The notes beneath the pieces are model-generated. The model saw only the letters and a program-made list of their open reading frames with translations, was not told the origin of the DNA and did no database searches. A program made the position numbers and the translations under genes. From a virus: a stretch of DNA of 64,000 bases. Below, one piece after another: positions 1 to 64,000 of this stretch (within the stretch, counting starts at the first letter, position 1; the number at the start of each line of letters is the position of its first letter). The DNA lies in IMG/VR virus record IMGVR_UViG_3300045988_167796, positions 68,032 through 132,031 of that record. One strand, 5' to 3'.

Positions 1-99
1 ATGGTATGCATCTAAAGTTAGTTATCGAACATATATGATAACAAATATAACTGGTTTTATTTTGATAATTGCTGCTTTTATTTATGTAATTTTAGTGAA

Positions 100-720
100 A
101 TGACGAAGATAAATTTTAAAAATGGTAGTTGCATAGAAGAAGTACGTGCAGATTCAAAACTAGTAAGAGGTAAAAGAGCTTTGCTTTATCCTATTGTATT
201 TGAATACGAAAAAGCTAATCCGGAAGAGGTAAATGAAATTATGGAAGCAGATATTAAAGAACTTGAAAAACAGAAGGAAGAATTAGAGTTAAAAATTAAA
301 GAGTATTATAAAGATGAAGAAGGTGCGCGAGTAAAGAGATATGAAGAGGAATATGCTGGTAAGTGCTTTAAGATTACTGACGGAAATGAAACAGTGTATA
401 TGAAATGTCTGAGTGGTTTATCGTGCAATACATATTGTTTTATGCATTGTATGAGATTTGTTTTACCAATTAACGTTGGATTTAAACGAGCGCTTACTAT
501 AAATAGAGATACTAAATATAATTATGTTTTTGATGACAACTTGTTATGCTTTGATGAAATGACAATTAAAACTTCGTCGTCATTTAGTATCAATAATATA
601 AAATACGCAGAAGAAATTCCTGTAGAAGAATTTGAAGCAGCTTTAAAAGAATATGGAAGACAATTAATTGAAGTATCCAGAGACGATTATACGATGAATG
701 GTAAGTATTTTAAGGAGTAA
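100..720 (+). CDS. hypothetical early protein (Cys-containing, no recognised domain)
   Basis: ORF track; co-oriented tightly packed early operon. Confidence 0.35.
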   Translation: MTKINFKNGSCIEEVRADSKLVRGKRALLYPIVFEYEKANPEEVNEIMEADIKELEKQKEELELKIKEYYKDEEGARVKRYEEEYAGKCFKITDGNETVYMKCLSGLSCNTYCFMHCMRFVLPINVGFKRALTINRDTKYNYVFDDNLLCFDEMTIKTSSSFSINNIKYAEEIPVEEFEAALKEYGRQLIEVSRDDYTMNGKYFKE

Positions 721-722
721 AT

Positions 723-923
723 ATGAGTCTCGACAAAGCAATAGAACACGGAAAAGAAAAGAGAAAACCATATATAGGCGCAAAAGCTAGAGATTGTACT
801 TGTAGGAATCATGGTAGTTGCGAATGGTGTAGAGGAAATCGGTTACATCAACAAATACGAGCTGACGAAGTAAGTAGACAGGAGTTGGAGGATTATTATG
901 ACAGTCAGAGAATTAGTAAATGA
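723..923 (+). CDS. hypothetical small Cys-rich protein
   Basis: ORF starts 3 nt after previous stop; CxC...CxxC pattern. Confidence 0.3.
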   Translation: MSLDKAIEHGKEKRKPYIGAKARDCTCRNHGSCEWCRGNRLHQQIRADEVSRQELEDYYDSQRISK

Positions 924-1275
924 ATTAACTAGACATTCTATTGATTGGGACTTAGAAGTACATGTTTGTATTACTGATAATATAGTTAAAAGTGGCGAAC
1001 CAACACAATGGGAAGACGTTAAAATAGACGCATGTGATTTATTTAATCCAACATGGTATGAAGGAAAAAGAAGATGTCATTTGGTTCTTGAGAGAATAGA
1101 TAAAAAGAAGAATATGGATAAACATAAGATTATCAAAAAATTAGACAGGCTTAAAGAAGATAATCCAAACCAGATTATATCTATTGAAACACCAAATAGA
1201 TGTGTTGAATGTAAAATTGGTGATGCTAACATTTACGAAGGATGTAATGGAGAGATTGTAATTGATAGCGAGTAA
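898..1275 (+). CDS. hypothetical protein
   Basis: ORF track; overlaps previous stop (operon coupling). Confidence 0.3.
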   Translation: MTVRELVNELTRHSIDWDLEVHVCITDNIVKSGEPTQWEDVKIDACDLFNPTWYEGKRRCHLVLERIDKKKNMDKHKIIKKLDRLKEDNPNQIISIETPNRCVECKIGDANIYEGCNGEIVIDSE

Positions 1276-1437
1276 AGAAATTTTGTATAAAAAGTATAAA
1301 TATGGGAAAAGCAAAAAGAAAACAAAGACCACAACCTCCTTGGTGGTGGAATTTAGACAATGACAATTGTTGGTTCTGTAAAAATAGGAATAATTGTAAT
1401 CAATGTAAACTATTAAAGGAGTTCAAACGAAAGAAAC

Positions 1438-1800
1438 GTGAATAATATAGAAGATATCAGAACTTATATGGGTGGAGATAATGAAGATGTTCCGGTTTAT
1501 CAACCTGCGGTGGATCATCTTCAATATTTAATAGATAATTGCGAAAAATATAATCTCCCATTACCAGAGATCTTCCCATGGATAGGCGGGAATGGTGTAC
1601 AAGCAGAGTGGGAATATAATAATGATTGGTATATAGAGATTGATAGTTCGTCTAATGGAATCATCGGATTATTTTTAAAAGATAGACATAATAACGGATA
1701 TGACGATACTATTTCATGTAGGTTTAATACTATAAAAGATGCTTTTCTTTTAGTAAAGGTATTTTTAGAAAGCGTGGTAAATAAAAATGTTTGCAAATAA
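1438..1800 (+). CDS. hypothetical protein
   Basis: ORF track. Confidence 0.3.
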   Translation: MNNIEDIRTYMGGDNEDVPVYQPAVDHLQYLIDNCEKYNLPLPEIFPWIGGNGVQAEWEYNNDWYIEIDSSSNGIIGLFLKDRHNNGYDDTISCRFNTIKDAFLLVKVFLESVVNKNVCK

Positions 1801-2044
1801 TATAGATGAAGCTTTAGAGCTTATTAAAAAAGAAAACAATCGTAATGAACATATAATTAATAGGTTAAGAGAAGATTTTCGGAAACTAAGAGACGAATAT
1901 GATAAAGACGAAGAGATTCAGGAAATGAAAGCCGAAGTAAAACATATACGTGCTGATCTTAACAGAGGATTTCCTATTTCTGAAGAAGAAGAAAAAAAAT
2001 TGAAGAATGGCAGAAAAAGCATGATAAAGAAGTACATGGATTAA
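1787..2044 (+). CDS. hypothetical charged coiled-coil protein
   Basis: ORF overlaps upstream stop by 14 nt; K/E-rich. Confidence 0.3.
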   Translation: MFANNIDEALELIKKENNRNEHIINRLREDFRKLRDEYDKDEEIQEMKAEVKHIRADLNRGFPISEEEEKKLKNGRKSMIKKYMD

Positions 2045-2193
2045 ATACATTAGAAAAGAAAATTGCTGCCGGAGGATGCATAGGCGGTCGATATTCTTAT
2101 CATTTCATACCTACAAGTATTGGGACAGTTGGAAAGTGTAGATGTAGTTGCGGAGCAGAATTTGTGTTCCAGGATTTGTAAGGAGATATAATT

Positions 2194-2415
2194 ATGATCA
2201 AAACAACAGTTACTAAAACAATAGAGAAATATGATGAAGATGGTAATCTTATTGAGAAAACAACCAGAACAGAAACAGCTGAGGATGATGAAACAAGATA
2301 TCCGGTGTATTCAAATGTTACTCCTGCATCACCTAATCCTAATACAACTCCTTGGTGGCAGCAACTATGGTGTACGACTACATGTACAAATGGAAATAAT
2401 GTAACACTACCATAA
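2194..2415 (+). CDS. hypothetical protein
   Basis: ORF with GGAG-like RBS (aggagatataattATG). Confidence 0.3.
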   Translation: MIKTTVTKTIEKYDEDGNLIEKTTRTETAEDDETRYPVYSNVTPASPNPNTTPWWQQLWCTTTCTNGNNVTLP

Positions 2416-2455
2416 GACATATGAGCTTAAAACTATCTCATAGGAGAAGTACTAA

Positions 2456-2677
2456 ATGATAAGATATCTGATTGAGTGGTATGAAGCTATGTATGATGAA
2501 AGAGATGATCAATGGTTCCTCATGCCGGTTGGTGAAATACATAGAGAAGTTTTTGAAGATGAATGTGAGTTTAATAAAAGACTTACTGAATTAGGAAATT
2601 ATAAAAATGGTTATATTGAAGATGTAATCATAGATGGAATTTATACATGTGAATTGCATAGAGTTACAAGTAGATAA
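2456..2677 (+). CDS. hypothetical protein
   Basis: ORF with RBS ggagaagtactaaATG. Confidence 0.3.
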   Translation: MIRYLIEWYEAMYDERDDQWFLMPVGEIHREVFEDECEFNKRLTELGNYKNGYIEDVIIDGIYTCELHRVTSR

Positions 2678-2696
2678 TTATTAGTTAGGAGAAATT

Positions 2697-3194
2697 ATGG
2701 AATTAAAAGATTTGAGCAAAATTAAATACATTTATAAAATATATGAGTCCGTAGATAACGTAGATAATGTTCTACATTTAGAAAAATATCCGGTTATTTA
2801 TATAAATAGTGAAATGTTATATTTTAAGGTGCACGGAAGTAAAATGCTTCATAGTATTTATTTAAGTAGCATCTTAGATAGTTATACTGAATATAAAAAA
2901 CATTTTTGGTCAAAATTTTTCTTTGGTATTTCAACAGATATAAATGATATATTTGAAGATTTAAAGAAACAACAATCTAAATATAAGCTAAAACAAGAAA
3001 AAGATAAATATGAAAAAGCATTGAATGAATTAAAAAAACTATATGAACAATCAATCAAACAGTTAGACACAGTGAAGAAATTACGTGAAGAAGTAGATAA
3101 GATTAATAATGATGAAGTGGATGCAGAAATAGAAAAATATGGCAAACTATTTGATGAAATACAAAGGTGTTTACAGAGTAAAAGCGAATATTGA
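2697..3194 (+). CDS. hypothetical coiled-coil protein
   Basis: RBS aggagaaattATG; K/E-rich C-terminal half. Confidence 0.35.
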   Translation: MELKDLSKIKYIYKIYESVDNVDNVLHLEKYPVIYINSEMLYFKVHGSKMLHSIYLSSILDSYTEYKKHFWSKFFFGISTDINDIFEDLKKQQSKYKLKQEKDKYEKALNELKKLYEQSIKQLDTVKKLREEVDKINNDEVDAEIEKYGKLFDEIQRCLQSKSEY

Positions 3195-3852
3195 TGAAAC
3201 AACAAATGACTTTCCAAGAAATAAATCTGGCTCTATAGAAACAGATGATTTATACATAAAATGTGCTTATGGAAATCAGATTTATCATTACGGTAGATCA
3301 ATTTTAGTTGCATATATTCCTTCAATTGGAAGGGGCCATAACATTTTAAGAGGACTTGCAGAAGAACTTTGTGGGATTGAGAATTCTAAAGAAAATGATG
3401 CTGTAAAAATACCATTCGAAGAATTATATGGCGCGCTTTTAAAAGAAGGAACAATAAAAGATATTAAAGAATATGATGAAGAAATTGAGTTCAAATTTAA
3501 TGCAAAAGATATTGAATTAATAGCAAAATATTTGAAACCACAGACTGGTGGGGCAGATATCAGTCCGTTCTCTACAAAGAACCTGCCGAAACAAAATTAT
3601 GTGATACCAGACTCGGATTTATCATCATATCAAGATACGATTAAAGATGTTGCGAAAGAGGATATCTTGGTTATCTCTCATATTACACGCAGTTTTATTT
3701 CTAATAAACTCGCTAAAAGTAAGCTGTATAAGTCGAAAGATATAAAGGCTGAGATGCGTAAAAGTATGTTAAAAGGTAAGGAATTTATTCATTATAGTGG
3801 GTACTGGAAACAATATTTAGATTATTTAAAAAAAGAATTACATAAGGAGTAA
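3139..3852 (+). CDS. hypothetical protein (true start probably downstream of 3139)
   Basis: ORF overlaps previous ORF by 56 nt in another frame. Confidence 0.35.
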   Translation: MANYLMKYKGVYRVKANIDETTNDFPRNKSGSIETDDLYIKCAYGNQIYHYGRSILVAYIPSIGRGHNILRGLAEELCGIENSKENDAVKIPFEELYGALLKEGTIKDIKEYDEEIEFKFNAKDIELIAKYLKPQTGGADISPFSTKNLPKQNYVIPDSDLSSYQDTIKDVAKEDILVISHITRSFISNKLAKSKLYKSKDIKAEMRKSMLKGKEFIHYSGYWKQYLDYLKKELHKE

Positions 3853-3858
3853 AAAATT

Positions 3859-4410
3859 ATGGCAAAAAGAGTAGCTAAGTTTGAAAAAGTAAGTTTTGAA
3901 CAGTTTAAGAAAGATTGGGAAGATACATATAATAATCCGAACTTATTGACAGATGAAAGTATTAATGACGCTTATTCTGTTGTTCTTCCAGAAAGAGCGA
4001 CAAAGTTTTCTGCAGGATATGATTTCTATTCACCGTTAGATTTTTCTCTTGAACCTGGAGAATCAATTAAAATACCAACAGGAATAAGGTGCGGAATAAA
4101 TACAGACTATGTTTTAATGTTGTATGTGAGAAGTAATGTTGGTTTTAAGTATAAAGTTGTACTTGCAAATGGTACTGGTATAATTGATTCTGATTATTAT
4201 AGTTCTGATAATGAAGGACATATTTTTATTAAACTTGTAAATAATGGAAATGTCCATTTTTATGTAAAAAAAGGTGAAGCTATCTGTCAGGGAGTATTTT
4301 TAGAGTATGGTATTACAGAGGATGACTGTGTAGAAACAACAAGAAATGGTGGATTAGGATCTACAAACGCTATAGATGAGTCAAGTACAGAAGGTGTAAC
4401 AAATGAATAA
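3859..4410 (+). CDS. dut: dUTP diphosphatase (trimeric dUTPase)
   Basis: motifs SAGYDFY, RSN(S), GTGIIDSDY, RNGGLGST typical of dUTPase motifs I-V; RBS aaggag. Confidence 0.8.
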   Translation: MAKRVAKFEKVSFEQFKKDWEDTYNNPNLLTDESINDAYSVVLPERATKFSAGYDFYSPLDFSLEPGESIKIPTGIRCGINTDYVLMLYVRSNVGFKYKVVLANGTGIIDSDYYSSDNEGHIFIKLVNNGNVHFYVKKGEAICQGVFLEYGITEDDCVETTRNGGLGSTNAIDESSTEGVTNE

Positions 4411-4660
4411 TGTTTCATACTATTTCTGTGATTTAAAAACAAAAGATATTACATGTCCAAAAATGCATGAATGTAAACGGTACGAGCCTATCAAGGACGT
4501 ACCGTATGACAAATATAGCGAACTTGGTTTTGCAAAACTGCATAATATATGCAATGATGATAATGGATATAAGATGTTTTTGAAGATGGACAAAACATAT
4601 GATCATAATCTGGAGGAAGATAATATTGAACAAAATGTTAGTAAAACTGAGCACGATTGA
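4403..4660 (+). CDS. hypothetical protein
   Basis: ORF overlapping dut stop. Confidence 0.3.
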   Translation: MNNVSYYFCDLKTKDITCPKMHECKRYEPIKDVPYDKYSELGFAKLHNICNDDNGYKMFLKMDKTYDHNLEEDNIEQNVSKTEHD

Positions 4661-4871
4661 AAATGCAAAAGAGTTTTGTGAAATTGTAAGCAGTGAACAA
4701 TATCGTGATGTTGATATAGATCTATCATGCGGAAGATATGTCATAGATGCTAAATCTATTCTAGGTATTTTAAGTATGGATATAACAAAGAAAATGACGG
4801 TAACGTTTCATGGTGATGGATTTCAGAGAAGAAAAGAATTTTTTGAGAAGTTAAATAAATGGAAGATTTAA
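4599..4871 (+). CDS. hypothetical protein
   Basis: ORF track; last gene before terminator. Confidence 0.3.
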   Translation: MIIIWRKIILNKMLVKLSTIENAKEFCEIVSSEQYRDVDIDLSCGRYVIDAKSILGILSMDITKKMTVTFHGDGFQRRKEFFEKLNKWKI

Positions 4872-4897
4872 AGGAGAGTGCAAGCTCTCCTTTTATA
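4871..4897 (+). terminator. rho-independent terminator closing early operon
   Basis: aaggagag-tgcaag-ctctcctt stem-loop followed by TTTTAT. Confidence 0.5.
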
Positions 4898-4940
4898 GGA
4901 AGATGGTGTATATAATATAGACATAAATAATAATGATGTA

Positions 4941-6149
4941 TTGAAATTTGCAGTTGATAAAGGTATAATAAATTTATCATACGTGCAAGAACAAATTGAA
5001 ATGAATAAAAGAAAAGAATACTTAGATCAGCATATGTATTCAATTAGTCAAGGAAAGGACGGGAAGTGGAGAACGTATCTCCCGGATGATGAGCACGGGA
5101 GAAAGATGATAAAACGAGTAAATAAAAAAGATATAGAAGATATTGTTATTGAGTATTACAAAAATAAGGAAGTAAAAAAAATACCAGAAACATTTGATAA
5201 TGTTTATCATCATTGGAGAAAGGTGCAGGACGTATTAGTATCAGATAATACAATTGCAAAATACAATACAGATTATAAAAGGTATTTTTTAAATTCAGAT
5301 TTTTCTCAAAAACAAATAGAAAATATATCAGAAGAAGACATTAAAGTTTTTATTTGCAATACAGTGAAATCATTAAAACTATGTAAAAAAGCATGTAAAA
5401 CTTTGTTTGGATATGTTCATAATGTAATGAATAGTGCTATAATCAATAAAATAATCAAAGAAGATCCTACAAAGTTTTTAACAGCAAAACAATTTTATAA
5501 ATATTGTACATCAAATATAAAACCAGCAGAAACACGAATTGTATCTGATGAAGATATGAGTAAATTGTACAGACAGTTTAAAGATGACTATTTCAAACAT
5601 CCAAATTATATTCCTACATATGCCGTTCATCTCGCAACATTAACAGGAATGAGAGTAGGAGAGATCTCTGCTCTTACATGGGATTGTATTACTGACAAAT
5701 ATATAATCATTAACAAGTCTGAAAAATATAATCGTATAACGAAAGAATATTTTATTGATAAAACAAAAAATGGTAAAGAAAGAGTATTTCCTATTACTAA
5801 TGAAATAAAGTGCATTCTAGAAAAAGTAAAAAAAGTAGAAATACAGAACGATTATATTTGTGAGTGGGTGTTTGCTAATGAAAATGGAAGAATTCATGCC
5901 CCGGTCATTTCATCTTGTTCAAAGAATAAGTGTAGACAAATAGGCATAACAGAAAAAGGAATACATGCATATCGAAGAACGATCAATTCAAAAATGAGAT
6001 GCGAAGGAGTATCTGCTGTTGTAGCTGCTTCAATCTTGGGACATACAGAAGAGGTTAATGATAAATACTATACATTTGATGTCAGTAGTTTAGAAGAAAA
6101 AACAATGATTATATCTCGAATAAACTCTGAGATTGGTATTGCAAGGTAA
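4941..6149 (+). CDS. int: tyrosine recombinase / phage integrase
   Basis: R..GEISALTWDCI box, HAYRRT (HxxR) and C-terminal Y region; adjacent to att-like repeats. Confidence 0.85.
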   Translation: MKFAVDKGIINLSYVQEQIEMNKRKEYLDQHMYSISQGKDGKWRTYLPDDEHGRKMIKRVNKKDIEDIVIEYYKNKEVKKIPETFDNVYHHWRKVQDVLVSDNTIAKYNTDYKRYFLNSDFSQKQIENISEEDIKVFICNTVKSLKLCKKACKTLFGYVHNVMNSAIINKIIKEDPTKFLTAKQFYKYCTSNIKPAETRIVSDEDMSKLYRQFKDDYFKHPNYIPTYAVHLATLTGMRVGEISALTWDCITDKYIIINKSEKYNRITKEYFIDKTKNGKERVFPITNEIKCILEKVKKVEIQNDYICEWVFANENGRIHAPVISSCSKNKCRQIGITEKGIHAYRRTINSKMRCEGVSAVVAASILGHTEEVNDKYYTFDVSSLEEKTMIISRINSEIGIAR

Positions 6150-6207
6150 TCAAAAATAATTAAAAAGGTAATCAAAGGTAATCAAAAGTAATCAGAACAT
6201 TTGTTTC
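6144..6207. repeat. left arm of attP-like site: 3-4 tandem GGTAATCAAA units followed by AACATTTGTT
   Basis: ggtaatcaaa at 6145, 6167, 6177 plus agtaatcaga; mirrors 6331-6375. Confidence 0.55.
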
Positions 6208-6211
6208 CATC

Positions 6212-6238
6212 AAGTCTGGAAACCATTGATTTTACTGG
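6212..6238. repeat. 27-nt imperfect direct repeat copy A (AAGTCTGGAAaCCaTTGATTTTACtGG)
   Basis: repeated at 6290-6316 flanking the tRNA-like core. Confidence 0.5.
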
Positions 6239-6244
6239 TTTCAA

Positions 6245-6290
6245 TCGGGGCAACAGGATTTGAACCTGCGACCTCACGGAGCGCAAATAA
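6245..6290 (-). other. tRNA 3' fragment (variable loop + T-arm GGTCGCAGGTTCAAATCCTG + acceptor 3' strand), probable attP core
   Basis: reverse complement gives GAGGTCGCAGGTTCAAATCCTGTTGCCCCGA, a T-arm like Firmicutes tRNA-Met family; no matching 5' acceptor strand nearby so not a complete tRNA. Confidence 0.55.
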
Positions 6291-6316
6291 AGTCTGGAAC
6301 CCTTGATTTTACAGGC
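6290..6316. repeat. 27-nt imperfect direct repeat copy B
   Basis: AAGTCTGGAAcCCtTTGATTTTACaGG. Confidence 0.5.
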
Positions 6317-6330
6317 TTTTTCAGAGGGCA

Positions 6331-6375
6331 AAATCAAAAGGTAATCAAAAAGGTAATCAAAACATTTGTTCGATT
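6331..6375. repeat. right arm of attP-like site: tandem GGTAATCAAA units followed by AACATTTGTTCG
   Basis: ggtaatcaaa at 6340 and 6352; same order as left arm. Confidence 0.55.
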
Positions 6376-6627
6376 TTTCCATAATTTTATAGGAAAGGAG
6401 TATCTTGCACGTATGATGAAAAAATATTAATTTAAGTCAGTAGTATTTATTGATTTAAATTAGTATTTTTTTACAGTAAAGAAGAAAGAACCAATACCTA
6501 TCAGCGTGCAATAATAGGTATGGCTCAATCCTCAATAATACTTATTCGTCGTTTACAATTATATAATACTACATGATAATATAAAAATCAATTTCTTTCG
6601 TTCGAGATAGTTCGATAAATAATCTCG

Positions 6628-6655
6628 TTTACAACTATACAATTTGTGGTATAAT
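6628..6655 (+). promoter_or_regulatory. sigma-70 promoter (TTTACA-16-TGnTATAAT)
   Basis: near-consensus -35, extended -10. Confidence 0.55.
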
Positions 6656-6685
6656 ATTCCAAAAGGATACAAGGAGGAACCACCA

Positions 6686-6949
6686 ATGCCTAGAGGAAGA
6701 AAACGAGTAGTAGAAATGTCAGCAGCAGACATCAAAGTTAAGATCGAATCTAATACTGATAGAATTGATGAACTTACAAACGAAATCAAAACTCTGAAAT
6801 TAGAAAATAAAAATCTTTTGAAAGATCTGACAGTAGCTGAATCTAAAGAAAAAGAAGAGGCTGCGAAAAGAGAGATAGAAGAGATTGCCGAGATGATTAA
6901 GAATAGCGGTAAGTCTTTTGAAGAAATAAAAGCATTATTAGAAAACTAA
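6686..6949 (+). CDS. small coiled-coil protein (88 aa, MPRGRKRVV...)
   Basis: ATG 8 nt after aaggagg RBS; ORF track lists longer upstream start 6644. Confidence 0.5.
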   Translation: MPRGRKRVVEMSAADIKVKIESNTDRIDELTNEIKTLKLENKNLLKDLTVAESKEKEEAAKREIEEIAEMIKNSGKSFEEIKALLEN

Positions 6950-6953
6950 AAAA

Positions 6954-6988
6954 ATGGGCAGAAGAGTATCAAAAACTCAACTGCCCAT
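6954..6988. terminator. bidirectional hairpin between convergent genes
   Basis: atgggcag...ctgcccat 8-bp stem. Confidence 0.4.
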
Positions 6989-7234
6989 TAATTCGTCTTT
7001 TAATAACCATTCGTCTTCATATGGAATAACTTCTCTTGCGTCGTCTAAGACATGACATCCGATTTTGCATTTTTCGTCTCCGCAAGTACATGCCATTTCA
7101 ACTTTCCTATAATTCCCTGATTGTCCTTCGTATTTTACAGGCCACAATCCATTGTAATGAAGTTTTTCACAGAATCCATATGGATAATCATATTTCTCGT
7201 TCATTGCAGCACCTCCATAAATATAGTATAACAT
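6977..7234 (-). CDS. small Cys-rich protein (CxCx4CxxxC)
   Basis: RBS ggaggtg; own TTGTCA-17-TATACT promoter. Confidence 0.45.
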   Translation of the reverse strand: MLYYIYGGAAMNEKYDYPYGFCEKLHYNGLWPVKYEGQSGNYRKVEMACTCGDEKCKIGCHVLDDAREVIPYEDEWLLKDELMGS

Positions 7235-7300
7235 TTCATTATTTTATTGACAAATAGAACAAATGTTCGTATAATGAAATCAATAAAGAACAAACGTTCT
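7225..7300. promoter_or_regulatory. divergent back-to-back promoters sharing the -35 region, with two GAACAAAYGTTC inverted-repeat operator-like sites
   Basis: plus: TTGACA(7247)-17-TATAAT(7270); minus: TTGTCA/TATACT; operators at 7257-7268 and 7288-7299. Confidence 0.55.
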
Positions 7301-7316
7301 GATTGGAGGTGCTGAC

Positions 7317-7535
7317 ATGATCATTAATAAAAATAGCCAGATAATGTGTGAAAATCGTAATGCTGAATTGCTATTAGAAGGAATCTTTCTTATTGACTCT
7401 GAAGTAGAATTTGAAATCATTGGTGATGAAATAACAGAACACGAAGCTTTACTTGTATACTGTGCAGTAGAAGAACGTGTAAGCTACTCTGACGGACGAA
7501 AAATGATTTATATACCAATTCTTAGTGTAGCGTAA
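7317..7535 (+). CDS. hypothetical protein
   Basis: ggagg RBS, consensus promoter upstream. Confidence 0.4.
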   Translation: MIINKNSQIMCENRNAELLLEGIFLIDSEVEFEIIGDEITEHEALLVYCAVEERVSYSDGRKMIYIPILSVA

Positions 7536-7539
7536 AAAA

Positions 7540-7575
7540 ATGGGATAGAGAGCCGTATAGCTCGTCTATCCCATA
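7540..7575. terminator. bidirectional hairpin terminator
   Basis: tgggataga...tctatccca stem after A-run. Confidence 0.4.
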
Positions 7576-7578
7576 ATG

Positions 7579-8133
7579 TTATTCATCAATTACTTCCCAT
7601 GTTTCTGATTCTGGTTCGCATGTACTATGTACAAAAGAGTTCTTTCCACCAGCTGCTTCATAAGAACGTATTAAATCATTGAAAGATTCCTTGTCCATAG
7701 ATGTCCATTTTTGCTCTTTATGATAAAATCTATATGACTGAGAAATTCTATCTTTAATTTTTGCTCTATCTTTAGAATCATTCTTTTCTTGCATATCTTG
7801 TATTGTAACAACTAAACCATTCACAATATTTTTAATGTCAATAAGAGAACTTTCTATGCTTTCCTGCTTTTCAGTCAACTGTTTTTGAATATCAAAAGAT
7901 TGTTCCCTGTCATGAACACGATTAGTTTTGAATTCGTCAATTTCTTTTTGCATATTATCTAATCGTTCTGTCAGTTTCTCTTTTTCAATACTTTTATTTG
8001 TTCTAAGACCAAGCGCCACGAGCACTTTTCCACCTAATTCTTTAGCTCCTATGATAATAAGAGCAGCCAAAATAATGCATATCAAAAACGTACTAAAACC
8101 TATTTCATTCACTCTATTAATATACTCTATCAT
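7579..8133 (-). CDS. putative holin or lysis-associated membrane protein (single N-terminal TM + coiled coil)
   Basis: hydrophobic segment FSTFLICIILAALIIIG; directly downstream of endolysin. Confidence 0.3.
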   Translation of the reverse strand: MIEYINRVNEIGFSTFLICIILAALIIIGAKELGGKVLVALGLRTNKSIEKEKLTERLDNMQKEIDEFKTNRVHDREQSFDIQKQLTEKQESIESSLIDIKNIVNGLVVTIQDMQEKNDSKDRAKIKDRISQSYRFYHKEQKWTSMDKESFNDLIRSYEAAGGKNSFVHSTCEPESETWEVIDE

Positions 8134-8169
8134 ACCCTCAATCGCATCCCTTCTCTCTTATATTATTTA

Positions 8170-9810
8170 TCATGCATATAATGCTATTAACGTGTTGTAC
8201 CCTACGATTCCATCAACCGTTAAATTACCTTTTGATTTCTGATATTTTTTTACAGCTGACTCAAGTCCTGAACCGAATGATCCCGGGCATTCAACACCTT
8301 TTGGATCAATATTATTTAAAAGCATACTAATCTCGAGCACCGTAACAAGATATCCTTTCGAACCCTTTTTCATATTTACATGCTTCATGACTTCTTTAGT
8401 GTTATCACCAATTACTCCGTCAATTTTAAGACTACAATCTAAGTCTTTATTCAATGCAATCTGCAATGCCTTGCATAAAGTCTTTTTTGTCTCGGGGCCA
8501 TTTACACCGTCAGTTTTAATATCACATCCAACAAAATTATTCAAATGAATCTGAGCATTTTTAATAAGCTGATTTTCTGCAGAAGTGTCAGGAGCAGAAG
8601 GTTTAGAAGATGTATTTGTAGAGCCATTAGAAGTGATATCAGAGAAGTCAATTCCTTTGCCTGTGAACCTTAATCTCTTGTCCCACCCTTTAGAGTACAG
8701 GTACCACGACTGAGTTCTAATTTCGTTTCCAGAGTTATCAATTGTATCTGAAGTTCCTTCAGAACTTCTTGCATGAACAATATTATCTTTATCAATTGCA
8801 AGAGCAACATGATAATTAATATTTAACTCAATATCACCTTTTTGCATCTGTGCATGAGCGGTCTGATTTGTTGCTACAACTTCAAATCCGCAATTCAGCA
8901 TCTTCATCATATTACCTGTATATGAGCAATTCGCTTTGAGATATGTAGCCTGTTTTGTAAGACCATTTTTGATAAAAGCATAATAGAATGCAGTACATAC
9001 TAAACTAGAACAGTCAAATGATTTCGGCGTGTCAATGTTATATAAACTTCTAATTTTCTGACTGTATCCATGAGTATTATCTTTTGCAATATTTACAGCA
9101 AATTCAACAGCATCATTGATTACATTTTTGATAATTTCAGATGCAAGAGGAGCATTTGGAGTAGCAGTAGAAGTCGTATTTTTCAAGTTTCTACAATCCA
9201 GATATTTCTCTGTATAGCATACATCAAGATCAACAGTTGATCCATTAATTCCAGATACTTTTCCTGATTCACTATACTGAAAAAAATCACACGAAATAGG
9301 AGGAGTATGCATGGTTTGAGATGAATTATAGTGTGCAATCCACAAAGCATATCCTTTATTTTTTACTTCATCTGAATAGTAATTTTTATAAAAATCCATA
9401 TTAGCATAATATCCAGGTGTGTACCCGGATTTCTTGATAGCTTCGCAGAATTCAATTGTGAATTTAGAGCATTCATTTTTACCTAATGTAACACCTTTAT
9501 TCTTTGCTTTTGTTATTGTGTCATACTCGAAATCAAAGAAAATTGGTAAGTCAATATTATAATTCTTTATAGTTTCAATACATTTCGCAACTTCTTTTCT
9601 TACCTCTGCGAGAGTGGTAGAGTAGCAGAACCAATAGACACCAATCTTGATTCCATTGAGAGCACAAGATTTTGCATATGTATAGAAATTAGGATCTACT
9701 GTAGTTCCATATCCGGCACGAATAATCACATGATTATAATCTGCTTTTTTCAACTTTGCAAAGTCGATTGTACCTTGCCAGTATGAGATATCTATTAATT
9801 TTGTTGACAT
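8170..9810 (-). CDS. endolysin: GH25 muramidase + NlpC/P60 endopeptidase + PG_binding_1 domain
   Basis: N-term DISYWQG...D..G GH25 signature; FDCSSLV Cys/His NlpC-P60-like; C-term GxxT..AL..FQ-type peptidoglycan-binding repeats; aaggagg RBS. Confidence 0.85.
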   Translation of the reverse strand: MSTKLIDISYWQGTIDFAKLKKADYNHVIIRAGYGTTVDPNFYTYAKSCALNGIKIGVYWFCYSTTLAEVRKEVAKCIETIKNYNIDLPIFFDFEYDTITKAKNKGVTLGKNECSKFTIEFCEAIKKSGYTPGYYANMDFYKNYYSDEVKNKGYALWIAHYNSSQTMHTPPISCDFFQYSESGKVSGINGSTVDLDVCYTEKYLDCRNLKNTTSTATPNAPLASEIIKNVINDAVEFAVNIAKDNTHGYSQKIRSLYNIDTPKSFDCSSLVCTAFYYAFIKNGLTKQATYLKANCSYTGNMMKMLNCGFEVVATNQTAHAQMQKGDIELNINYHVALAIDKDNIVHARSSEGTSDTIDNSGNEIRTQSWYLYSKGWDKRLRFTGKGIDFSDITSNGSTNTSSKPSAPDTSAENQLIKNAQIHLNNFVGCDIKTDGVNGPETKKTLCKALQIALNKDLDCSLKIDGVIGDNTKEVMKHVNMKKGSKGYLVTVLEISMLLNNIDPKGVECPGSFGSGLESAVKKYQKSKGNLTVDGIVGYNTLIALYA

Positions 9811-9865
9811 ATGTGTACCTCCTTTACTTATTGATGCTTTATTTTAATAAAAATAATGTCATGTA

Positions 9866-9894
9866 TTGACAATTGTATATACATTGTTTAAAAT
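9866..9894 (+). promoter_or_regulatory. sigma-70 promoter TTGACA-17-TAAAAT
   Basis: consensus -35, good -10. Confidence 0.55.
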
Positions 9895-9936
9895 AGACTA
9901 TAGTGGCAGAAAATTTATATTTTGGGGGAAACCTTT

Positions 9937-10302
9937 TTGAAAAATAGAATCTGCGTTATCGTTTCGGTAGTACTATCCATACTGTTATGTATGTGCTTGT
10001 TTTATAATCTTGTCGCAGGTGCTCCAGAGGAATATGAATCTGCAATAAGATACATGATAAGCGCTGCTGGATTTTCTGTTATTGTCTCTGGCTTAGTCGG
10101 ATACTCCCTCTATAAAATTTTCTTGTTTGAAATATCAAAAGAGAAAAAAGATGTTAAAGAAACAAAGAAAATAACAGACAAATCATATCAAGATTCCTTA
10201 ACTGCATTAGTTAGTGCATTTGAAAAAGAAGGAGCGTTATCAGAAGATGAGATAAATAATCTACGCTCTTATTTAGACAAAATAGACAAATCGGAGGAAT
10301 AA
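9937..10302 (+). CDS. small membrane protein, partner of the M56 protease (ORF track start 9922)
   Basis: 2 TM segments; TTG start after gggggaa RBS; 4-nt gap to next gene. Confidence 0.45.
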   Translation: MKNRICVIVSVVLSILLCMCLFYNLVAGAPEEYESAIRYMISAAGFSVIVSGLVGYSLYKIFLFEISKEKKDVKETKKITDKSYQDSLTALVSAFEKEGALSEDEINNLRSYLDKIDKSEE

Positions 10303-10306
10303 CAGT

Positions 10307-11593
10307 ATGTTGCTATTATGGATGTCAGTTGCTGGATCAATTCCTCTGATTGTGTTTCTAATAACATGGTTTATTCAGAAAAACAGTTTTAATTATTCAC
10401 TTGGGAAGATATTGCTGTATCTGAGTATGATGTTCTACCTTGTGCCTTTTCAATTATTGACCAGGATGCTCCCAAATATCATGTACAATAATAACATCGT
10501 TAATAAAATTAGAATATTTAATTCATTGGAGTATCATTTTGAATATGATAAATCTGCATATATAAATATAGACGATGGAATTATGTGGGTCCCAAGATGG
10601 ATTATTTTCATTTTGCATATTTGGTTTATTATTGTTGTGTTTTTTGCAATATATCAAATAATGAAGTATAGAAAGTCTATACATTATATTTTAAAAGATT
10701 CCGAAGAAAGATCTTACGATATTAATGGTGCAGGAACTGTTTCTATTTTGATAAACAATAATATTACAACACCGTATACAGTTGGATTTATTCGTTTACA
10801 CATTGTCTTCCCGGAAAACATTATAGAATCCCAATATTCTTATTTGGTTTATAGACACGAGTTATGTCATGCGAAAAACTACGATGCGTTAATTAAACTT
10901 ATTTGCTTGATTATCATATGTCTTCATTGGTTTAATCCTATATCAATATTACTTTTGTTTTCGTATAGCACTTTATGTGAATATATAAGTGATGATTACG
11001 CTACAAAAGGACTGACTCATGAAGAAAAAAGAGAGTATGCAAAACTACTCTTGGATGTAGTGTCATCAAAAACAATGCCTGTTGTATGGAGAAATAACTT
11101 TTTGAGCACGGAATACCTATTGAAAAGGAGGCTGACGTATATTATGAAAAAGAAATTTTCAAAGATTCAAAAATTAATCACAGTTATAGTTTCAATTGTT
11201 ACGGTTTTAGCATGTGCTGTAACAGTATTTGCATACGAACCATTTGTGTCAACTACAGATAACGCAATAATTGAACTTTCGGATGGAGATTTTGTTGATT
11301 TTGGTTTTATTGAATCATTTGATAGTATTACAGATGAAATTAATTTCCATGGACATGAAGAAATATTCATTACAGATGACGGAGAGTATATTATTATCGA
11401 CAACGACCATTCATCATATGCCATTTGTAATCATACATTTGCAGATGGCAGATACTCAAAACATATCAGCAATAGTACTGGTGGATGTACGGTAAAGATC
11501 TATGATGCGCAGATTTGTACAAAGTGTAAATATGTCGTTGTAGGAGATCTTATTAGCACTACGACATATGTTACGTGCACCCATACTAGCTAA
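10307..11593 (+). CDS. BlaR1/MecR1-like M56 family membrane metalloprotease with Cys-rich C-terminal domain
   Basis: multi-TM N-term; HELCH (HExxH) followed by HWFNP, as in M56 signal transducers; C-term lacks a penicillin-binding fold and is Cys/His-rich. Confidence 0.65.
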   Translation: MLLLWMSVAGSIPLIVFLITWFIQKNSFNYSLGKILLYLSMMFYLVPFQLLTRMLPNIMYNNNIVNKIRIFNSLEYHFEYDKSAYINIDDGIMWVPRWIIFILHIWFIIVVFFAIYQIMKYRKSIHYILKDSEERSYDINGAGTVSILINNNITTPYTVGFIRLHIVFPENIIESQYSYLVYRHELCHAKNYDALIKLICLIIICLHWFNPISILLLFSYSTLCEYISDDYATKGLTHEEKREYAKLLLDVVSSKTMPVVWRNNFLSTEYLLKRRLTYIMKKKFSKIQKLITVIVSIVTVLACAVTVFAYEPFVSTTDNAIIELSDGDFVDFGFIESFDSITDEINFHGHEEIFITDDGEYIIIDNDHSSYAICNHTFADGRYSKHISNSTGGCTVKIYDAQICTKCKYVVVGDLISTTTYVTCTHTS

Positions 11594-11620
11594 ATTCACA
11601 TATGCATACACACGGCATTG

Positions 11621-11656
11621 AAAAGAGAGGCGTAATTGCCTCTCTTTTACATTTTA
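11621..11656 (+). terminator. rho-independent terminator
   Basis: aagagaggc-gtaatt-gcctctctt then TTTACATTTT. Confidence 0.6.
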
Positions 11657-11662
11657 TACGCA

Positions 11663-11691
11663 TTGACAAAACAAACAAATGTTCGTATAAT
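11663..11691 (+). promoter_or_regulatory. sigma-70 promoter TTGACA-17-TATAAT with AACAAATGTTCG motif in spacer
   Basis: consensus hexamers; drives short ORFs 11713-11975. Confidence 0.55.
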
Positions 11692-11978
11692 ATACATACA
11701 GAGGTGATATTTATGACAAATGATTATATGGTAACAGTCCCAACAAAAAAAACAAGGAATTTCTGTAATAGCATCATTTTCTACGAATGGTGATATTATG
11801 CCTTTATACTTTCAAACAGTTGAGAATGAAGAAAAGTATTCATTTCGTGTCAGAGTAATCGGTAAAAAAGAGAATAATGTTATATATTCATTCAATTGTA
11901 CTTACAATCACGTAGGCATAGAAAAACATGTATGTCTGAATTATTGGATAAGAGATCATATATGGACTATATAAAATA

Positions 11979-14420
11979 TTATACTTCTACAAGCGTATAA
12001 ACACCATTACTGTTTGTATTACATTCATCAATAAATGTGAAATACCTGCAATTTGCTGTAGTAGTGAAGTCCAATACTAATCCGCCTCTTGGTTCGTTAT
12101 TTTGTACACATCCATTTTCCATATATAAATATACTTTATTCTCATCATAACATCTAGGTGCAATAGTACAATCATTATTAAATATATCTTTCGTATTATT
12201 TCTGGTTATTGTATACCTGGTATTTGGTTTTACTTTGATATAACCATTATATATCGCCCTAGTACCATCGCTAGTTACAAACTCACCATTAGATAATGTT
12301 ATATCAGCATTATAAAGAATTTTAGATGTACTTATTGTATAATCAAATCCTGTACTAATTGTGATCCTTATTCCGTCTTCATGTACAGAACTTCCGTTAC
12401 TGTATGTATAGTATACACTTACATATCCCTCGTTTACTGAAACGTCGCTTGTTGCATTTCCCTTCATGCATTCAAGAGATCCTTCATAATTTGTATCCCA
12501 ATACCATGTTAAATCGGAACCAGATACCGTTATTGTAGTGTCATCCATAAATGTAATAATAGCAACAGCATCAGAAGGATCGAATGCGTCTCCATATTGA
12601 TAATTTGTTTTTGGCATTGTTTGAAATGTGATACTCTTTGGTACACTTCCTTCTAATGCTTTTAATCTGTCCATAAGACTATCTATAATACTTAAAGTCA
12701 CAGTTTCAGTAGAATTGTCACCTTTAGTGTATGTAATAACATTCTCATCTGCGCTTAATGATTTAATGTATGTTGTTGTAATTTTCTGATTTGACGAATC
12801 GTTGGTTGCTTTTAGAGAAGCGGTAGCAGTATTGGCGTTCCCATCAAGATTTCCTATGAAAGTATTTGCAACAATTTTACCGTTATCTTTAATAACCATA
12901 AGATTAGTAAAATTACTGCCAGAATCAAGACTCTGCTGAAATGAGAAAACTTCTGTGTCATCAGTTGAATCGTTTGTTAAGTTAATTCTTTGTTGATATG
13001 TGCCGTTATCCCAACATAAATGTTGTGGCCCAACAAATTTTATATTACCAGTAATAGTATCTCCATTTTTATTTACAGGAGTATATCCAAGTGCATTTGT
13101 AATATTTGATGATGTGATTTCACTACGAATTGTAGCAGAAGATTTATTTTCAACGTTTCCAAGACCTATATCCGTTTTATTTACATCTAAATATAAGCAT
13201 AATCTGCCATTTTTATATTGATAAATTGGATGTGTTGCAGAAATGTTCCCTCTATATGTATCATATGCATCACCAATATATATATATACATATTCGTCTT
13301 CAGACTCCGGCAATTGTTGAGAATACATTTCATCAGAAATATAAAATAAACCATTAGCAATTATCCCTTTAAGATAAATTGGTTTATTTGCTGTAAGTGT
13401 CTGACCGCAATTTAATGTATATCTTAAATCTGTATTTGAAAATGCCTGATATATTCTTGCTCCTGTTAATGAACCGGATGAAATTTTATTATTATTCCCA
13501 GGATTAAAGAAATATATTTCCTGCGGGTAAAAACCAGATGTGTTTTTAGATTTTGTTGTACCAGTTCCAGATGCAGTTACTATACTTTGAAATGTATTTT
13601 TTGTTGAATCACGCATAATTATAGTGTATCCATATACTCCATTTGTTCCAGCAGTCACACTAGATATGTCTTTATGTAATTGTGATATTGTATTATTATC
13701 GCCGGATTCTTGTAAACCATTATTACTTCCATCAAATTCATTATATCCGCTATAATTAGTACTTCCAGTCCCAGGCACATCAGAAAATTTACATATTGTA
13801 TCATAAAATGAGAAAATACAATTATCCTGTTCTATTAATTCTATTTTGAATGTCCTTGCATATGATGACGACGTTGGATTTGCGGAGCTTCTTAGACCAA
13901 TACCTACCAAATGCCCATAACCATTTGTATATCCTGTAGAAGTACATGAATATAAAGTATGATAATATAACGTTCTATAAGAAGTGGAATAATGAGCATT
14001 TGTACATTTATATATTGTTCTTAATGATTGTGAACCCCATAATTCTACTTCAAAGAATCCTGTATAATTATTTTGGCCAGGCACTGAAGAAGAAATTCTA
14101 TATTTTATATGCCATTCATCATAATATGTATTAGGTCTAATATAGCCGAAATAAAATGTCCCTTCATTGAAATTGTTTGCAGATGCATATATGTTTGAAT
14201 ATGTATGTGATTCTATAATAGTTTTTTGCGCATTAGGAGAACCAATGTATGGAAGAGACATCCATGTAGACGTACCGTTCCCTATTTTATAATGCCCATT
14301 ATTAATTCCGTCTTTTGTATACGCTTTTTCACCAAGTAATAGTACTGGATTAGAAGAAGACCATTCACTTTCAGTCTTATAGGCATTTATTATTCTTGTT
14401 TTTAAGGTATTAGTTGCCAA
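11979..14420 (-). CDS. tail fiber protein 2 (N-terminus paralogous to 14496..17072)
   Basis: MATNTLKTRI... shared N-term; S/T/N/Y-rich beta-rich fibre composition. Confidence 0.55.
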   Translation of the reverse strand: MATNTLKTRIINAYKTESEWSSSNPVLLLGEKAYTKDGINNGHYKIGNGTSTWMSLPYIGSPNAQKTIIESHTYSNIYASANNFNEGTFYFGYIRPNTYYDEWHIKYRISSSVPGQNNYTGFFEVELWGSQSLRTIYKCTNAHYSTSYRTLYYHTLYSCTSTGYTNGYGHLVGIGLRSSANPTSSSYARTFKIELIEQDNCIFSFYDTICKFSDVPGTGSTNYSGYNEFDGSNNGLQESGDNNTISQLHKDISSVTAGTNGVYGYTIIMRDSTKNTFQSIVTASGTGTTKSKNTSGFYPQEIYFFNPGNNNKISSGSLTGARIYQAFSNTDLRYTLNCGQTLTANKPIYLKGIIANGLFYISDEMYSQQLPESEDEYVYIYIGDAYDTYRGNISATHPIYQYKNGRLCLYLDVNKTDIGLGNVENKSSATIRSEITSSNITNALGYTPVNKNGDTITGNIKFVGPQHLCWDNGTYQQRINLTNDSTDDTEVFSFQQSLDSGSNFTNLMVIKDNGKIVANTFIGNLDGNANTATASLKATNDSSNQKITTTYIKSLSADENVITYTKGDNSTETVTLSIIDSLMDRLKALEGSVPKSITFQTMPKTNYQYGDAFDPSDAVAIITFMDDTTITVSGSDLTWYWDTNYEGSLECMKGNATSDVSVNEGYVSVYYTYSNGSSVHEDGIRITISTGFDYTISTSKILYNADITLSNGEFVTSDGTRAIYNGYIKVKPNTRYTITRNNTKDIFNNDCTIAPRCYDENKVYLYMENGCVQNNEPRGGLVLDFTTTANCRYFTFIDECNTNSNGVYTLVEV

Positions 14421-14439
14421 AAACGGCTACCTCCTTTCT

Positions 14440-14480
14440 ATATAAAAATTGCCAGAGAGTATTTCATCCCTGGCAATCTG
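14440..14480 (-). terminator. rho-independent terminator
   Basis: attgccag...ctggcaat stem then T-run on minus strand. Confidence 0.55.
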
Positions 14481-14495
14481 AAATTATTCTATACT

Positions 14496-17072
14496 TTAAA
14501 TTGTTCCATCTAAAATTAATGTATCAGATGATGCAATAGTAAGTTTAGCAGCGTCAACAGAAGTAACTGGAATAGAGATATTTGCTGTTCCATTAAAACT
14601 TGTAGCTGTTCCAACACAAGCTCCTGAAAGCGCAATTGTTCTAGCCGTAGTTAATTGCGCAGCTTTAGATGCAGTTGCTGCATTTCCAGTACAACTTCCG
14701 GAAGATCCTGATACGTTACCAGTTACATTTCCTGTTAAATCACCAGAAAATGTAGTTGCAACCAGTTTACCTGCTACCGTATCAAGATATACTCCGGTAT
14801 CAAATACTTGCGTTCCAGTATTTGTTGTTGTAGACGTAGTTCCAGTTACGTAAGCTTTTGTCGTTGTTGCAAGTGTATTAGTTACTTTGGTATCTGTGTT
14901 CGTATCTACGTTAATGTCTCCGATTAATTCCCAATTAGTTCCATCATATATGAATTCATAAACTCTGTTTGCAGCAAGATAACCAGCTGATATTGCTGCT
15001 CCTCTATACATAATTGATTTTGCCCCAGTACCGTTGACATTAAGCGTTGGTGAAGCTGCAGTGTTTGTAACAGTAAATTTAATTGTAATTCTCGCTCCAG
15101 AAGCCAGAACGAATCCAGATAAAGTTACTACTTTTGCTGCAGTAGCAGCAGCTGTAGAACATTCTGAAAAATGGTGTATATTTGCAGTTCCGTTAAAATT
15201 CATACCGTCAATAGTCCTAGATGTTTCAAGTTTAGTTGCGGAACCAGAATTACCAGTAACTGACGTAGGAGCTGCTGGCATAGTCATTGTTGTTGTACTG
15301 CTGGTTGTAATATGACCCTGTTCATCATAAGTTACAGAAGGTATCTTGAATGTATCACCAAATGAAAGTGTTTTACTATCATCGCCTTTTGCTGTTCCTG
15401 CATTTACACTGTTGCTATGATTAATCTGTGTCCCAGAAAAAGTAAGACCTGATCCTGCAGAATATGTAGTATTTGTAGAAGCAATTGTAATCTTATCATT
15501 TGTTGCGTCTGGAGTAATCGTTACATTATTTCCAGCTACCAATGTCAGTGTGTCTGTTTTGCTATCTGCAGCTACAGTTGTACTTCCAACTACTACATTA
15601 CTGAATGCATTCTGGTTTGCTTCTGCGGCATTCCACTTTGTTCTTTCATCAGAAGTAATATGAACTGTAGTATCTCCGGTGTGAGTTGAGATTGTACTAT
15701 TAACATTTCCAATTTGTTCATCAACATATGAAGCAACAGCTGCAGTAGTCGGGAGGTTGGTAGACGCAGATCCAGAAGATATAGAAGAGTCAACCTGTTT
15801 TGTTGCACCTTCTGCTAAAGTGATTGCTCCAGTCTTTGCAGACGTTGTTAAATTCTGAGTAGTCTTACTGTATTTAATCGTAGTTTCATTTTCATTACCT
15901 GATGGAACATATGCCCAGTTTGTTGTATTTGCTTCAATACTTCCACTATTTAAAGCAATGATTAAATCTCCTACTTTGCAAGAAGACCCAGCCCATGTTC
16001 CTGCAGTAATAATTTTATAAGTATCACCTTTAACAACTCCACTTGTTGGAACAGCTGTAACTGTACCATCCGTTCCGAGTGTTCCTTTAAATACCATTGC
16101 ATCAGATGCCGCAATCTTGGTTGTGATCTGCGTGTCCACATACTGTTTTGTAGCAGCTCCAAGAGCAGAAGATGGATCTGCGTTTAAAGTAACCGCACCA
16201 GTAAAAGTACCTCCTGATTTAGGCATTGCATTATCAGCTTTTGTTCCTTGAGCAGCAGTAGCATAAGCTGAACTTTCAGTATATGCAGCACTACCAAGAC
16301 CCTTTACAGAGATATTGTCTGTAGATGTACCGTCAACAGTTAATTTTAACGTACCGTTCTTCGTACCGGATGATAAAGATACACTACCGATTTTGCTATC
16401 TGCAGTTGATTGAGCGTTGGATGCAGCTGTGTTTGCTGTATTCGCTAAATCATATGCAGATTTTACACTACTTGGTGTTGCAGCAGTAGTGGTTGATGTG
16501 CTTGATGTACTATTTGTTAATTGTAAAATACCTTTTGCAGATGTTGAACCATTTGCTACAGTAAATGTAATTTTATCATTTGTTTCATCCGGAGTGATTG
16601 TCACATTACTTCCAACCAATGTAAGAGTATCAGTTTTAGAATCTGCTGCAATGGTAGTTGAACCAACAACGATATTACTAAAAGCATTTTGATTAACTTC
16701 TGCTCCATTTGCAATTCCATTTAATTTTGTCAGTAATTCTGTAGTGAAACTAGCAGTTGTTCCATCTAAAATAGACTTATTGCTGTGACTATGGGAGCTT
16801 GCAGAAATTAAAGCCTGAACTTCCTCTGGTGTCAAATTTGCAAATGCAAGATCTGCAATAGTATTTGTACCGTCACCAATTTTTATTTTTTTCAGATCAG
16901 AATAGATACAAACTTCACCTTTCAGTGGGACTGTTGCACTATATGTCTCAGATGACCACTCGGCAGATGTTTTATTATTTAAAACAATACGTGTTTTTAA
17001 TGTATTATTTGCCATTCTATTGTACTTCCTTTCTATAATAAAAGGTGTTACTAAATCAGTAACACCCATCAA
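14496..17072 (-). CDS. tail fiber protein 1 with internal ~45-aa duplicated module
   Basis: MANNTLKTRI N-term; repeats NQNAFSN(I/V)VVGSTT(I/V)AADSKTDTLTLV...ITPD(E/A)TNDKIT. Confidence 0.55.
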   Translation of the reverse strand: MMGVTDLVTPFIIERKYNRMANNTLKTRIVLNNKTSAEWSSETYSATVPLKGEVCIYSDLKKIKIGDGTNTIADLAFANLTPEEVQALISASSHSHSNKSILDGTTASFTTELLTKLNGIANGAEVNQNAFSNIVVGSTTIAADSKTDTLTLVGSNVTITPDETNDKITFTVANGSTSAKGILQLTNSTSSTSTTTAATPSSVKSAYDLANTANTAASNAQSTADSKIGSVSLSSGTKNGTLKLTVDGTSTDNISVKGLGSAAYTESSAYATAAQGTKADNAMPKSGGTFTGAVTLNADPSSALGAATKQYVDTQITTKIAASDAMVFKGTLGTDGTVTAVPTSGVVKGDTYKIITAGTWAGSSCKVGDLIIALNSGSIEANTTNWAYVPSGNENETTIKYSKTTQNLTTSAKTGAITLAEGATKQVDSSISSGSASTNLPTTAAVASYVDEQIGNVNSTISTHTGDTTVHITSDERTKWNAAEANQNAFSNVVVGSTTVAADSKTDTLTLVAGNNVTITPDATNDKITIASTNTTYSAGSGLTFSGTQINHSNSVNAGTAKGDDSKTLSFGDTFKIPSVTYDEQGHITTSSTTTMTMPAAPTSVTGNSGSATKLETSRTIDGMNFNGTANIHHFSECSTAAATAAKVVTLSGFVLASGARITIKFTVTNTAASPTLNVNGTGAKSIMYRGAAISAGYLAANRVYEFIYDGTNWELIGDINVDTNTDTKVTNTLATTTKAYVTGTTSTTTNTGTQVFDTGVYLDTVAGKLVATTFSGDLTGNVTGNVSGSSGSCTGNAATASKAAQLTTARTIALSGACVGTATSFNGTANISIPVTSVDAAKLTIASSDTLILDGTI

Positions 17073-17319
17073 TAATTTCTATATTATTATAATCATTCAA
17101 GGAATAATATTTTAGTTGTACATTATCCCAACGATAACTTTTATTTGCAGTTTTATCTATGTAAATAGTGTTTGATTTTCCGGTGGTAGGAAACAGAAGT
17201 GACGAATCGTATTCTAAAACACTATCCCTTGACTCAACTATTTCGTCCTGAACATATTTTTTTATTTCATCTACAAGGACGATTACACCGTCTTTGGTTA
17301 AAATAGATGTTTTTTCCAT
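17056..17319 (-). CDS. hypothetical protein
   Basis: aaggagg RBS; overlaps downstream start. Confidence 0.4.
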   Translation of the reverse strand: MEKTSILTKDGVIVLVDEIKKYVQDEIVESRDSVLEYDSSLLFPTTGKSNTIYIDKTANKSYRWDNVQLKYYSLNDYNNIEIIDGCY

Positions 17320-17379
17320 AATTCGCCTCCTTATTAATAGGGAGTGCTATTTAAACACTCCCTAATACACGCTAAACTA

Positions 17380-18633
17380 TTAAGCGAAAAGTCCACGAAT
17401 TTCTGATTCACTACATGCAACAAAACCTGCCCCAACTTTTCCTTCAAGAGCCGTGATTCTATCAGCCTGTGAAGAAGAAGCGCTCTGAAGGGAACTAATA
17501 TTTGTTTCGTTTGTACCAACTCTTGTGTTAATACCAGAAACAGTAGTAGTAAGATTATTTACATCCGTCTGCGCTTTTGCAGCAGCCTGAGCAGCATCTG
17601 TTCCGGCTTTCTTTGCATCCTTGATCGCAAGGTCTACACTTCCGCCTTCTCCAATTGCAGTTTCAATAGTGGAAACCTTACCTTCGACAGTTGTCATTCT
17701 GTCGTTCATAGCATTGTTCTTTGTGTCAGTATAGTCTTTCGCATCAGAAAGTGCATTATTAGCTTTTTCTGTTGCATCTGCAGCTGCAGCCGTAATTGCT
17801 TCCTGTTTAGCAGTTGCAATCTCTGAACTAAAATCTACAGAAGAAACTTTTGCATTAATGTATTCAATAACTGTTTTTGCACTTGTACCTTCTGGAAGAG
17901 TTCCAACAAACGTTTCAAGCTTTGCAATTGCATCAGCGTTTGCAGAGATGTCGCCTGCCATTTCTGCAGCTTCTGCACTGTGGGTAGCACAGTAATCAAT
18001 TAATTCTTTGTATGTATTTACAACGTTATCATCGGATATTTTAGTTGCAAAATCATTAAATGCATCATCAATCTGTTTCTTTACAGAACCTGCACCTGTA
18101 CCTTTTAAAGTTGCAATTTCAGTTTCTGTTGCAGATACTCTTGGAGTAAGTGCATCTACATCGTTCTGTGCAGCGTCAGCAGCATCCTTTGCAGCAGCGA
18201 TTGCAGAATCTTTACCATCTGCATATTCTTTTGCCTTTGCAAGAATACCAGTTGTTTCATTGTTAATTGCATTAATAGCTGTTTCATTTGCGGTCGCTTT
18301 ATCGCTGACAGCTTGTACTTCGGACTTAACAGCAATATCAGATACTTTTACTCCTCCGTCTGCAATAGTTCCTTCTGCTGTTGTCATAGCAACGTTTCCG
18401 GCAACCTTTGTAGTAAGTTTTGGAATCAGGCCACTTAAATCAGATTCAGGTAACTCAATGGTATAAGCTGGAAGTGAATCGCCTACCGGTTCTTCTTCTC
18501 TGTAAAATTTTAAAGTATTTCCATCAATAGTTACTGTTTTTAATGCCTTTGCACTTGCAGTGTTGATTTCTCCTTTTGTAAGTTCGACTAAAAGCGCGGC
18601 ATTTTCAAGGGTTAAAATTTTCATCTGTTCCAT
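17380..18633 (-). CDS. Ala-rich coiled-coil fibrous structural protein
   Basis: long A/T/E-rich heptad-like C-terminal region; within tail module. Confidence 0.4.
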   Translation of the reverse strand: MEQMKILTLENAALLVELTKGEINTASAKALKTVTIDGNTLKFYREEEPVGDSLPAYTIELPESDLSGLIPKLTTKVAGNVAMTTAEGTIADGGVKVSDIAVKSEVQAVSDKATANETAINAINNETTGILAKAKEYADGKDSAIAAAKDAADAAQNDVDALTPRVSATETEIATLKGTGAGSVKKQIDDAFNDFATKISDDNVVNTYKELIDYCATHSAEAAEMAGDISANADAIAKLETFVGTLPEGTSAKTVIEYINAKVSSVDFSSEIATAKQEAITAAAADATEKANNALSDAKDYTDTKNNAMNDRMTTVEGKVSTIETAIGEGGSVDLAIKDAKKAGTDAAQAAAKAQTDVNNLTTTVSGINTRVGTNETNISSLQSASSSQADRITALEGKVGAGFVACSESEIRGLFA

Positions 18634-18655
18634 ATTAGAACCTCCTTATTTTTTT

Positions 18656-19480
18656 TTATATAAACAAGTCATAGACTTGTTCATTACTGAGTGGTTGTAT
18701 TTTTTCTTCTAATTTTTCATCGATTTTTTGATCAATCGTATCGCTAAATGTGCTATCTATTATGTTTGATATGTATGTCTCTGCGTCTTCTTTTGTAATA
18801 TAATTAAGCGCAGAAATTCTATTATCTACATAATCAGAAGTTACATATCCATTTTCTTTTAAATATTCAACTGTTAAAACATCAGAATATTTAACAGAAT
18901 CTGACACAATGAAATCTGATACACCAATTGCAGATATTTTTTTTATATATACAACATCTGTTTCGTGCTGAACCAAGAATATATTTTTAACAGCGCTAGA
19001 ATACAACGTATCTTCTTTGTTTGAAATCTTGTATACTCCGTCGATATAATATGTGCCATTATCAAGTGTATCTATAATGATTTTTTTATCTAGTGTCCCA
19101 GTTAAATTAATAATAGGTTTGTTACCTAATGTGTCATAATCTATTTCTGATAGTTCTGATAGAGGAGATACATAAAATACATCATTTAAATTTCTGTTTA
19201 CTATGTATCCTTTATATTTACCATTTACAAGTATACTTACTATTTGCCCTTCATATGTGTCGGACGCATTTTTCAAAAATGTTTCAGCAGATTCAATGTC
19301 TGAGAATCGGTATATTTTAGATTTAATTGGTATAATTGAATGATCTTCAGATATAATTACAAATTCTTTGGTGTCTTGACAAATTATCATGTCAAACTCA
19401 TCTAGTTTTCCATCATTTATTGCGTCTTGAATTTTGTCAAAATCAGTATATATAAAGCGAGAATGTTTATTATAATTCAT
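18656..19480 (-). CDS. hypothetical tail/baseplate-associated protein
   Basis: position in tail module. Confidence 0.4.
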   Translation of the reverse strand: MNYNKHSRFIYTDFDKIQDAINDGKLDEFDMIICQDTKEFVIISEDHSIIPIKSKIYRFSDIESAETFLKNASDTYEGQIVSILVNGKYKGYIVNRNLNDVFYVSPLSELSEIDYDTLGNKPIINLTGTLDKKIIIDTLDNGTYYIDGVYKISNKEDTLYSSAVKNIFLVQHETDVVYIKKISAIGVSDFIVSDSVKYSDVLTVEYLKENGYVTSDYVDNRISALNYITKEDAETYISNIIDSTFSDTIDQKIDEKLEEKIQPLSNEQVYDLFI

Positions 19481-19492
19481 TGTATTTACCTC

Positions 19493-20152
19493 TTATATTT
19501 TAATTACGCTTATATTACCTTGAGTTGTTCCACCAATTTCGACCAATTCATTATTTAGATCTTCAAGTTTGATTCCTGTTCCAATCTTTTTATCATTTGA
19601 CACCAAATATATTTCTCCTGACTGAACATCAAGAGTGATATTGTCTGCTTTATTATCATTTATAATATTTGCTGTATCTAATAAAGCCTCTATTTGAGCT
19701 TTGTTACTTAAATACAAATCTGCTAATTGGGAAAGTCCATCATCACTTACATGGAACCAGCTTGTAATTGGTACTATCTCAAGATATGTAGGAGATAAGT
19801 TTCGCACTCTTTTGATCATATTTCCATTAACATCTAATTCCACTTTTACAAAAGATAAATTTAATTCAACTGTACCTGGTTCTCCTGATATAGTATTTGC
19901 TTTTGACGGTATGACATATCTTAAATATTCATCTTTATAATTATCGTCAATAAGTTCTAGCTGCATAATTCTATTTGTTTTGCTTATCGGAAGTAAATAT
20001 TCAAGTAATAAGTCAAACGTGGAAAGATCATATCCGTTATATTCTTTTGGAGTAATAAACTGTATTTCGTCAACACAATTGCTTTTTTCCATAATAGGAG
20101 TTTGTGTAGATAAAATAATAGTATTGTCTTCTTTTATCAAATATGAATTCAA
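19493..20152 (-). CDS. hypothetical tail-associated protein
   Basis: position. Confidence 0.4.
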   Translation of the reverse strand: MNSYLIKEDNTIILSTQTPIMEKSNCVDEIQFITPKEYNGYDLSTFDLLLEYLLPISKTNRIMQLELIDDNYKDEYLRYVIPSKANTISGEPGTVELNLSFVKVELDVNGNMIKRVRNLSPTYLEIVPITSWFHVSDDGLSQLADLYLSNKAQIEALLDTANIINDNKADNITLDVQSGEIYLVSNDKKIGTGIKLEDLNNELVEIGGTTQGNISVIKI

Positions 20153-20303
20153 TATTAATCACCTCCAGAAACGATACGCTCAAATTCTGATTGTGTTATT
20201 TTTTTATCCTTGAGCATTTTATTTATTTGTTCAGTATTGATTTTTCTCTTTTCATATAAACGCTTTATGCTTTCTATCATATTGGTATAATGTGTTTCAT
20301 TCA

Positions 20304-20618
20304 CTACAAAACACCCCTTTCAATTAGTTCCATAGTGTAATTATCTATGATGTCTTCCGGAGTAGATAAATTATATAGTTTCAATGTTTTATATTCGTGT
20401 TCATCTATTTCGCTAATTGATACATTTAAGTATTTATCAACAGGGAATTTGTTGCATGTTGATATATGATAAGCTGTATTTTTGTCAGAACTTAATATTC
20501 CCTGAGCTTCATTTTCGTTGCACAAAAGCAGCACATCATGTTTTTTCTGGTACTTTACATATATCAACTCATCAAGTACGTCTATCACTTTTTGTTTATG
20601 AAGTATTTTAAAAAACAT
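20304..20618 (-). CDS. hypothetical protein
   Basis: ORF track. Confidence 0.35.
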   Translation of the reverse strand: MFFKILHKQKVIDVLDELIYVKYQKKHDVLLLCNENEAQGILSSDKNTAYHISTCNKFPVDKYLNVSISEIDEHEYKTLKLYNLSTPEDIIDNYTMELIERGVL

Positions 20619-20631
20619 ATTTTTCCCTTTC

Positions 20632-20667
20632 TAATCAAAAATGCTGCCACTATTATGTGACAGCATT
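20632..20667 (-). terminator. rho-independent terminator after giant fibre gene
   Basis: aatgctg...cagcatt stem, T-run on minus strand. Confidence 0.5.
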
Positions 20668-20678
20668 TAAAATACAAG

Positions 20679-23600
20679 CTAAATTGATAATTCAATAAGT
20701 ACATACTTTTTATATGTTGCATAGGAATATCCATCTACGTATCCTGGGGAATTATTATCACCAGATATTGATATAAAATAAGTTGAATATCCCGTATTAG
20801 GAGATCTCGTCCAATAAGATCCAAGAACCCCATCATATGTATAACGCGCCCTTGTTGCGTCAGAAGTAATAAAAGGAGTAACGGTTCCTTCGTAGTTATA
20901 TGGTTCACGGTTATAACTTGAATCGAGTTCTACGATTGCAGGTATTGTAATATAGCAATCTGATGTAATTGTTTCTGATGATTTATTACCAGCTGTAGAA
21001 GGTATCTTACATTGTTTCAGAAGTTGCCTCCATTGAATTGGTATGGCATTATAAAACCTGTTATTTAACGTAGTTTTAAGTGAAGTATTTGCCCATCCGC
21101 CATCATTTGATGAAGAATTTTTATTTAAAATCATCTGATTTTCAAGAAGGTTTGCTCCTAAAAACGTCATAGATGTTTTTGATCCAGACCCATCGGATAG
21201 ATAATACTTCCTAAATCCAGACATTTCTAATGTTATGTTCTCATGCGTCCATGCGGCAATATCTCTACATACACTATCTCCAAGGTCTGAATACCATAAT
21301 TTACTCCAATATACTGTCCCTATAGCATAATTTTCGTACACGCCATCATCTGCACGCGCACATCCAAATACTAATGTTTGAGTTCCTGCTACAGATCTTG
21401 TTGCTTTTAATGTGCTATATTCAATATTATCCGAAGATAAATTACTCCTATATACATGAATTTGAGTATCACCTTTTTTGTGACGCATAACAAGCATATC
21501 TCTATCATTTACACCAGAGCTATTTGTTGATGAAGTTCCCCATGTTACACGATATTGTGATGAATACCATAATTTAAATCCATTTGATCCGTCTCCTTGA
21601 TAACATTGCATCAGAACAGAATTTTCTGTATTAGATTCTGACCATTTATAATCAACAGCAAGCGTCCAATCTTTATCTATATTCAAAAGATCTATTTTTG
21701 TGTCTATATAATTACTTCCAGAGAATACAGTTTTATCAGAAATTAATACTACTTCTGATATGTCATCACAATGATAATCAATTCCCATATTAAATGATAT
21801 AGAATCTTTAAGCTGTACATATGTCTGTTCTTTACCTAATTTTTTTAAAGCATATATTTGTACTGGTCGCATATCTGAAATATCTAAATCATCAAAACAT
21901 CCATCTGTATATTCAAATGAATCAAAAATAGCATTAATATCTTTATTCCCATCTATATATCCACTTTTATCCCAATGAGAAAATAAATAATAATTATATG
22001 CAGGTTCTTCTTCTGTATACACTGGGACATCTCCAACGTATTGTATAATACTTCCATATGGACCTGAAGATTCATAAAGTACTACGCCATGATTCAAATA
22101 ACGTACAGTATATTCACGAATTTTTTCAGAATATGTTGCAGTATATGTTTTGTTTGAGAACATTGGTACAAATTCAATATCCCATGAATCGAACGTAAAA
22201 TCTGTACTTACAGTACTTTCTTTTGTTGGTATGTCAATAGGATTTGTATCCCTTGTAATAGGATCTACTGCATATTCACCTTTGTCAACATATTGCACAT
22301 CAAGTATAGTACCATCATCATTCATAAATGTTGCTGTGAATTGTATAATTAATGTGCTGTATGATATGATAAGATCAGGCCATGCTTCAGTATAATCCGC
22401 TAATAAGTTTTGTTTTACAATAGGAGAATAAAAGTTTCCTGAAAGCACAGAAACCAATGAATTATAACCGTTGTTATCAATACCTGCAATGTTGATTAAT
22501 CTGTCAAGAATAGAAGTGTCTGCGATTCCTTCATCAGTTCCCCAGTCAATACCAATAAGACGAACATTAGTAAGAGCAGGAGAAGATGTTATGTATTCAT
22601 AAGAGTTAATAGCAGGAGTGTTTTCAATGGTTAAAGTTCTCAGATTTTCAAATCCAGCTAACTGTAAATCTGTAATATATGAAAGATTTTTAACTGTAAG
22701 AGATGTTACTGCTGGGATATGCGCAATTCGTATCTTTCCGCCATTGGCAAATGATACACCTGTTAAACCAGAACCTTCTGCATAAAACTCTAATAAATTT
22801 GGACATCCAGTAAGATTTAAACTCATTACAAGATTTGGAGTGTTTTTAATATTCAGATATTCAAGGAGAACATTGTTGCCAATGTTAAGATTTGTTAAGA
22901 ATCCATTAGAGTAACCTGCTGTATCATTACCAATGATAAGTTCTTTAAGCTTAACAGCTTTTGAGAAATCATTATCATGAATATAGCAAGCAGATACGTC
23001 TCCAAGAGACTGTATACGAGACGCACAATAAATAAGAACAGCAGTGTCATCCATGGTTTCAAATGGACATTCTATATCATATTGCACTCCAGCTTTTGCA
23101 CGGATCTGAGTACGATATGTTGCCCCAAACATGACTGATAAATACATATCACTATACGGAGTTAAATGAAGTGTATAATTTGGAGTCACAATAGCATCCA
23201 CAGGAGTATTACATCTGAACATGATTTGATCAGAAGTAGCAGTGGTTCCAAAATATTTTGTAGCAATATATTTTTCCTGGTCACGTTCAAACTGCCTTCT
23301 CTGATATTTCTTTTTACCATTCATCATAGATACTAAGAATCTAGGCGTGCCACCTTCATAAGTTCTTCTATATTTTCTGATATAATCAATTCTCCAAAGT
23401 TCTTCCGGGAAAGAAGATTGAGCTTCATCGAATTGATTAATAAGACCTTCTGCGCTCCATGCACCTTTACTTTCACATTGCAAGAACATATTTACTAATT
23501 CATCGTGCATTAAATCTCTGATACGACAGAAGAATTTTGACTCTGCTGCGTTGAAGATATAACCTGAAGAAGGATCACCGTCAGTACGATAATCTGTATC

Positions 23601-26600
23601 TTCTTTACCATATGTCATGGTAAGCTCGCCGCTGTTATTTATTCCAAGGCCTGTATCGTTATCATAATTCCACAATTCAAATCTATAACCATTATTAATT
23701 GCAGCTGCTTCATCGTCAATTGTATAATATTTTGCATCTTCACCCAAAGCTTCAGCTTCTTCTTTAGATATATATACTTTTGAATAATGCCAAAAAGTGT
23801 TTTTGGCTCTGTTGTCAATCATCGTATATCTTTCTGTAAACAGATAGAAATACAAAGCAGAATCAACAATAAACCAATTCTTTAATCCGGATACAAATTC
23901 CTCGTCTGTAGATGTTGAAACGAAACGATAGAATTCTCTCCATTTCGCCATGTTAGCTTGATGTTGTTCGTCAGTGATTCCGTCTATTTCATATCTAAAT
24001 CCATATGTTCCCTTTTCATCAAACTTATCTGCGTCAAGAGCAGCAAGAGCTTCTTCCGTTCCTGAGAATGTAGAATTTGGAAGTGTATTATCCATAATCT
24101 CTACTACAAATTCATTAGGATCGTTTACGTCAGCAACTCTTGTATAGTCAGTTTTTTTAGAATCGCCGATGTTACCCAACGCATAAAAATGCCATTCACA
24201 ATCCTGAAATTCTCTATGTGTTGATAAATCAGGATCTGATTCTTTTAAGAATACAATACAATCAACAAATTCCATTGTATTTTTAACATTTGGATTCTTT
24301 TTCTGAGCAACGCTTGTATACGGGAGATAATCATTGTAACGCTTCTGTAATTTTGCATTATTTTCATTTTCTGAAGAAGCAATATTTACTTTTATATTAC
24401 AGTAATTAGTAGGTACAGAATTTCTCGTTAAAGTAATTTTACCAGTACCATCTTCATATCTTGTACCGTCACCCATAGTAAGAATAGTCTTATAATTTTC
24501 ATCATAAGTAATTTTGCTGTTTGTATATACTCCATCGAAGCACATCAAAAGGTCTAAATTCCTTCCAGCATATCCATATTCATTAGAAGTAGTACCCTGG
24601 CCGCTATGATAACAGTTAATTGCTTTCCAGTTATCTAGAACAGGATCACCACCAGTATGGATGCATTCTACAGATGTATCTTTTACAAAGTCTTTCTTAT
24701 CATTTGTGAAATGAGGGCATTCAATCTTAATAACCTTTTTATCTGGACATGCTTTTGCTGCTGATTCAGGTGTAAGCTGATTATTTTCATCATATATCTG
24801 GTTTTTTGTATATCTTGAAATCATTTCTGTAGCATTACGTGCATCAGCAATATAATTAGATAAAACACCGGAATCGGTAAGACTACTTGAATATGCTTTC
24901 ATTCTGTAAATAAGTACATCACAATCATTTGAACCTATAATAATAGGCACCGGAGTTGTTTGAGTAAATGTATGGTCGGAAGTATAAATCATAGGTCTTC
25001 CAGGAGTACCATCTTCATAAGAAAGCACAAGCGGAATTTCTGTATCTTTGAAAATATTAAATTCAAATTCAATGATATCTTCTTCACTATACGGTATATA
25101 TAATTTATCAACAGAAGAACGCACATAAGCTTCATGGACATTCATCTGCAAACCAATCTCTGGATTGTCGGTCTGACATGTCAAGAATGTAGCATTACTT
25201 TTACTAACATTTTCAGTTTTGAAAATCAGCTTAAATTCTTTACCGTTTTTTCTTGCGTCATCAGCAAAAAGATTGTAAGAGAACGTTGCTGAAGTACCAG
25301 CTTTTACACAGAAATACTGATCACCATTAGAATCTAACTGATAACCACCATTAACCCAGTCAAAGTTATCAGATACGGTCATAGCAACTGTACTGTTATT
25401 TTCATCATACCAAAGTTTGTTTTCGTCATTATTTGAACGTCCAGTTGGATTGAAATCAAAAGCAAGATTCGCTGTTACTGGTTCTACATTAATATTCAGC
25501 TTTTCAATTGTTACATTAATGGTTTTTACTACATCGCGGCATTGAATAGTTAATACATGAGGACCAATTTCGTCAGATTTGAACTGCCATGTTTGAGTAG
25601 GAGAATCAAGTGTAAGAGTAGATGTAACAACACCATCAACAGAAAGAGTTACTTTTGGAGATTCAGTATTTGGATCATATACCGTATAGATTATATTTGT
25701 AGAATCATACTGCATTGCAGTAAAATTCTGATAGATACATCCAATTACAGGTACATCGCTTGTAGAGTCATACCAAAGAATATCTTTATATATATGATTT
25801 GTTTCAATTGTTGAGTTATTAATTTCTGCTGTGATATAAACATCTAAAAGATGCGCTCCGTGAGTCTGCTCTGGAAGCGTATAAGACATTGGTAGACCAG
25901 AAGATGATGTAACTACAGTGCCAATTTCTTTACCGCCAAGAACGAAATGTACTGTTTTTTCAATAGAACCATATGGAGTATAATCAAATGCTATAGTTCC
26001 AATAGGGTATGTATATCTATCATTAAAACTACTTTCGATACGTACATCAATCATTTGCACAGTCCATGTTTTAACTGAAATAGCTCCAGCAGCATCTGTA
26101 ATAGTAAGAGTAAGTTTTTGAGTACCAACAGATATATATTCAGTTGCATCAAAAGTATTTTCGCCCTGTATAGCGATTGTTGTTGCAATTATTGTATTTC
26201 CAAGTTTCCATACAGCGGTACCTTCTCCGGTATCATCGCCAGAACTATCTACTGATGAAAAGTTATATTTAATAATAGCCTTATCGTTCTTTGTAATAGT
26301 AACAGGAGAAGTAGTAATACGGTCGATTGTAATCGTTGTAGAAGTTGATCCCCCGCCACCACCTCCTACAATTGTACTTGCGCTGACAACTGTTTCTGTC
26401 TCAGTTCCGTCTTCATTTTCAGAAACTTCAATAAGTTGAAATAATCCCGTTTCTGGATCATAAGTGTGTCTATAGTGTACAGTTGGATCAGTATTCGCAT
26501 TATTAATTTGCTCCTCTAATTCTGAAAGCTTAGAAGAGATAGCTGTAATATTAGATTTATTTGTATCAGTTGAACTTTTTATCTGATCAATGTTTGACTG

Positions 26601-27794
26601 AATAGATGAAATATCTGTACTATTTACTTTGTCTTTTAATTTCTCATCAATCTGCGTAGATGTATAATAATTGCTTTCAAGCATACTATTTGTATTACTT
26701 ATATCTTTTTGCAATTGTGTAACTGTTTCATCGTTAGATGTTTTATACTCATTTAACGCATCAGATACCACGCCAACTGTATTATCAATATCTGTTTTTA
26801 AAGAAGATTTAAACGTAGACGTCCATTCAGATGTTGGATTTGTAGAAAGTTCATGCGATACAATAAGTTCTTCGCCATTTTTAAATAACATAATATTAGT
26901 AGAACTATCATAATCAACCTTAAGATTTGCAAGTCCGTCGATAGCGTCAATTTTATTTTGCACTTCTTCAAGAACATTAGAAAAGTCCATATTATTAATA
27001 ATCTGGTCTACTTCACTTTTTGTATAATAATTCTGTAATGTAATAGCTAACTCTGATTTTACATTTGATGTAATATCGTCAGAAACATTTGAAACCTTTT
27101 CGTCTACTGTATTAGCTATAGCCTGAGCTTGATTAGCTGCTTGCCGCGCAGATTCAACATATGAATTTGCTTCATTTACGAGATTTGAAACTTGTTGAAG
27201 ATATGTATCCCATCCTTGTGATGGTTCTATTGCTCCATTACCAGATAATGATTCTAGTATACTGATACTATTCTTATTTGGTCTTGTTTTCCACACATAG
27301 TTTTTATCACCTTTAGTTGTAGAAATTGTACCGGATGCTATAATTTCAAATTCAACATAACCTTTAACTGCACAAACAGACGCATCTGCTAACCAGTAAA
27401 ATCTTATTTTTTCTGAATTCGCAACTACGTTAATAGGGACGCTAAGACCATCATATCCATTTGCATTAACATAATGAATTTGAAAAGTCATATTTGTTAA
27501 ATCAATGCCGTCATAATACCTTGGTAATTCAAATGGGATGACCTGACTGTTTTCTTCTTGTGTAATATTAATTTGATTAACGCTGGTTCGTATATTCTTC
27601 AAATCATCCACATACGAATAATCGTTATCTTCATAATCGTCTATCCAATCATATAAAGCATTTTGTACTCGTATATATGGGTCATCTACATTTTCTATTA
27701 ATGATACTGTCGTATTTTTGTTATTAGCAACAGTAGAAGTCTGAGAATCTACATTAGAAGCTGCAACAATAGCTTGATTAAATGAACTAGACAT
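20679..27794 (-). CDS. giant (2371 aa) receptor-binding / tail fibre protein with coiled-coil, poly-Gly linker, LRR-like and LamG/concanavalin-like regions
   Basis: LRR-like L..L.L..N periodicity around residues 1500-1620; C-terminal LamG-like block; GGGGGGS linker. Confidence 0.55.
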   Translation of the reverse strand: MSSSFNQAIVAASNVDSQTSTVANNKNTTVSLIENVDDPYIRVQNALYDWIDDYEDNDYSYVDDLKNIRTSVNQINITQEENSQVIPFELPRYYDGIDLTNMTFQIHYVNANGYDGLSVPINVVANSEKIRFYWLADASVCAVKGYVEFEIIASGTISTTKGDKNYVWKTRPNKNSISILESLSGNGAIEPSQGWDTYLQQVSNLVNEANSYVESARQAANQAQAIANTVDEKVSNVSDDITSNVKSELAITLQNYYTKSEVDQIINNMDFSNVLEEVQNKIDAIDGLANLKVDYDSSTNIMLFKNGEELIVSHELSTNPTSEWTSTFKSSLKTDIDNTVGVVSDALNEYKTSNDETVTQLQKDISNTNSMLESNYYTSTQIDEKLKDKVNSTDISSIQSNIDQIKSSTDTNKSNITAISSKLSELEEQINNANTDPTVHYRHTYDPETGLFQLIEVSENEDGTETETVVSASTIVGGGGGGSTSTTITIDRITTSPVTITKNDKAIIKYNFSSVDSSGDDTGEGTAVWKLGNTIIATTIAIQGENTFDATEYISVGTQKLTLTITDAAGAISVKTWTVQMIDVRIESSFNDRYTYPIGTIAFDYTPYGSIEKTVHFVLGGKEIGTVVTSSSGLPMSYTLPEQTHGAHLLDVYITAEINNSTIETNHIYKDILWYDSTSDVPVIGCIYQNFTAMQYDSTNIIYTVYDPNTESPKVTLSVDGVVTSTLTLDSPTQTWQFKSDEIGPHVLTIQCRDVVKTINVTIEKLNINVEPVTANLAFDFNPTGRSNNDENKLWYDENNSTVAMTVSDNFDWVNGGYQLDSNGDQYFCVKAGTSATFSYNLFADDARKNGKEFKLIFKTENVSKSNATFLTCQTDNPEIGLQMNVHEAYVRSSVDKLYIPYSEEDIIEFEFNIFKDTEIPLVLSYEDGTPGRPMIYTSDHTFTQTTPVPIIIGSNDCDVLIYRMKAYSSSLTDSGVLSNYIADARNATEMISRYTKNQIYDENNQLTPESAAKACPDKKVIKIECPHFTNDKKDFVKDTSVECIHTGGDPVLDNWKAINCYHSGQGTTSNEYGYAGRNLDLLMCFDGVYTNSKITYDENYKTILTMGDGTRYEDGTGKITLTRNSVPTNYCNIKVNIASSENENNAKLQKRYNDYLPYTSVAQKKNPNVKNTMEFVDCIVFLKESDPDLSTHREFQDCEWHFYALGNIGDSKKTDYTRVADVNDPNEFVVEIMDNTLPNSTFSGTEEALAALDADKFDEKGTYGFRYEIDGITDEQHQANMAKWREFYRFVSTSTDEEFVSGLKNWFIVDSALYFYLFTERYTMIDNRAKNTFWHYSKVYISKEEAEALGEDAKYYTIDDEAAAINNGYRFELWNYDNDTGLGINNSGELTMTYGKEDTDYRTDGDPSSGYIFNAAESKFFCRIRDLMHDELVNMFLQCESKGAWSAEGLINQFDEAQSSFPEELWRIDYIRKYRRTYEGGTPRFLVSMMNGKKKYQRRQFERDQEKYIATKYFGTTATSDQIMFRCNTPVDAIVTPNYTLHLTPYSDMYLSVMFGATYRTQIRAKAGVQYDIECPFETMDDTAVLIYCASRIQSLGDVSACYIHDNDFSKAVKLKELIIGNDTAGYSNGFLTNLNIGNNVLLEYLNIKNTPNLVMSLNLTGCPNLLEFYAEGSGLTGVSFANGGKIRIAHIPAVTSLTVKNLSYITDLQLAGFENLRTLTIENTPAINSYEYITSSPALTNVRLIGIDWGTDEGIADTSILDRLINIAGIDNNGYNSLVSVLSGNFYSPIVKQNLLADYTEAWPDLIISYSTLIIQFTATFMNDDGTILDVQYVDKGEYAVDPITRDTNPIDIPTKESTVSTDFTFDSWDIEFVPMFSNKTYTATYSEKIREYTVRYLNHGVVLYESSGPYGSIIQYVGDVPVYTEEEPAYNYYLFSHWDKSGYIDGNKDINAIFDSFEYTDGCFDDLDISDMRPVQIYALKKLGKEQTYVQLKDSISFNMGIDYHCDDISEVVLISDKTVFSGSNYIDTKIDLLNIDKDWTLAVDYKWSESNTENSVLMQCYQGDGSNGFKLWYSSQYRVTWGTSSTNSSGVNDRDMLVMRHKKGDTQIHVYRSNLSSDNIEYSTLKATRSVAGTQTLVFGCARADDGVYENYAIGTVYWSKLWYSDLGDSVCRDIAAWTHENITLEMSGFRKYYLSDGSGSKTSMTFLGANLLENQMILNKNSSSNDGGWANTSLKTTLNNRFYNAIPIQWRQLLKQCKIPSTAGNKSSETITSDCYITIPAIVELDSSYNREPYNYEGTVTPFITSDATRARYTYDGVLGSYWTRSPNTGYSTYFISISGDNNSPGYVDGYSYATYKKYVLIELSI

Positions 27795-27877
27795 TTTTCC
27801 TCCTTCCCGCGCAAAAAGCGCTATTGAAAAAACGATATATTTTATCTGTCTTAATAATTTTTTATTTAATTTATCCT

Positions 27878-28321
27878 TTATTTTTCAACGAACAACTCCA
27901 ATACATCTAATTCTGCGTCAGTTAATTCGCCATCATTTTGAGTTCCGTATAAAATAAATTCAGATTCAGGGATCATATAAAAATCTAATTCAATTTTCTG
28001 AGCTGATAATTCATTTAGTTTTTCCTGCTGAATCGTTTTAAATTCTGAAATAAATTCATATTTAATTCTAAGTCCTTCATTATCTTCGACCGCCTTGTCC
28101 TGCGCTTTAAATTCGTCAAATAATTCAGAAATAATCTCGTTAATCATTTCTACAATCATTTTATTTGCATTCTCAATTGTTTTACAATTAAACTTTAATG
28201 CCTGTCGTACGGCCATTCTTGTTTTTAAATTTTTCTTTCTAATAAGTCCTTTATGTTCGTCATCTCCAAAAAGTATATGTGAAATTGTATATATTTCTCC
28301 ATTTGTTAAAGTTTTCTTCAT
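27878..28321 (-). CDS. hypothetical acidic protein (possible fibre chaperone)
   Basis: ggagg RBS; sits between spike and giant fibre. Confidence 0.4.
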   Translation of the reverse strand: MKKTLTNGEIYTISHILFGDDEHKGLIRKKNLKTRMAVRQALKFNCKTIENANKMIVEMINEIISELFDEFKAQDKAVEDNEGLRIKYEFISEFKTIQQEKLNELSAQKIELDFYMIPESEFILYGTQNDGELTDAELDVLELFVEK

Positions 28322-28402
28322 AACTATTATTCCTCCTAATTATTTGTATATAATTTTTATATTGAGTTCATCCGATTGCTTTGACAGAAAAAGATAAGTG
28401 AT

Positions 28403-28691
28403 ATGCTTATTAAAACCAACACCGTAACCAACACCAACATCAGAACAAGAAAAAATAATATATCCAAAACTTAATAAAACTAATCTTACTCTTGCTGTTA
28501 AACAAACTTATGCATTAAAAGTTATAAAGAAAAGTAGTACTGATAGCATAAAAAACTATAAATCATCTAATTCAAGCATTGCAACAGTATCTAAATCCGG
28601 GAAAATTACAGCAAAGAAACAAGGAACATGCTATATCACTGTAATAATGAACAGCGGGAAATACTCAAGAATAACTATTGTTGTGAAATAA
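28403..28691 (+). pseudogene. orphan frameshifted Big_2 (bacterial Ig-like) domain remnant on opposite strand
   Basis: ATG then TAA after 23 codons; +1 frame continues into a clean Big_2-like 75-aa block resembling the Big_2 near the TMP C-terminus. Confidence 0.35.
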
Positions 28692-28698
28692 GCATTTT

Positions 28699-28730
28699 AA
28701 AGAGAACCGTCTATCTGGGCGGTTCTCTTT
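28699..28730. terminator. 11-bp stem hairpin (bidirectional terminator)
   Basis: aaagagaaccg...cggttctcttt. Confidence 0.45.
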
Positions 28731-28751
28731 AAATATATATTATACGTTGAT

Positions 28752-31700
28752 TTATCTTGAAACAGCTTGACAGTTACTATTTGTACTATAAACTTTAACG
28801 TTGCTAATATAATTTGCTATTTCTGAAACAGTTATAGCTGCTTGTGCGCTCATAGAGAATCTAAATTTACTTGCATTTGATGGAGCTACAAAGCTTATTG
28901 ACTTATCTGTAAGACCGCCGTTTAAGAATCCAGTTGCATTGTCATACAATAGAATAATTGGATTGGCTTTAACCGTCTTAGATGTATCTCCCATGACATA
29001 AATTGTATCATTTGCTGTACTTACTACATTTTCAGAAGAATCATAGAAACAACCGAACATTGCTTTCATTGATCCGTCTGAAGATCCATCAGTATATGTA
29101 ATCGTGATAATATCTCCTTCATTACATGAGTAATCATTCAATGGTGTAATTGAACCATCGGAGAACGGATAGTTCTTACCGACTGTTTGAGTTTCGCCGC
29201 TAGGTACAGTATATTTGGAACTTGATGCTGACCAACATATACCTGTTGCATCCCAGTCCGTCAGATAATCTGTTCCTGTTACAAGAGAATCAATCAATGT
29301 TCCGAAATCTGTTACATCTGTTCCTTCATCTCCACCACCAGATGAGCTACCATTAAACAGTTCATCATACTTCTTAGTAAGAGCATCTGCAATTAGTGTT
29401 GCTAACACATCTGCTCCTGTATTGTTCGGATGTTTATATCCATCTGTTTCTGCATCCAAATAAGTGGCGTAATTTGAACTATCCCATGCAGTTGTACAAT
29501 CTACACATAAAATATTTCTGGCAGAGCAGAATGATTTCATTCTATCTGCATAATCAAGAACTGTGAAACCAGAACTATTCTGACCGGAAATTCCTAAATT
29601 CAATTCATAACAATAATGAGGTGTGAAGAAAATCAACAGTGCATTTGGATTATCAGTTCTAATTTTTGTATACATCTTGGTCAGCCAAATTTCATATCCA
29701 TCCAATGATACATTGTTTAGCCAATCATTGATACCTGATTCATACGTGATAATATTTGCTTTACCAATATAATCATTATAGTTACTATTTTGTGATGATG
29801 TCACATTGTTAGTAATATTTGAATATATTCCTGCAGTTGTCTGTCCTCCATATCCGCACCATCCTATTTTGTTTGGATATTCTGATAGATAATAGAATTT
29901 ATTTCTCAACGCTGGAATTACCACTGCTTTTTCTGTAATACTATCACCGATACACAAATATTGTGTAGATGCCTTTTCAAAGTATGTTACAGTAAATGTT
30001 GTATCGTCTGTCAACGATCCGCTATCTCCGCTATCTCCAGTATCACCAGAACCTTCACTTCCTCCTGAAGAGCTTCCGCCATTATTAGAAGATCCTGTAA
30101 ATATCTTATAAATATCGGCAGGAGAGAGTACGATAACATTAGGCCCAGCGTTTGTAAATGTACTTTCCAATGCTGACGCATCAAGTCTTTGGGTGACAAT
30201 AAATGATGAATCTTGTCCAATATTCCCTGTTGTTCCGTATGGTATAAATTTATACGCTTGATCAGTACATCCATTTTTATGGTCATCAATATGAAAAGTT
30301 CCAATAGACTGAATTGGATTACAGAATATTACTCCATTAAATTTTACATTGGAATCAGAAATAAATGATCTTACCGTATCACTGATAGAACCATTTTTAT
30401 CAGATTCCCATTTTCGTATATATCCAGCAGATGACGACCAAACTCCTTCAAAATTTGTGTTCTCACATGCCTGAATATATACACCATGTCCCATACTTTC
30501 CATGATATGTATTTTTGAATACTTTGCTATTCCGCCCCTTACATTTAATCCATAATAATTCGGTTCATATCTGCCGTTTGCACTGTAATTTTCAGATTCA
30601 CTACCAAATAATAATCCTTTCCCACTACGTTCAATGAAGAAATTACTAAATGTACAGTTTCCTCCAGAGCAAACGTATAAACCATCTCTAAAACTTCTAC
30701 AAATCTGGAAATGATCAAAATCGTTATCTGTACTTCTTGTAATCATTCCATAACCACAATCATCAATCCTAATATGATGCGGTGCTATAACCCAAACACC
30801 TAATTCTACAGCTATACCAACTGCAAATTCTTGAATCTGTAAATTTTCAAATACTGAATGGTACAATCCATTATAATCAGCTTGTGTTTCTGGTGTATAT
30901 CCGTCTTTTCCTATTTTCAATCCAATGTGTGTAGTATAAGTTTTCTCTCTGTTTGGATAACTTTGATATTCAATTGTTTGCTGTAAAATTGTTTTATAAT
31001 TATCCATATTTGATACATGCTCACTATTTCCATAATTGAATGATCCACGTATAGTAATATTCTTAATGCCGCACGGTCTTGGATATCCTTCTTTATCTTC
31101 TATGTTTTCAATATAGACAGCAGGCACATTTTTATATGTACTCATATATAAGACTGCACCTTTAGTCTCTCCCTCAATTACAACGTTATATGGAATTGTA
31201 ATAGTGTCATCAATATGATATGTACCAATTGGGAAATACATTTTACCGCCACCAGAATCAGATAATGATTGTAACGCGGAATTGATCGCTGTTGTATTTG
31301 CAGTTGCAGCAGAACTGTCATCTACAATAACATCATAATTTAAGATATTTGTTATCGATGAATCAACAGTAGTTGAGCTGCCTGTTCCACCTTCTGGAAT
31401 ATTTATAGTAATATCTGATAATCCAGTGTATGTCTTAGTGACAGCTCCAGTAAAATTAATTTTTCCGATGCCGATATTTGTTGGTGTAATTTCTATAGAC
31501 TTTGCAGTACTACCATCGTAAGTATCTGAAATCCATTCATCATTTGTACCATTTCCTTGCCTAATTGTTAAAGTTGCGTTAGTATTTGCAGAACCATTTG
31601 ATGTAGGATACGTTGGAACTACTAAGAATCCGTCATCTCTTATTTTAACTTGCACTGTATCGTCTGATGTAGCAGAATATGCCTTGATACCACCCAATGT

Positions 31701-32579
31701 AGTTGATGTAGCCTTAGATAGTTCATAAGATATTGTATCGGATTGTTCTATTTGTGTAACAGTGATAACATTTTTATCTGTCAGTTTTATTGAAACACTT
31801 CCTGTATTGCAAGACATGTTGGCTACAAATGCTGTAGTTGACAGATCATCCGAATCGTAAAACCAATACGCTTTTCCATATCCACCAGAATAAACAAACC
31901 ATACATCACCGCCAGAAGAATTTACTGATAATATTTCATTAAAAGTTTTATCACTTGAATAGCTGCCATTATTATTTGTGATTGTTACATCATAACGTTT
32001 TGGTGCCTTTTTATTTAATTCGTTTGTAACCAATTTATTTTGTACAGCGTTTTCACTTGTGTCTGATAAAGATGAATCTATTTTTGGAATGTTAATAGTA
32101 ACATCTTTACTTGCATTAAAAACTTCATCAACTGCACCAGTAAAAAACAACGATCCATTTAAAGAAGAACCATTACCAATTTTACTCTCAAGTTCATTGA
32201 CTTTGAGCTGTAAGCTGCTTAATGTTATTTCGCCTGTGTTTTCAACATAAACATAATCATTAGGCATTTCCCTTTTCCTTACTGGAAGTTTTACAAAATA
32301 TTTCGTTCTTGAAATGTTATCTTGTGATACATATATACAAATTCCAATAATAATTGGTTCAAATTTTTGAAGTAGAAGATTAGGAATAATAATCTTTATA
32401 CTATTACCAACTAATTCAGTATTAATAACAAAAGAATGTTTTCCGCAGCTATCATTGAAATACGCAATAGGAGATGATGTAAACCCAACATTATCAATAT
32501 AAATTACCTGGTTTAAATCCCATTGTGTCAAAGCATGTATAGTATCACCATTACTATCATACGCAGTTAATTCAAACAC
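28752..32579 (-). CDS. tail spike: right-handed beta-helix (pectate-lyase-like) depolymerase + SGNH/GDSL hydrolase + C-terminal beta-rich domain
   Basis: repetitive beta-helix rungs (ITIRGSF, FENLQIQEF...); LCIGDSIT (GDS block I) and DGYKHPN (DxxH block V). Confidence 0.55.
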   Translation of the reverse strand: MFELTAYDSNGDTIHALTQWDLNQVIYIDNVGFTSSPIAYFNDSCGKHSFVINTELVGNSIKIIIPNLLLQKFEPIIIGICIYVSQDNISRTKYFVKLPVRKREMPNDYVYVENTGEITLSSLQLKVNELESKIGNGSSLNGSLFFTGAVDEVFNASKDVTINIPKIDSSLSDTSENAVQNKLVTNELNKKAPKRYDVTITNNNGSYSSDKTFNEILSVNSSGGDVWFVYSGGYGKAYWFYDSDDLSTTAFVANMSCNTGSVSIKLTDKNVITVTQIEQSDTISYELSKATSTTLGGIKAYSATSDDTVQVKIRDDGFLVVPTYPTSNGSANTNATLTIRQGNGTNDEWISDTYDGSTAKSIEITPTNIGIGKINFTGAVTKTYTGLSDITINIPEGGTGSSTTVDSSITNILNYDVIVDDSSAATANTTAINSALQSLSDSGGGKMYFPIGTYHIDDTITIPYNVVIEGETKGAVLYMSTYKNVPAVYIENIEDKEGYPRPCGIKNITIRGSFNYGNSEHVSNMDNYKTILQQTIEYQSYPNREKTYTTHIGLKIGKDGYTPETQADYNGLYHSVFENLQIQEFAVGIAVELGVWVIAPHHIRIDDCGYGMITRSTDNDFDHFQICRSFRDGLYVCSGGNCTFSNFFIERSGKGLLFGSESENYSANGRYEPNYYGLNVRGGIAKYSKIHIMESMGHGVYIQACENTNFEGVWSSSAGYIRKWESDKNGSISDTVRSFISDSNVKFNGVIFCNPIQSIGTFHIDDHKNGCTDQAYKFIPYGTTGNIGQDSSFIVTQRLDASALESTFTNAGPNVIVLSPADIYKIFTGSSNNGGSSSGGSEGSGDTGDSGDSGSLTDDTTFTVTYFEKASTQYLCIGDSITEKAVVIPALRNKFYYLSEYPNKIGWCGYGGQTTAGIYSNITNNVTSSQNSNYNDYIGKANIITYESGINDWLNNVSLDGYEIWLTKMYTKIRTDNPNALLIFFTPHYCYELNLGISGQNSSGFTVLDYADRMKSFCSARNILCVDCTTAWDSSNYATYLDAETDGYKHPNNTGADVLATLIADALTKKYDELFNGSSSGGGDEGTDVTDFGTLIDSLVTGTDYLTDWDATGICWSASSSKYTVPSGETQTVGKNYPFSDGSITPLNDYSCNEGDIITITYTDGSSDGSMKAMFGCFYDSSENVVSTANDTIYVMGDTSKTVKANPIILLYDNATGFLNGGLTDKSISFVAPSNASKFRFSMSAQAAITVSEIANYISNVKVYSTNSNCQAVSR

Positions 32580-35500
32580 TAATAATCACATCCTTTCTCT
32601 AATTGTTCTATACGAGATTTTAATTTCATGTTTTCATTTTTTATATATTCTATTTCCCTAAAAGCCTTTTGTATCATATGTGTATTCAATGGAGTCATTT
32701 CTTCATATCTTAGCGAATATAAATAGTCGTTAACTCCAAAGGAAGAGAATGGATTATTTTGTTCGCCATTTTCATTTTCAAATGTATTTACATCGTCCTT
32801 GCACAAAAATGCATAATCAATTGCTGATATACCATTATTGTTCATAGATTGTTCTACTTCTTGAGCAATATATCCTCCATGTGTTCTATCATGCAAATTC
32901 TGGTTAGAACCATTTTTGAATGTATATAGGCATGGCTTTAATTCCATAAACATTGATTCAAAACGCTCATCAAATTCCTTTACATCTTCTTTTAGTCGCG
33001 CATCCGATGTGGAAATTGTTGATGTGTCTGCATAGATATTCCCCCATTTCAAACTTGGAGAACCTAAAGAAGTTCCAATTTTACTATTAGATAAAAATTC
33101 TGATGTTGGACGGAAAGATGATTGATTTGTAGCTGAATTGTAGTATGATATAAATATATTTGTATCTTTATAATCTGTATTTGACATATTCCCACAGGAC
33201 AATCCGGTGTGCTTATGATTGCTCCAAGACACAGATGTTCCATCAGTCTTTACTATATTGTTTGCTGATATTTCATTAAATAACACATTGGAATTTGGGC
33301 TAGAAATAGCACCGCTAAATGATACGTTATTTGCTTTAAAAGAAATAGTACTTCCATATTCACCGCCAGAACATATTTCGATACCACAATTGCATTCCCA
33401 CTGTGGATTTGATTCTTCACTACCGTAAATTAAGCTTGGCCCAATCAACAGAGTCTTATCATCGCCACTCCAAGATCTTGATGCTATAATTGTAGATTCA
33501 TTTGGTACTGCATTCCCTCCGCCAAGTACAAAATTATCTGGATTATAAAATAATGAAATACTATCTTGTGCTGTTATTTTTGTTGCAGTTACATTACCAA
33601 TTAATTCTGCGTTAACTGCTTTGAAATTTCCTACGGATGTAATTTCAGCATATGTACCATTCTCTTTATTTCCGATAAGTAAACATCCGCCTATAATCGT
33701 GGGAGAGATGATACTTTTTCCATCAATCTGTGTGGTTGGATCATATCCAAGACTTTTCTTTAACTCCTCTAATTCGCCTGAACTTTCCGATGGCGCTCCA
33801 CCTTCATTTTGCCACGTGATAATTCCATTTACATATAGTTTCCCATTTTTATAAACAAGTCCACCATTAGCTATATTAAATTCATCTGCAAAAAGTTCTC
33901 CAAAAATACTTTTTTTAGCAGAGATAACATTTAATTCCATAGTGTCAATAACAACATCTTTTACTTTTGCTCCAAATGTTTCTGTATTCAACAATTTTGC
34001 AAGGATAGTGTCGCTCAGATATTTGTTATCTAACAGATCTCCAGATGACTTTCCATTACCTGTTGAATAACTGGAAATTCCATCTGCAATTGAAAGGTTG
34101 AATAAATAACTGGCATCATACCGTTTCGATTTGGAAACAATATAATTACTGAATCCAACAGATAAATCGTTGGTATATGGATTAAATGGATTGAACTGGT
34201 ATTGAGATAATCGTAATTGCATATATGTATTATCGCGTAATTGAACATATATGTAATTGCCCAGTTGAAAATCATTTTCAATGGGTTCGAATTCTGGAAT
34301 AGATAGAAGATTGTTAATTTCTGCAGAAAATACTAATTGCGGACGAGAGTATATTTCCAGTTTTTCTCTGGAATCTTGTAATAATTCCTCTTGTTTTTCA
34401 AGCATTGAAACAGAGTTATCAATAGAAGTGGTTAGGATATTTTCATTAGAATACTCAGCATCTTTATACAAAAAACATAACTGTTTCCGTTCGTCTTCTG
34501 TGAAATAATTTTCATAAGAAACTTCAGATTTAATCTTATTGCGTATTTCATTTATTTCTTCCTGTTTTTTATTTAATTCATTCAACTGAAGTGTAAGCAC
34601 ATTATCAAGATAATCAGTTGCACCTACCCAATTATCATAATATTTTATATAAAGTTCATATGACTCTTCGTATTTAGTTTGTACAGAACTATATTCAGTT
34701 CTTTCTAAATCTGTCATCTGACTCCATGTTTTTATTTCATATGAATCCGAATCTACAGGACATACAGTTTTATTTTTTATCTGTATCGCCATATTATTTT
34801 TATATGTAAATATCTTTGTTTTTAATTCATTTATACCATACAATCCCCATTGAGTCTGCCAATAGTTTATAGCATCTTCATATTTATTTTTATTTTCTTC
34901 AGACCATTTTGAAGTATCTGAATAATTAGGAAATGTTTCAATAGCAGCTTCGATCTGAATAATAATATTCTGATATGCAACATAATCACAATAGTATTCA
35001 GTATTCTTTATATATTCTTCATTAATACTTCCGTCTTCATTGAGTCCAACAGACCCATAATCCTCTTTGTAAAGAGTTTTCAAAGTTAATAGTGAATTCC
35101 TATATGAATTAAGAGACTCATTCAAAAGATCTAAACTGTATTTTCCCCAGTCATCCTTTAAATCTTCGTCTGGTACTCTATTCATAATTTCTGAGATTTT
35201 ATCAAGATTCTCATTATATTTTTTTGTGTATTCAACCCATATTAAACGTTGTTCTTCTCGGAAATTTCTATATGCAAAATATTTATCAGCTAATTCATCA
35301 CTTACGTAGATCCTATTCCCAGAATCGTCTTTAGCGCTAATTTTATATGTCAAGTCTTCAATATATTCTTGTCCTATATTTACATCACTTATAGATAATC
35401 CGTCTGCCCCAGAAACATATAATCTGGTTGCAAGATTAGATTCATCATAAGTGATGTTCAATGAATTAACCAAAGTTTCATAAGATAATATAATACCTGT

Positions 35501-36535
35501 ATTATTTCCTATCTTATCTGCTGGCATTACATTGACTTTCCTGTGCTTAATATCAAAATAGACAACACATTCAATCGCTTGAGCCAGTGTTTGAGTAAGG
35601 AAAGAATATATGGATTCATTTATCTCAAAACTAGTTCTCCTGTTACATAATGTATAATCGCCTTCTGATAGTCCGTAAACTTCTCCTACAGTCCAGTTAC
35701 CCTCCATTTTTTTCAATGCAATATCAAGAAGACTTATTTTAGAACGGTTCCTTTCGTAAAAACTAATCAACTCTTTAATTCTTATTTGAAAATTAGATGA
35801 TAGGAAAATAGAAGATATTGTTGATTTTTGATCGTCATTGTATTCATATGACATAAATATTTTTTCTGTCAGAATATCATTTCCATTTTCATCAATACTT
35901 TTTGATAATCTTGATTTTAGTCTTGGAATTAATGTAGCAATATCATTTAATTTTGATATTTTCTCTTTATCCGTAACTGTGATATCTTTATTTGGTGTAC
36001 CATAGAATCCGGAATCATAATCAACTAAAAATTCTTGTAACTGTTGTGGGAATGTATTATATAAAACAATATAATCATATGGAATCCCAGTATATTCATT
36101 TAATACGAGTTCTGATTCACCATCCTCATATGTAATAAGAAATTCCTCAGAATCAGTTTCTCCCATATTTATCTTAACATTCAGTGATTTTTCTTCTAAT
36201 TCACAGTCGCAACTTTGTGCAGTGATTTCTTTTGTTTCAATAATTCCATCAGAATTTATTATAGGAGTAGATACTTTAAATAGTCCTACTTTTTCTAATG
36301 CTAAATAAGAACCATCTACTAGAAGATCATATCCAGGGCTTTTTATTATTTTTCCATCTATTTCTACAACACTGTTATATGAAAATGTAAGCTCATATTT
36401 TTGATTTAATGCAACAGAAAGATTTGAAGTTGTATCATCAATTCCTGAAGACAGACATAAAATAGGATTTCCATAAGGAGTTGATAAATATAATTTCAAT
36501 GGTTCTTTTTTCCCTAAAATATCTATAGTAAACAT
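32579..36535 (-). CDS. tail-associated lysin/Tal-like tail tip protein with C-terminal peptidase-S74 intramolecular chaperone domain
   Basis: position after Dit; C-term TSDARLKEDV...YLYSLRYEEM matches the auto-cleaving chaperone domain (SDxRxK). Confidence 0.55.
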   Translation of the reverse strand: MFTIDILGKKEPLKLYLSTPYGNPILCLSSGIDDTTSNLSVALNQKYELTFSYNSVVEIDGKIIKSPGYDLLVDGSYLALEKVGLFKVSTPIINSDGIIETKEITAQSCDCELEEKSLNVKINMGETDSEEFLITYEDGESELVLNEYTGIPYDYIVLYNTFPQQLQEFLVDYDSGFYGTPNKDITVTDKEKISKLNDIATLIPRLKSRLSKSIDENGNDILTEKIFMSYEYNDDQKSTISSIFLSSNFQIRIKELISFYERNRSKISLLDIALKKMEGNWTVGEVYGLSEGDYTLCNRRTSFEINESIYSFLTQTLAQAIECVVYFDIKHRKVNVMPADKIGNNTGIILSYETLVNSLNITYDESNLATRLYVSGADGLSISDVNIGQEYIEDLTYKISAKDDSGNRIYVSDELADKYFAYRNFREEQRLIWVEYTKKYNENLDKISEIMNRVPDEDLKDDWGKYSLDLLNESLNSYRNSLLTLKTLYKEDYGSVGLNEDGSINEEYIKNTEYYCDYVAYQNIIIQIEAAIETFPNYSDTSKWSEENKNKYEDAINYWQTQWGLYGINELKTKIFTYKNNMAIQIKNKTVCPVDSDSYEIKTWSQMTDLERTEYSSVQTKYEESYELYIKYYDNWVGATDYLDNVLTLQLNELNKKQEEINEIRNKIKSEVSYENYFTEDERKQLCFLYKDAEYSNENILTTSIDNSVSMLEKQEELLQDSREKLEIYSRPQLVFSAEINNLLSIPEFEPIENDFQLGNYIYVQLRDNTYMQLRLSQYQFNPFNPYTNDLSVGFSNYIVSKSKRYDASYLFNLSIADGISSYSTGNGKSSGDLLDNKYLSDTILAKLLNTETFGAKVKDVVIDTMELNVISAKKSIFGELFADEFNIANGGLVYKNGKLYVNGIITWQNEGGAPSESSGELEELKKSLGYDPTTQIDGKSIISPTIIGGCLLIGNKENGTYAEITSVGNFKAVNAELIGNVTATKITAQDSISLFYNPDNFVLGGGNAVPNESTIIASRSWSGDDKTLLIGPSLIYGSEESNPQWECNCGIEICSGGEYGSTISFKANNVSFSGAISSPNSNVLFNEISANNIVKTDGTSVSWSNHKHTGLSCGNMSNTDYKDTNIFISYYNSATNQSSFRPTSEFLSNSKIGTSLGSPSLKWGNIYADTSTISTSDARLKEDVKEFDERFESMFMELKPCLYTFKNGSNQNLHDRTHGGYIAQEVEQSMNNNGISAIDYAFLCKDDVNTFENENGEQNNPFSSFGVNDYLYSLRYEEMTPLNTHMIQKAFREIEYIKNENMKLKSRIEQLEKGCDY

Positions 36536-37416
36536 TAAAATCCATCCACCATCCTTACAAATCTTGCTGTAAATTCAATTTTTGTTACAGAATTCAGTTT
36601 TGATACGTTAAAAATATAATCATTTACGCCATCTACCAATCTTGGCCAATATATTGACGTACTTCCTGAATATAAATTTTCATATATATTTTCATTGGTA
36701 AATCCTAAATCGTACAAAGGAATTATTCTATTAGAATGGGAGAGTATCTGTTTGTTTTTGCAATCTATAGTAATGTATTCTTTATCTGGCAATTTAATAG
36801 TTAAAGATTGTTCGTTGTCAGATTTATTTGTGATAGACAATGTACTATTTGATCCTGCAGACTGATTAATATATACTTTTATTGTTGGATACACATAATC
36901 ATATTTATCACCATTAGAACATACATATTGCCATTCTTTTTCAAATTTATTGTTTGGATACTGTAATATTTGCGTCATAGGAACAGAAAATCCGTGTGGT
37001 GCATTACATTTAAATGTTAAATTTAAACCGTAACAACTTGTGCCAACGATAAAAGGTTGAACATCTGTAAAAATGCCAAAATAACAAATTGTTTCCTCTT
37101 CATATTGAAATATATTTTCAACTTTTAATTCTTTTGATGTCTTTGGGCTTTCTAACCATTTTCGTATTTCATTTAGTTCCATCTGAGAAAGTTTACCGTT
37201 ATCACTGTATAAACATGGATCCTTAATAATACAAAAATCTAATTGAAGAGTGTCGTCATAATTCACTCCGATAATATATAACGATTCTTTTACAGGTGTT
37301 TGTTCATTAGATATTAGTGATCTACTAATAAAACTTTGTTCTCCATCTGGTTTTGTCATGATCATTCCAAAATCAGATAATTTATATCCATCATAATAAA
37401 AATCAGTCCCTACCAT
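36535..37416 (-). CDS. distal tail protein (Dit) candidate
   Basis: canonical position between TMP and Tal; start overlaps Tal stop. Confidence 0.45.
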   Translation of the reverse strand: MVGTDFYYDGYKLSDFGMIMTKPDGEQSFISRSLISNEQTPVKESLYIIGVNYDDTLQLDFCIIKDPCLYSDNGKLSQMELNEIRKWLESPKTSKELKVENIFQYEEETICYFGIFTDVQPFIVGTSCYGLNLTFKCNAPHGFSVPMTQILQYPNNKFEKEWQYVCSNGDKYDYVYPTIKVYINQSAGSNSTLSITNKSDNEQSLTIKLPDKEYITIDCKNKQILSHSNRIIPLYDLGFTNENIYENLYSGSTSIYWPRLVDGVNDYIFNVSKLNSVTKIEFTARFVRMVDGF

Positions 37417-37440
37417 TTTTTCACTTCCTTTCCAATAGAA

Positions 37441-37466
37441 AAGGACTGGCGTATCAACCAGTCCTT
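37441..37466. terminator. strong hairpin immediately upstream of Dit RBS
   Basis: aaggactgg-cgtatcaa-ccagtcctt, T-run on minus strand. Confidence 0.4.
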
Positions 37467-37621
37467 AGAGTTTTGTTTGTATTGTATTTACTTTTTCTGC
37501 ATTTATCATTTCTTTTTTTATACTAATGGGTGCATTACCATCAAAATCTTTAACTTTAACTGTTTTTGATGGAATCAATTTATATATATCGTTATAATTA
37601 CCAAATATCTTATCCATATTA

Positions 37622-38308
37622 TTATAAAAAACTATTAGTGTTTATATATTCGATATCAATTTGATTATTTATTGATCCATCATATTGAACTCCATAATTT
37701 ATAGTGTCATTAAATAATAAAACTATATCGTCCAAATTTGTTGGCGTATTTTCTTTCATTTTCATTTCAAAATAGTTTAAATGAACGTCTTCTCCTAAAT
37801 AAAAATACTGTATATCGTCACTTGATACTATCATATCTGATGCAAATCGCAATTCTTTTTCGTTCGATAAACAATATCTTTTTGCAATATACTTATCACC
37901 AAATTTTGCTCCCGCAACAAAAACAACATCATACTCTTTATTATCTTCCATGGCAGTATAAAACTTTCTGTCCAATTCTGTGAAAAAATCACAAGGATTC
38001 CCCCAAACATATGCATTATTTAAAGTCATGTCTTTATTAAAAATCGGATGTAAATATAAATAAACATCTTGAATATTACCTGTAAAACCTAATAGTATAT
38101 TCTCCTTCTTAAATATTTTTTTTATCTTATTTCTTTCAGCGTTATTATTTAATTTAGTATCGCTCAATAATAAAGCGCATGTATTATGAAGCATCAAATT
38201 TACTACACTCATGTCTGTTCTCCCATCCTGATATATAATTTCTTCTATTATATACCATATTTCGACAGGAGAACAGCCAGAATATATTTTCATTGCCATA
38301 TTCAACAT
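37622..38308 (-). CDS. hypothetical 228-aa protein inserted between TMP and Dit
   Basis: ORF track; no recognised domain. Confidence 0.45.
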   Translation of the reverse strand: MLNMAMKIYSGCSPVEIWYIIEEIIYQDGRTDMSVVNLMLHNTCALLLSDTKLNNNAERNKIKKIFKKENILLGFTGNIQDVYLYLHPIFNKDMTLNNAYVWGNPCDFFTELDRKFYTAMEDNKEYDVVFVAGAKFGDKYIAKRYCLSNEKELRFASDMIVSSDDIQYFYLGEDVHLNYFEMKMKENTPTNLDDIVLLFNDTINYGVQYDGSINNQIDIEYINTNSFL

Positions 38309-38340
38309 AAGGGCAGAGAACTTTCCCTACCCTAATCATC

Positions 38341-41300
38341 TTACAATATTCTTCTTGGAACTCCGGCAGCATAAGCATCTTTTGCAATATTATTACTTAT
38401 CTTTCCGGTCATACTGTTAACGAATTCTCTGTTATTTACAAGCTGTTTCGATAATGCCTTTAAATCATCCATTACATTTTTGTCAACATTACCATTCACA
38501 GTAATCAAAGAATCATAATGTACTATAGGAGCATTTTCCGTATTATTGTAATATGTAGCATATTTATTTATGTTCTCACTAAATGCTTTCATAATATCCA
38601 TAGAAGGCTTTATGTTCTTCGCAAATTCTTCAGGTATTACATATTCCCCAGGTTTAATTCCAATGACTCCTTTATCGCCATTTGCTATCACAGCTTCACC
38701 GAGGAATCCTAACATATTAGCCGGGATATAGTTGTCAACGATACCACCTTTTGAATATCCTGCTTTCTTTAACTGGTTTAACAACCAAATATTCTGAGTA
38801 GCAGTACCAGAATACGTGCCAGATCCTTTCAGATTCTTCCAAAGTTGTGTTCTAGCAGCGTTATCAGATTTATAGCCATAATAAGCCATTCTATCTACGA
38901 TCGATACATCCTTGCTAAGGCTACTATTACCTTTCATGGATGTATCTTTTGCAATACCAGACCATATATCTGTATTTGTTGTTCCTGTTGTTGTATTATT
39001 TCCTTCTAAACTTCCAGTCCACTTCAACTCATCATTTTGAGTCGCGTTGTTATTATCTGCCAAAGTCCCGAACGTGCCAGGCTTTTCAACAACTGTAACT
39101 TTACAAGTAGATTTCTTTTTAGAACGTGCTTCCTCAACAGTAATTATTGCTGTACCTTTAGAGACAGCAGTGACAACACCTGTATTTAGAACTTTTGCAA
39201 CTTTGGGACTGCTTGAAGACCATGTGAAATTCGCAGGAGCATTTTCCGGAATGACATTTGCTTTTAAAGTGATCTTATCACCAATAAACATCGTCACTCT
39301 TGACTGGTCTAAAATAACCTTATCGGCTGAAACATATTCAATACCAGTTCCACCACCTAAAGAGTTATTACTGTTATTCACAGTATCTGCAACTTTAGAA
39401 GTGTTTCCAGATGTGAGAACTTTAAGTCCAGTATTATTGGAAGCCTGAACTGCTGTATCTGCTTTTGTATCTTTAGCGCTTCCGGTATTGAACACATTGG
39501 AAACTTCCTCATATGCAGATTTTGATTGCTCTAAAACTTCTTTTAGCTTCTGTTCAACAGTATCAAGTGAATCATTAAAAGTTTCTGATAACACAAGACC
39601 ATGGTTCTCAATAATAGAATCAAGATTACTAAAAGTACTTTCATACGATGTAGTTACTTGTGCAAGCATACTGTCAATAACCTGATTCTGCATCTCTGTG
39701 TTAGTACGCAGAGAATTAAGAGTGTTATCAAGATTCTTGTCAATATCTTCACTCAACTGATCGTATGCATCAGACTTCATTTCATATTCATGATTGTATC
39801 TGGTTTCTTCAAGTTCATCCTCTGCATCTGCAATCTGAGCCTTGATTTTAGCAAGACGGGCTTTTGAACTGGCATCCGTAACACCTTCAAGGGCTGCTGC
39901 CTGTGCTTTCAGAATATTCAGTTCCTTAGTCTGATTTTTCAGTTGTTTATCATAATCATGATATTTTTTCTTAGCGTCCAGAGCGTTCTTGTATCCAGTA
40001 ATATCTTCCTGCATTAACTCATTTTTCTTCTGTAGCTGTTCCTCATACAAATCAAGTATAGACTGCTTATATGTTTCAGCAGCTTTAGCAGAGTCAAGAA
40101 GACCATCCTGTAACTCTTTCAGCTTTTCATTATATTCTTCCTGTGACCAGTTACCGTTTGCATATTGCTCATTGAGATTATCAATCTGCTTTCTGTAATT
40201 CGCCATCTTGGTTTTGGTGGCATCAATACTTTCCTGGAGAAGCAGGAGATTAGTCAAGCCATTTTCTGTAAATGAACCATCCGAATCAGAAATGAATGTA
40301 TCAGAATTCATAAGGTCACGAAGAGAATCATATTCAGACACAAGATTGCTCAATTTTTCCTGTGCATCATCAAACGGCTTCCAACGAAGTTCCATCATTG
40401 AATTCTTAAGTTCTTCATTATCAGCAGAAAGATTCAATATTTCTACGTCAAGCTGAGAAATTTCATCTGCATACTTCTGATATTCTTCGCTGTTATATGC
40501 ATATTTCTCCATGCTCTTAGCTTTTTCTTCACGTTCCTTATACAGAGCTGCAATCTGACTGTTGTTATTTTTAATCTGCTCTCTGTAGTCTTGCTCAGTA
40601 ACAGTATAACCATCAGCAACTTCTTTATAATTCGTAGCAGCATCCAACTTATCTGATACGCGACTATATTTATTAACACGCCATTCCGTAATCTGTTCTC
40701 TGGACTCATCCAGTGTTTTCGTCCATTCTGTAAGGGATGTCATACTCTCATATAAAGCCCGTCCAACACCAGTAAGATTGGCCTGCATTTCGCGGTATGC
40801 TGTTGATTCTGTACCATATTTCTTACCGTATTCTGCAAGTTGCTTTTTATATGCATTGTATTCAGCCTTCAGCATTGCAATATTGCTCTTTTCATATGCA
40901 ATCTGTTGCTGGATCAGTTTTGTATAGCCGGAACCAGGAGAAATGGTCATACCGCTTGTTTCACGGTAATCCAATTTTGCACTGACTAAATCTTGACCTG
41001 TTTTATTCTTATTTATATAAGAATCGTATACATCCAATATATTAGAAAGTTTCTGTGCGGCAAGTTCTACCTGTTCAGCATATTTTTCTTCTGCTGACTG
41101 ACGGGCGGCAATAGCCTTGTCATACCATTTTGAATATGCTTCCACCTTGCTCAGTTCGTCTTCTGAAAGCTGTTGGATGTCTACAATACCTTCTTGAACT
41201 TTCTTTTTTAGTTCAGCAGATAATCCAACCTGAGAAGCAACATTGTCGGCATAAGCCATGTATTTTTTATAAGCATCTTTATAATATTTTACTTCTTTGC

Positions 41301-44300
41301 CTGTTAACGTTTCGGCAAGAGTGATATTCTTATTCTTCTGATTGATAGAAGACTTGTTTTCGGAAATTGCCTTGTACAGGTTGATCTTACTTTCTGTTCT
41401 GGATATGAGTGTTTCAATCCAATCTTTAACATTATCAGAGATTTTCTTGATAAGGTCTGAGAGTGCTTCGCTGGCTGTTGAAATAGAATCTGCAGAAGAA
41501 GAAAGATCGGAAGCGGCTTTTTCTAAGTCTTTAGAAGTCGATGAATCTGATGTTGTATTTTTATTACCGCCAATAGTTTGTCCTGAACTATTTATGGTAG
41601 CATAAGCAGGCATACCATTATAAGCTAATGTACCGGACGCAAGGGCACGAGCATGTCCTTTTGCTTTACCATGCTTCATAAGATCTTCTGTTTGTTGTGC
41701 GTTTAAAACTATGTCGCCTTTCTTTAATGCCTGTGTATGCATTCCAGGAGGTAGTAACATCCATTTATCCCCACGGACAATTGACTCACGACCTAACTCA
41801 TTTACTAAAGCAACTTCGTCATGTTCTAATGCTACTTTTCCATTTGAATATGCATTCTTATAATTAATTGCATTATATGCTGTTCCATAAGCATGTGTAG
41901 GAACTGAAGATGGAGACGACATTGTACCATGAGCAACCCCATTACCACTTTTATTTACTGTGATAGTAGCAGTTCTATGATTTATGCTTGCAACAGCTGC
42001 ATTTACTGCATTTATAAGATTGTTTGTATTACCATCAATTTTAATGGTTGCAGTTCTATGATTAATGTTTGCAACAGTTGTGTTTGCTACATCTATAGCC
42101 TGAGATGGGTCTGCATCAATTTTAATTTGTGGTTCTTGGTCTTTTGCGTATTCTACAGTTTCGTCTACTTTTTCTTTTGCTGGCTCATTATTACCATCAA
42201 TCGTAATTTCTGTAGTATTTTGGCTTGCAAGTAATTGACCAAATTGGTCTTCAGCCATCCTGACTGTAACAGATGCATCTGCGCCTTCTTTAATTGTCTG
42301 TAATGACTCACGTATTGCAGATAATTTTTCTGTAGCACCTTCATCATTAACGTCAACACCACATTTAACAGCAAATTCAGGATCTTCCATACCAAGTAAA
42401 GCATCAATATCGCCATTTGTATTATTTAAAGCAAGATTTACTTTTTGTTGTATTTCAGTTTGTTCTATCAACGAACATATAGCATCGTACTCATCTGTTT
42501 CTGGAACAAGTTTTGCTTTGATATTAATCAGATCGGTATATCTTTGTGAAAGCTCGTCATCTGACATTTCAGAAATATTGGCGGTCAAATCAATATTTGA
42601 ATTAATCTGACCGAGTTCCTGCATCCTTTCAAGCTTAGTAATACCATCTTGTACAGACTGAGTATCAACATCAACTTTTGGTTTTAAAGCACCAATAGCT
42701 TGTAGTGCGTTCAAAAGCTGAGATACTTGTTCTTGTGATAATCCGGCCTGATCTGCAATTGCCTGTAAAGCATCTTCGGCAGCTGTCATATCACCAGATA
42801 CATCATATTGTCCATTTTCTAATTTGATATTCTGTAAATCTTCTGCACTATACTGGCGCAGTACATCGAAATAGTCTTTAAACGCATCTTTTTGTTCTAT
42901 CAACTTAAATTTTGTTGTGTCAAAATTCTTAGTTTCTTCTGGTGATAAAGATAATCCTAAGTCTTCAGCTGATAATGGATTTTCTATAGAACCAATTCCT
43001 GCGTCTTTTATTGCTTGATTTAAAGAAGTTTCGTCAACTTCGAAGTTGGTAATTTTTACGCCGTACTCTTTTCCAAGATTCTCAATTACTTTACCAAGAC
43101 CTTCTGCTAATTGAGTATTTCCGGATTTTTCAGCTTCTTTTCTTATTTTATTTAAATAAGATACTTGATCTTTTAAACTTGAAAGACCTTCTGCATATGA
43201 TTCTGCGGAAACCTGTTTATATGTTTCTGTAGCAGTGGTCAAATCAATAACCTGACCTTTTAACTGCTCAATAACTGCCATTTGATCTGCAATTGCTGTT
43301 TCGGAAGCGCCTGATGATTGCATTTCAGCAAGTTTTGCATACGCATCTACGAGTTTTGTATTTGCTTCCTGTATCTTTTCTGTTCCTTCTGTTTCAGAAA
43401 GAACAGTAGTATCAACAAATCCATAATCCTGTGTTTTAGCAAGAACATCATTAAAGAATTCTTGTCCCATATCCATATCATAAGCTGCCTTTTTAGCATC
43501 TTCGATATTAATTTTCCAAGACTTTACTCCGTTAGCAAGAGTTTCATATGTAGCGTATCCTTTTTTATTTAAATCTTCTAAGAAGTTTACTACACCTTTA
43601 GAAGAATCTTCTGTAAGATATCTTTGAGCTTTTGCATAGTTTTCTGCAAAGTTAGCAGCGTCTTCAAAACCGTTAGGAGATAAGTACTTAGCAACAGTTT
43701 TGAAATCATCTGTTCCAACTAAGTTTTTATCATATGCTTCTTTTGCGGTCTTTAAATCAGAAATCATCTGATCATAATTACTTCCGGCATTCTTTGTGTT
43801 CTTAGCATCTTGAATTGCCTGGAAATCAGACATTTGTTCCATCTGAGATTTATACTGAGCAAAATATTGAGCTTGTCTCTGCATTAATCCTTCAAGATTA
43901 CTTTGCATTGCCTGTAATTTAGAATCAGTATTTCCTAATCCTATTTGATCCTGATAAGACTTAATAGCATCTTTCTGACGGTTGATTTCTTCAGTAAATT
44001 TACCTTCCTGAATGGAATTTTGTTGATTGATAAAATCTTTAAGAGCAGAAGTGTTGACTTTTACACCTTTAGCTGATAAATAGAATACAGAAGACGGATC
44101 GTATCCTTCAAGGTCACTAAACTGAGTATTCAGCGCTTTTATTGAATCATTCGTTAATCCTGTTTCAGACTGAAGTTCGCTCATTGCAGATGAGAGAGAA
44201 GAAGAGAGATTTTCAGCATTTGTCACCGGAAGATTCTGCATAGCTTCAGTCCACTCATACTGACTAACAAGCATATTATCTATAGATGCATTGCATTCAT

Positions 44301-46638
44301 CTATAGCATTTTGATATTCTTTTGCTTTTTCAGGATTATCGTTATACGACTTTTTAAGATTCTCATTTTCTTTAATTTGCTCTTTAAGATTTGTAATCTG
44401 ATCATTACCATTAGATATTAATTTCGCATAGTCTGATTCATTTACTTTTAATCCAAGAGCAGTTTTATTATCCATATCTGACTGAATTCGAGAAGCATCA
44501 TTTTGAATATATGATAAATCTTTTCCAAGATCTGCTAATTTCTGTGTATTGACATCAATTTCAATCTGAGGTCTTAATGATTCAATTTTGGCAATCCATT
44601 CAGTAATTGTTGCATATGCCATTGACGGATCTGCTGAAAGCTTCAAAATTGCAGTCATTGCGTTTTCATCACCGGCATATTGTGACATTAATTTATTAAT
44701 GTTATTACCAAGAATTTCCTTATTAAAATCAGAACCGGCAGAAGCAAATAAATTGTCACTTATAATTTTCTGGATATTATCAAAGCTAATATCCGACATA
44801 TTCACAGAATCCAATAATGTCTGTATGTATTTCTCAACATTCTTCTTTTTTTCAGGATCTGTTATATCTTTAGTTTTTTCACGAATACCAATAAGTGACT
44901 CGTTAAGATTTGATAATGTTAATTTAGACAATCCTTGTTCAAGATTATCTGTCTCAGATGCAAGTTCCGGAAATTGTTGAATCAAATCTGTAATATCAGA
45001 ACTCTTAAAGTCTCCAGATTTCAAAGAATCCATAGCGGATTTTATAGATGATATATTAGACTGTAATTTGTCTGTAATATCTTGAATAGTAGAAGGAGCC
45101 TCTTCGCCTTTATCTAATAAATCCTCTAAGGAGATTGGATTTTCTTGAAGCACTTCTTTTGCTGCATCTTGTGCTTTCTTAAAATTATAAGAAATATCTT
45201 CGAGATTCCAATCAGAACCATCAAGATTTTGAGTTGAATAATAATTCCAGAAGTTTTCTATTTCTTTATCTGTCTTATCATTAAAGAAATCAAATAAACT
45301 TGGCCCAAAAACATTTTCGTCTTTTAAGAAAATATCTTTTAAGTTTTGTTTGATTCCATCTATATTATAAGCATTTGGATCCGCTATATACATGATTTGA
45401 TCTGCTAAAGTTTCAGCACTAATTCCTGCTTTATCTAAAGCATCAGACAATCCTTCTATTTCAGAAATTTTTGATATAATAGCGTCTTTTCCTTGTTTCT
45501 TCCCTAATCTAACAAGACTTTCTTCGACATTTTCAAATTTTGCTTTTGCAAATATGTTATTGATTTTTTCTACTTGAGATTTTGCCGCGTCTACACCTGT
45601 AGAGTAATTATTGTTCATATTATTTACTCTATCAACAATGCTCTCATATCCCGTCTTAACATTTCCGTTTACATCATAAAAATACGAAGCAGATTCATTA
45701 ATATCTGTTATATTCTCAGATATCTTATTATTAAGATCGCTAATCTCTTTTTCATATTCTTTAATTTGTCTTGTATTAGAATTATATTCGCGTTTATCCC
45801 AGAATTTTGTTAGATCTAAATTTGCTTGTTGTTTATAAAGTTCATCGCGTCTTTGCTGAACAAATTTCATTCTTTCGATCATACTGTTTGTATCATCAAT
45901 AATATCATTATTTGTATACGTTTCAGCACCATCTTCTGAGAATGTATATTTTTTATCTTTTGTTTCTAACTTTGTTTTTGCGTCTTTTGTAGCTTGTTCT
46001 TCTTGGATAGTTGCAATTTTTTGTTTTATTGCAATTTGCGCTTCCAGAAGGTCATTTTGTGTTTGCAAGTTACTTAATTCTGCCTGATCAACAATAGATA
46101 AATTTTCCATTGCATTTAATTCAGCAATTCTTGATTTTGTTGTTTCAAGCTGAGAATTTAATGAATCTAATTCTGATTTTGTAGATGTGAATGTACTGGA
46201 AGATTCGTCAAAATGCTTATTTGCAGTTTTTTGTGTGAAAACAAATTTATCATCTAATTTTTTAAATACTGCAAATGCCGCTGCAGATGCTACAATAGCT
46301 CCTGTAAGAAGAGGAAATGCAGTTACAACGCCTTTTATAACCGTCCACAGTCCAGTAAGAGCATTCTTACCAGTGCTAGCCATTTCTGCAAGTTTTCCAC
46401 CGACACCAGTTGCTGCGGTACCGACATTATTGAGAGCAGCTTCTGCTTCAGCTATATCACCAAGATTGAATGCTTTATATAATGCTTGAACGTTAGTATC
46501 TTTACCAAGATTTGAATATTTTGATAACAATTCTGCTGCTTTTTCTACGGAACCAGTCCCTTTTAACAGTTTATATAAATCATCTATGTTAGAAGTCTGT
46601 ATTGCTTTTATAATTTTCCCGATATTACTTAATGACAA
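38341..46638 (-). CDS. tape measure protein, distal segment (2765 aa; hydrophobic TMP core, long coiled coils, C-terminal Big_2 domain)
   Basis: N-term GVGGKLAEMASTGKNALTGLWTVIKGVVTAFPLLTGAIVASAAAFAVF typical TMP hydrophobic block; annotated TTG start has no RBS and the frame is open upstream to 46683. Confidence 0.6.
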   Translation of the reverse strand: MSLSNIGKIIKAIQTSNIDDLYKLLKGTGSVEKAAELLSKYSNLGKDTNVQALYKAFNLGDIAEAEAALNNVGTAATGVGGKLAEMASTGKNALTGLWTVIKGVVTAFPLLTGAIVASAAAFAVFKKLDDKFVFTQKTANKHFDESSSTFTSTKSELDSLNSQLETTKSRIAELNAMENLSIVDQAELSNLQTQNDLLEAQIAIKQKIATIQEEQATKDAKTKLETKDKKYTFSEDGAETYTNNDIIDDTNSMIERMKFVQQRRDELYKQQANLDLTKFWDKREYNSNTRQIKEYEKEISDLNNKISENITDINESASYFYDVNGNVKTGYESIVDRVNNMNNNYSTGVDAAKSQVEKINNIFAKAKFENVEESLVRLGKKQGKDAIISKISEIEGLSDALDKAGISAETLADQIMYIADPNAYNIDGIKQNLKDIFLKDENVFGPSLFDFFNDKTDKEIENFWNYYSTQNLDGSDWNLEDISYNFKKAQDAAKEVLQENPISLEDLLDKGEEAPSTIQDITDKLQSNISSIKSAMDSLKSGDFKSSDITDLIQQFPELASETDNLEQGLSKLTLSNLNESLIGIREKTKDITDPEKKKNVEKYIQTLLDSVNMSDISFDNIQKIISDNLFASAGSDFNKEILGNNINKLMSQYAGDENAMTAILKLSADPSMAYATITEWIAKIESLRPQIEIDVNTQKLADLGKDLSYIQNDASRIQSDMDNKTALGLKVNESDYAKLISNGNDQITNLKEQIKENENLKKSYNDNPEKAKEYQNAIDECNASIDNMLVSQYEWTEAMQNLPVTNAENLSSSLSSAMSELQSETGLTNDSIKALNTQFSDLEGYDPSSVFYLSAKGVKVNTSALKDFINQQNSIQEGKFTEEINRQKDAIKSYQDQIGLGNTDSKLQAMQSNLEGLMQRQAQYFAQYKSQMEQMSDFQAIQDAKNTKNAGSNYDQMISDLKTAKEAYDKNLVGTDDFKTVAKYLSPNGFEDAANFAENYAKAQRYLTEDSSKGVVNFLEDLNKKGYATYETLANGVKSWKINIEDAKKAAYDMDMGQEFFNDVLAKTQDYGFVDTTVLSETEGTEKIQEANTKLVDAYAKLAEMQSSGASETAIADQMAVIEQLKGQVIDLTTATETYKQVSAESYAEGLSSLKDQVSYLNKIRKEAEKSGNTQLAEGLGKVIENLGKEYGVKITNFEVDETSLNQAIKDAGIGSIENPLSAEDLGLSLSPEETKNFDTTKFKLIEQKDAFKDYFDVLRQYSAEDLQNIKLENGQYDVSGDMTAAEDALQAIADQAGLSQEQVSQLLNALQAIGALKPKVDVDTQSVQDGITKLERMQELGQINSNIDLTANISEMSDDELSQRYTDLINIKAKLVPETDEYDAICSLIEQTEIQQKVNLALNNTNGDIDALLGMEDPEFAVKCGVDVNDEGATEKLSAIRESLQTIKEGADASVTVRMAEDQFGQLLASQNTTEITIDGNNEPAKEKVDETVEYAKDQEPQIKIDADPSQAIDVANTTVANINHRTATIKIDGNTNNLINAVNAAVASINHRTATITVNKSGNGVAHGTMSSPSSVPTHAYGTAYNAINYKNAYSNGKVALEHDEVALVNELGRESIVRGDKWMLLPPGMHTQALKKGDIVLNAQQTEDLMKHGKAKGHARALASGTLAYNGMPAYATINSSGQTIGGNKNTTSDSSTSKDLEKAASDLSSSADSISTASEALSDLIKKISDNVKDWIETLISRTESKINLYKAISENKSSINQKNKNITLAETLTGKEVKYYKDAYKKYMAYADNVASQVGLSAELKKKVQEGIVDIQQLSEDELSKVEAYSKWYDKAIAARQSAEEKYAEQVELAAQKLSNILDVYDSYINKNKTGQDLVSAKLDYRETSGMTISPGSGYTKLIQQQIAYEKSNIAMLKAEYNAYKKQLAEYGKKYGTESTAYREMQANLTGVGRALYESMTSLTEWTKTLDESREQITEWRVNKYSRVSDKLDAATNYKEVADGYTVTEQDYREQIKNNNSQIAALYKEREEKAKSMEKYAYNSEEYQKYADEISQLDVEILNLSADNEELKNSMMELRWKPFDDAQEKLSNLVSEYDSLRDLMNSDTFISDSDGSFTENGLTNLLLLQESIDATKTKMANYRKQIDNLNEQYANGNWSQEEYNEKLKELQDGLLDSAKAAETYKQSILDLYEEQLQKKNELMQEDITGYKNALDAKKKYHDYDKQLKNQTKELNILKAQAAALEGVTDASSKARLAKIKAQIADAEDELEETRYNHEYEMKSDAYDQLSEDIDKNLDNTLNSLRTNTEMQNQVIDSMLAQVTTSYESTFSNLDSIIENHGLVLSETFNDSLDTVEQKLKEVLEQSKSAYEEVSNVFNTGSAKDTKADTAVQASNNTGLKVLTSGNTSKVADTVNNSNNSLGGGTGIEYVSADKVILDQSRVTMFIGDKITLKANVIPENAPANFTWSSSSPKVAKVLNTGVVTAVSKGTAIITVEEARSKKKSTCKVTVVEKPGTFGTLADNNNATQNDELKWTGSLEGNNTTTGTTNTDIWSGIAKDTSMKGNSSLSKDVSIVDRMAYYGYKSDNAARTQLWKNLKGSGTYSGTATQNIWLLNQLKKAGYSKGGIVDNYIPANMLGFLGEAVIANGDKGVIGIKPGEYVIPEEFAKNIKPSMDIMKAFSENINKYATYYNNTENAPIVHYDSLITVNGNVDKNVMDDLKALSKQLVNNREFVNSMTGKISNNIAKDAYAAGVPRRIL

Positions 46639-46660
46639 TATGATAAATAAGATGTATAAT
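46632..46660 (+). promoter_or_regulatory. sigma-70-like promoter ATGACA-17-TATAAT for cargo genes
   Basis: hexamers upstream of aaaaaaggagag RBS. Confidence 0.45.
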
Positions 46661-46686
46661 ATAAATAAAAAAGGAGAGCGATTTCA

Positions 46687-47112
46687 ATGTTAATAAAATG
46701 TCCTGAGTGTGGTAAAGAAGTATCAGATCAATCTGAAGCATGTATTCATTGTGGATATCCGCTGTTAAAAAACAGGAGATCGTCTGTGACTGAGTACCAT
46801 GGAGAATGCCCATTCTGTCATGCAATAGATAATTGGAGAATAGATACTGAAAAAGGAGAAGCTATTTGTAATAAATGTGGATGGCGAGAAACTATTGATG
46901 ATACGCAGTGGAAAATATATTGCAAGCTACAAAGAGAACGTGAACAAAAAGAATCCGAAAAAAAACAATCCGAGAATCTTCCAAAATGTCCAAAATGTGG
47001 TTCAACATCTATAGGAACAAAGAATAGAGGATATTCTCTTATCTGGGGATTTTTAGGATCCGGAAGCCCTAGAAATGTATGCCAGAAATGTGGCTATGAG
47101 TGGAGGCCGTAA
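46687..47112 (+). CDS. triple zinc-ribbon protein (3x CPxCG...CxxCG)
   Basis: strong RBS; three CxxC..CxxC pairs. Confidence 0.55.
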
Positions 47113-47134
47113 ACTTACCAAAAGGATATACACT

Positions 47135-47896
47135 ATGATTACAAATAATGAAAACGACAGAAGAATCATTAAAGAAACATACGATTATTTCAATAAAAAC
47201 GCTTATAGCATACAAGAAATGAGTATTGATAATATATATGTATGCAATGATATTCAAAACGACATTAATATATTTTTAAACAATGATCATATAAATAAGC
47301 AATGTAATGGTCATACTATTTATAAAAATGCAAAAAAAACTGAAGATATAATTATTTTAGTAGAATTGCGTGAAAATATGCCAGATAACATAATAACATT
47401 ATTCCACGAATTTATTCATGTGTATGATATCAAGTTGTTCTTACAAAAATATCATACTCTTGATAATGATTATTTTTATGCATATACAGTATGGAGTGAA
47501 TTTCATGCTTGTTATATAAGTGAAAAATTATTAATAGAATACTATAAAAATAATGGTATCCCAAATATAATAAATGATTTTTTAAGTACAAAAGAAGAAC
47601 AAATCAATGAAATACTTAAATATATAAGAATTGCTCACAACCGCGAGATGTCAATATTTGATAAAATGAATATTTTTGCTAAGCTTTTTCTTTTCGGGTA
47701 TTATGAAGATTGCGGCTATCATTTTGTATATGAATTTATAGACCATTTTTATAATGATTTAGAAGATCGTATTAAAAATTATAATATTACAAATTATTTA
47801 TATCAATGTTTGGAAAATGATTTTAATATTGACACTATTACTTATTTTAAAGAGTTGATTTTTGTTAAAGATATTAGCGACTCATCTACTTCATAA
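47135..47896 (+). CDS. HExxH-motif protein, possibly ImmA/IrrE-like metallopeptidase (ORF track start 47075)
   Basis: HEFIH motif; aaaaggat RBS before ATG 47135. Confidence 0.45.
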   Translation: MITNNENDRRIIKETYDYFNKNAYSIQEMSIDNIYVCNDIQNDINIFLNNDHINKQCNGHTIYKNAKKTEDIIILVELRENMPDNIITLFHEFIHVYDIKLFLQKYHTLDNDYFYAYTVWSEFHACYISEKLLIEYYKNNGIPNIINDFLSTKEEQINEILKYIRIAHNREMSIFDKMNIFAKLFLFGYYEDCGYHFVYEFIDHFYNDLEDRIKNYNITNYLYQCLENDFNIDTITYFKELIFVKDISDSSTS

Positions 47897-47910
47897 TACG
47901 TAAAACATTA

Positions 47911-47945
47911 AAAGAGCAGATTATTCTTTCTGCTCTTTATCATCT
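47911..47945 (+). terminator. rho-independent terminator (10-bp perfect stem)
   Basis: aaagagcaga-ttattctt-tctgctcttt. Confidence 0.55.
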
Positions 47946-48036
47946 TTATAAAATATTTTATTATCATCAATACATATTCCATGACATATAATTGTGCTAG
48001 AATCGATTATTTGATATCTATCTTTACATATAAACA

Positions 48037-48501
48037 TTAATTCCAATTCACCATCCATGATATCACCTCTTCAATTGTCATTTCTGGAAATACTGTTTTC
48101 ACTATTTCAAAAGTATGCTTTTTTACTATTGTTTCATTTATCTCTTGAAAATAATAATGTACTAATTCTTCAATAAAAATAAATAATTGCATATGTTTAT
48201 TATTGCATCTAATGATTTTTTCCATTGAATAAATAATCAATGGCATACATCTCCCATATGTTGTAATAATTTCTTCTGTCACTGAAAAACTTCCATCTTT
48301 AGAAAAAATTAAATTAACCGGAAGATACTTAGAAGGATCTATTTGTTTTTCGTACAACGATCTGCTTAAAGCTTCTAATCCTTTTGTAAATAAGCATGCC
48401 AACTGTTCTGGAACTTCATATAAAGCATTCATATGAATCCTATCAGAAAAATATGGCGGAGCTATAGGAGCATAAGTTTTTACTGAATTATCTATTCTCA
48501 T
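48037..48501 (-). CDS. hypothetical 154-aa protein inside TMP intervening sequence 2
   Basis: ORF track; aaaggatt RBS. Confidence 0.4.
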   Translation of the reverse strand: MRIDNSVKTYAPIAPPYFSDRIHMNALYEVPEQLACLFTKGLEALSRSLYEKQIDPSKYLPVNLIFSKDGSFSVTEEIITTYGRCMPLIIYSMEKIIRCNNKHMQLFIFIEELVHYYFQEINETIVKKHTFEIVKTVFPEMTIEEVISWMVNWN

Positions 48502-48911
48502 ATTGATATAATCCTTTGTATTATTTGTATGATTATATCATAAATAATTAAATATGCAAACTGTTTTTACCTTCATCAGCAAACGGCAGAAGAGTAGTGC
48601 CGAGTGGAATACCACTATTTTTTTACCTTGGAACATTCATTAAAAGCATATACAATTATGGCATGTATATACTCTCAGGAAGGGTGCTCTCTCTACACTT
48701 CCTAACTTTTTATATGTTTCCCTCGCCATTGCTTGCGCAACTTCTACTAACGTATCACATATTACTAAACGTAAGTTAGGTTGGCTCGTGCGTCACCGCG
48801 GAACATAAATATATTTCTATAAATATGCTTTTGTTTCATCCTTTTTCGCTGTAGCGGCTTCGACGAATTAATCCTGTATTTATTTTATGCCGATCATAAT
48901 CACTGCATTGA

Positions 48912-49385
48912 TTACCACGCCATTATGTGGTTCTCTTTACAATAACAGCCCCATAAGTTATATCGGGAATAACAGCCTGGATTTGGCTGAGCTACGGCAT
49001 TGCTAAGTCCTCCGGACTTAAAGAATTTAAATAATTGTGAAAGACCATTTTTACCAAATGATAAGCCAGCGATTGTGGCTACCAAAGTTTTGATTGGTCC
49101 AACTGTTTGTGCTAGATCTGTAAACGCCTCTGTAAGACTTATTACAAAATCCAGTATGTTTTTAGTTCCTGCAGAATCATAGAATGACAACCAGAACTCA
49201 TCCATTTGAGCTTTTATTTTAGTTATCTTACCTGTAAATGATTCTTCGTATTTTGCCTGATTCTCAAGTGCATTTCCTTGTGAATTTGTTGCTTCTGTAG
49301 CTAAAGACATAGCATCTGACCAGGCTGTAAGTATATTTTTGAATTTTGATGACTGTCTTGTCGATAAATTAAATACGATTCGCAA
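48912..49385 (-). CDS. tape measure protein, middle segment (about 130 aa of TMP-like sequence; 3' end probably intronic read-through)
   Basis: TMP-like hydrophobic GPIKTLVATIAGLSFG; no RBS; frame open upstream to HE stop. Confidence 0.45.
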   Translation of the reverse strand: MRIVFNLSTRQSSKFKNILTAWSDAMSLATEATNSQGNALENQAKYEESFTGKITKIKAQMDEFWLSFYDSAGTKNILDFVISLTEAFTDLAQTVGPIKTLVATIAGLSFGKNGLSQLFKFFKSGGLSNAVAQPNPGCYSRYNLWGCYCKENHIMAW

Positions 49386-49418
49386 GATCGTACCGATATT
49401 GTTAATTATTTTCTCCTT

Positions 49419-50333
49419 TTATTCTTCTATAAAAACTCCATATTTTATAAACATATCAAATAATATATCATCCATAAATAATTGGTCCCAGTATGGAATT
49501 CTAATAAGTTTAATATTATTTTGTTTACAGTAATCTGTTTTTATTTTATCTCTTCTTTGAACTTCTGCAAATCTGTTATTTGCTTCTTGTTCTGACATTT
49601 TATTTCCTATTCTAATTGATTTATGATGGAATTCTCCGTCGTATTCTATAGCAATATTATATTCATCTAAATAATAATCAAACGGAAGAGTGTATTTATC
49701 CTTACAATCGCTAAATCGTTTTTCTCTTGTGTATTTTAAATTCCACATATCCAGTATTTGTCCGATCATATTTTCGTAGAAATGACTTTTACAATGAGGA
49801 CAACTTGTGCTTTTTAATAAATTTCCTGAAAACTTTTCTTGAACACCAACATTTTTATGTTTGTTACATATATATTTTATATATGTATGGTTATTTTTAC
49901 TATAAGATTCTACAAATGTAAAATCTCTTTTCTTGCATTCTTCCTTCCAATAATCATTATTTTTTTTATGAGAATTTATTGTCTTTTCTCTTCCGCACAT
50001 AAAACATCCTATTCCTCTTAATAAGTCACATAAATTAATTTGCTGTATGCCATAATCAGGATGTTGTTTACATATATACTTCATTTTAGTTGTGTAATTT
50101 ACATATACTGTATCAAGTAATGTATAACCCTTTTTATCAAATAATTCTTTTACTTCTTGATATGTATAAATTTTTGTATTGTTTACAGTTTTTTCTTTTC
50201 TAATTAAACGAAGTCTTCTTCTTTTAGCTTTTATAGATTCTTCTGTAGTTTGAAAAAATTCAGACAATTCTTTATCTGTTTTATCTTTCCATAATTCTTT
50301 TAATTTATCTTCGTTTTCTTTTGTCCACTTCAT
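49419..50333 (-). CDS. intron-encoded homing endonuclease (tandem Zn-finger-like modules + PD-(D/E)xK/DUF559-like nuclease)
   Basis: two repeats KYICxxHxxxGxQ....LL..xxCxxC; C-term IEYDGEFHH...KTDYCKQNNIKLIRIPY; aaaggag RBS. Confidence 0.55.
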   Translation of the reverse strand: MKWTKENEDKLKELWKDKTDKELSEFFQTTEESIKAKRRRLRLIRKEKTVNNTKIYTYQEVKELFDKKGYTLLDTVYVNYTTKMKYICKQHPDYGIQQINLCDLLRGIGCFMCGREKTINSHKKNNDYWKEECKKRDFTFVESYSKNNHTYIKYICNKHKNVGVQEKFSGNLLKSTSCPHCKSHFYENMIGQILDMWNLKYTREKRFSDCKDKYTLPFDYYLDEYNIAIEYDGEFHHKSIRIGNKMSEQEANNRFAEVQRRDKIKTDYCKQNNIKLIRIPYWDQLFMDDILFDMFIKYGVFIEE

Positions 50334-50353
50334 ATATTATCTCCTTTGTATTA

Positions 50354-50548
50354 TCAATTTTTTGCATAAAAAATCGCCAGGGCTTTAAATAGCTCTGACG
50401 TTTTCGTGTACTTATATGTTGTTACTTCATTTATTACTTTTGTAAACGAAGGTTTTATACCGATACTCAATAAATATTCCTTTTCTGGAGTATATTGAGT
50501 AGAATATTCTTTATCATATTTTTTCATTATTCTATCATTAATTAACAA
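50354..50548 (-). CDS. small ORF within intron (uncertain)
   Basis: ORF track only. Confidence 0.2.
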   Translation of the reverse strand: MLINDRIMKKYDKEYSTQYTPEKEYLLSIGIKPSFTKVINEVTTYKYTKTSELFKALAIFYAKN

Positions 50549-50902
50549 TATCCTTATATTTTCATATAAGTCTAGACTATATCTTCACCTTCAGCATTAC
50601 CTGTTCAGGGTACACCATTTCCATTTAAGGGATTTTCACCTACTTCATTTGCGGTTAAGCCGTACTCCTATTGTTATAGATATTTATTCTCTAGTCTATA
50701 ACCCGACATGGGGATAGTCGTTAAGCGTTCTCCATATATAAAAATTATATTTAGGAGCTTCGTTGTGGATTGCCTATTGTTGCATCTTCTTATTTTTTAT
50801 AACATTCATATTACTTTTCAATAATATTGTAGTATAAAAAGCTTTAAGGGTTCCCACAGTTAGATGTATTCTTAATATATATTTCTATATATTCAGCCCA
50901 AA

Positions 50903-53900
50903 TTAAGCTGCTACGTTATATGAAATGTTACTTTGCTGTGCGTCGGACAGAGTATCCCACTTAGCACTCAGTTCACTCAAAATAACGTCAAGATCACGGA
51001 ATGATCCGTCAACATTGTATACTTCAATTCCAACTTCATGAAGAGATTTAGAAGCGTTAGATAATTCTTCATTACTTACATCTGAAGCATATTGCGGCAT
51101 TTTACCGACTTTTGATATTCTAGTAACAATTGTCTTTATTGCGTTTCCGATGGATCCACCATCTTCACGTGTTCTTTCGGCCACTTTTGCAGAAACAGCA
51201 GCTAACTGTTCATAAGACATACCTGCATCATATGCAACCTGACCAGAAGCTTGCACAGCATCAGAAATAACCTTTATTCCACGCGCATAATCTATTGCGA
51301 CGTTCGATGAAATCTTATCCAATACATCAACTACATGCATAGAAGCATCTGCAGCACTTTGAGATCCATCTTCAAGCATATTGAACTGCTGTAAAATGCC
51401 TTGTACCTGGTCAGCAGCAGTAGAAGTATCAACGCCGCTTAAGTTACTCAGAATAGCTGTAGGTTTTGCAGTTTCATTAATCTCTTCTGCAGTGGTATTC
51501 ATATTTGCATAAATCTGATAGATATCCATTGCATTTTCAAGAGACATAGAAAGATCCTGCGCCATATCAATAGCAGATTGACCTAAACTATTAAGCTGTT
51601 CTTTGGTAATATCCATTGTATAGCTAATAGTAGTAAGATTATCATCATATGCTTTAAGCGTTGAAAATCCTTGTTGAAGTTGATTTATCATTGTAGATAT
51701 AATTCTATAGCTACTTACATATGAAGTAACCATTTGCATAATGTCTTTAAGACTTCCACCAGCAATACTTCTTAATGCACTTCCAAATGTTTTGAATGAT
51801 GCATTAGCTTTTGATTGCTCTGTAGATGTAATACGAAGTGCATTATTATATGTTTGTAATGTACCAGTTACAGTTGTGATTGCTCCTGCTTCGTTTTGAA
51901 ATTGAATTGTCGCAGTACCTGCATTTTCATTTACTTTAGATGATACTTCCTTACCAAGAGAATTTAATTCTGCATATTGTTTTACTCCTGCAATAACATC
52001 AGATATATCTTTTGTAATACCTTCGCTACCAGAAATGAGAGTTCCTTTACTGTTAGTCTTATCATATGCTTTTGCATTTTTAGAAAATTCTTTGATTTTA
52101 TCTGACAGTTCATCTAACTGTTTTATTTTTTCATCAGTGTCAGTTGTATCGTTTGATAAAATACCATTAAAAGCTTCTGCAAATGAATTAATTTTTGTAG
52201 TGTAAGATGCTACTTTATCTGAAGAATTAGCAAGCTTATTTAAATTTGAAATTTGCTCTTCAATGTTAAGCGCTTTTCCGCCAAATCCATCTTTCCAAAA
52301 AGCCATTGTGTTTGATGCTTTTTGACTTGCTTCTATAAACTTCTGGCTATATGTAGACGCATCTCCGTTATAATCTCTTGTTAATTTATTAATTTCTTCC
52401 TGTACGCTAGCAATATCATTTTTTGCCTGAGCAGAAATAGATCCTGTTTCTTTTATCTTAGATGCAAATGTTTCTAACTGATTAGTAATTTTCTGATTAT
52501 TAGATGCTAATGAATCAGTAGTTTTTGAATCAAAAATAGACTGAATATTACCAATAGCATTTTGCTGGAAATCCTGTCCGTAGATATTATTAACTTCTTT
52601 TTTTAAACTTTCATAAGATGCTCTAACAACTTCCATTGCATATATCTGTTTATCAATATCTCCTGAAAGAAATTGAGAATTATTTTTACCGGACATTTGT
52701 AGAATTTTATTCTCAGAATCTCTCATAGCAGTGTAAGATTTCTTCATAGCTTCTACAAGATTATCATTGTTGTTCTTTGAATTCTCAATTGCCTTTGTAT
52801 ATGATTCATTATACTTATCTACTTTATCAGGACCTAAGATACTTTTATTTTTAGATAAGAAATCACTTTTATAAAAAGTATCTACCTCGGACTTTAATGC
52901 GGAAACTTTATTTTTTGCATTTTCAATTTCAGACGTATAGTCTGCGAACGGATTGTTTGCTTGTTTACCTTGAAGAGAGAATAATTCATTCTGAGCTTTT
53001 TCTAACTCTTTTACTTTTGCAAGAGCCTTATCGTATTGATCAATAATCGGTTTCTTTACTTCTTGATTATCCTTTGTATTTTTGAGATTGTCTGTAGATT
53101 TTCTTAAGTTTAATTCTGCATCTCTATATGCATTAGCAATGTCTTTTGAAATAAATTTATCTTTATCTTTAAAAAGATCATTACTAATAATTGAGTCTAA
53201 AGATTTTTTGTCAGATTTAATATTTTTATTTAAATCCTCAATTATTTGCGAATTTTGTTGATCAGAAGATTTACTTATTTCTTTTGATAAATCATTTTGT
53301 AATTTAGATATATTCTTTGAAAGATTTATCGCTTGTTTTACTTTGTTTGTTATGTATTCATATATCGCATCAACATTATTAAAAGCAGAAGTGCTTTCTG
53401 TAGGCAGGTTTATATTACCAAAATTTTCAGATGCATTATTCTTGTCAATAATTGAGAGCCATTTATCCCAGTTAGATTTAAAGCTTTCTGTAACAATTGG
53501 TAATGATTGTTCTGATTTATTTAAAGACTTGAATTTTGCATCAAATATAGATAAATCAAGATTTGTAGATGCACCAGATAATATATTACGAAGATTTTCT
53601 ATTTGAGACGCAACTTGATCAGAATACTTGAAAGAGTCTTTCAATCGTTGTTCAAGATCATTCAGTTCTTGTTCTTTTGCCTTTTTCTTTTCATCAAGTA
53701 AAGCATTCTTTTTATTAGAATCAGATATTCTTTTGTTGTCTTTTTCTAAATTTTGCTGTTGCTTTATTTGTGTATTACATTCAGAAATTGAGTCGCGTAG
53801 TTTACCAGCAGCTTCTGCTTGTTCGTAGATACCAGATGCATCCTTTAATTCTTCATTTAAATCTAACATCCTACCTACTGACTCAGACAATTCGTCTGAT

Positions 53901-56131
53901 GGATCATTTAAAGCATTAAAAGCACTAACAACGCTACTTACTGTTGATTGCAAATTATTAACACCAAATAAATCTTTCTGATTTGTTTTAGAAGAAGAAA
54001 ATATCTTTTTCTTTTCTGCTTCAACACGTTCCATGGATTGAGCAAGACCGTCGATTTCATCAACAGAAAATATATGTTTTAATCCCATATATCCATCTAA
54101 TTGCATTGCATTAATTTTGCCGCCCATTTGAAGGTCTATATTAGCAAGGAATTTATCTAATTTTTCATTTGCTTTTTGTACTTTTACAGATTCTTTTTCT
54201 GCTTCTGTTTTAAGACGCTTCATGTCTTCAACAATACGTTCTGAAGATACTTCTAATGTTCCTTCATCTGTAGGAGAGTAAGTGGTAGAAGTGGTAATAT
54301 ATGCATTTTGATCTTTTTCTGTTTTTACTTGAGTATGCGAACGAATATTCCCATCAGAATCCTTTATAGTTATTAGCTTATCAGAATCTCCTTTTGCAGG
54401 AATAGCGTCTTCTGTGACTGCTTTCATTTCTTTTCGTTCTTTTTCTATTGCTTGTGAAGACTTCTCTGCACCGGCAGCAACCATCTGATTCGCACTATTA
54501 AAGTTTTCTTTTGCAGTAGCAGCTTTTCCAGCAGCTTTTTCAACTTTCTCAAATGCTTTTGATTCATTTTCAAGCTGTTCATTTGACTCTTCTGTATTTG
54601 TCTGTGGTAACGCTGGAGTTTGATTAGAAGCGTCAGGAGCATCAGGAGATTGACTTGGTTTATGAGAAATTGGAGTAGAAGGAGTATTTGATACAGGTTT
54701 TTCTTCTGATTTTTGCTTATCTGTTACTTTAGGTTTTTCTTCTTGTTTTTTCTTTTTAGAATTTGCCGTTTCAGTTTTTTTCTTCTGTTTAGCAACCTCT
54801 TGTTTCGTTTCATCAAGTTTCTTTTCTGATTCAGCTTCCTGGTTATTCGCATCTACGATTGCCTTTGCTTCTTCTTGCAAAGGTTTTGTGTCAACTTTAG
54901 GAGCCTGAATTTCTGCCAGCTTTTTAGAGAACTGCTCGTCTGTCATAAAAAGAACATCAGAAATCGTACTTTTAGCCAATTCGTATTCTTTACTAAGTCC
55001 TTGAATGTAATTTTCAATTATATCATTAGGCTTATTACCATGTTTTTTATATACAGCATAATCTCCTAAGAAATTCATAATTTTAGTAGGAGTTTCTAAT
55101 TCATCCAACGCGATTTCAAGATCCTTCGCTTCTCTTGTTTTACCTTGATAATCTTTTAATATCTTGTTTACATTCTTTCTAGCTTGCTCTGGTTTTTGTG
55201 TACGAAAACGAGACATTTTACCAAACATTTTATTATATTCATTTTGATTTTTTAATGCCTCTTTTGCATTGTCGCTATATGAATACTCTAACGCTGCTAT
55301 TCCTTCATCTAGTTTTTTAGTATACTTTTCAAACTGTGTAGAACTAAATTCTTTTCCTTCATTTACACTATTAATATACTTATGGATTCCAGATCCATCA
55401 TAAATACTCTGTATTAATCCTTGCCTTATTTTATCATATTGAGATTTTGGATCTACTTTATTAATTTTTTTTATAACATCGCTTCGTAATTGCTTACCGT
55501 CATCTTTATTTATTTCATTTAATGTTTTTATCAATGAATAATATAATTGAGCTGAATCTCTATACTTCTTAATTGCATCCGGATTCATTGATGAAATATT
55601 TGGAAACGAACCTGTGCGCTGAGTGAATTCACTTTCTAATTGCGTAATTGCCTTTTCAATTCTTTTTATTTTTGTATATCTATCTGTGAGTTCTGTTCTT
55701 TCTACTTCAGATAGTGTCTTACCTATTCTTTTTTCATAATTAGTAACATAAGTTTTTACTGTACGCTTTCCAGAATTGTCTAACTCTGGAACGTATTTCT
55801 CTATAGTGTTCCAATTTGCTTTTGGAGGTTTATTTCGAGTAAAGTCTTTATTAACGCTGTGTACAATTTTTTGTATTCCATCTTTAATTGTTTTTTCAGC
55901 ATTTTTAGAAAGAGTTGGCGTTACAAGAACTTCGATATCTTTAATACCTTCCAATTTTTTCAATCCTGATGTATCAACTTTTGGTTTTATATTCGATTTT
56001 TCTTTATCTAATTTTTCTAAACTTTCTGTAAGTTTATCTATCTTATTGATCGGCTCATCTAGTTTATTTGCAAGAATATCTCCGCCTTTTACTGCATCCG
56101 ATATGTCAATACCACCATTTTTTATTCCCAT
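50903..56131 (-). CDS. tape measure protein, proximal segment (1742 aa; K/E-rich coiled coil + TP901-family TMP core domain truncated at the C-terminus)
   Basis: C-terminal ~350 aa resemble the TMP conserved core (…AILSNLSGVDTSTAADQVQGILQQFN…VISDAVQASG…); ends abruptly …SNISYNVAA*. Confidence 0.6.
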   Translation of the reverse strand: MGIKNGGIDISDAVKGGDILANKLDEPINKIDKLTESLEKLDKEKSNIKPKVDTSGLKKLEGIKDIEVLVTPTLSKNAEKTIKDGIQKIVHSVNKDFTRNKPPKANWNTIEKYVPELDNSGKRTVKTYVTNYEKRIGKTLSEVERTELTDRYTKIKRIEKAITQLESEFTQRTGSFPNISSMNPDAIKKYRDSAQLYYSLIKTLNEINKDDGKQLRSDVIKKINKVDPKSQYDKIRQGLIQSIYDGSGIHKYINSVNEGKEFSSTQFEKYTKKLDEGIAALEYSYSDNAKEALKNQNEYNKMFGKMSRFRTQKPEQARKNVNKILKDYQGKTREAKDLEIALDELETPTKIMNFLGDYAVYKKHGNKPNDIIENYIQGLSKEYELAKSTISDVLFMTDEQFSKKLAEIQAPKVDTKPLQEEAKAIVDANNQEAESEKKLDETKQEVAKQKKKTETANSKKKKQEEKPKVTDKQKSEEKPVSNTPSTPISHKPSQSPDAPDASNQTPALPQTNTEESNEQLENESKAFEKVEKAAGKAATAKENFNSANQMVAAGAEKSSQAIEKERKEMKAVTEDAIPAKGDSDKLITIKDSDGNIRSHTQVKTEKDQNAYITTSTTYSPTDEGTLEVSSERIVEDMKRLKTEAEKESVKVQKANEKLDKFLANIDLQMGGKINAMQLDGYMGLKHIFSVDEIDGLAQSMERVEAEKKKIFSSSKTNQKDLFGVNNLQSTVSSVVSAFNALNDPSDELSESVGRMLDLNEELKDASGIYEQAEAAGKLRDSISECNTQIKQQQNLEKDNKRISDSNKKNALLDEKKKAKEQELNDLEQRLKDSFKYSDQVASQIENLRNILSGASTNLDLSIFDAKFKSLNKSEQSLPIVTESFKSNWDKWLSIIDKNNASENFGNINLPTESTSAFNNVDAIYEYITNKVKQAINLSKNISKLQNDLSKEISKSSDQQNSQIIEDLNKNIKSDKKSLDSIISNDLFKDKDKFISKDIANAYRDAELNLRKSTDNLKNTKDNQEVKKPIIDQYDKALAKVKELEKAQNELFSLQGKQANNPFADYTSEIENAKNKVSALKSEVDTFYKSDFLSKNKSILGPDKVDKYNESYTKAIENSKNNNDNLVEAMKKSYTAMRDSENKILQMSGKNNSQFLSGDIDKQIYAMEVVRASYESLKKEVNNIYGQDFQQNAIGNIQSIFDSKTTDSLASNNQKITNQLETFASKIKETGSISAQAKNDIASVQEEINKLTRDYNGDASTYSQKFIEASQKASNTMAFWKDGFGGKALNIEEQISNLNKLANSSDKVASYTTKINSFAEAFNGILSNDTTDTDEKIKQLDELSDKIKEFSKNAKAYDKTNSKGTLISGSEGITKDISDVIAGVKQYAELNSLGKEVSSKVNENAGTATIQFQNEAGAITTVTGTLQTYNNALRITSTEQSKANASFKTFGSALRSIAGGSLKDIMQMVTSYVSSYRIISTMINQLQQGFSTLKAYDDNLTTISYTMDITKEQLNSLGQSAIDMAQDLSMSLENAMDIYQIYANMNTTAEEINETAKPTAILSNLSGVDTSTAADQVQGILQQFNMLEDGSQSAADASMHVVDVLDKISSNVAIDYARGIKVISDAVQASGQVAYDAGMSYEQLAAVSAKVAERTREDGGSIGNAIKTIVTRISKVGKMPQYASDVSNEELSNASKSLHEVGIEVYNVDGSFRDLDVILSELSAKWDTLSDAQQSNISYNVAA

Positions 56132-56150
56132 ATAATTTCACCAACTTCCT

Positions 56151-56729
56151 TTAACTAAACATTCTAAATAACAAATATGTAGATAGTACTTTATCAGCAC
56201 AACTATCCAATACATTTTTTATACGATCACTGTTTTTATATGAATTAATTTCAGATTCAATCATATTTGAAGCAGACATTGAAGAATAAGCAACTGATCC
56301 CCATATACGCCATGGAATACCAGTTGTTTGAGACGGGTGAGGTGTTCTCCACCATGGTGTGTCAGGATTTGGATGATTTTTTCCACGAATAGCTCCTCCA
56401 TGCCATCCCTCCTCAAATACATGTTCAAATATATATTCACTGCTTACTCTATGAGAATCAGGCATTAAATCAGATCCTACTTCCCATCCTATGTATGTTC
56501 CGTTAAGCGTAATATTGTACGCTTTTTTTAAACTATTTGTTCTTCTATAATAAATAGGAGAGTATGCAGCATAAAATTTATCTACACATTGATCAAAAAT
56601 ATTTTTTATATCTTGATATATTATAGGAGCAGCCATAGATGCAATTTTTTGTGGTATGACTTTTGGAGCATCTCTTTGTACTTGCTCTAATGCATTTTTT
56701 AATACCATTAAGCTTGGAATACCTCCCAT
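56151..56729 (-). CDS. hypothetical protein upstream of TMP (W/H/P-rich C-terminus)
   Basis: ORF track; position of second tail chaperone. Confidence 0.35.
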   Translation of the reverse strand: MGGIPSLMVLKNALEQVQRDAPKVIPQKIASMAAPIIYQDIKNIFDQCVDKFYAAYSPIYYRRTNSLKKAYNITLNGTYIGWEVGSDLMPDSHRVSSEYIFEHVFEEGWHGGAIRGKNHPNPDTPWWRTPHPSQTTGIPWRIWGSVAYSSMSASNMIESEINSYKNSDRIKNVLDSCADKVLSTYLLFRMFS

Positions 56730-56746
56730 TTACTACACCTCCATGT

Positions 56747-57316
56747 TTATTTTATGCTTTTTACAATATCCATTATCTTATCTTTATCATTCAATAAACT
56801 AACCAATTCTTTTGCTCCTTCATTTGCAAACACACCTACAGTTGTAGCAAAATAATTTACATATTTTGAAATATAGGCATCCAAAGTTTTGTTTTCAGAT
56901 TCATAGTTTTCAATAATAGATCCTTGAACGGACATTAGTTCATTAAGTTCACGTTCCCCAATAATTCCACATATAATATTCATAATATTTCTTTCAAATA
57001 ACATATCATAATCTTCAAATGCGTTTGATTCGCTATTTTCATTTTTCTCAATATTTATTTTTGTATATAACAACAGAACAGTAGTAACGAAATTCACTTT
57101 CTGCAGAAATACATCAATATACGATACATTCTTATCTGTTTTAATAATTGTCTTCTCTAACATAGACTGAAGAATAACCTTCTTTTCAAGTATTGGACAA
57201 TACTTTCTCCATATGACAGATTCAACAAACTGATTCTTCTGTTCATCAGTTTTCAACATATCATATCTGCGAACAAATTCTTTTACATCTATTTTTCTTT
57301 CAATTTTTTCAGACAT
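56747..57316 (-). CDS. tail assembly chaperone-like protein
   Basis: position upstream of TMP; aaaaggag RBS. Confidence 0.35.
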   Translation of the reverse strand: MSEKIERKIDVKEFVRRYDMLKTDEQKNQFVESVIWRKYCPILEKKVILQSMLEKTIIKTDKNVSYIDVFLQKVNFVTTVLLLYTKINIEKNENSESNAFEDYDMLFERNIMNIICGIIGERELNELMSVQGSIIENYESENKTLDAYISKYVNYFATTVGVFANEGAKELVSLLNDKDKIMDIVKSIK

Positions 57317-57500
57317 ATTTATTCTCCTTTTGTTTCCGTATTATATATAATAATTTTGTTGATTTTCGTTGTTTTTACCATTATACTTAATACTGAATAT
57401 GAAAGTGATTATAGGTATACGCATTATAATCCGTTGCACGACTTTATATTTAGCTTGCCGGAGTGCAAGTTATGCGCCCTGTACAAAGGAGAATAAATAA

Positions 57501-57662
57501 ATGAATGTAATATTATCATTTATTCTTCTCGCAATGATTATATTGTGCGGAACCATAGTGTTAATATTAGTGCTCACCAGGCATGACAATATTAAACAAC
57601 TTGACTTCCATATCAGTATTAAGAATGGTGTAGAAGTTAAAAGCCTCTTCTACAAAAAGTAG
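57501..57662 (+). CDS. small single-TM peptide (53 aa) antisense to late operon
   Basis: aaggag RBS, hydrophobic ILSFILLAMIILCGTIVLILVL, followed by two hairpins. Confidence 0.4.
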   Translation: MNVILSFILLAMIILCGTIVLILVLTRHDNIKQLDFHISIKNGVEVKSLFYKK

Positions 57663-57693
57663 AAGTGCAGGATTACAAGAAAAAGAAAAATTC

Positions 57694-57717
57694 GCATCAA
57701 ACCAGATGCGATTTTTC
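57694..57717. terminator. bidirectional terminator between convergent genes
   Basis: gcatc-aaacca-gatgc then TTTTT. Confidence 0.5.
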
Positions 57718-57740
57718 TATATAAAATTATATCTTTATAT

Positions 57741-58178
57741 TTATTTGATTATAAACTCAATCTCAGTTCGTGGATTTTCTTTATCATATCCAGTTTTTAA
57801 AGTGAGAGAGTGTAAATGCTTTTCATCATCGTCAACAATTAACCCGGCCTCAGTAAAGCCATCTAAAATGAACTTTGGCGTCAAGTTATCTACATCGTGC
57901 CTTCTTTTAGTGTCAAAAAAGACAGTTAAAACAATATCAAAATTGTCTAACTGCCTATTTTCTAATCCTTCTAACTTAACCCAAAACTTCACGAAATCTT
58001 TCCATTTCTGTTTAAGAGCGTTCATTTGTATTCGTGGTAAAATACACCATGTATTTATAGAAGGATGATATGGTTTTTCAATTGGTATTTTCTTGGCTTT
58101 TGGATGCTGCAAAAAATAATATGTATTATATTTGTCCAAGACAGACTGATCTAACGTCAATTTCAATACATCACTCAT
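57741..58178 (-). CDS. rusA: RusA-family Holliday junction resolvase (ORF track start 58235)
   Basis: RRHDVDNLTPKFILDGF resembles RusA catalytic D-x-D-N block. Confidence 0.6.
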   Translation of the reverse strand: MSDVLKLTLDQSVLDKYNTYYFLQHPKAKKIPIEKPYHPSINTWCILPRIQMNALKQKWKDFVKFWVKLEGLENRQLDNFDIVLTVFFDTKRRHDVDNLTPKFILDGFTEAGLIVDDDEKHLHSLTLKTGYDKENPRTEIEFIIK

Positions 58179-58560
58179 TGATATACCGTCCCGATATTTC
58201 AAAATATATATTATAATTATCATCCCAATTATCATTTATAATTATTTTATCAATATAACATTCATCAAAAATAAATTCTTCAATTTCATTTCGTACACAA
58301 TCTTCCTGATTATAAATCTCTTGCTTATTTATAATATTTTTATGAATTATTATTTTCCTTATTTTACTTTTATCTTTATGTTTATCTAATATCGTACTAT
58401 TAATGTATCCTGAATGTATTTTCAATCGCACCATATTTTCTCTTTCAAGATATTCTTTCACGCATACATTTGATATATTTACTGTATTATCTTGAAATAT
58501 AATTTCTATATTTTCAGTACAAACAATAAAATATTCTTTTACTAATTCTGTATTATTCAT
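58171..58560 (-). CDS. hypothetical protein
   Basis: ORF track. Confidence 0.35.
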   Translation of the reverse strand: MNNTELVKEYFIVCTENIEIIFQDNTVNISNVCVKEYLERENMVRLKIHSGYINSTILDKHKDKSKIRKIIIHKNIINKQEIYNQEDCVRNEIEEFIFDECYIDKIIINDNWDDNYNIYFEISGRYINE

Positions 58561-58610
58561 ATTAGTTTACTCCTTTTATTCCATAAAAATAGAGCAGTAG
58601 TAATATAAAA

Positions 58611-58871
58611 TTAAACCCGCTCATTAATCAAACTGTATGTAATTTCAACCGGAATAATCACAAGGTCCATATTATCTCCGGTGTCACTATAATAATAATC
58701 AAGTATGATCTGTGCCACATCTTTTGAAATTGTTTTTGTTGCGTATTCAATATCATCAGTAAATACATATTTTTTCTGTTGATAAACTTTTTTCACATAC
58801 ATTGTTGGTGCCCCAAGAGTAGCAATAACATACTTTGTAACTTTCTTCTCTAAAATTTTATCCATTTCCAT
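58611..58871 (-). CDS. hypothetical protein
   Basis: ORF track. Confidence 0.35.
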   Translation of the reverse strand: MEMDKILEKKVTKYVIATLGAPTMYVKKVYQQKKYVFTDDIEYATKTISKDVAQIILDYYYSDTGDNMDLVIIPVEITYSLINERV

Positions 58872-58878
58872 ATACGCC

Positions 58879-59193
58879 TCATTTCAATTCTCTATTTAAC
58901 CAGTCTTGATATAATTCTTTAGTTTCTTCTCTTAAGAAAATATAAACATTAATATCGTTACCATTATCATCAATACTAGGATATATATCTATTGGAAATA
59001 CCCTATGTTTTATATATAAATCTCGTTGTTTCGGATTAATAATTCTACATACTTCATTAGTCGTATATGGTCTATATTGCAAATTCGGTTTAATCAAATC
59101 AGACTCATTTTTCATCCTTTTTCTCCTTGAGTAAAAAAAGGGTATAGCTCGAATAGTGAACCATACCCCCTTTATTATTTTATTAATCACCAT
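58879..59193 (-). CDS. hypothetical basic protein
   Basis: ORF track. Confidence 0.35.
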   Translation of the reverse strand: MVINKIIKGVWFTIRAIPFFYSRRKRMKNESDLIKPNLQYRPYTTNEVCRIINPKQRDLYIKHRVFPIDIYPSIDDNGNDINVYIFLREETKELYQDWLNRELK

Positions 59194-59200
59194 TCAAATA

Positions 59201-59554
59201 CTATTTTTTCTTGTTACTATATTTCATGCGTTTTGGACGATTCGCTGTTTCTAAAGATACATCATTAATATATTCTTTTTCTTCTTCGTCCTGTTTTAAT
59301 ATATCATCTAAAATATCAATAACACTTTGATGATATTGTTTTTTATCAGAAAGATCGCATTTTGACAATCTCTCTATTGCTTGTTCTTTTGTAATTTCTC
59401 CTGCTTTGTAATTTGTGGCAGTCATAAATATCTCTCTGCAATTATTCGAGCAGTAAAGTGCCATCCATCTTGGGAGATGATCAAATTCTTCGCATCGATT
59501 ACAAAATGTGTATAGATTTTTACACAAAATACATGTCTTATTATCACGTAACAT
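59201..59554 (-). CDS. Cys-rich zinc-finger protein (possible late regulator)
   Basis: CxxC...CxxC...CxxxC pattern. Confidence 0.4.
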   Translation of the reverse strand: MLRDNKTCILCKNLYTFCNRCEEFDHLPRWMALYCSNNCREIFMTATNYKAGEITKEQAIERLSKCDLSDKKQYHQSVIDILDDILKQDEEEKEYINDVSLETANRPKRMKYSNKKK

Positions 59555-59624
59555 ATGACTACCTCCGCTTTACTTAATTAAAATTAGCTAATACGCTTTG
59601 ATACGTATTAGCCATGAAAATAAA

Positions 59625-60404
59625 TTATTCTTCGTCTTCTTCAGCCATATAGATGTGATACAAAGCTTTATCAGCTGAGCAGTAATCCACCTGAAGAGAA
59701 CCACTGTAAGCCTGCTGTGCATCAGTTGTAAGACTAATTTCAACTTCCGGAGATACCTGGAAGGAAGGCAGAACAATATAGCATGCTCTCAGAGTATCTG
59801 CAGAACACGGATCTACAGCCAGAGCCTTCAGAGTAAGTTTTACAGTTGATGGGAATTTATCTGCTTTATTAGAAATTGCAACGCCAGATTTAACAGTTCT
59901 ATCGTATTTAACGATAAACTGTGCAGATGCTTCATCTGTAGGAAGGGACAGTTTCCCTTCTTCTGTAATTGCAAAATCTGTTTCTGTTGCAGATACACCT
60001 TTCTTATAAGATGTTCCCATAGCACCATTTGTACCAAGTGCGCTTACTTCAACAGTACCATCAACATAGTCTGTCAGAGTAACTTCTTCACCCTTTTTAA
60101 CAACGATAATTTTCGGCATCTGAATGGGCGCCTCATTTGTTGCAACAATTTTACCTTCGCCGGATGCAGCTCCAATAACATTCAGGTTAATCATAGCGTT
60201 ATTAGCTGTGAATTCACCTGATTTACCTTGCCAGAAACGTTTGATCAGAGTACCTGTGTTGTCAACAGCGTCTTTGGAATCAGCAGAAATACTAATTGTA
60301 GCATCCGCAAGCTGAGTAAGAACATACAGCGGATTACCATTAAAATCTTCTGCAAAACCATACTGAACACGGTCAATAATAATATCATCTAATTTAAATG
60401 CCAT
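59625..60404 (-). CDS. putative major tail (tube) protein
   Basis: A/G/T/V-rich beta-type composition, size; guess only. Confidence 0.35.
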   Translation of the reverse strand: MAFKLDDIIIDRVQYGFAEDFNGNPLYVLTQLADATISISADSKDAVDNTGTLIKRFWQGKSGEFTANNAMINLNVIGAASGEGKIVATNEAPIQMPKIIVVKKGEEVTLTDYVDGTVEVSALGTNGAMGTSYKKGVSATETDFAITEEGKLSLPTDEASAQFIVKYDRTVKSGVAISNKADKFPSTVKLTLKALAVDPCSADTLRACYIVLPSFQVSPEVEISLTTDAQQAYSGSLQVDYCSADKALYHIYMAEEDEE

Positions 60405-60484
60405 GTTTATTTTCCTCCTTTTATAATGAATTGAGTTATATTAAACTAACTTCAATGTAAAAAAAATAACTAAGCCATAACGAC

Positions 60485-61249
60485 TTAGCGCGATATTTCT
60501 CTCATGAAGTTAAGTTCTTCCTTATTTATAATTTTCGTTACATCTACAAAACCGCTATAAATTCCTTTGAGCAGAGCGGTAGAAGATTCATATACTTGCA
60601 ATCTTTTAACGCTATCCATAAACTCTACAATACCTACATTTCGTAATTCATTTTTCTTATATTTAAATCCGGGATGATTCAGACATGAAGATATAAGAGG
60701 TAATAGAGTTGATTGATACGGATCATTCTTATGCAATTCGTATTTTTCTTCATCTTCTTCAATTATCCATTCTTTTGTAGATTTTCCCTTTGCTTTTTCT
60801 GTCTTCGGGAAATAATTGAACATAAATCTTATATAATTTGAAATTTGATAATGTATGTTTTCATCAATTAAAACATCTTGTTCTTCGTTATATAAATAAT
60901 AATATGGGTTCCCATTGTCTAACGTGTAACTGTCAAGTTTGAATAATTGGAAATTTAAGTCACCGAATAGCAACTCTGTAGATGACATATCTAATTGATC
61001 ATATAATATACAAAAAAGTTGAAAGTCGTTTATTTTATTCCAGTCAATGTTTTGCTTCCATAATGGCAAACGATACATTGTAGGATTAGCTACAAATATA
61101 TTCACACCAGAATAAACTGTTTGTTCGCCTCGATCTATAATATCACCAATAGATGGTTGGTATATAGTTATATCATTTCCTGCGTCTGTATTAATAACAT
61201 GTGGAACTCCAAAGTATAATTGCAAAATATCAAATTCTGAATCTGTCAT
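60485..61249 (-). CDS. hypothetical structural-module protein
   Basis: ORF track, translationally coupled neighbours. Confidence 0.4.
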   Translation of the reverse strand: MTDSEFDILQLYFGVPHVINTDAGNDITIYQPSIGDIIDRGEQTVYSGVNIFVANPTMYRLPLWKQNIDWNKINDFQLFCILYDQLDMSSTELLFGDLNFQLFKLDSYTLDNGNPYYYLYNEEQDVLIDENIHYQISNYIRFMFNYFPKTEKAKGKSTKEWIIEEDEEKYELHKNDPYQSTLLPLISSCLNHPGFKYKKNELRNVGIVEFMDSVKRLQVYESSTALLKGIYSGFVDVTKIINKEELNFMREISR

Positions 61250-61838
61250 ATTTGTTATTCATACCTGAATGTGAACTATTTGGAGATTCCGCTTTAAATT
61301 TTAATGTTCTACAATAATATCTTGAATCGATAATATCTGGCATATCATAAAAGCATTTTAAATGCGGACCTAATGCATTTGACCAATTTAGTATATCCTT
61401 AACAAGACAACTTAATAAATCAGTTCTTACTATATCATATTCTGTTTCCATATCATCTTCATGGACAAGACACATCACGATTAATATTTGATTTTTTATA
61501 GAATCGTTATAATATAGTAGATCGTCATCAGCAATGTCAAACATTAAAAAATTTAACACTTCTTTATTAATACCATTCAGTTTTAAGTACGGGATGATTT
61601 GAGGTCTTTCAATTTTTTGATTATACTCAATAATTTCATTTCTTTTTACTAATTCTTCTTTTGTTGGATGATTTGGATCATTATATTTATTTAATGGTCG
61701 TTTGTTTTTTCTACCAAGTATTTCTATAATATCTGGATCTTCGCTAAACATCTTTTCTAACTTTTCTTTCTTAATAATAATATCGCTATTTCCTTTATTC
61801 TCAAGATCTCTCTTTATACTTTCTATATCTCTTGTCAT
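61230..61838 (-). CDS. hypothetical structural-module protein
   Basis: overlapping start/stop with neighbours. Confidence 0.4.
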   Translation of the reverse strand: MTRDIESIKRDLENKGNSDIIIKKEKLEKMFSEDPDIIEILGRKNKRPLNKYNDPNHPTKEELVKRNEIIEYNQKIERPQIIPYLKLNGINKEVLNFLMFDIADDDLLYYNDSIKNQILIVMCLVHEDDMETEYDIVRTDLLSCLVKDILNWSNALGPHLKCFYDMPDIIDSRYYCRTLKFKAESPNSSHSGMNNKYDRFRI

Positions 61839-63028
61839 TCAAACACCTCCAAATCAATAGAGGATGCATAATTTCCATAAGGATCGCTTACTGATAATAC
61901 AAAATGTTTTTTTATTAAACTTTTCGCTTTACCTGGTTTTATAGAGATAATACGATCATCAATAATATCCATTTTAATCAATCCTTCATAATATAATCTA
62001 TCTTTATCATTGCATCCAATTTCGTTTAGCTGTATATGCCATTCTGGATTAATTGATTGATCTGTATCAGAAAAAGAAACTTGATAATAAGATGTTGTGC
62101 CAAGTTTAATAGAAGTGTCAACATAGTTTAACTCTTCTAATTCGTTATTATTATTTACTATAAGAGATGAAATAGTGCTTGTTTTATTTAAGAGATTATT
62201 TTGTATTTCATTCAATTTAGATTCTCCTGAATCTAAAAAGTAATCACATATTCTCAAGTCTACATTATCTCTATCATGATTTAATTCGTCTTGTTTTAAA
62301 GATAATTTAATCAATCCTTTTGGAACTATATCTATAACCTTTGTTACTTGATACACTTTTGGATCTATCATATTATTTGTTAACATAAAACGCATATCAT
62401 ATGTAATTGTTCTATTATCATATAAATTTAAATCCGATGCATACTTTCCGTATACATAAGTAATATCCGGGAGCCAAGCAGCCATAAGATTGTCCAAGCT
62501 TGCAGATATTTCGTCCACCCACTTGCCAGAGGTATAAGAATTAGCACTTCTTACACAGCCCCAACATTTATATACTTCTCCTTTATACATCCATTTAAAA
62601 TTCCAATTACATTGTAAAATATTATACCTGACAAACATATTTGAATTATCACGACCAGTTATCATCCAAAGCTGATCTATATATTCATCAGGCATTGCAA
62701 AAGGATTATTTAAATACTTTTTTGGAATATTTATATCATCATCTGTATCATCTGGCACAAAAACATAACTCCCTATTGGATAATGTACTTTTGGCCTAAA
62801 TTGCAGATAGTAATCCACTGCATCTTTTAAAATAGATGGCGTAGTATGAATTTGATATTTTGCATCTTCATATTTCCATCCATCTTTTGTTAAAATATAC
62901 ACTTTTTTATAATTAGGATCACCGGTAAAAGTATCATTAATAATGTTATAAGATTGTTTTTTTCTTATTTCAGATAGATTTCTACCGTGTGACGACAAAT
63001 CATTTTTACACATGTCTAATGTAATCAT
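61835..63028 (-). CDS. hypothetical 397-aa protein
   Basis: ORF track. Confidence 0.4.
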   Translation of the reverse strand: MITLDMCKNDLSSHGRNLSEIRKKQSYNIINDTFTGDPNYKKVYILTKDGWKYEDAKYQIHTTPSILKDAVDYYLQFRPKVHYPIGSYVFVPDDTDDDINIPKKYLNNPFAMPDEYIDQLWMITGRDNSNMFVRYNILQCNWNFKWMYKGEVYKCWGCVRSANSYTSGKWVDEISASLDNLMAAWLPDITYVYGKYASDLNLYDNRTITYDMRFMLTNNMIDPKVYQVTKVIDIVPKGLIKLSLKQDELNHDRDNVDLRICDYFLDSGESKLNEIQNNLLNKTSTISSLIVNNNNELEELNYVDTSIKLGTTSYYQVSFSDTDQSINPEWHIQLNEIGCNDKDRLYYEGLIKMDIIDDRIISIKPGKAKSLIKKHFVLSVSDPYGNYASSIDLEVFE

Positions 63029-63042
63029 AGAAATCCACCTCT

Positions 63043-63366
63043 TTATCTTATTTCATCTACCAGTGAATGTGCATCTAATATTAATTTTCTATACGCCTTA
63101 TAATCAAAATTTTCTTTTCTCGTTTCTATTAATGCTGCCTGAAGTAAACTCATAATAGATATAATTTCTATAGGGTATAGTAAAATTTCATTTAATCCAT
63201 CAATTTTTTTCATTAAATTAACAAAGTATTTTTCAAAATCAATATCTTTATATTTGTTTTGAGTATTTGGATCTTTATATAAAAGTAGCCAAAACATTTC
63301 TTTATGTAGCTGAATTTTGTATTGTTCAAATTGTTCATCGTTATAATTCCCGTATAATGTTTTCAT
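63043..63366 (-). CDS. hypothetical protein
   Basis: ORF track. Confidence 0.35.
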   Translation of the reverse strand: MKTLYGNYNDEQFEQYKIQLHKEMFWLLLYKDPNTQNKYKDIDFEKYFVNLMKKIDGLNEILLYPIEIISIMSLLQAALIETRKENFDYKAYRKLILDAHSLVDEIR

Positions 63367-63830
63367 GAATTATTACCATCCAAATAAGTATTCCATATGT
63401 ATCCACGATCTCTAATCATAGACCTTTGATCTCTGACAAGTTGTTTTTTTATATCTTGTAATGTTTTTAAATGTCCGGACTGGCTATAAAACTTTTCTTC
63501 CTTAGAACCATATACTTGTACGATATTTGTAAGACTATATATTTTTGGTTGTATCCATTCAATCAACATTCCTATTCCTAAAATATCCAAAATAAAATCT
63601 TTGTCATAATCAGGATCAATAGAATACTTTAATTCATATTTAACATACTGTATTTCGTCATCTGTTGTTAACATAGAGAATAATCTATGAACATGTGGTT
63701 TACTTAATGCGGCATGTAACCATCCACATAAAAATTCAGCAATATTATTATTCGTTAATTCTAATAAATCGTATGTTTTTGCTTTTAAATAAAGACTTGA
63801 ATATATTTCATCGTATTTTAATGAGGCCAT
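63363..63830 (-). CDS. hypothetical protein
   Basis: ORF track. Confidence 0.35.
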   Translation of the reverse strand: MASLKYDEIYSSLYLKAKTYDLLELTNNNIAEFLCGWLHAALSKPHVHRLFSMLTTDDEIQYVKYELKYSIDPDYDKDFILDILGIGMLIEWIQPKIYSLTNIVQVYGSKEEKFYSQSGHLKTLQDIKKQLVRDQRSMIRDRGYIWNTYLDGNNS

Positions 63831-63846
63831 TAACTACCTCCAGTCT

Positions 63847-64000
63847 TTATTCGCCAAAAAGACCTGTCATCATCATCATTTCGGTATCATAGATTTTGTC
63901 AAGACACTTAATCTTTTGCACGCTATCAAGAGTACCATTACTGATCATTTTTGACGCAAGATGTTTAATAGAATCTCTTGCTCCTTCTGGAAGAGCTAAT
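63847..64000 (-). CDS. 3' end of a gene continuing beyond the window
   Basis: open minus-strand frame to window edge ending ...MMMMTGLFGE*. Confidence 0.35.
   Translation of the reverse strand, partial: LALPEGARDSIKHLASKMISNGTLDSVQKIKCLDKIYDTEMMMMTGLFGE

Follow-up and report, generated by a model that had tools for sequence, protein, structure and literature searches.

Which protein recognises the short inverted repeat that recurs in the window (the whole 64,000-nucleotide stretch of phage DNA that was analysed), both at strong promoters and in the two arms of a phage attachment site, and could one protein act at both kinds of position? The first-pass annotation had proposed that a single DNA-binding protein coordinates gene expression and recombination through this repeat, with small phage proteins, an excisionase or the integrase as candidates. 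The idea of one coordinating protein survives our analysis, with the SOS repressor LexA of the host as the putative protein. We put the probability that all five copies of the repeat are binding sites for host LexA at roughly 0.8.

The integrase protein of the window was located on a 171,722-bp ENA contig (ERZ27229639 k119_175764), of which the window represents approximately 68.0–132.0 kb. The flanking genes encode structural families of the SPbeta type (YonG, YonD, YonB, YomW and YomU) and the window contains giant minus-strand ORFs, which together indicated a large SPbeta-like phage. Judged from its genes, it is a 171.7-kb SPbeta-like phage, with a host inferred to belong to the Lachnospiraceae, and it is predicted to integrate into tRNA-Pro(GGG). 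Its 402 amino acid tyrosine integrase (4941–6149, plus strand; Pfam Phage_integrase 3e-14, PHROG 1 3e-35) has relatives of 57–68% identity in Lachnospiraceae prophages and gut phages. In two of these, L049 (68%) and L050 (62%), from Lachnospiraceae and Clostridia MAGs, int lies directly beside an intact tRNA-Pro(GGG) as detected with ARAGORN. Comparison with these two loci revealed approximately 35 nt of the window (6245–6279, minus strand) to be identical to the 3′-end of tRNA-Pro(GGG). This match to the end of the tRNA gene identified 6145–6372 as attP, consisting of GGTAATCA arm repeats, CCWTTGATTTTAC elements and the tRNA-derived core. Four direct repeats of the arm type, (G)GTAATCA, were found on the plus strand between 6145 and 6194 (starting at 6145, 6167, 6177 and 6188), the first of which overlaps the stop codon of int. 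Repeats of the GTAATCA type also flank the att sites of the integrase relatives. The far arm contains the plus-strand direct repeats AAAATCA, GGTAATCA and GGTAATCA (6330–6359; starting at 6330, 6340 and 6352). Adjacent to the core is the plus-strand element CCATTGATTTTAC (6223–6235), with a second copy, CCCTTGATTTTAC, at 6300–6312; this element is conserved in the att sites of the integrase family.

A pattern search of the window revealed five GAAC-N4-GTTY dyads, starting at 6195, 6360, 7257, 7288 and 11673. The census covered the 64-kb window and its source contig, together 78.9 kb of the 171.7-kb phage, and neither the window nor the full 78.9 kb had any match to GAACNNNNGTTY beyond these five distinct sites. 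Non-coding DNA makes up 5.9% of the window and holds all five dyads. Allowing up to one mismatch, GAACAAAYGTTC had five matches against 0.88 expected, and five or more were obtained in one of 100 shuffles. The 10-mer AACAAAYGTT had six matches against 0.91 expected, a number reached in none of 100 shuffles; the sixth of these, at 17905, is intragenic and probably due to chance. The looser form GAACNNNNGTTC, again with up to one mismatch, showed no excess across the whole window (15 matches against 15.4 expected). A count of the motif, which had been suggested as a check, thus gave an excess for the strict forms and a number at expectation for the loose one. As GAACNNNNGTTC was not enriched, the signal lies in a clustered intergenic set and not in a general excess, and the five-site set was confirmed as real and non-random. 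The dyad form also supported the earlier description of the motif as a dimeric operator with GAAC/GTTC half-sites.

The copies at 7257 and 7288 lie between two divergent genes. The rightward sigma-A promoter, TTGACA-17-TATAAT (7247–7275, plus strand), matches the consensus at 12 of 12 positions and drives a gene encoding a 72 amino acid protein. As had been annotated, its spacer contains GAACAAATGTTC (7257–7268), between the TTGACA that starts at 7247 and the TATAAT that ends at 7275; the 14-mer around it, aGAACAAATGTTCg (7256–7269), which we have designated box 1, abuts the -10 hexamer. The leftward promoter, TTGTCA-17-TATACT with a TG extension (7225–7253, minus strand; 10 of 12 positions), drives a gene for a 75 amino acid protein. 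Its -35 hexamer (7253–7248) overlaps the rightward -35 and lies 4 nt from box 1, which is upstream of it, in agreement with the earlier description of back-to-back promoters with a common -35 region. The leftward gene had been given a start at 7234; its ATG is in fact at 7204, preceded by the ribosome binding site GGAGGTG. Box 2, aGAACAAACGTTCt (7287–7300), is in the early transcribed region. Its core, GAACAAACGTTC (7288–7299), is followed by TGATT, which extends to 7304, and is the second copy that had been reported downstream of the promoter; the copy is present, but the offset of 18 nt given for it was wrong, as it starts 12 nt past the -10 hexamer and 19 nt past the end of box 1. Relative to the rightward transcript, box 1 covers approximately -26 to -15 and box 2 approximately +6 to +17. 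The centres of the two boxes are 31 bp apart, close to three helical turns, which would place both bound dimers on the same face of the DNA.

A third copy, AAACAAATGTTCG (11673–11685), was found, as annotated, in the spacer of a second sigma-A promoter (11663–11691, plus strand; 12 of 12 positions), which is located 3′ of a terminator at 11621–11648. The corresponding 14-mer, box 3 (cAAACAAATGTTCg, 11672–11685), abuts the -10 of this promoter just as box 1 abuts that of the rightward promoter. The segments 11663–11691 and 7247–7275 are nearly identical and share the form TTGACAAA-NNN-AACAAATGTTCGTATAAT. A promoter scan supported the placement of the motif in and next to strong promoters, and the copies at 7257, 7288 and 11673 overlap or abut a sigma-A promoter core, which the two copies in the attP arms do not.

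The 72 amino acid protein (7317–7535, plus strand) and the divergent, cysteine-rich 75 amino acid protein (6977–7204, minus strand; four invariant Cys residues) are both predicted to be SOS-induced products. Neither had a match in Pfam, in PHROGs or among GenBank phages, and homologues of both were limited to close relatives. An AlphaFold model of the 72 amino acid protein (pLDDT 80) had no fold match in the PDB, and that of the 75 amino acid protein (pLDDT 53) was of low confidence and unusable. Downstream of the 11663 promoter, the plus strand between 11713 and 11974 contains ORFs of 26 codons (11713–11793) and 58 codons (11798–11974), neither of which is a called gene in the source record; the product of this stretch could be small peptides or an RNA. 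An Rfam scan of 6000–12,100 returned nothing relevant, and megablast of the region against GenBank phages gave no match.

Comparison of the motif with known operators showed it to be the canonical LexA box of Firmicutes. The LexA (DinR) operator of Bacillus is GAAC-N4-GTTC and its clostridial form is GAACnnnnGTTT/C (PMC4234289), and the consensus of the 14-mer SOS or "Cheo" box is CGAACATATGTTCG (PMC8270828). All five sites fit GAACNNNNGTTY and have two to four mismatches to the B. subtilis 14-mer, the specificity of the host's LexA being assumed from Bacillus and Clostridium. The same range of mismatches is found in the SPbeta sites that LexA binds with a Kd of 3.9–12 nM. Box 1 differs from the B. 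subtilis consensus at two positions of the 14-mer and at none of the core, and box 3 at two positions, one of them in the core. Box 2 is identical to an SPbeta 14-mer bound by LexA. As the motif corresponds to the Firmicutes LexA operator, the most likely binding protein is host LexA and not a phage repressor, an excisionase or the integrase as had been suggested, and we regard the identity of the motif itself as a LexA operator as highly probable.

Related promoter loci, collected through homologues of the 75 and 72 amino acid proteins (L188, L190, L191, L192, L048, L274 and L276), all retained both promoter boxes and the rightward promoter. The intergenic comparison was made over five distinct related sequences, L048 being identical to the window. 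Changes to the boxes were mostly in N4 or in the outermost G/C (for example GAACGAATGTTC, GAACTAATGTTC, GAACAAATGTTT and AAACAAACGTTC), and in the most divergent relative, L276, box 1 reads AAACAAATGTTT, with two outer-base mismatches. Conservation was much lower in the stretch separating the two boxes and 5′ of the -35. The half-sites were kept while N4 varied among the relatives, which was true of the promoter boxes and of the arm boxes described below.

The combination of box and promoter is not confined to these loci. The 18-mer AACAAATGTTCGTATAAT was found at 11 IMG/VR loci on ten contigs, representing about nine distinct sequences, and most of these have a correctly spaced -35. A metagenome scan for GAACNNNNGTTCGTATAAT, the module GAAC-N4-GTTCG followed by TATAAT, gave 122 matches, 76 of which have a -35 with at least four of six consensus positions. 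Analysis of the 109 first ORFs downstream of these matches revealed the Y-family polymerase family IMS to be the top Pfam family (14 ORFs), with IMS_C in 11, followed by radical SAM (11) and IclR (7); LexA itself (Peptidase_S24 and LexA_DNA_bind) was encoded by three and YolD by two. AAAT was the commonest N4 in this set, followed by ATAT, GTTT, ATTT, TAAT, AAAC and GAAT, and these spacers are those seen in the phage and its relatives. Taken together, the conservation among relatives, the generic use of the module and the regulon signature downstream of it are explained far more economically by host LexA than by any other binder.

SPbeta provides the closest comparison. Ten SOS boxes are listed for this phage, two of them 30 bp apart in the divergent region between yolC and yolD, to which LexA binds in vitro with a Kd of 3.9 nM; LexA is not the lysogeny repressor of SPbeta, and deletion of lexA did not induce the prophage (PMC8270828). 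The two-box divergent arrangement was confirmed in the SPbeta sequence itself. The box designated yolC(1)/yolD(2), aGAACAaAcGTTCt, is the same 14-mer as 7287–7300 of the window, and the other box of this region is one base off 7256–7269. The two phages thus share the consensus and a pair of boxes approximately 30 bp apart at a divergent promoter between small accessory genes; the SOS boxes of SPbeta at yorB and yopS/T were also likened to those of the window. They further share structural families and the order of recombinase, attP, accessory genes, lysin and then minus-strand structural genes. The 72 and 75 amino acid proteins, however, are not homologous to YolC or YolD, the host of SPbeta is a Bacillus whereas that of the window's phage is probably a member of the Lachnospiraceae, and SPbeta uses the serine recombinase SprA whereas the window encodes a tyrosine integrase with arm sites. 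None of the SOS boxes listed for SPbeta is at attP. The promoter boxes are therefore an ordinary instance of a known theme, the SOS boxes of SPbeta-like phages, and extend it to a 172-kb Lachnospiraceae phage. Coupling of phage expression to DNA damage through host LexA, and not through a cleavable phage repressor, is also a feature of GIL01, in which LexA acts with gp7 at the dinBoxes of P1, and of the Gifsy phages, in which antirepressors are LexA-repressed (PMC4551915, PMC3121763). No homology of the 72 and 75 amino acid proteins to those proteins was found.

The two remaining copies were located, as the first-pass annotation had noted, one in each arm of attP, and this link was conserved in related phages. 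The first, GAACATTTGTTT (14-mer 6194–6207, core 6195–6206), lies between the GTAATCA repeats and the attP core, and the second, AAACATTTGTTC (14-mer 6359–6372, core 6360–6371), is in the far arm, 165 bp from the first. Each directly abuts the last arm repeat of its arm (GTAATCA followed by GAACATTTGTTT, and GGTAATCA followed by AAACATTTGTTC), and each has one mismatch in the core. The promoter scan detected no recognisable promoter at either. A conserved AGGAG-N4-CTTG element is preceded by sequences that weakly resemble a -10; these were considered as promoters for the arm boxes and were not convincing.

A box at the position of 6194–6207 was also found in L188, L192, L194, L397 and IMG/VR group A, and homologues of the far-arm box were found in L070, L276 and the L015 family. 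In L194, the integrase of which is 61% identical to that of the window, GAACATACGTTT and GAACGTATGTTT occupy the same two positions, 165 bp apart; an alignment showed that the half-sites, the repeats, the TAAAATCAAGGG elements and the core were conserved and that N4 and the adjoining spacers were not. In a family of gut phages of approximately 80 kb (for example L397, integrase 57%), both boxes, GAACATAGGTTC and GAACGAGTGTTC, are perfect; they are separated by 164 bp and surround the same tRNA-Pro core as in the window. Pairs of boxes 164–165 bp apart were found in at least 21 phage loci besides the window. A box in one arm was found in L188, L192, L070, L276 and an IMG/VR group that integrates at tRNA-Arg(CCG). 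The 75–80-kb L015 family has arm repeats of another kind, GGGAACA, and its far arm still ends with GAACAAAYATTC. Arm boxes were absent from L049 (68%) and L050 (62%), from the syntenic L274, and from L013, L196–L207 and other members of the family, as well as from relatives with other integrase modules (L048 and L190/L191). The arm boxes of some relatives have two core mismatches (AAAC..GTTT in L064, GAAT..ATTC in L016 and GTAT in L210).

The association of box and arm was then counted in phage contigs. A match was scored as being in arm context when two or more TGATTAC repeats followed it within 45 nt. Among the matches listed, from the first 120 loci in each case, GAAC-N4-GTTY-TGATTAC was in arm context in 60 of 144, whereas the composition-matched control CAAG-N4-GTTY-TGATTAC was so in none of 120. 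The layout was present in 39 of the first 120 loci listed by one pattern scan of human-gut phage contigs. Matches to another pattern, GTAATCA-N(12-42)-CCWTTGATTTTA, were mostly due to chance. Over 24 non-redundant att regions of the integrase family the density was 0.83 boxes per kb, whereas the remainder of these loci had 0.21 per kb (P~0.001); two of the eight boxes in these att regions lie in the T-arm of the tRNA and are unrelated to the arms. The position of the box is fixed in the manner of an accessory site, always abutting the terminal arm repeat, and on these comparisons the arm box appears to be an addition to the recombination site that is optional yet under selection, and that is independent of the specificity of the arm repeats. 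A literature search returned no description of LexA boxes in att arms, a negative result of little weight; the new part of this arrangement is that putative LexA boxes are conservedly paired with integrase arm sites on both sides of the integration site.

Three other accounts of the motif were weighed against binding of host LexA at all five sites. The most serious of them accepts the promoter boxes as LexA operators and takes the attP-arm copies for functionless relics, hitch-hikers on the A/T-rich arm repeats or tolerated weak pseudo-sites. It fits with the lack of arm boxes in the closest integrated integrase relatives and in L274, with the core mismatch in each arm copy of the window, with the absence of a nearby promoter and with the overlap between the GTTT/GTTC half and the naturally T-rich flank of the TGATTAC repeat. 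Against it, the distal half-site GAAC is retained at the exact 4-nt spacing among the matches listed, at a frequency that the control does not approach. Additionally, N4 varies by lineage (AAAT, ATAC, GTAT, ATAG, GAGT, AAGC and ATTA) while the half-sites persist, the flanks diverge while the boxes do not, and the spacing of 164–165 bp has been maintained in the 21 or more loci. We therefore consider this account improbable, though it deserves more weight than the two that follow, and binding of LexA to the arm copies to be somewhat favoured by the evidence.

The other two accounts replace LexA with a phage protein. A dimeric DNA-binding protein encoded by the phage could recognise the motif and coordinate the promoters with attP, and the 10-mer AACAAATGTT is indeed more strictly conserved in the phage lineage than LexA requires. 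A candidate exists in an 87 amino acid protein (6686–6949) with a basic N-terminus and a coiled coil, the gene for which accompanies the GTAATCA-type att module in L188, L189, L192, L274 and L276, with a remnant in L048; a LexA-like or other repressor could also be encoded in the approximately 93 kb beyond the sequence examined. The motif, however, is the same as the LexA consensus and as a site proven to bind LexA, and the box with its promoter also occurs in other phage contigs that have no evident relationship and ahead of SOS genes in bacteria. The phage families with arm boxes range from 25 to 172 kb, and the only shared genes noticed among them were those of the int/att module. No protein with an HTH or S24-peptidase domain was found among the nearby small ORFs scanned, and no phage repressor or LexA homologue in the small ORFs at 100–4871, at 46,687–50,333 and elsewhere. 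A phage-encoded binder is accordingly very unlikely. Binding of the arm copies by the integrase, through its arm- or core-binding domain, or by an excisionase, with a coincidental likeness to the promoter boxes, was judged less likely still. The boxes do invariably lie against the terminal arm repeat and are inherited together with the int/attP module, and the left half GAACA of the L015 family resembles the arm repeat GGAACA. The box is palindromic, however, in contrast to the direct repeats of the arm sites. Its N4 varies freely, its asymmetric centre is oriented differently in different families, and relatives of the integrase work at att sites that lack it. Its occurrence beside two unrelated kinds of arm repeat, GTAATCA and GGGAACA, argues against the arm-binding domain of the integrase and for a host factor. 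On its palindromic form, its presence beside both kinds of repeat and its absence from many members of the family, an integrase arm-type site, expected to be a direct repeat that co-varies in sequence with the N-terminal domain of the integrase, was rejected.

Under binding of host LexA at all five sites, LexA dimers on boxes 1–3 would shut the strong promoters in an undamaged lysogen, box 3 silencing the 11663 promoter as boxes 1 and 2 silence the divergent pair. DNA damage would activate RecA and thereby the self-cleavage of LexA, and the freed promoters would yield the 72 amino acid protein, the 75 amino acid protein and the 11713–11974 transcript. At attP, LexA on the arm boxes may occlude the neighbouring integrase arm site or cooperate with it, and occupancy of the boxes may modulate how the recombination complex assembles, thereby tying integration or excision to the SOS state of the cell. 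As the arm boxes have no recognisable promoter, their role would not be the classical one and is a matter of conjecture. The sequences establish the identity of the motif, its placement, its conservation across relatives and the link of the box and promoter module to SOS genes. From them we infer that LexA binds in the phage's host and represses the promoters, and it is the influence on recombination that is most inferential. SOS-dependent excision or integration through occupancy of the arm boxes is the reading that we prefer, and what suggests it is their position; that the arm copies control recombination at all is nevertheless put forward tentatively. Equally tentative is the more specific proposal that host LexA is a gate-keeping or accessory factor, a dimer by the terminal repeat of each attP arm (and hence of attL and attR) shaping or blocking the complex until SOS cleavage licenses excision or prevents re-integration. 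Such gating at the att arms would require no damage-inducible promoter for an excisionase or the integrase, and the design could be common to gut phages of Lachnospiraceae from several lineages, all with the same integrase family.

Sites for proteins other than the integrase (IHF, Xis and Fis) are located at fixed positions beside the arm-type sites of the lambda attP. The arm boxes share with these a fixed accessory-type position across lineages and a constrained geometry (164–165 bp). They differ in being LexA boxes and not IHF, Xis or Fis sites, in being optional within the integrase family and in having a role that is predicted. To our knowledge, temperate phages of Firmicutes lack IHF. 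If LexA binds the boxes in attP, they would connect the DNA-damage response directly and physically to the recombination substrate and, if true, this would be one answer to how excision is made conditional on damage in such phages. The layout is abundant in gut phage contigs and so could bear on prophage induction in a dominant family of gut bacteria. SOS is tied to site-specific recombination in integrons too, in which LexA 'controls integron cassette recombination' (PMC4234289). There LexA represses the promoter of the recombinase, whereas the arm boxes of the window are part of the recombination substrate itself; they lie 3′ of int, and no promoter was detected at them.

The window also contains a BlaI-like/BlaR1-like gene pair, at 9922–11593. 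The BlaI/MecI/CopY operator (TACAnnTGTA), the core of which, ACAnnTGT, is similar to that of the motif, was considered as another identity for it. This was rejected because the BlaI-like product of 9922–10302 has only the C-terminal region of BlaI, without the winged-helix DNA-binding domain. Its match was to the C-terminal part of Penicillinase_R (E 2.9e-4), and the start of the protein is hydrophobic and reads as two membrane helices.

Comparison of the window with related phage and prophage loci revealed that the int/attP module (4941-6440) is interchangeable among relatives that are otherwise near-identical (compared: L048, L190/L191, L274 and L194/L397). Four types of arm repeat and tRNA target were represented in these modules, namely GTAATCA, GGTGTAT, TTCCCAT, and GTAATCA again but with a different target tRNA. 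In L194 and L397 the orientation of the attP segment relative to int was also inverted compared to that of the window. The probably SOS-controlled divergent promoter that adjoins the module (7225 bp-7275 bp) remained constant while the module changed.

The sequence TGATT (7300 bp-7304 bp), which lies directly 3′ of the second LexA box of this promoter region (box 2, at 7288 bp), corresponds to the first five bases of the attP arm repeat TGATTAC. This order, a box then TGATT, matches that of both attP arms, in which the repeats are located at 6188 bp-6194 bp and 6353 bp-6359 bp. TGATT was retained after box 2 in the related loci L188, L190 and L191, and was replaced by TGCAA in L192. It could have arisen by chance or be a vestige of a common origin, or it could act as a weak arm site for the integrase.

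A conserved AGGAG-N4-CTTG element was located 3′ of the far attP arm (6396 bp-6417 bp), followed by approximately 10 nt of alternating pyrimidines and purines, e.g. AGGAGTATCTTGCACGTATGAT. It was also present in L070, L013, L014, the L015 family, L188, L192, L194, L274 and L276, among integrase relatives that share only 28-31% identity. In several of these loci a short ORF or a terminator came next after the element, which may correspond to a small transcript or a peptide, or may have a structural role at the DNA level.

The gene at 6686 bp-6949 bp (+ strand), which has its own promoters at 6552 bp and 6628 bp, encodes an 87 amino acid protein whose N-terminus is basic (MPRGRKR) and which includes a long coiled coil. 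In L188, L189, L192, L274 and L276 the gene accompanied the GTAATCA-type att module; L048, whose integrase module is of another kind, contained only a truncated remnant. The protein is a candidate for an accessory factor of recombination or for a directionality factor.

The ~80 kb contigs L397, L399, L405, L406 and others (IMG/VR sample 3300045988) belong to an abundant family of human gut phages. This family shares the tRNA-Pro attP of the window; its two LexA boxes there are perfect and lie 164 bp from each other, and the gene next to the attP is similar to the DUF4417 genes of L070 and L015. It would be a handy second system for the idea that host LexA bound at the attP arms makes integration or excision SOS-dependent.

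Further downstream (9922 bp-11,593 bp, + strand), a BlaR1-type M56 peptidase of 428 amino acids (Pfam, 3.6e-22) is preceded by a BlaI-like protein of 121-126 amino acids, with a good promoter upstream of the pair (9866 bp-9894 bp) whose spacer contains the near-palindrome ACAATTGTATATACATTGT. Of the BlaI/Penicillinase_R domain, the BlaI-like protein had the C-terminal part alone; the winged helix was absent, and the N-terminal hydrophobic stretches can be read as two membrane helices. The two genes may constitute a membrane signalling pair carried by the phage. The syntenic relative L274 encoded a XerC-like recombinase and an RHH protein in their place.

No gene was called in the source record between 11,594 bp and 11,978 bp. 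This stretch contained a terminator (11,621 bp-11,648 bp), a LexA-box promoter that matched the consensus at 12/12 positions, a 26-codon ORF preceded by a good RBS (11,713 bp-11,793 bp), an A8 run (about 11,743 bp-11,750 bp) and a 58-codon ORF (11,798 bp-11,974 bp). It could encode a small peptide or RNA induced by damage; SPbeta-like phages are known to carry type I toxin systems. The 20 kb of L274 that was read had no additional GAACNNNNGTTY box beyond its divergent promoter.

A megablast search revealed no close relative among GenBank phages. Auxiliary genes upstream of int encoded a dUTPase (3859 bp-4410 bp) and an HPr-like protein (4599 bp-4871 bp; PTS-HPr, E 1.6e-5) and, just beyond the window (L044, 1 bp-4071 bp), guanylate kinase, the anaerobic ribonucleotide reductase NrdD and its radical-SAM activase. 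The region between 12,000 bp and 64,000 bp contained very large ORFs on the minus strand (2371, 1275, 1318, 2765 and 1742 amino acids), the last of which matched PhageMin_Tail, and had a negative GC skew throughout, both of which agree with an SPbeta-like late region.

Follow-up and report, generated by a model that had tools for sequence, protein, structure and literature searches.

The BlaR1/BlaI system is the textbook example of gene activation by a receptor protease, which destroys a repressor. In regulation of the RsiW/PrsW type, a signal-activated membrane protease cuts a membrane-anchored anti-sigma factor, and the cleavage frees the sigma factor that had been held. The cleavage site of BlaI has been mapped experimentally to the Asn101|Phe102 bond, and BlaR1 undergoes autocleavage at S283|F284 (PMC9834060). 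Atypical M56 systems, which include the BlaR-BlaI pairs of M. tuberculosis and M. abscessus and the PvmS/PvmR pair of P. aeruginosa, serve functions that fall outside antibiotic resistance (bioRxiv 10.64898/2026.08.03.742534).

The cassette described here was found in a 64-kb stretch of viral DNA, the whole of which was analysed and is referred to as the window. Like BlaR1/BlaI and MecR1/MecI of S. aureus, it encodes an M56 gluzincin in a four-TM scaffold that contains the HExxH...E motif, a re-entrant helix and a conserved Arg, and the protease also has an equivalent of the BlaR1 autocleavage loop. As in the BlaR1/BlaI system, the gene of a small partner adjoins the protease gene, and the C-terminal helices and hydrophobic P1' motif of the partner are homologous to those of BlaI. 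Unlike BlaR1, the cassette protease carries, on an acidic tether, a beta domain with eight Cys/His ligands in place of the penicillin-binding sensor. Unlike BlaI, in which P1 is Asn, the cassette partner has Ala at P1 and contains a two-TM hairpin rather than a winged-helix DNA-binding domain. Furthermore, the cassette is phage-borne and, in contrast to BlaR1/MecR1 systems, includes no beta-lactamase or PBP2a target gene. The atypical BlaR/BlaI systems resemble the cassette in that their M56 protein does not sense beta-lactams and keeps HExxH and ExxxD. However, they have no ectodomain and retain a DNA-binding BlaI-type regulator, whereas the cassette combines a new ectodomain with a regulator that lacks a DNA-binding domain. 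A membrane protease that would cut a membrane-tethered regulator is also reminiscent of the RsiW/PrsW type (PMC7593790), although the two share no homology; unlike the anti-sigma factors, the cassette has no linked cargo or sigma gene, and the predicted cut lies in a BlaI-type dimerisation domain. The protease fold is already known, and the features that are new relative to BlaR1/BlaI are the predicted double-metal Cys/His sensor head and the membrane-anchored partner. On balance, the cassette probably encodes a proteolytic signalling pair of the BlaR1/BlaI type in which both ends, the sensor and the partner, have been rewired.

A self-contained unit in a temperate phage

The cassette (9866-11656, + strand) is a self-contained unit that consists of a promoter, the gene of a 121-aa two-TM protein, the gene of a 428-aa M56 metalloprotease and a terminator. 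Both the promoter and the terminator that the earlier note had named were found. The sigma-70-type promoter TTGACA-17-TAAAAT (9866-9894, +) has 11 of 12 matches, and an ACAAT-N10-ATTGT dyad sits between its hexamers. Promoter and dyad are kept in two homologous loci (L001 and L010) and in part in a third (L033). Because this AT-rich DNA shows no overall enrichment in promoter-like sites (20 versus an expected 17), the promoter call rests on quality, position and conservation in related loci. The intrinsic terminator (11621-11648 or, in its longest extent, 11621-11658, +), whose 12-bp stem and 4-nt loop are followed by a T-rich tail, is the sole terminator match within 9700-12100 (mean in shuffles, 0.8) and is conserved in L001 and L031.

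The small gene (9937-10302, +; 121 aa) most likely starts at TTG 9937, which is preceded at a distance of 7 nt by a GGGGGA ribosome-binding site; the layout GGGGAA-N7-TTG-AAR-AAR is kept in all mobile-clade homologues. An alternative start at TTG 9922 was set aside on account of the ribosome-binding-site spacing and the layout conserved in the mobile clade. The M56 gene (10307-11593, +; 428 aa, ATG start) follows after a gap of only 4 nt and has a GGAGGA ribosome-binding site, in agreement with the operon that had been proposed for the two genes; this arrangement couples its translation to that of the small gene. BlaI/CopY-type TACAnnTGTA operators do not occur consistently upstream of the cassettes, an Rfam search of 9000-12500 gave no match, and PADLOC gave none for the protease or the small partner. 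The GC content of the cassette (0.31) shows no compositional contrast to that of the flanks (0.32-0.34), and composition does not mark the cassette off as foreign to the phage.

The source of the window is a temperate phage of gut bacteria, and the window also encodes an integrase, a tape measure and tail proteins. The placement of the cassette between lysis and tail-fibre genes, as originally reported, holds. On one side, an endolysin gene that encodes GH25, NlpC/P60-like and PG_binding_1 domains (8170-9810, -) is divergent from the cassette. On the other side, a tail-fibre gene (11979-14420, -) is convergent with it; this gene has weak tail-fibre PHROG matches, is homologous at its N-terminus to the tail-fibre genes of L001 and is adjoined by further tail genes. 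The cassette occupies the same position in the related prophages L001 and L031, and the members of this lineage are 55-65% identical in the M56 protein and 56% identical in the endolysin. Thus, the cassette has diverged together with the phage lineage and does not have the look of a recent addition.

By its layout, the cassette is a moron-type unit, as had been suggested, with its own promoter and terminator, an orientation opposite to that of the surrounding late-gene block and homologous cassettes in bacterial chromosomes. Phage morons and lysogenic-conversion cassettes (PMC3594210) offer a close parallel: the cassette, too, is an independent unit that runs from promoter to terminator, lies near an end of the prophage on the strand opposite to the late-gene modules that it separates, and has homologues outside phages. 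However, the cargo of the cassette is a complete transmembrane sensor-protease pair and not a single effector.

Does the position beside the endolysin gene reflect a role in lysis timing? In such a scenario, the two-TM protein would be class-II-holin-like or an antiholin, and trimming of its cytoplasmic tail by the sensor protease would tune when the host lyses. The partner would suit this role in being small, with a charged C-terminus and two TM helices in a predicted N-in/C-in topology; its gene directly adjoins that of the endolysin, and no holin-like gene is found upstream of the endolysin gene on the endolysin strand. However, the cassette lies on the strand opposite to the lysis genes under its own sigma-70-type promoter, and many chromosomal loci outside prophages have homologous pairs. 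Moreover, the partner matches no holin family in Pfam or PHROGs, and a 184-aa TM protein encoded downstream of the endolysin gene is an alternative holin candidate. A function in lysis timing is very unlikely.

The M56 protease and its Cys/His ectodomain

The 428-aa protein is a true M56 protein with the BlaR1 fold and the full set of catalytic motifs. Pfam Peptidase_M56 (PF05569) matches residues 25-279 with an E value of 3.6e-22 and 79.3 bits against a cut-off of 31, and the family profile matches BlaR1 (8exp) with an E value of 6.9e-21. The AF2 model, which has pLDDT values of 80-93 across the TM and protease part, was compared with the PDB using Foldseek, and the best five matches are all BlaR1 cryo-EM chains (probability 1.00), with target-normalised TM-scores of 0.57-0.64 for the chains that contain the TM and protease domains only. 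Profile score and predicted fold place the protein inside the M56 family, as the earlier note had proposed, and not outside it.

The catalytic core (10856-10993, +), delineated by conservation and alignment to BlaR1, consists of HELCH (residues 184-188, nucleotides 10856-10870), the re-entrant motif HWFNP (residues 207-211) and E225-x3-D229, which carries the third zinc ligand. Among 52 homologues, H184, E185, N210, E225, D229 and R275 are invariant, and H188, H207 and P211 are kept in at least 90%. The HExxH motif, E225 and R275 align to H201/E202/H205, E242 and R294 of BlaR1, respectively. Hydropathy and the AF2 model locate TM helices at approximately residues 2-23, 30-52, 97-121 and 286-308 and a re-entrant helix pair at residues 193-233. 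The two motifs and the multiple TM helices on which the first reading of the locus had been based are thus all present, and the key residues of the motifs are conserved in at least 90% of the 52 homologues. Homology and the positive charges that precede TM4 suggest that the catalytic domain faces the cytoplasm and that the ectodomain is located outside. Taken as a whole, the sequence is most likely that of an active membrane zinc protease.

The protease would nevertheless not be classified by sequence as BlaR1 or MecR1 proper, that is, as a beta-lactam sensor-transducer. It scores 48 bits against the NCBIfam model blaR1_generic, whose cut-off is 400, and thus does not reach the equivalog level, and with the BlaR1 and MecR1 models, for which the cut-off is 1200, it reaches 18 and 15 bits, respectively. 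In addition, the BlaR1 alignment stops at approximately residue 353, and a penicillin-binding (acyl-serine) sensor domain is lacking; the ectodomain found instead is a Cys/His domain of 120 residues with no relation to it. The alignment also identifies N264|F265 in W-R-N-N|F (11096-11101, +) as the putative equivalent of the BlaR1 autocleavage site. This bond lies 10 residues before the invariant R275, as F284 does before R294 in BlaR1, and in the corresponding columns of the 52 homologues, P1 is Asn in 36 and P1' is Leu or Phe in 48.

The extracytoplasmic part of the protease (residues 309-428; 11231-11590, +) starts with an acidic, disordered tether of approximately 40 residues that leads into a beta domain with strands at residues 378-388, 394-404 and 410-421. 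Eight residues of this part, C374, H376, H386, C394, C404, C407, C424 and H426 (nucleotides 11426-11584), are invariant in the 52 homologues, down to 27% identity. In the predicted structure, the three-strand meander puts four ligand residues at each end of the sheet, and the ectodomain most likely holds two metal ions, probably zinc, via its eight Cys and His residues; the predicted ligand sets are C374/H376/C404/C407 and H386/C394/C424/H426. The ectodomain models are moderately confident (core pLDDT 74-85 when modelled alone and 51-69 within the whole protein), and the assignment of two metal sites follows from the topology. Zinc ribbons, which are three-stranded antiparallel sheets with metal-binding knuckles, were considered as possible relatives of the domain.

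The Cys/His-rich, non-penicillin-binding C-terminal domain anticipated from the first inspection is thus recovered with eight invariant ligands, and it has no fold match, no similarity to solved structures and no Pfam or NCBIfam model. The ectodomain family comprises 759 clusters at 50% identity, nearly all of which have the M56 architecture. A class of apparently standalone ectodomains with matches of 140-190 aa was discarded: P0303 (locus L040) is a 5'-truncated M56 fragment whose frame is open to the contig start, and other matches start at a conserved internal Met before TM4. A literature search of incomplete coverage retrieved no description of this ectodomain or of a membrane-anchored BlaI without an HTH.

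The BlaI-derived partner and its predicted cleavage site

The earlier note had listed the product of the first gene as a small 2-TM protein and had not recognised it as a BlaI homologue. Hydropathy places TM1 at approximately residues 5-27 and TM2 at approximately residues 37-62, connected by a short outside loop that contains the invariant P30. These are followed by an acidic/basic linker (residues 63-82) and a BlaI-type C-terminal helix pair (residues 83-117), and the protein would adopt an N-in/C-in topology. Residues 66-114 align in exact register with positions 66-114 of the 115-position profile of Pfam Penicillinase_R (E 2.7e-4); no other Pfam family recurs in a set of 20 partners. Since the score of 21.6-21.7 bits is just below the cut-off of 22.6, we regard the partner as a BlaI derivative and not as a curated member of the family. 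The NCBIfam MecI and BlaI models match the partner with E values from 3e-5 (MecI) to 1e-3, and the three best PDB matches of the partner profile, which are weak (E 0.03-0.2), are MecI and BlaI, aligned on LVLNF...EIEELRNIL.

Canonical Penicillinase_R partners, with E values of approximately 2e-23, accompany sister M56 genes that encode the same ectodomain (L015 and L029; also L038 and L039), and the C-termini of the canonical L015 and L029 partners match the two-TM partners in hhalign with a probability of 96% and an E value of 4.7e-9. Given the weak Pfam and PDB scores, the homology claim rests mainly on the hhalign comparison with these two canonical sequences and on gene position. All BlaI-type matches, whether from Pfam, NCBIfam, the PDB or hhalign, are confined to the C-terminal 35-50 residues of the partner, and residues 1-64 consist of two hydrophobic TM helices with no winged-helix DNA-binding domain. 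As read from these alignments, the 121-aa protein derives from BlaI, has kept the C-terminal dimerisation and cleavage helices and has a TM hairpin in place of the winged helix.

The hairpin is the best-conserved part of the partner, with 47-83% identity versus 19-48% for the linker. P30 and Y39 are invariant in 20 partners, down to approximately 19% identity, and A43, S47 and A94 are kept in at least 90% of the family. Such a pattern of sequence conservation marks the hairpin as functional. At least 290 partner clusters at 90% identity share the two-TM build, and the family members carry only the annotation 'hypothetical protein'. Two loci (L016 and L027) contain an M56 gene without any small partner, which indicates that the protease can persist alone. 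These two loci and the lack of a partner Pfam match above threshold could be taken to mean that the small ORF is a degraded, functionless blaI and that the M56 gene is a passenger. However, such decay is hardly credible in view of the number of clusters of the same build, the conservation of P30, Y39 and A94, the invariance of the M56 catalytic and ligand residues and the persistence of the pair at one position in three prophages despite their divergence to 55-65% identity.

The predicted scissile bond of the partner is Ala94|Phe95 in L-V-S-A|F (10216-10221, +), which aligns to Asn101|Phe102 of BlaI. The L-V-S-A|(L/F) motif is nearly invariant in 129 partner homologues; P1 is Ala in 127 of them, and P1' is without exception Leu, Phe or Ile. 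The M56 gene and the small gene are also the only gene families common to 27 loci. As a BlaI homologue without a winged helix, the partner is the obvious substrate of the protease and points away from a transcriptional output. Most likely, the protease cuts its own membrane-tethered partner at the Ala94|Phe95 bond predicted from the alignment, giving a non-transcriptional output.

Distribution of the pair and its proposed output

The M56/small-gene pair is the only conserved unit across approximately 30 loci. Most of the homologous cassettes are chromosomal and lie outside prophages. The pair is common in Blautia chromosomes, and single partner sequences occur on hundreds of contigs of Blautia wexlerae and related isolates. 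One mobile clade comprises three related prophages, a copy beside an IS630-type transposase and a copy in an island by thrS, and phage and chromosomal copies are interleaved in the NJ tree. The module is native to the chromosomes of Blautia and other Lachnospiraceae, and one mobile clade has long been carried by a temperate phage lineage as an accessory unit that would be transcribed independently. Deposited phage genomes very rarely encode an M56 protease, with 2 weak matches among 50,697 records; a nucleotide search of the cassette against the 50,697 phage genomes gave no match, and scans of IMG/VR with the family alignment, a single protein and the endolysin detected neither relatives of the phage lineage nor relatives of the M56 gene. 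Some neighbours recur, such as MOP/MATE flippases, ABC exporters and a two-component system, but they were not counted as partners, since each is confined to a few synteny groups.

This distribution bears on the idea put forward in the earlier note of an alternative prophage induction switch, in which the M56 protease of the phage would respond to an extracellular cue by cutting a phage or host repressor. In its favour, repressor cleavage is established for the canonical relatives (PMC9834060), and true BlaI repressors are the partners of more distant members of the family; the protease has also kept its catalytic residues, and the cassette sits in a temperate phage with an integrase. However, the recommended search for a BlaI/MecI-like cleavage target succeeded only in so far as it led to the partner of the cassette itself, which has no DNA-binding domain; no canonical BlaI and no second BlaI-type protein or cleavage motif was found in any frame of the window. 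Moreover, most copies of the pair reside in chromosomes away from prophages, and its function is thus not specific to induction. An induction switch is very unlikely on these grounds.

A transcriptional output could also arise in trans if the tethered BlaI C-terminal domain acted as a decoy or anti-repressor that pairs or competes with soluble host BlaI paralogues, either sequestering them at the membrane or buffering the protease activity. The retained domain is the BlaI dimerisation domain. In addition, locus L029, where the M56 gene adjoins a true BlaI, an NHL protein and a MacB/FtsX ABC transporter, shows that the M56 subfamily can control the latter two via a true BlaI. However, a mere tether would need no sequence-conserved TM hairpin, and no soluble BlaI gene is linked to the pair in approximately 25 loci. 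We consider a decoy function unlikely, although a trans-acting target may exist elsewhere in the host genome.

How would a protease that cuts its own membrane-tethered partner operate? We propose that an outside cue acts on the ectodomain, for which two classes are plausible, namely a ligand that binds the zinc-stapled module or the oxidation or loss of the metal-thiolate sites. Activation of the protease would follow the BlaR1 pattern and might involve autocleavage at N264|F265; the protease would then cut the co-encoded partner at A94|F95, thereby breaking the cytoplasmic dimer and freeing a 27-residue acidic peptide. The output would be an altered state of the TM hairpin, which would either serve as a membrane effector itself or modulate a host membrane machine; no promoter would be de-repressed. 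Given that the partner has no DNA-binding domain and that there is no third conserved gene, the output is most likely exerted through the hairpin, which is an argument from absence, and the switch probably does not act through transcription. A more specific version is offered tentatively and is unlikely as a whole: the cassette would be a transcription-independent, protease-gated membrane switch in which an extracellular metal-thiolate sensor of redox state, metal or ligand clips a cytoplasmic clasp on a dedicated two-TM effector, and by which temperate gut phages alter the host membrane. If true, examples of its use would be superinfection exclusion, the control of lysis or cell death, or protection of the envelope on an outside cue.

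The same machinery as in BlaR1/BlaI, applied to a substrate that has no DNA-binding domain and resides in the membrane, would imply a different and undescribed kind of output. Blautia is among the most abundant genera of the human gut, and the pair is thus a common, unstudied sensory module of the microbiome, which also travels on phages, IS elements and islands. Once worked out, its cue and output would add a new branch to regulated proteolysis and a new function to lysogenic conversion.

A two-gene cassette carried by a temperate phage

The cassette at window 9866-11656 (+) is a compact unit located between an endolysin gene with GH25, NlpC-P60 and PG-binding domains (8170-9810, -) and a tail-fibre gene (11979-14420, -). 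A TTGACA-17-TAAAAT promoter (9866-9894, +; score 11/12) precedes the small gene, and the gene for the 428-residue M56 protein starts 4 nt past the small gene's stop codon. The unit ends with a terminator containing a 12-bp stem (11621-11648, +), which is the sole such match within 9700-12100. The layout described in the earlier note is thus confirmed. Promoter-like sites as a class are not enriched in the AT-rich DNA of the window, and the weight given to the cassette promoter rests on how good a match it is, where it lies and its conservation at homologous loci. The most likely start codon of the small gene is TTG 9937, which gives a product of 121 residues; a GGGGGA ribosome-binding site lies 7 nt before this codon, an arrangement kept in all close homologues, and the start at 9922 from the mechanical ORF call is probably wrong. 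The -35 and -10 hexamers flank an inverted repeat, ACAAT-N10-ATTGT (9870-9890), that the promoters of homologous loci L001 and L010 share and that differs at one position in L033. This repeat could serve as an operator for some regulator, or it could simply be conserved promoter sequence.

The window also encodes a tape measure protein (50903-56128), a tyrosine integrase (4941-6146), minor tail and tail-fibre proteins, an HNH endonuclease and a dUTPase. This gene content supports the previous assignment of the cassette to a temperate phage or prophage, and the GC content of the cassette is similar to that of its phage flanks. The tape measure protein has 1741 residues, and very large proteins of 2371, 2765, 1275 and 1318 residues are encoded on the minus strand (20679-27794, 38341-46638 and 28752-36535); the 1318-residue protein has tail-protein PHROG matches and the 1275-residue protein has none.

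A second transcription unit (11663-11974, +) directly follows the cassette terminator, with a perfect TTGACA-17-TATAAT promoter at 11663-11691. An 84-residue gene found after the cassette in two related prophages (L001 9441-9695; L031 11457-11711) is homologous to the gene of this unit. In the window copy, a frameshift at the A8 run ~11744-11751 splits the gene into ORFs of 26 and 58 residues, and homology is regained in the shifted frame (QGISVIASFSTNGDIMPLYFQT versus RVPVIASFAADGKIIPLYVQV). Sequencing error, pseudogene formation or slippage could explain the frameshift. Pfam gave no match for the two window ORFs, and PADLOC gave none for the L001 homologue.

An M56 protease with a Cys/His ectodomain

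The 428-residue protein is a genuine member of family M56. It matches the Pfam Peptidase_M56 model with 79.3 bits (cut-off 31), and a profile of 52 homologues retrieves Staphylococcus aureus BlaR1 (8exp) at an E-value of 6.9e-21 over residues 4-353. Its AF2 model has pLDDT values of 80-93 in the TM and protease part, and BlaR1 cryo-EM chains take all five top places among the model's PDB matches (probability 1.00). Residues H184, E185, N210, E225, D229 and R275 are invariant in the 52 homologues, whose identity falls to 27%, and H188, H207 and P211 are at least 90% conserved. The conserved catalytic residues align with the zinc ligands H201, H205 and E242 and the stabilizing Arg described for BlaR1 (PMC9834060). 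N264|F265 (W-R-N-N|F) aligns with the BlaR1 autocleavage site S283|F284 (PMC9834060), and 48 of the 52 family members have Leu or Phe as the P1' residue at this position. The protein resembles BlaR1 in fold and catalytic residues but lacks the penicillin-binding domain, and it scores 15-48 bits against the NCBIfam BlaR1/MecR1 models, whose cut-offs are 400-1200. It is not a BlaR1/MecR1 equivalog, although it belongs to M56.

Within 11120-11147 (residues 272-280), the K-R-R codons AAA AGG AGG form a Shine-Dalgarno-like AAGGAGG 14 nt ahead of the conserved internal Met280, which precedes TM4 and is the start of many database fragments of the family. The pattern probably reflects coding constraint plus truncated contigs; alternatively, internal initiation may occur at Met280.

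The last TM helix (~286-308) is followed by an acidic disordered tether of ~40 residues and then by a beta domain that has three long strands, at 378-388, 394-404 and 410-421, and whose core has pLDDT values of 74-85 when modelled by itself. In agreement with the earlier note, this ectodomain is Cys/His-rich, with invariant C374, H376, H386, C394, C404, C407, C424 and H426. Metal binding is favoured over disulfides because the number of cysteines is odd (five) and three histidines are conserved. The predicted three-strand meander would place C374, H376, C404 and C407 at one end of the sheet and H386, C394, C424 and H426 at the opposite end, and this strand order suggests two four-ligand metal sites. 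A profile search with the ectodomain retrieved 759 clusters (50% identity) among 1.84 billion representatives, and 140 of the 144 top matches contain the full ligand pattern. The full-length matches are nearly all M56 proteins of 415-460 residues, and the short matches are at least partly truncated M56 fragments.

A nearly invariant T-V-x-A-Y-E-P segment (11222-11242; residues 306-312, notably T306, A309 and Y310) lies right after the last TM helix and looks like an AxA signal-peptidase site. In S. aureus, SpsB is responsible for the shedding of BlaR1 at the corresponding point (PMC9834060), and by analogy the ectodomain might be released at this putative site.

A small partner derived from BlaI

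The 121-residue partner contains hydrophobic helices at ~5-27 and ~37-62 with a short connecting loop, in which P30 is invariant, and then a charged linker and a C-terminal segment (S83-D117) in exact register with the C-terminal half of the BlaI/MecI models. Residues 66-114 match positions 66-114 of the 115-position Pfam Penicillinase_R profile (E 2.7e-4, slightly below threshold), which is the sole Pfam family recurring among 20 partners. The NCBIfam MecI and BlaI models match with E-values of 3e-5 to 1e-3, the C-terminal segment also matches PHROG 1077 ('transcriptional regulator'), and in the PDB the partner profile finds MecI and BlaI as its top three matches, aligned over LVLNF..EIEELRNIL. 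The decisive evidence that the partner is a BlaI derivative comes from sister loci. At L015, L029, L038 and L039, the partner of an M56 gene with the same ectodomain is a canonical Penicillinase_R repressor (E ~2e-23), and hhalign aligns the L015 and L029 repressor C-termini (e.g. GSLKNFVSAFTGKQKLSQKEKNELLDYIDRL) with the two-TM partners (DSLTALVSAFEKEGALSEDEINNLRSYLDKI) at a probability of 96% and an E-value of 4.7e-9. The experimentally mapped BlaI cleavage site N101|F102 (PMC9834060) corresponds to A94|F95 of the partner, and the motif across 129 partners is L-V-S-A|(L/F/I), with Ala at P1 in 127.

The partner has thus retained the protease-recognition and dimerization module of BlaI and exchanged the winged helix for a TM hairpin. 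It is a derivative rather than a member of the BlaI/MecI/CopY family because it has no winged helix and scores under the threshold. The positive-inside rule predicts an N-in/C-in hairpin, which puts the BlaI-like module in the cytoplasm, where the M56 active site also lies. The hairpin shows the highest conservation within the partner (47-83% identity, versus 19-48% for the linker). The conservation of the pair contradicts the reading of the cassette as a decaying remnant, which we regard as hardly credible. Action of the partner as a decoy or antirepressor on soluble host BlaI paralogues is improbable.

The partner's topology and its position beside the endolysin would fit a holin or antiholin, but its strand, its promoter and its chromosomal homologues do not, making this role very unlikely. 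No holin-like gene lies upstream of the endolysin on the same strand. The sole nearby membrane protein on that strand is a 184-residue protein encoded just downstream of the endolysin (7579-8133, -); it contains a TM region (~7-43) followed by a coiled coil, is kept in L001 and L031 and belongs to no PHROG family.

Distribution and proposed signalling mechanism

The M56 protein has ~100 full-length homologues, and the partner profile retrieves 290 clusters, all labelled 'hypothetical' and lacking any Pfam domain. Some of these clusters are present on hundreds of contigs from isolates of Blautia wexlerae and 'Ruminococcus sp.'. Among species-representative genomes, a scan found 23 loci, almost all in Blautia and other Lachnospiraceae. 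Across 27 loci, only the M56 and small genes are shared, and no third component is conserved. A rough NJ tree of M56 places the BlaI-partnered genes at the base, with the two-TM-partnered genes derived. The window cassette falls within a mobile clade (at least 53% identity) that occupies the endolysin-tail fibre interval in three related prophages (window, L001 and L031/32), a site next to an IS630-type transposase beside a nan operon (L033/34), an island by thrS (L008/L010) and another chromosomal location (L035). Within the phage lineage, the M56 genes have diverged (55-65% identity) similarly to the endolysins (56%), and thus the cassette is old and retained rather than recently inserted. 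Deposited phages very seldom carry M56 genes (2 weak matches in 50,697 records), and no PADLOC model is matched by the cassette proteins. The thrS-adjacent island of Blautia sp. HCP3S3_G3 (L008 20-5537) contains, by eye, a candidate group-II-intron-type reverse transcriptase, a 625-residue protein with a putative TIR-like N-terminus and a candidate PD-(D/E)XK transposase-like gene.

The earlier note had suggested that the protease could cleave a repressor, for example as an induction switch for the prophage. Its M56 and phage-borne elements stand; the induction switch does not find such support, since the window holds no BlaI-type cleavage target apart from the cassette's own partner and the pair is mostly chromosomal. 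We consider such a switch quite unlikely.

Atypical BlaR/BlaI systems (Mycobacterium tuberculosis, M. abscessus and Pseudomonas aeruginosa PvmSR) lack an ectodomain and have a DNA-binding regulator. The cassette is the opposite on both counts, with an ectodomain present and the DNA-binding domain of the regulator lost. The searchable literature yielded no account of a BlaI that is membrane-anchored and HTH-less, nor of this Cys/His ectodomain.

The homology, architecture, conservation and context of the cassette are shown here, and the mechanism that we infer begins with an extracytoplasmic cue, which would act on the metal-bearing ectodomain. Two classes of cue are plausible: a ligand that binds to a zinc-stapled module, and a change at the thiolate sites through oxidation or loss of metal. 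Weak hints come from L029 (7356-11433), where a canonical BlaI-M56 pair with the same ectodomain precedes genes for a secreted NHL-repeat protein and a MacB/FtsX-type ABC transporter, and from L027 (86-1951), where an HMA (CopZ-like) gene lies upstream of an M56 gene without a small partner. An extracellular triple FMN_bind protein is also encoded upstream of the L027 M56 gene. A 'Cysteine-rich small domain' protein adjoins the M56 locus in L015 (5552-5860).

The protease would then be switched on as in BlaR1 and would cut its own membrane-tethered partner at A94|F95, dissolving the BlaI-type cytoplasmic dimer and setting free a 27-residue acidic peptide. We lean slightly towards this overall picture, from cue to hairpin output, and hold the cleavage relationship by itself somewhat more firmly. 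Because the partner has no DNA-binding domain, the window offers no other BlaI-type target and the hairpin is best conserved, the output would most likely be an altered state of the partner hairpin in the membrane rather than promoter derepression.

Follow-up and report, generated by a model that had tools for sequence, protein, structure and literature searches.

A putative group I intron with a distant 3′ splice site and multi-gene, partly antisense cargo in the tape-measure gene of Lachnospiraceae phages

The tape-measure protein (TMP) gene in a window of 64,000 nucleotides of viral DNA, the whole stretch analysed here, is interrupted by a block of 2354 nt (46636..48989, minus strand) which, with a probability of roughly 0.8, is a cis-splicing group I intron carrying a tail of cargo genes. 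The predicted intron consists of a ribozyme (P1-P9) in the first ~410 nt and of a cargo tail in the other ~1.9 kb, up to a terminal G. An RNA-level intron with an opposite-strand cargo module had been proposed by a sequence-only reading of this DNA, and the proposal was supported by covariation in the ribozyme, by a splice site located at an ORF start and by collinear exons that join in frame. The insertion as such was confirmed, whereas its suggested ends at 46640 and 48950 were replaced by 46636 (last intron nucleotide, a G) and 48989 (first intron nucleotide), limits that were deduced from the P1/P10 pairing and from in-frame joining of the exons. The same layout recurs in over 60 related loci of Lachnospiraceae phages and prophages, and therefore the arrangement is far beyond chance.

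Upstream of the block, exon 2 of the tape-measure gene comprises 124 codons (TRQSSKF...GGLSNAVA; 48990..49361, minus strand) and ends with a U at 48990, while its ORF continues for 25 codons inside the intron to a stop at 48912. The homologues P0001-P0011 cross the exon 1/2 junction and terminate exactly at the residue aligned to ...NAVA. All protein homologues that reach the end of exon 2 either stop there or run into the same intron, so that every one of them is interrupted and presence/absence polymorphism was not encountered. Exon 3 (SLSNIGK..., 2764 codons; 38341..46635, minus strand) was assigned by its in-frame join and its collinearity with uninterrupted TMPs. It lies in the 2765-aa ORF (38341..46638, minus strand) for which a TTG start without a ribosome binding site (RBS) had been reported; indeed, no Shine-Dalgarno sequence precedes this TTG, and the frame is open upstream for 15 codons, to a stop at 46684-46686. 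The predicted 3′ splice site, i.e. the terminal G at 46636 and exon 3 from 46635 together with its guide-paired nucleotides (46616..46636, minus strand), falls exactly at the start of this ORF. The predicted junction of the ligated exons consists of ...GCCGUAGCU followed directly by UCAUUAAGUAAU, and the predicted protein reads ...GGLSNAVA-SLSNIGK.... Joining of the exons gives an open frame of 4630 codons (4630 aa) with zero internal stops, and on both sides of the junction the joined product aligns collinearly with three TMPs that lack interruptions (those of Enterocloster phage CB473P1, Bacillus phage Thrax2 and MT837813). A 5′ splice site 4 nt further upstream, at a U·G closing helix S0, was rejected because no in-frame 3′ site preceded by a G exists for it.

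The guide region (48945..48969, minus strand) was located by an unbiased search for internal guide sequences (IGS), by the inverted repeat I4 and by duplex energy. When the first 130 intron nucleotides of 10 lineages were searched, a single outstanding guide G was obtained at +36..+51, with a P1 of 5-6 bp, a P10 of 4-8 bp and a sum of both of 10-13, as compared to 5-7 for the next best candidate. This G pairs with U(-1) in 12/12 lineages. In the window it is located at +40 (48950), where it forms the U·G pair with U(-1), the P1 strand extending over +40..+45. P1 covaries between lineages (AGCU/GGCU, AGAU/GUCU, AAGU/GCUU, AGGU/GCCU), and the last intron nucleotide is a G in all of them. Another P1, built from the first hairpin and the nucleotides that follow it, was discarded due to its inconsistency across lineages, the true guide being situated 36-51 nt into the intron.

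On the 3′ side, an extended P10 is formed by intron positions +21..+39, which are complementary to nucleotides 1-20 of exon 3. Contiguous P10 pairing amounts to 4-11 bp across lineages; in the window it is 4 bp, and ~17 bp when extended. P10 covaries over at least five different exon-3 starts (UCAUU, UCACU, CAGUU, CAAGU and CGAUU), each of which is accompanied by a matching guide. In the five lineages that were found later, the G-preceded complement of the guide coincides precisely with the beginning of the long ORF downstream, with a P10 of 10 bp in L189 and L190, 11 bp in L188 (intron of 7108 nt) and 6 bp in L170 and L191. The extended P10 comprises 17-19 bp in the window, group A, L191, L137, L188 and L190 (z -3.4 to -6), the duplex of the window having 17 bp, a dG of -19.9 and a z of -5.8, and two compensatory changes distinguish the window from group A. 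The inverted repeat I4 in this region has a length of 16 nt and is 94% complementary.

Altogether, 11 contiguous nucleotides of exon 2 (48990..49000, minus strand) are predicted to be held by the intron, namely positions -1..-5 in P1 and -6..-11 in a second exon-binding helix, S0, whose intron strand is CGGCAU (48887..48892, minus strand). S0 covaries in 6 lineages and was the top helix of the scan, with a covariation count of 9. A J8/7-like segment was also considered for pairing with exon 3 and was dropped, since it fails in group B.

The noncoding block, which had been noticed for its elevated GC content and suspected to be structured RNA, has a GC content of 0.39 over 48580-48989, compared to 0.24-0.28 in the neighbouring cargo ORFs, and folds better than its shuffled versions (z = -2.75; 0/100 shuffles equally good). 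The ribozyme core P3-P4-P5-P6-P7-P3′-P8-P7′ (48631..48876, minus strand) was evaluated by pair counts on 13 sequences; its helices P3-P8 occur in canonical order and include the P3/P7 pseudoknot. On the minus strand P3 is formed by 48876-48872/48680-48676, P4 by 48867-48861/48792-48785, P6 by 48780-48775/48706-48701, P7 by 48689-48685/48635-48631 and P8 by 48675-48665/48653-48643. Across the 12 helices and 13 non-identical sequences 90.3% of the cells are paired, against 33-43% with the partners slid, and compensatory changes on both sides were observed for 31 of the 68 pairs, against 5-9 in the slid controls, a result matched by 0/500 shuffles. P3, P4 and P7 are each 100% paired in the 13 sequences, P7 of lineage L001 being GACUA/UAGUC. 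As candidate R/S-type elements, L001 shows ...CAGAGAGACUA... and ...AAUGCAUAGUCC, which we take to resemble the classical group I R and S elements, and the window shows GAGCA/UGUUC. Covariation between lineages was moreover found for both peripheral hairpins after P7′ in the P9 region (48584..48615, minus strand; e.g. GUGG/CCAC vs AUAG/CUAU and CGGCA/UGCCG vs CGGCG/CGCCG) and for the first intron hairpin, CAGCC...GGCUG (48973..48989, minus strand; CAGCC/GGCTG, TAGCC/GGCTA, CAACC/GGTTG, TGACCC/GGGTTA). The ribozyme block is 70-79% identical in nucleotides between lineages, while the flanking exon 3 is only ~31% identical as protein. As judged from comparative sequence analysis, this block represents a group I ribozyme in which P1, P3-P8 and P10 are backed by covariation. 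The scan against Rfam that had been suggested for group I and group II elements gave no match: with Rfam 15 and a threshold as lax as E ≤ 10, no group I intron was detected, whether the region, the entire window, only the block or 10 related loci were scanned. This negative result has little power because the same searches also miss the first interruption of the gene. That interruption, located 372 nt upstream, is a lysK-like intron with 79.7% identity to the phage K lysK intron; it encodes a 304-aa HNH-type homing endonuclease (PHROG 559, 1.2e-44) and is polymorphic among relatives.

The signals and genes that had been described for the cargo were all recovered. The plus-strand promoter ATGACA-17-TATAAT (46632-46660) is the best match of the region (11/12), and its -35 hexamer spans the 3′ splice site. 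It is followed by the RBS AAAGGAGAG (46670-46678, plus strand) upstream of an ATG at 46687, with which the antisense operon begins. The first gene (46687..47112, plus strand) encodes a Zn-ribbon protein of 141 aa with three CxxC...CxxC units, matching Pfam zinc-ribbon families (PF13240, 4.7e-8), and the second (47135..47896, plus strand, according to the public gene call; the ORF is open from 47075) encodes P0042, a protein of 253 aa with the HExxH motif HEFIH. For the latter no family match was obtained and a homologue search returned the protein alone, while weak relatives are encoded antisense in L009, L025 and L027. Between the converging cargo genes a hairpin with a 10-bp stem (47911-47938) scores as a terminator in either direction. 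On the sense strand an ORF of 154 aa (48037..48501, minus strand; PHROG 33355) is preceded by its own promoter-like site, TTTGCA-17-TATAAT with a TG extension (48532..48560, minus strand), and L025 and L191 carry homologues of it at the same place. Comparison of the three cargo proteins with Pfam, PHROGs and PADLOC revealed no nuclease family, PADLOC giving no match at all, and hence no homing endonuclease was recognised among them. With its own promoter, its bidirectional terminator and a content that varies among syntenic relatives, the module is moron-like.

Across lineages the intron length ranges from 1.2 to 7.1 kb, the long introns holding several opposite-strand genes. The antisense Zn-ribbon gene is the single gene found in every member and always abuts the 3′ splice site; in L195 it is also found beside another type of ribozyme, at a site close by. 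An improbable reading makes it a new kind of intron-associated factor. The cargo between ribozyme and Zn-ribbon gene is variable and includes Spo0A_C-like proteins, a PDC-S45 trypsin-like protease (defence-like), HigB-like and HTH/M78 proteins (toxin-antitoxin) and an AAA ATPase. For groups A and B, neither an intron-less nor a spliced junction was found in public viral or metagenome contigs, nor did these contigs contain an intron-less allele that would define a homing site. A cultivable carrier of the element is Frisingicoccus caecimuris DSM 28559.

From these data we infer splicing, its cis mode by reading through the internal terminator, and the timing of cargo expression. Upon transcription of the late tail operon the ribozyme would fold first and grip the 11 nt of exon 2 by P1, with the U·G pair at the splice site, and by the extra helix S0. 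Attack by guanosine would then cut the 5′ splice site, and the freed exon 2 would remain bound until the remote 3′ splice site emerges, which would be caught by the long P10, in which intron +21..+39 forms about 17 bp with the initial 20 nt of exon 3. Ligation of the exons would yield the mRNA for a single tape-measure protein of 4630 aa. The tail would serve as a gene-carrying site, with the sense ORF under its own promoter and the opposite-strand Zn-ribbon/HExxH operon. The antisense operon, whose sigma-70-type promoter straddles the 3′ splice site, is presumably expressed moron-like by the host polymerase while the tail genes are silent. An improbable further reading is that this promoter gates tape-measure production between lysogeny and lysis.

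A considerably less probable explanation keeps the same group I intron but has it discontinuous, bipartite and guide-assembled, with splicing in trans: the upstream RNA (exons 1-2, ribozyme and 154-aa ORF) would end at the internal terminator, exon 3 would have its own transcript, started at a promoter close to the 3′ splice site, and both would be joined via P10. Sense-strand terminator-like hairpins are indeed present inside the intron, at 47938-47911 in the window and directly after the ribozyme in L001, and would hinder cis-splicing unless read through; phage late transcription, however, often reads through intrinsic terminators. A promoter-like sequence TTGAAA-18-TATATT is situated on the minus strand just upstream of exon 3 (46687-46658), but it matches the consensus at only 10/12 positions, 34 equally good matches are expected by chance in such AT-rich DNA, and other lineages show no visible conservation of it. 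A P10 of 17-19 bp together with the binding of 11 nt of exon 2 far exceeds the need of cis-splicing and resembles guide-mediated assembly, and introns of up to 7.1 kb with several opposite-strand genes would likewise fit two transcripts. Against separate RNAs stands the finding that, unlike in known split introns, no extra pairing, and hence no closing helix, was found between the region after the ribozyme and the 60 nt at the 3′ end of the intron (z near 0 in 12/13 lineages).

It is improbable that splicing does not occur and that the gene is expressed as separate tape-measure polypeptides, one ending ...NAVAQPNPGCYSRYNLWGCYCKENHIMAW and another starting (M)SLSNIGK from the TTG at 46638, with the RNA being a relic or having another role, for example as a 3′ UTR element. 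Gene callers do annotate separate genes, public contigs yielded no spliced or intron-less junction, and the codon preceding exon 3, always G-final, is a possible start codon (ATG, TTG, GTG or CTG) in most lineages. However, it is ACG in L001, TCG in L019 and AAG in L170, and a Shine-Dalgarno sequence precedes exon 3 neither in the window nor in any lineage examined, so that relatives with RBS-bearing downstream starts, named by the sequence-only reading as the observation that would speak against an intron, were not found. Moreover, in a relic P1, P10, S0 and the core would not have kept compensatory changes while the exons diverged to ~31% identity, and uninterrupted relatives encode a single collinear protein. 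Removal at the DNA level before late expression, by site-specific excision or inversion, or a group II intron or other element is very improbable, because, although the window contains a gene of the tyrosine integrase family at a different place (4941-6149), no recombinase was found in or beside the block, no direct repeats flank it and its sole boundary-spanning repeat is the inverted pair forming P10, and because the intron starts with CAGCC instead of GUGYG, without a match to an Rfam group II domain and without a reverse transcriptase among its ORFs.

Tape-measure genes of Bacillus cereus-group prophages also harbour group I introns (TMP-IVS1/2/3; Tourasse & Kolsto 2008, PMC2504315); these are compact, belong to IA1/IA2, are sporadically distributed and contain either a homing endonuclease gene, only its remnant or neither. 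As in these introns, guide pairing by P1/P10 sets the site and one TMP gene may contain several introns, here together with the lysK-like one. Unlike them, the intron type of the window measures 1.2-7.1 kb, occurs in all close relatives that were found and carries several non-endonuclease genes, some of them antisense, and kilobases separate its splice site from the core. Homing endonuclease genes are also known on the antisense strand of nuclear rDNA group I introns that still self-splice, e.g. Didymium squamulosum L2066 (PMC9548176), and there, too, a protein gene lies opposite to the intron strand. Those introns, however, interrupt eukaryotic rRNA and contain just one endonuclease gene, of the His-Cys type and linked to mobility, whereas the host here is a protein-coding phage gene, and the antisense operon extends from promoter to terminator without a nuclease signature, beside variable defence-like cargo. 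Because both precedents exist, the claim that antisense cargo within an intron of a structural gene is undescribed was too broad; what seems new is the combination, in a phage intron, of multi-gene, non-endonuclease, partly antisense cargo with a splice site that is kilobases away from the ribozyme.

The cargo resembles phage morons in its own sigma-70-type promoter and terminator, its GC content below that of the surroundings, its variability between syntenic relatives and its candidates for defence and toxin-antitoxin functions. Morons are located between genes, whereas this cargo lies inside a gene, where its presence would be tolerable solely through removal of the RNA around it. The sunY (nrdD) intron of phage T4, studied by Michel and colleagues in the early 1990s, reportedly has a remote 3′ splice junction and a 3′-terminal structured domain. 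In sunY as in the window, the core is located at the 5′ end and is followed by an ORF and by a 3′ splice site far downstream that has to return to the core; here, in contrast, no closing structure was found, P10 is extended to 17-19 bp instead, and the tail is much longer and multi-genic. In split group I introns of organelles and in engineered trans-splicing ribozymes with extended guides, long antisense pairing to an exon unites separate RNAs. Long guide pairing to an exon would bring distant pieces together in the window as well, but, unlike in split organelle introns, the halves of the window intron are probably parts of one transcript. The reading of ~11-12 contiguous nucleotides of the 5′ exon by two intron segments, the P1 strand and the S0 strand, resembles IBS1/IBS2-EBS1/EBS2 of group II introns as an analogy only: in its core, U·G site, terminal G and P10 the intron conforms to group I, and domain V and a reverse transcriptase are absent.

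Annotation pipelines now call three unrelated genes at this locus, and since Rfam misses both introns of the window, such elements are probably under-counted. The two-helix grip on 11 nt of the 5′ exon and the pairing of ~20 nt of the 3′ exon via P10 bear on the choice of distant or separate substrates by group I ribozymes, and the extended-guide scheme is relevant to the design of trans-splicing ribozymes. To our knowledge, natural trans-spliced group I introns are mitochondrial; should splicing in trans be true here, this would be the first one outside organelles. If the intron is spliced, a widespread family of Lachnospiraceae phages of the gut relies, for an essential structural gene, on a ribozyme located 2-7 kb from its 3′ splice site, and the looped-out RNA would be a protected site for accessory genes in either direction, including candidate defence and toxin-antitoxin modules.

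The tape-measure protein (TMP) gene lies on the minus strand of the window in three open pieces, here termed exons 1 to 3: a 1742-aa ORF with a PhageMin_Tail domain (56131..50903), a short piece around 49361..48990, and a downstream ORF of 2765 aa (46638..38341). As noted in the sequence-only reading, the latter is open upstream and lacks an RBS, with 15 further codons up to a stop at 46684-46686 and no Shine-Dalgarno motif. RBS-bearing exon-3 starts in relatives, which the same reading had named as evidence against itself, were absent in every lineage checked. Joined in silico at the inferred splice sites, the three pieces yielded 4630 codons with zero stops, and in protein alignments uninterrupted TMPs (Enterocloster phage CB473P1, Bacillus phage Thrax2 and one faecal phage fragment) were collinear across the second junction, e.g., KVGG--SLSNVIGLV versus KSGGLSNAVASLSNIGKII. 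The predicted TMP protein makes sense solely in joined form.

The interruption between exons 2 and 3 (interruption 2) had been placed at approximately 46640-48950 and proposed to be an intron carrying a cargo module. An intron at this location was retained, while its splice sites were refined to 48990|48989 and 46636|46635, giving a length of 2354 nt. The P1/P10 guide rule, the covarying ribozyme and the in-frame collinear join described here all favour splicing, and the probability that interruption 2 is spliced is put at roughly 0.8.

For the identification of the guide, i.e., the intron strand pairing with exon 2 (P1) and exon 3 (P10), the first 130 intron nucleotides of ten lineages were searched for a G pairing with the last exon-2 nucleotide, which is always U, and candidates were scored by uninterrupted pairing to exon 2 plus pairing of the other side to the start of the downstream ORF. 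Each lineage gave one outstanding guide, at positions from +36 to +51 that are homologous, with a P1 of 5-6 bp, a P10 of 4-8 bp and a sum of 10-13 versus 5-7 for the runner-up. By sequence, five or more classes of exon-3 start were distinguished (UCAUU, UCACU, CAGUU, CAAGU and CGAUU), and in a cross-comparison every class paired with its own guide and did not fit the guides of the other classes; the figures for the window's guide come from the guide search and the duplex analysis, apart from this cross-comparison. When the guide rule was applied to later-found lineages, the G plus the guide complement fell exactly on the codon with which the long downstream ORF begins. Among the related loci, P10 comprises 10 contiguous bp in L189 and L190 (introns of 3670 and 3416 nt), 11 in L188 (7108 nt) and 6 in L170 and L191 (3915 and 2945 nt). 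In locus L001 the splice site given by the rule lies three codons further downstream than the called start (...AAAACG|UCACUUA). The inferred ligated junction is ...GCCGUAGCU|UCAUUAAGUAAU in the window, GTCGTAGGT|TCATTARRTAAAATCGG in group A and AGCATAGGT|CAGTTWAAA in group B, the two abundant groups of relatives. The codon preceding exon 3 has G as third base in all lineages, being mostly ATG, TTG, GTG or CTG, with ACG in L001, TCG in L019 and AAG in L170.

A repeat finder returned an inverted pair of 16 nt with 94% complementarity (46616-46631 with 48954-48969). Exon 3 positions +5..+20 thereby pair with intron positions +21..+36, extending P10 in the window to a total of about 17 bp (dG -19.9, z -5.8). 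Comparable helices of 17-19 bp were found in group A, L191, L137, L188 and L190, and the distal part differs between the window and group A by two compensatory changes (AUAUCGGGAA/UUCCCGAUAU versus AAAUCGGAAA/UUUCCGAUUU). The extended P10 accounts for the nucleotide-level conservation seen over the first 20 nt of exon 3. On the other side, an additional helix (S0), seen in six lineages, pairs intron +98..+103 with exon 2 -6..-11 and showed the strongest covariation of all helices in the scan; P1 and S0 together bind 11 contiguous exon-2 nucleotides. A helix closing the cargo loop was looked for and not found, and the guide alone appears to locate the distant 3′ splice site.

The GC-elevated noncoding block (GC 0.39 versus 0.24-0.28 in the cargo ORFs), previously suspected to be structured RNA, folds better than shuffled sequences (z -2.75), and comparison with relatives identifies it as a group I ribozyme with the canonical helix order P3-P4-P5-P4′-P6-P7-P3′-P8-P7′. 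The structure was scored on 13 non-identical sequences against slid partners and 500 shuffles: 90.3% of cells were paired (slid controls 33-43%) and 31 of 68 pairs were changed on both sides (slid controls 5-9), values reached by none of the 500 shuffles. In P7, for instance, GAGCA/UGUUC of the window and GACUA/UAGUC of L001 differ by two compensatory changes. The 5′ strand of P6 (48775-48780) has two pairing options, the distant 48701-48706 or a similar segment just 3′ of 48775; the local option reads CCUAAC...UUUAG in the window and CGGC...GCCG in L105, and several lineages retain the two, which may point to alternative folds.

The expression elements described within interruption 2 were likewise recovered. 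Among promoter matches in the region, the plus-strand ATGACA-17-TATAAT (46632-46660, 11/12) ranks first; its -35 hexamer overlaps the 3′ splice site, and the RBS (46670-46678) and the start codon (ATG, 46687) follow. Downstream lie the triple zinc-ribbon protein (141 aa, three units; Pfam PF13240, 4.7e-8), the HExxH protein with the motif HEFIH (ORF open from 47075; public call from 47135, 253 aa) and a terminator hairpin with a 10-bp stem (47911-47938) scoring on both strands. The 154-aa minus-strand ORF (48037..48501) is preceded by an extended -10 promoter of its own. The terminator-like hairpins inside the introns of the window and L001 speak for intron halves made as separate transcripts and joined in trans; a weak promoter-like site at 46687-46658 and the very long P10 render this conceivable, and we regard this course as improbable. 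Cis-splicing by terminator read-through is preferred. The ribozyme, transcribed first, would hold exon 2, a late transcript would pass the internal hairpins by read-through, and exons 2 and 3 would be ligated after capture of the distant 3′ splice site by the guide; the looped-out tail would serve to carry genes that are transcribed independently.

Only one gene, the zinc-ribbon gene on the opposite strand, is shared by all introns; it adjoins the 3′ splice site and starts 22-91 nt from it. An N-terminal ribbon (CPECG...C.HCGYP) and a C-terminal ribbon (CP.CGS...G.FG...C..CG..W/F) are conserved. In L189 (antisense ORF 3089-3586), the middle of the protein (…KVKLIKIIREITGLDLKRGKDVVDNL…EEVGGAVKI) may resemble the C-terminal domain of ribosomal protein L7/L12. 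The content between ribozyme and zinc-ribbon gene differs among lineages, ranging from nothing in the 1169-nt intron of L105 to a homologue of the window's 154-aa ORF (L025, L191), a Spo0A_C-like gene (L001), membrane proteins, an AAA ATPase, trypsin-like proteases matching PADLOC candidate PDC-S45 (3e-40 and 8e-19) and a HigB-like toxin adjoining an HTH plus Peptidase_M78 protein. The PDC-S45-like proteases and the HigB-like toxin are candidate defence cargo (L027 4889-5557, L019 4096-4842, L030 4622-6068). Family searches with the three cargo proteins of the window gave zero nuclease or defence matches, and the homologue search with the HExxH protein returned nothing but itself. At a nearby site of a more distant TMP, locus L195 (11519-14422; contig of homologous protein P0017, 2.78-Mb genome assembly ERZ21862505) has a group I ribozyme of another type (GUUCAGAGACU ... 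AAUAUAGUCC) with zero nhmmer match to the window's ribozyme family and a best P1 and best P10 of 7 bp each. Next to its 3′ splice site there is again an antisense member of the zinc-ribbon family (…GKQWHCEDCGSDF), and the zinc-ribbon gene therefore travels with the TMP region across two ribozyme types.

In the protein homologue search, homologues continue uninterrupted through interruption 1 (between exons 1 and 2) and then either stop exactly where ...GGLSNAVA aligns or continue into window-like intron sequence. The contigs of L001 and L002 have the order upstream TMP ORF end, noncoding block, opposite-strand genes (the zinc-ribbon gene last), spacer of ~50 nt and downstream TMP ORF; their noncoding block shares 70-79% nucleotide identity with that of the window, the flanking exon 3 ~31% protein identity. 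A search with two short motifs of the noncoding block retrieved about 85 IMG/VR contigs, almost all with this layout, and prophages of Frisingicoccus caecimuris DSM 28559, Frisingicoccus MAGs, one Lachnospiraceae MAG and Faecalicatena contorta. The carriers are assigned to SPbeta-like siphoviruses because YomU and YomW homologues are among the neighbouring genes. Viral and metagenome contigs were searched for intron-less alleles of both abundant groups, and none was found. Two tandem units, each consisting of a short upstream exon (MPDYKVKITPELD...), a window-family ribozyme and antisense zinc-ribbon gene(s), are present in L107 (2251-7815, F. caecimuris DSM 28559, NZ_SLXA01000001.1), where the first is followed by a 671-aa exon-3-like ORF, and likewise in L094. 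The window, part of an ENA metagenome contig of 171.7 kb, also codes for a tyrosine integrase and a GH25/NlpC-P60 endolysin (4941-6149 and 8170-9810), and is therefore assigned to a temperate phage or prophage.

Interruption 1 (49362-50905, minus) is a mobile group I intron of the ordinary kind, distinct from interruption 2. The 5′ block (50551-50673) shares 79.7% identity with the lysK intron of Staphylococcus phage K. Besides a 64-aa ORF, interruption 1 contains the gene for a 304-aa homing endonuclease of the HNH type (PHROG 559, 1.2e-44). Some relatives have this intron and others do not, whereas interruption 2 shows neither a homing endonuclease nor such polymorphism. Further relatives have a different insert of ~1.65 kb about 6 nt downstream of this site (after ...NVAATR). 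The TMP (38341-56131, minus) reaches 4630 aa with both introns removed, so large for a siphovirus that an exceptionally long tail is implied.

In phage T4, the sunY intron has a remote 3′ splice junction. Prophage TMP genes with group I introns have been described, at three sites in the B. cereus group (PMC2504315), and nuclear rDNA group I introns hold antisense homing-endonuclease genes and still self-splice (PMC9548176). The literature search found no described phage intron of group I in which kilobases of cargo, multi-gene, partly antisense and non-endonuclease, go together with fixation across a phage family, a bipartite 5′-exon grip and a P10 of ~17-19 bp. A scan of window positions 45500-51500 and loci L009-L053 with Rfam 15 gave zero group I matches for both interruptions, even at E <= 10, a negative of little weight since interruption 1 was missed too despite its identity to the lysK intron. 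F. caecimuris DSM 28559 is a cultivable carrier usable for splicing tests, and automated RNA annotation would overlook such introns as a whole class.

Follow-up and report, generated by a model that had tools for sequence, protein, structure and literature searches.

The pairing of an M78 protease with an XRE-type regulator is an established paradigm (PMC7907104; bioRxiv 10.1101/2022.04.27.489752). CapH+CapP-type pairs of an HTH protein and a peptidase regulate immune operons (bioRxiv 10.1101/2022.04.27.489752), and COG2856-XRE pairs have been put forward as toxin-antitoxin-like modules (PMC2701414). The proteases of this group (ImmA, IrrE and CapP; M78, COG2856, PF06114) are small cytoplasmic HExxH zincins with a thermolysin-like core, and their genes lie directly downstream of a small regulator gene (for ImmR, DdrO or CapH) on mobile elements and near defence-type cargo. 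With regard to cargo carriage, IStrons have their cargo downstream of P9.2, and splicing removes it together with the rest of the unit (PMC4227781). Here we describe a phage locus that recalls both kinds of system. It was found in a 171.7-kb metagenomic phage contig, of which a stretch of 64,000 nucleotides (the window) was analysed, and was compared with related loci, which are referred to by L numbers.

A two-gene operon opposite to the tape-measure gene

Two plus-strand ORFs are listed in the window at 46687..47112 and 47135..47896, which code for a triple zinc-ribbon protein of 141 aa and an HExxH protein of 253 aa, respectively. The single HEFIH motif of the latter had been noted correctly in the original prediction, while its length (254 aa) is to be corrected to 253 aa counted from ATG 47135, which is preceded by an AAAGGA ribosome-binding site 8 nt upstream. 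This site lies inside the 22-nt intergenic gap between the zinc-ribbon stop codon and the HExxH start codon. A sigma-70-type promoter (ATGACA-17-TATAAT) is located at 46632..46660 on the plus strand and agrees with 11 of the 12 consensus positions, bearing out, as a match to the consensus, the promoter that the operon had been predicted to own. A bidirectional intrinsic terminator (47911..47938) closes the operon and also ends a convergent 45-aa ORF. Judging from these signals, which in the window enclose exactly the zinc-ribbon and HExxH genes, promoter, genes and terminator together make up a transcription unit of their own.

The operon had been placed inside a late structural gene. The locus is indeed that of the giant tape-measure gene, but the operon is actually encoded on the other strand, where it occupies part of a gap of 2.3 kb (46639..48911) that separates two ORF segments of this gene, whose coding sequence on the minus strand consists of three segments (56131..50906, 49361..48912 and 46638..38341). 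The gap holds on the minus strand, in this order, a conserved RNA-like element, a 154-aa ORF (48037..48501), a match to phrog_33355 for which homologues were found in L025 and L060 and whose own promoter-like site is at 48560..48532, and the 45-aa ORF (47921..48058), whose counterpart in L019 is a 48-aa ORF; then comes the convergent plus-strand operon. The bidirectional terminator is situated between the two tape-measure segments that flank the gap. At the other end, the -35 hexamer of the operon promoter overlaps the first codons of tape-measure segment 3 on the other strand, and the same overlap was seen by eye in L019 and L024.

The GC content is 22.6% in the HExxH gene, 37.3% in the zinc-ribbon gene and 34.6% in the tape-measure gene. 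Because of this contrast, the zinc-ribbon gene has the look of a resident, and the HExxH gene that of cargo acquired by a later insertion beside it. The arrangement resembles phage morons and accessory hot spots, which also have their own promoter and terminator, opposite orientation and deviant GC, and whose cargo differs between near-identical phages. Unlike morons, this hot spot is inside a tape-measure coding sequence and not intergenic, and it is flanked by the conserved RNA-like element and the constant zinc-ribbon gene. One explanation of the operon is that its genes are unlinked neighbours, the HExxH protein being a stand-alone effector, for instance a protease for abortive infection, exclusion or anti-defence directed to a host or rival-phage target, whose gene by chance landed beside the resident zinc-ribbon gene in a cargo hot spot. 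The difference in GC (23% vs 37%) would agree with this, but a promoter and a terminator that enclose no other genes than these, only 22 nt apart, would not, and together with the evidence from relatives given below we regard it as somewhat unlikely.

The HExxH protein and its family

The HEFIH motif of the HExxH protein occupies residues 91-95, encoded at 47405..47419. The protein has no match in Pfam, PHROGs, NCBIfam or PADLOC. When the window proteins were compared with these databases, nothing significant was obtained for the operon pair besides the zinc ribbons, and with PADLOC-DB v2 the best E was 0.02 and no defence-component model was matched. A word-indexed protein search with the HExxH protein returned the self-match only, and tblastn against GenBank phages gave no match. 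When 1.84 billion cluster representatives were searched exhaustively with phmmer, 24 relatives of about 230-290 aa were recovered (E 2e-12 to 8e-4), which are only 20-31% identical to the window protein. In the alignment of the resulting 25 members, four residues (H91, E92, H95 and D98) never vary, and E122 and F123 hardly do; E122, encoded at 47498..47500, is kept in at least 90% of the members. The family motifs read HELTHvyD and wSEFHA, with the Glu 27 residues downstream of HExxH. Since H91, E92, H95 and D98 are invariant despite such low identity, the HEFIH motif is not a chance occurrence. The 25 members gave only two isolated weak matches in PADLOC, a point that does not favour a stand-alone effector, and nothing useful in PHROGs. 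A scan with a narrower family alignment detected 2 metagenome loci and 0 genome loci. By its sequences and their contexts, this is a small family that travels as phage and plasmid cargo.

The AlphaFold2 model made with the family alignment was of high confidence (pLDDT 90.9, pTM 0.90), while single-sequence prediction was unusable (pLDDT 40.6). In the model, a small beta-sheet is followed by the HExxH helix (82-106), a Glu-bearing helix (114-139) and a helical C-terminal half. This succession of beta-sheet, HExxH helix and Glu-bearing helix is that of the gluzincin fold of clan MA(E) type, and the modelled HExxH and downstream Glu, the putative third zinc ligand, are on consecutive helices in the M78-type arrangement. 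The HExxH protein is, on this model, probably an active zinc metallopeptidase of gluzincin fold, and it is predicted to be cytoplasmic and catalytically competent. Among predicted viral structures (BFVD), its best matches were IrrE-like, SprT-like and baculovirus XE small zincins, all of them weak. Foldseek against solved structures found nothing significant, and a profile search of solved-structure (PDB) sequences found a motif-only match and no IrrE chain at E<=10.

It was originally supposed that the protein is ImmA/IrrE-like. The gluzincin fold, the intact HExxH plus Glu and, weakly, the IrrE-like structural neighbours agree with this idea, whereas membership of PF06114 (Peptidase_M78) does not hold: none of the 25 members (0/25) matches this model, even at E<=1. 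A profile comparison between the HExxH family and the M78 protein of L024 aligned only a 12-residue motif with a probability of 19%. With ImmA and IrrE the protein shares its small size, the predicted cytoplasmic location and a thermolysin-like core, and its all-helical C-terminal half is another difference from them. As far as these searches reach, the family is absent from Pfam, NCBIfam, PHROGs and PADLOC and is not demonstrably M78. The protease family is new, yet its fold is known and its genomic logic is familiar.

Other HExxH proteases are similar to the family in part. SprT/Spartan/Wss1 and Atp23 (M76) share the local motif HEL(T/I)H(V/A)(Y/F)D with it, and weak Pfam matches were found to Peptidase_M76 (7/25) and SprT-like (4/25), all below the curated cut-offs. 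SprT-type zincins use a third histidine. No third histidine is present among the invariant or near-invariant columns of the HExxH family, which has the Glu on the next helix instead, and no DNA-binding tail like that of SprT/Spartan is evident in the HExxH protein. In BlaR1/BlaI, an HExxH protease (M56) is likewise paired with a small repressor, but the HExxH protein has neither a membrane-span-like hydrophobic segment (by eye) nor a sensor-domain match nor an M56 profile match; the only M56 match, a weak one, was that of an unrelated 226-aa HEYIH protein of L024. A BlaI-like and BlaR1-like pair is encoded elsewhere in the window at 9922..11593.

The triple zinc-ribbon protein

The 141-aa protein was predicted to consist of three zinc ribbons, and this was confirmed by matches above the curated cut-offs to four Pfam models: Zn_Ribbon_1 (33 bits, cut-off 25), Zn_ribbon_3 (32.1 bits, cut-off 27), Zn_Ribbon_TF (30.4 bits, cut-off 29) and Zn_Ribbon_Prim (25 bits, cut-off 23). 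The paired CxxC knuckles typical of zinc ribbons are C5/C8-C19/C22, C41/C44-C61/C64 and C101/C104-C132/C135. The first knuckles of all three ribbons recur at the DNA level as a repeat, ATGYCC..(A/G)TGTGG. The part conserved in the family is the charged linker and the third ribbon, CP.CGS...G(F/L)LG(S/A)G...C..CG, and this C-terminal signature reads CPKCGS...GFLGSG...CQKCG in the window protein. A profile search (E<=1e-3) collected 2,186 proteins, mostly of 130-190 aa, many of them on phage contigs of 50-240 kb. The zinc-ribbon family is therefore about 100 times as large as the HExxH family with its about 25 representatives, though it was sampled in few genomic contexts.

Swappable cargo at one hot spot

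Co-occurrence of the pair in other genomes had been named as a check, and the zinc-ribbon and HExxH pair was found to recur in no fewer than three phage lineages that have diverged from each other, every time at the same location. An HExxH-family gene directly follows the zinc-ribbon gene in L035 and L060. In L014/L042, the order is zinc-ribbon gene, HExxH sister-family gene and HExxH-family member, and in L011 it is zinc-ribbon gene, a gene for a 382-aa protein, a distant HExxH sister-family gene and HExxH-family member; in L036, a gene of the sister HExxH family directly follows the zinc-ribbon gene. An unrelated non-catalytic fold together with a pair never seen again had been named as the outcome that would contradict the original prediction; we found a zincin fold in the model and a recurrent pair. 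Every co-occurrence, however, is in the same tape-measure-gap hot spot with the zinc-ribbon gene divergent from the start of segment 3, and because they share this one hot spot they are not independent of each other.

At the edge of the island a zinc-ribbon gene is constant, whichever gene comes next. In L019, the closest relative, it is followed by a gene for a 392-aa protein without HExxH, in L031 and L053 by a gene for a DUF2513 protein, in L021-L023 by a gene for a second zinc-ribbon protein, and in L024-L027 by genes for a second zinc-ribbon protein and the unrelated 226-aa HEYIH protein. Since the zinc-ribbon gene is constant whatever follows, and since the family sizes and GC contents differ, the adjacency is no independent evidence of joint function. 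Of the two-gene system that was predicted, the operon stands, and the functional pairing is a possibility. Such variation of the cargo between close relatives is what would be expected of unlinked neighbours.

On the other hand, HExxH relatives without any zinc-ribbon gene were found in 5 lineages, which again would favour unlinked neighbours. In L004-L007, the HExxH gene follows a gene for a 71-aa XRE HTH protein (HTH_3) at a prophage end, and a CHAT-like gene is next. In L015/L016, it follows a gene for a protein of 283 aa that has an XRE HTH at its N-terminus, in another tape-measure-gap island, which also carries a GmrSD_N gene. These two lineages have the exact order of XRE gene and then protease gene known from ImmR and ImmA. 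Furthermore, the HExxH gene of L008 follows a Bro-N gene, that of L017 is on a plasmid-like contig and that of L018 is beside a CHAT-like gene. The HTH-repressor partner expected of an ImmA-type protease is accordingly found in relatives (L004-L007 and L015/L016) and not in the window, where searches of Pfam, PHROGs and NCBIfam revealed no HTH gene in 46639..48911. In most contexts with enough flank, a same-strand gene of DNA-binding type is upstream of the HExxH gene, a regularity that unlinked neighbours would hardly explain. Downstream, a gene for a trypsin-like protease follows the HExxH gene in L014, L060 and L036, which is in line with unlinked neighbours.

The island cargo in relatives includes Trypsin_2, DUF3800, GNAT, PemK/MazF-like, GmrSD_N and Peptidase_M78 genes. 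By these domain matches the cargo is of defence and toxin-antitoxin type, and the HExxH gene is one of several alternatives in a variable accessory-gene island. The presence of MazF-like, GmrSD_N, GNAT, DUF3800, Trypsin_2 and M78 genes in the island elsewhere is also consistent with an effector that acts alone. Because the island carries such cargo in relatives, the accessory rather than virion function put forward in the original prediction is reasonable. From the gene contents, the two genes look like swappable accessory cargo and not virion machinery, and any mutual need is a proposal. Whatever the mechanism is, this hot spot inside a tape-measure gene is a site where gut-type large phages swap defence-like or toxin-like cargo, and new accessory functions of phages could conveniently be sought there.

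The same comparison bears on three further explanations. If the HExxH protease processed tail proteins such as the tape measure, the location of its gene among the tail genes, the sole point in favour, would be accounted for; but the gene is on the opposite strand under its own promoter, is absent from L019, whose tail genes are near-identical, and has relatives at plasmid-like and prophage-end loci, so that we consider a virion role extremely improbable. A toxin-antitoxin-like addiction module, with the protease as toxin and the zinc-ribbon protein as antidote or the reverse, would match the toxin-antitoxin-like nature proposed for COG2856-XRE pairs (PMC2701414) and the MazF-like gene in the island of L031. 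An obligate toxin-antidote pair should not separate, and in L019 only the zinc-ribbon gene of the two is retained, in other elements only the protease gene, which makes the module very unlikely.

The third possibility is that the zinc-ribbon protein serves the tape-measure gap, either as regulator of the overlapping divergent promoters or as cofactor for joining or expression of the segments, with the HExxH gene as passenger. In the loci where the relevant edge is visible (the window, L019, L014, L024-L027, L031, L060 and L011), the zinc-ribbon gene is the first opposite-strand gene beside the start of segment 3, its -35 hexamer overlaps the first codons of that segment, and its GC is like the phage backbone. 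These features would be natural for a protein that serves the gap, but in L021-L023 the zinc-ribbon gene is surrounded by a lysogeny module, and what adjoins it of the tape-measure gene is no more than a fragment. Moreover, RNA or DNA binding by the protein is purely proposed, and its family is very large with few contexts sampled. Such service to the gap is in our estimate distinctly unlikely.

A possible regulatory protease

The explanation that we tentatively prefer is that the HExxH protein may be an ImmA/IrrE-like regulatory protease, which acts on a small nucleic-acid-binding partner encoded just upstream. A signal-gated zincin would bind and then cleave, or sequester, the small nucleic-acid-binding regulator from the adjacent upstream gene, and loss of this regulator would switch a transcriptional programme, as with ImmA, IrrE and CapP. 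We prefer such a switch because of the operon structure, the conserved catalytic site and predicted fold, the HTH, Bro-N and zinc-ribbon genes recurrently located upstream, and the M78/XRE paradigm; that the family is mobile cargo is likewise plain from its loci. The upstream genes of the members are HTH_3 in L004-L007, XRE in L015/L016, Bro-N in L008 and zinc-ribbon in the window, L035 and L060. In L014 and L011, the zinc-ribbon gene heads the same operon as the HExxH member with one or two genes between.

In the window phage, the sole candidate partner would be the triple zinc-ribbon protein. DNA binding is proposed for it. In contrast to ImmA and IrrE, the gene upstream in the window codes for a triple zinc-ribbon protein and not for an HTH protein, and cleavage of this protein is a proposal. 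That the zinc-ribbon protein is the specific substrate of the HExxH protease is accordingly more doubtful still than the regulatory protease itself. The explanation would presume proteolytic activity, a particular substrate, a regulatory output and a timing of expression. Counting against it are the lack of PF06114 matches, the independence of the zinc-ribbon gene from the gene that follows it, the unequal family sizes, the GC gap and the single hot spot. If the protease acts on the zinc-ribbon protein, the switch known from ImmA, IrrE and CapP gains a new protease family and a non-HTH partner.

Interruptions of the tape-measure gene

Tape-measure segment 1 (50906..56131, minus strand) has a PhageMin_Tail domain and corresponds to positions 469-838 of phrog_4211, and the middle segment (48912..49361, minus strand) corresponds to the consecutive positions 839-967; segment 3 (38341..46638, minus strand) has 2765 codons. 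When the three segments are fused conceptually, a single alignment with the tape-measure protein of Lactococcus phage WRP3, which is uninterrupted, spans both junctions, the identity being low and weakest around the second one. The first interruption (49362..50905, minus strand) splits the gene between ...YNVAA and TRQSS..., and L019 has an intron-less allele that reads straight through ...YNVAATRQSS.... It contains an exact group I core element, AAGAUAUAGUC, has U50906 before the 5' splice site and G49362 at the 3' end, and shows blastn similarity to the lysK intron of Staphylococcus phage K. It also holds a homing-endonuclease ORF (49419..50333), which matches an HNH endonuclease PHROG at 1e-44. 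As far as the sequence tells, this is an unexceptional group I intron that encodes a homing endonuclease.

The second interruption is the gap that contains the operon. A scan of IMG/VR found no tape-measure allele without the gap, and at the point from which segment 3 is conserved, neither a start codon nor a ribosome-binding site is convincing. This conserved start reads LSLSNIGK in the window and L019, and QNT(I/V).NYD in L014 and L024. Two arms border the gap on the minus strand: arm 1 (48954..48969), just ahead of the RNA-like element, is 16 nt long and complementary at 15/16 positions to arm 2 (46616..46631), UAAGUAAUAUCGGGAA, which encodes LSNIGK at the start of the conserved segment 3 coding sequence. 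The complementarity is kept despite lineage-specific sequences (15/16 in the window and L019, 14/14 in L014 and 12/13 in L025). When G-U pairs and one mismatch were allowed, equally good duplexes were found by chance elsewhere in the islands; because similar duplex scores arise by chance, the pairing is noteworthy by position only.

Several candidates for the gap were rejected. It is not recognisable as a group I intron like its neighbour, since no Rfam match was obtained at E<=10 and the core element AAGAUAUAGUC present in the neighbouring true intron is absent. A group II intron was rejected because the 5' end is not GUGYG and a domain V-like hairpin is missing close to the 3' edge; Rfam gave no match to it either. 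Site-specific inversion between the arms was simulated for the window and L014, and in neither case joins the segments or supplies a start codon with a ribosome-binding site. The arms are not transposon terminal inverted repeats, as they vary with the flanking exon sequence and not with the conserved element. Recoding of stop codons was also rejected; with the standard code, ORFs as long as 2371 and 2765 codons can be read without a break.

The gap might be a new kind of intervening element in a phage structural gene, with the conserved element as a ribozyme-like RNA and the island as cargo; the parts of the tape-measure message, 2-6 kb apart, would then be brought together again in cis or in trans, though we judge this unlikely. 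Under this assumption, the cargo would comprise the constant zinc-ribbon gene, perhaps as the element's own cofactor, and the swappable defence-type genes. The layout of the gap, a structured element after the upstream coding segment, then cargo, then a downstream segment without start codon, is like that of IStrons, with their 5' group I ribozyme, kilobases of cargo and distant 3' splice site. By this analogy, an IStron-like or trans-acting joining of the tape-measure segments is conceivable. Unlike IStrons, the gap has no Rfam group I match at E<=10 and no group I core element, and its cargo includes no transposase but includes antisense genes and a bidirectional terminator.

The conserved RNA-like element of ~400 nt (48560..48953, minus strand) comes directly after the middle tape-measure segment. 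The isolated element had no Rfam match at E<=10, and a scan of bacterial genomes for the RNA motif gave chance matches only and no prophage copy. The elements of the window and L019 are 96% identical, and those of L014 and L025 are ~92% identical overall. These two types share ordered motifs, and one hairpin shows a compensatory change, so the element looks like a structured RNA. The identity between L014 and L025 is near-complete at the 5' end; its onset is abrupt and falls in the final codons of an exon that has otherwise diverged.

Gene content and mobility of the island operon

The operon contents of the window and three of its relatives (L011, L014 and the closest one, L019) are nested subsets. 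That of L011 (2997..6756) comprises a zinc-ribbon gene, a gene for a 382/392-aa protein, a sister HExxH gene of a second, distant family, and an HExxH gene of the same family as in the window, and the L014 operon (3941..6753) is the same without the 392-aa type. The window operon retains the first and last of these four genes (zinc-ribbon and family HExxH) and no others, and L019 (5001..6593) has just the first two, the zinc-ribbon gene and the 392-aa protein gene. The C-termini of the L019 392-aa protein (...ISESSTF) and the window HExxH protein (...ISDSSTS) are alike, and this likeness suggests that one gene replaced the other as a cassette at a common 3' flank.

A near-identical copy of the L014 zinc-ribbon gene (98% at the protein level) was found in L021 (4497..6311), a different 58-kb phage, accompanied by a 107-aa fragment of the start of tape-measure segment 3. 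Its neighbours there are genes of a lysogeny module (integrase, HTH_3, ArdC and CI-like), so the island edge has moved as one block.

RNA-like element and small ORFs of the island

In the window, L014 and another related locus, L025, the middle tape-measure segment is directly followed by a conserved RNA-like element, 400-520 nt long. A stretch beside it shows complementarity to the beginning of the tape-measure segment downstream, which has no start codon; element with arm and partner arm are at 48560..48969 and 46616..46631 in the window, 9700..10227 and 3864..3877 in L014, and 9473..10030 and 4921..4933 in L025. The sequences of these arms are not the same between lineages, and an Rfam search with the element gave no match. 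The L014-type element is present on about 19 IMG/VR phage contigs. At its end (L014 9590..9700, minus strand) stand a consensus promoter (TTGACT-17-TATAAT) and, some 65 nt further on, a strong intrinsic terminator, an arrangement that might represent a small RNA or an attenuator.

Between the element and the zinc-ribbon/HExxH operon, the window has two overlapping minus-strand ORFs of 154 aa (48037..48501; phrog_33355) and 45 aa (47921..48058). The latter is conserved in L019; the former has homologues in L025 and L060, with IEE(L/I)VH(Y/H) as a shared motif.

Other insertions and neighbouring genes

The tape-measure gene is also split, between ...YNVAA and TRQSS..., by a minus-strand group I intron (49362..50905) carrying ORFs of 304 aa (homing endonuclease, 49419..50333) and 64 aa (50354..50548). 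Part of this intron is similar to the lysK intron of Staphylococcus phage K. L019 has no group I intron at this site and carries another endonuclease insertion (DUF4379) farther upstream. The three tape-measure segments (38341..56131), if joined, would give a product of about 4,600 aa (1742 + ~125 + ~2760), unusually long even among large siphophages.

A tyrosine-recombinase ORF (Phage_integrase) is located at 4941..6149 on the plus strand; in the distant relatives WRP3 and Kirov (L002 1..811 and L003 1..785), a recombinase gene is immediately upstream of the tape-measure gene.

The window phage has a second pair of small regulator and HExxH protease, a BlaI-like repressor gene (slightly under the Pfam cut-off) with a BlaR1-type Peptidase_M56 gene right after it (9922..11593, plus strand). 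At a prophage end (L004 7655..11020), genes for an XRE-HTH protein, an HExxH relative, a 173-aa protein and a coiled-coil CHAT-like protein stand in this order and may form a regulated caspase-like effector module; a CHAT-like gene again adjoins an HExxH relative in L018 (647..2254).
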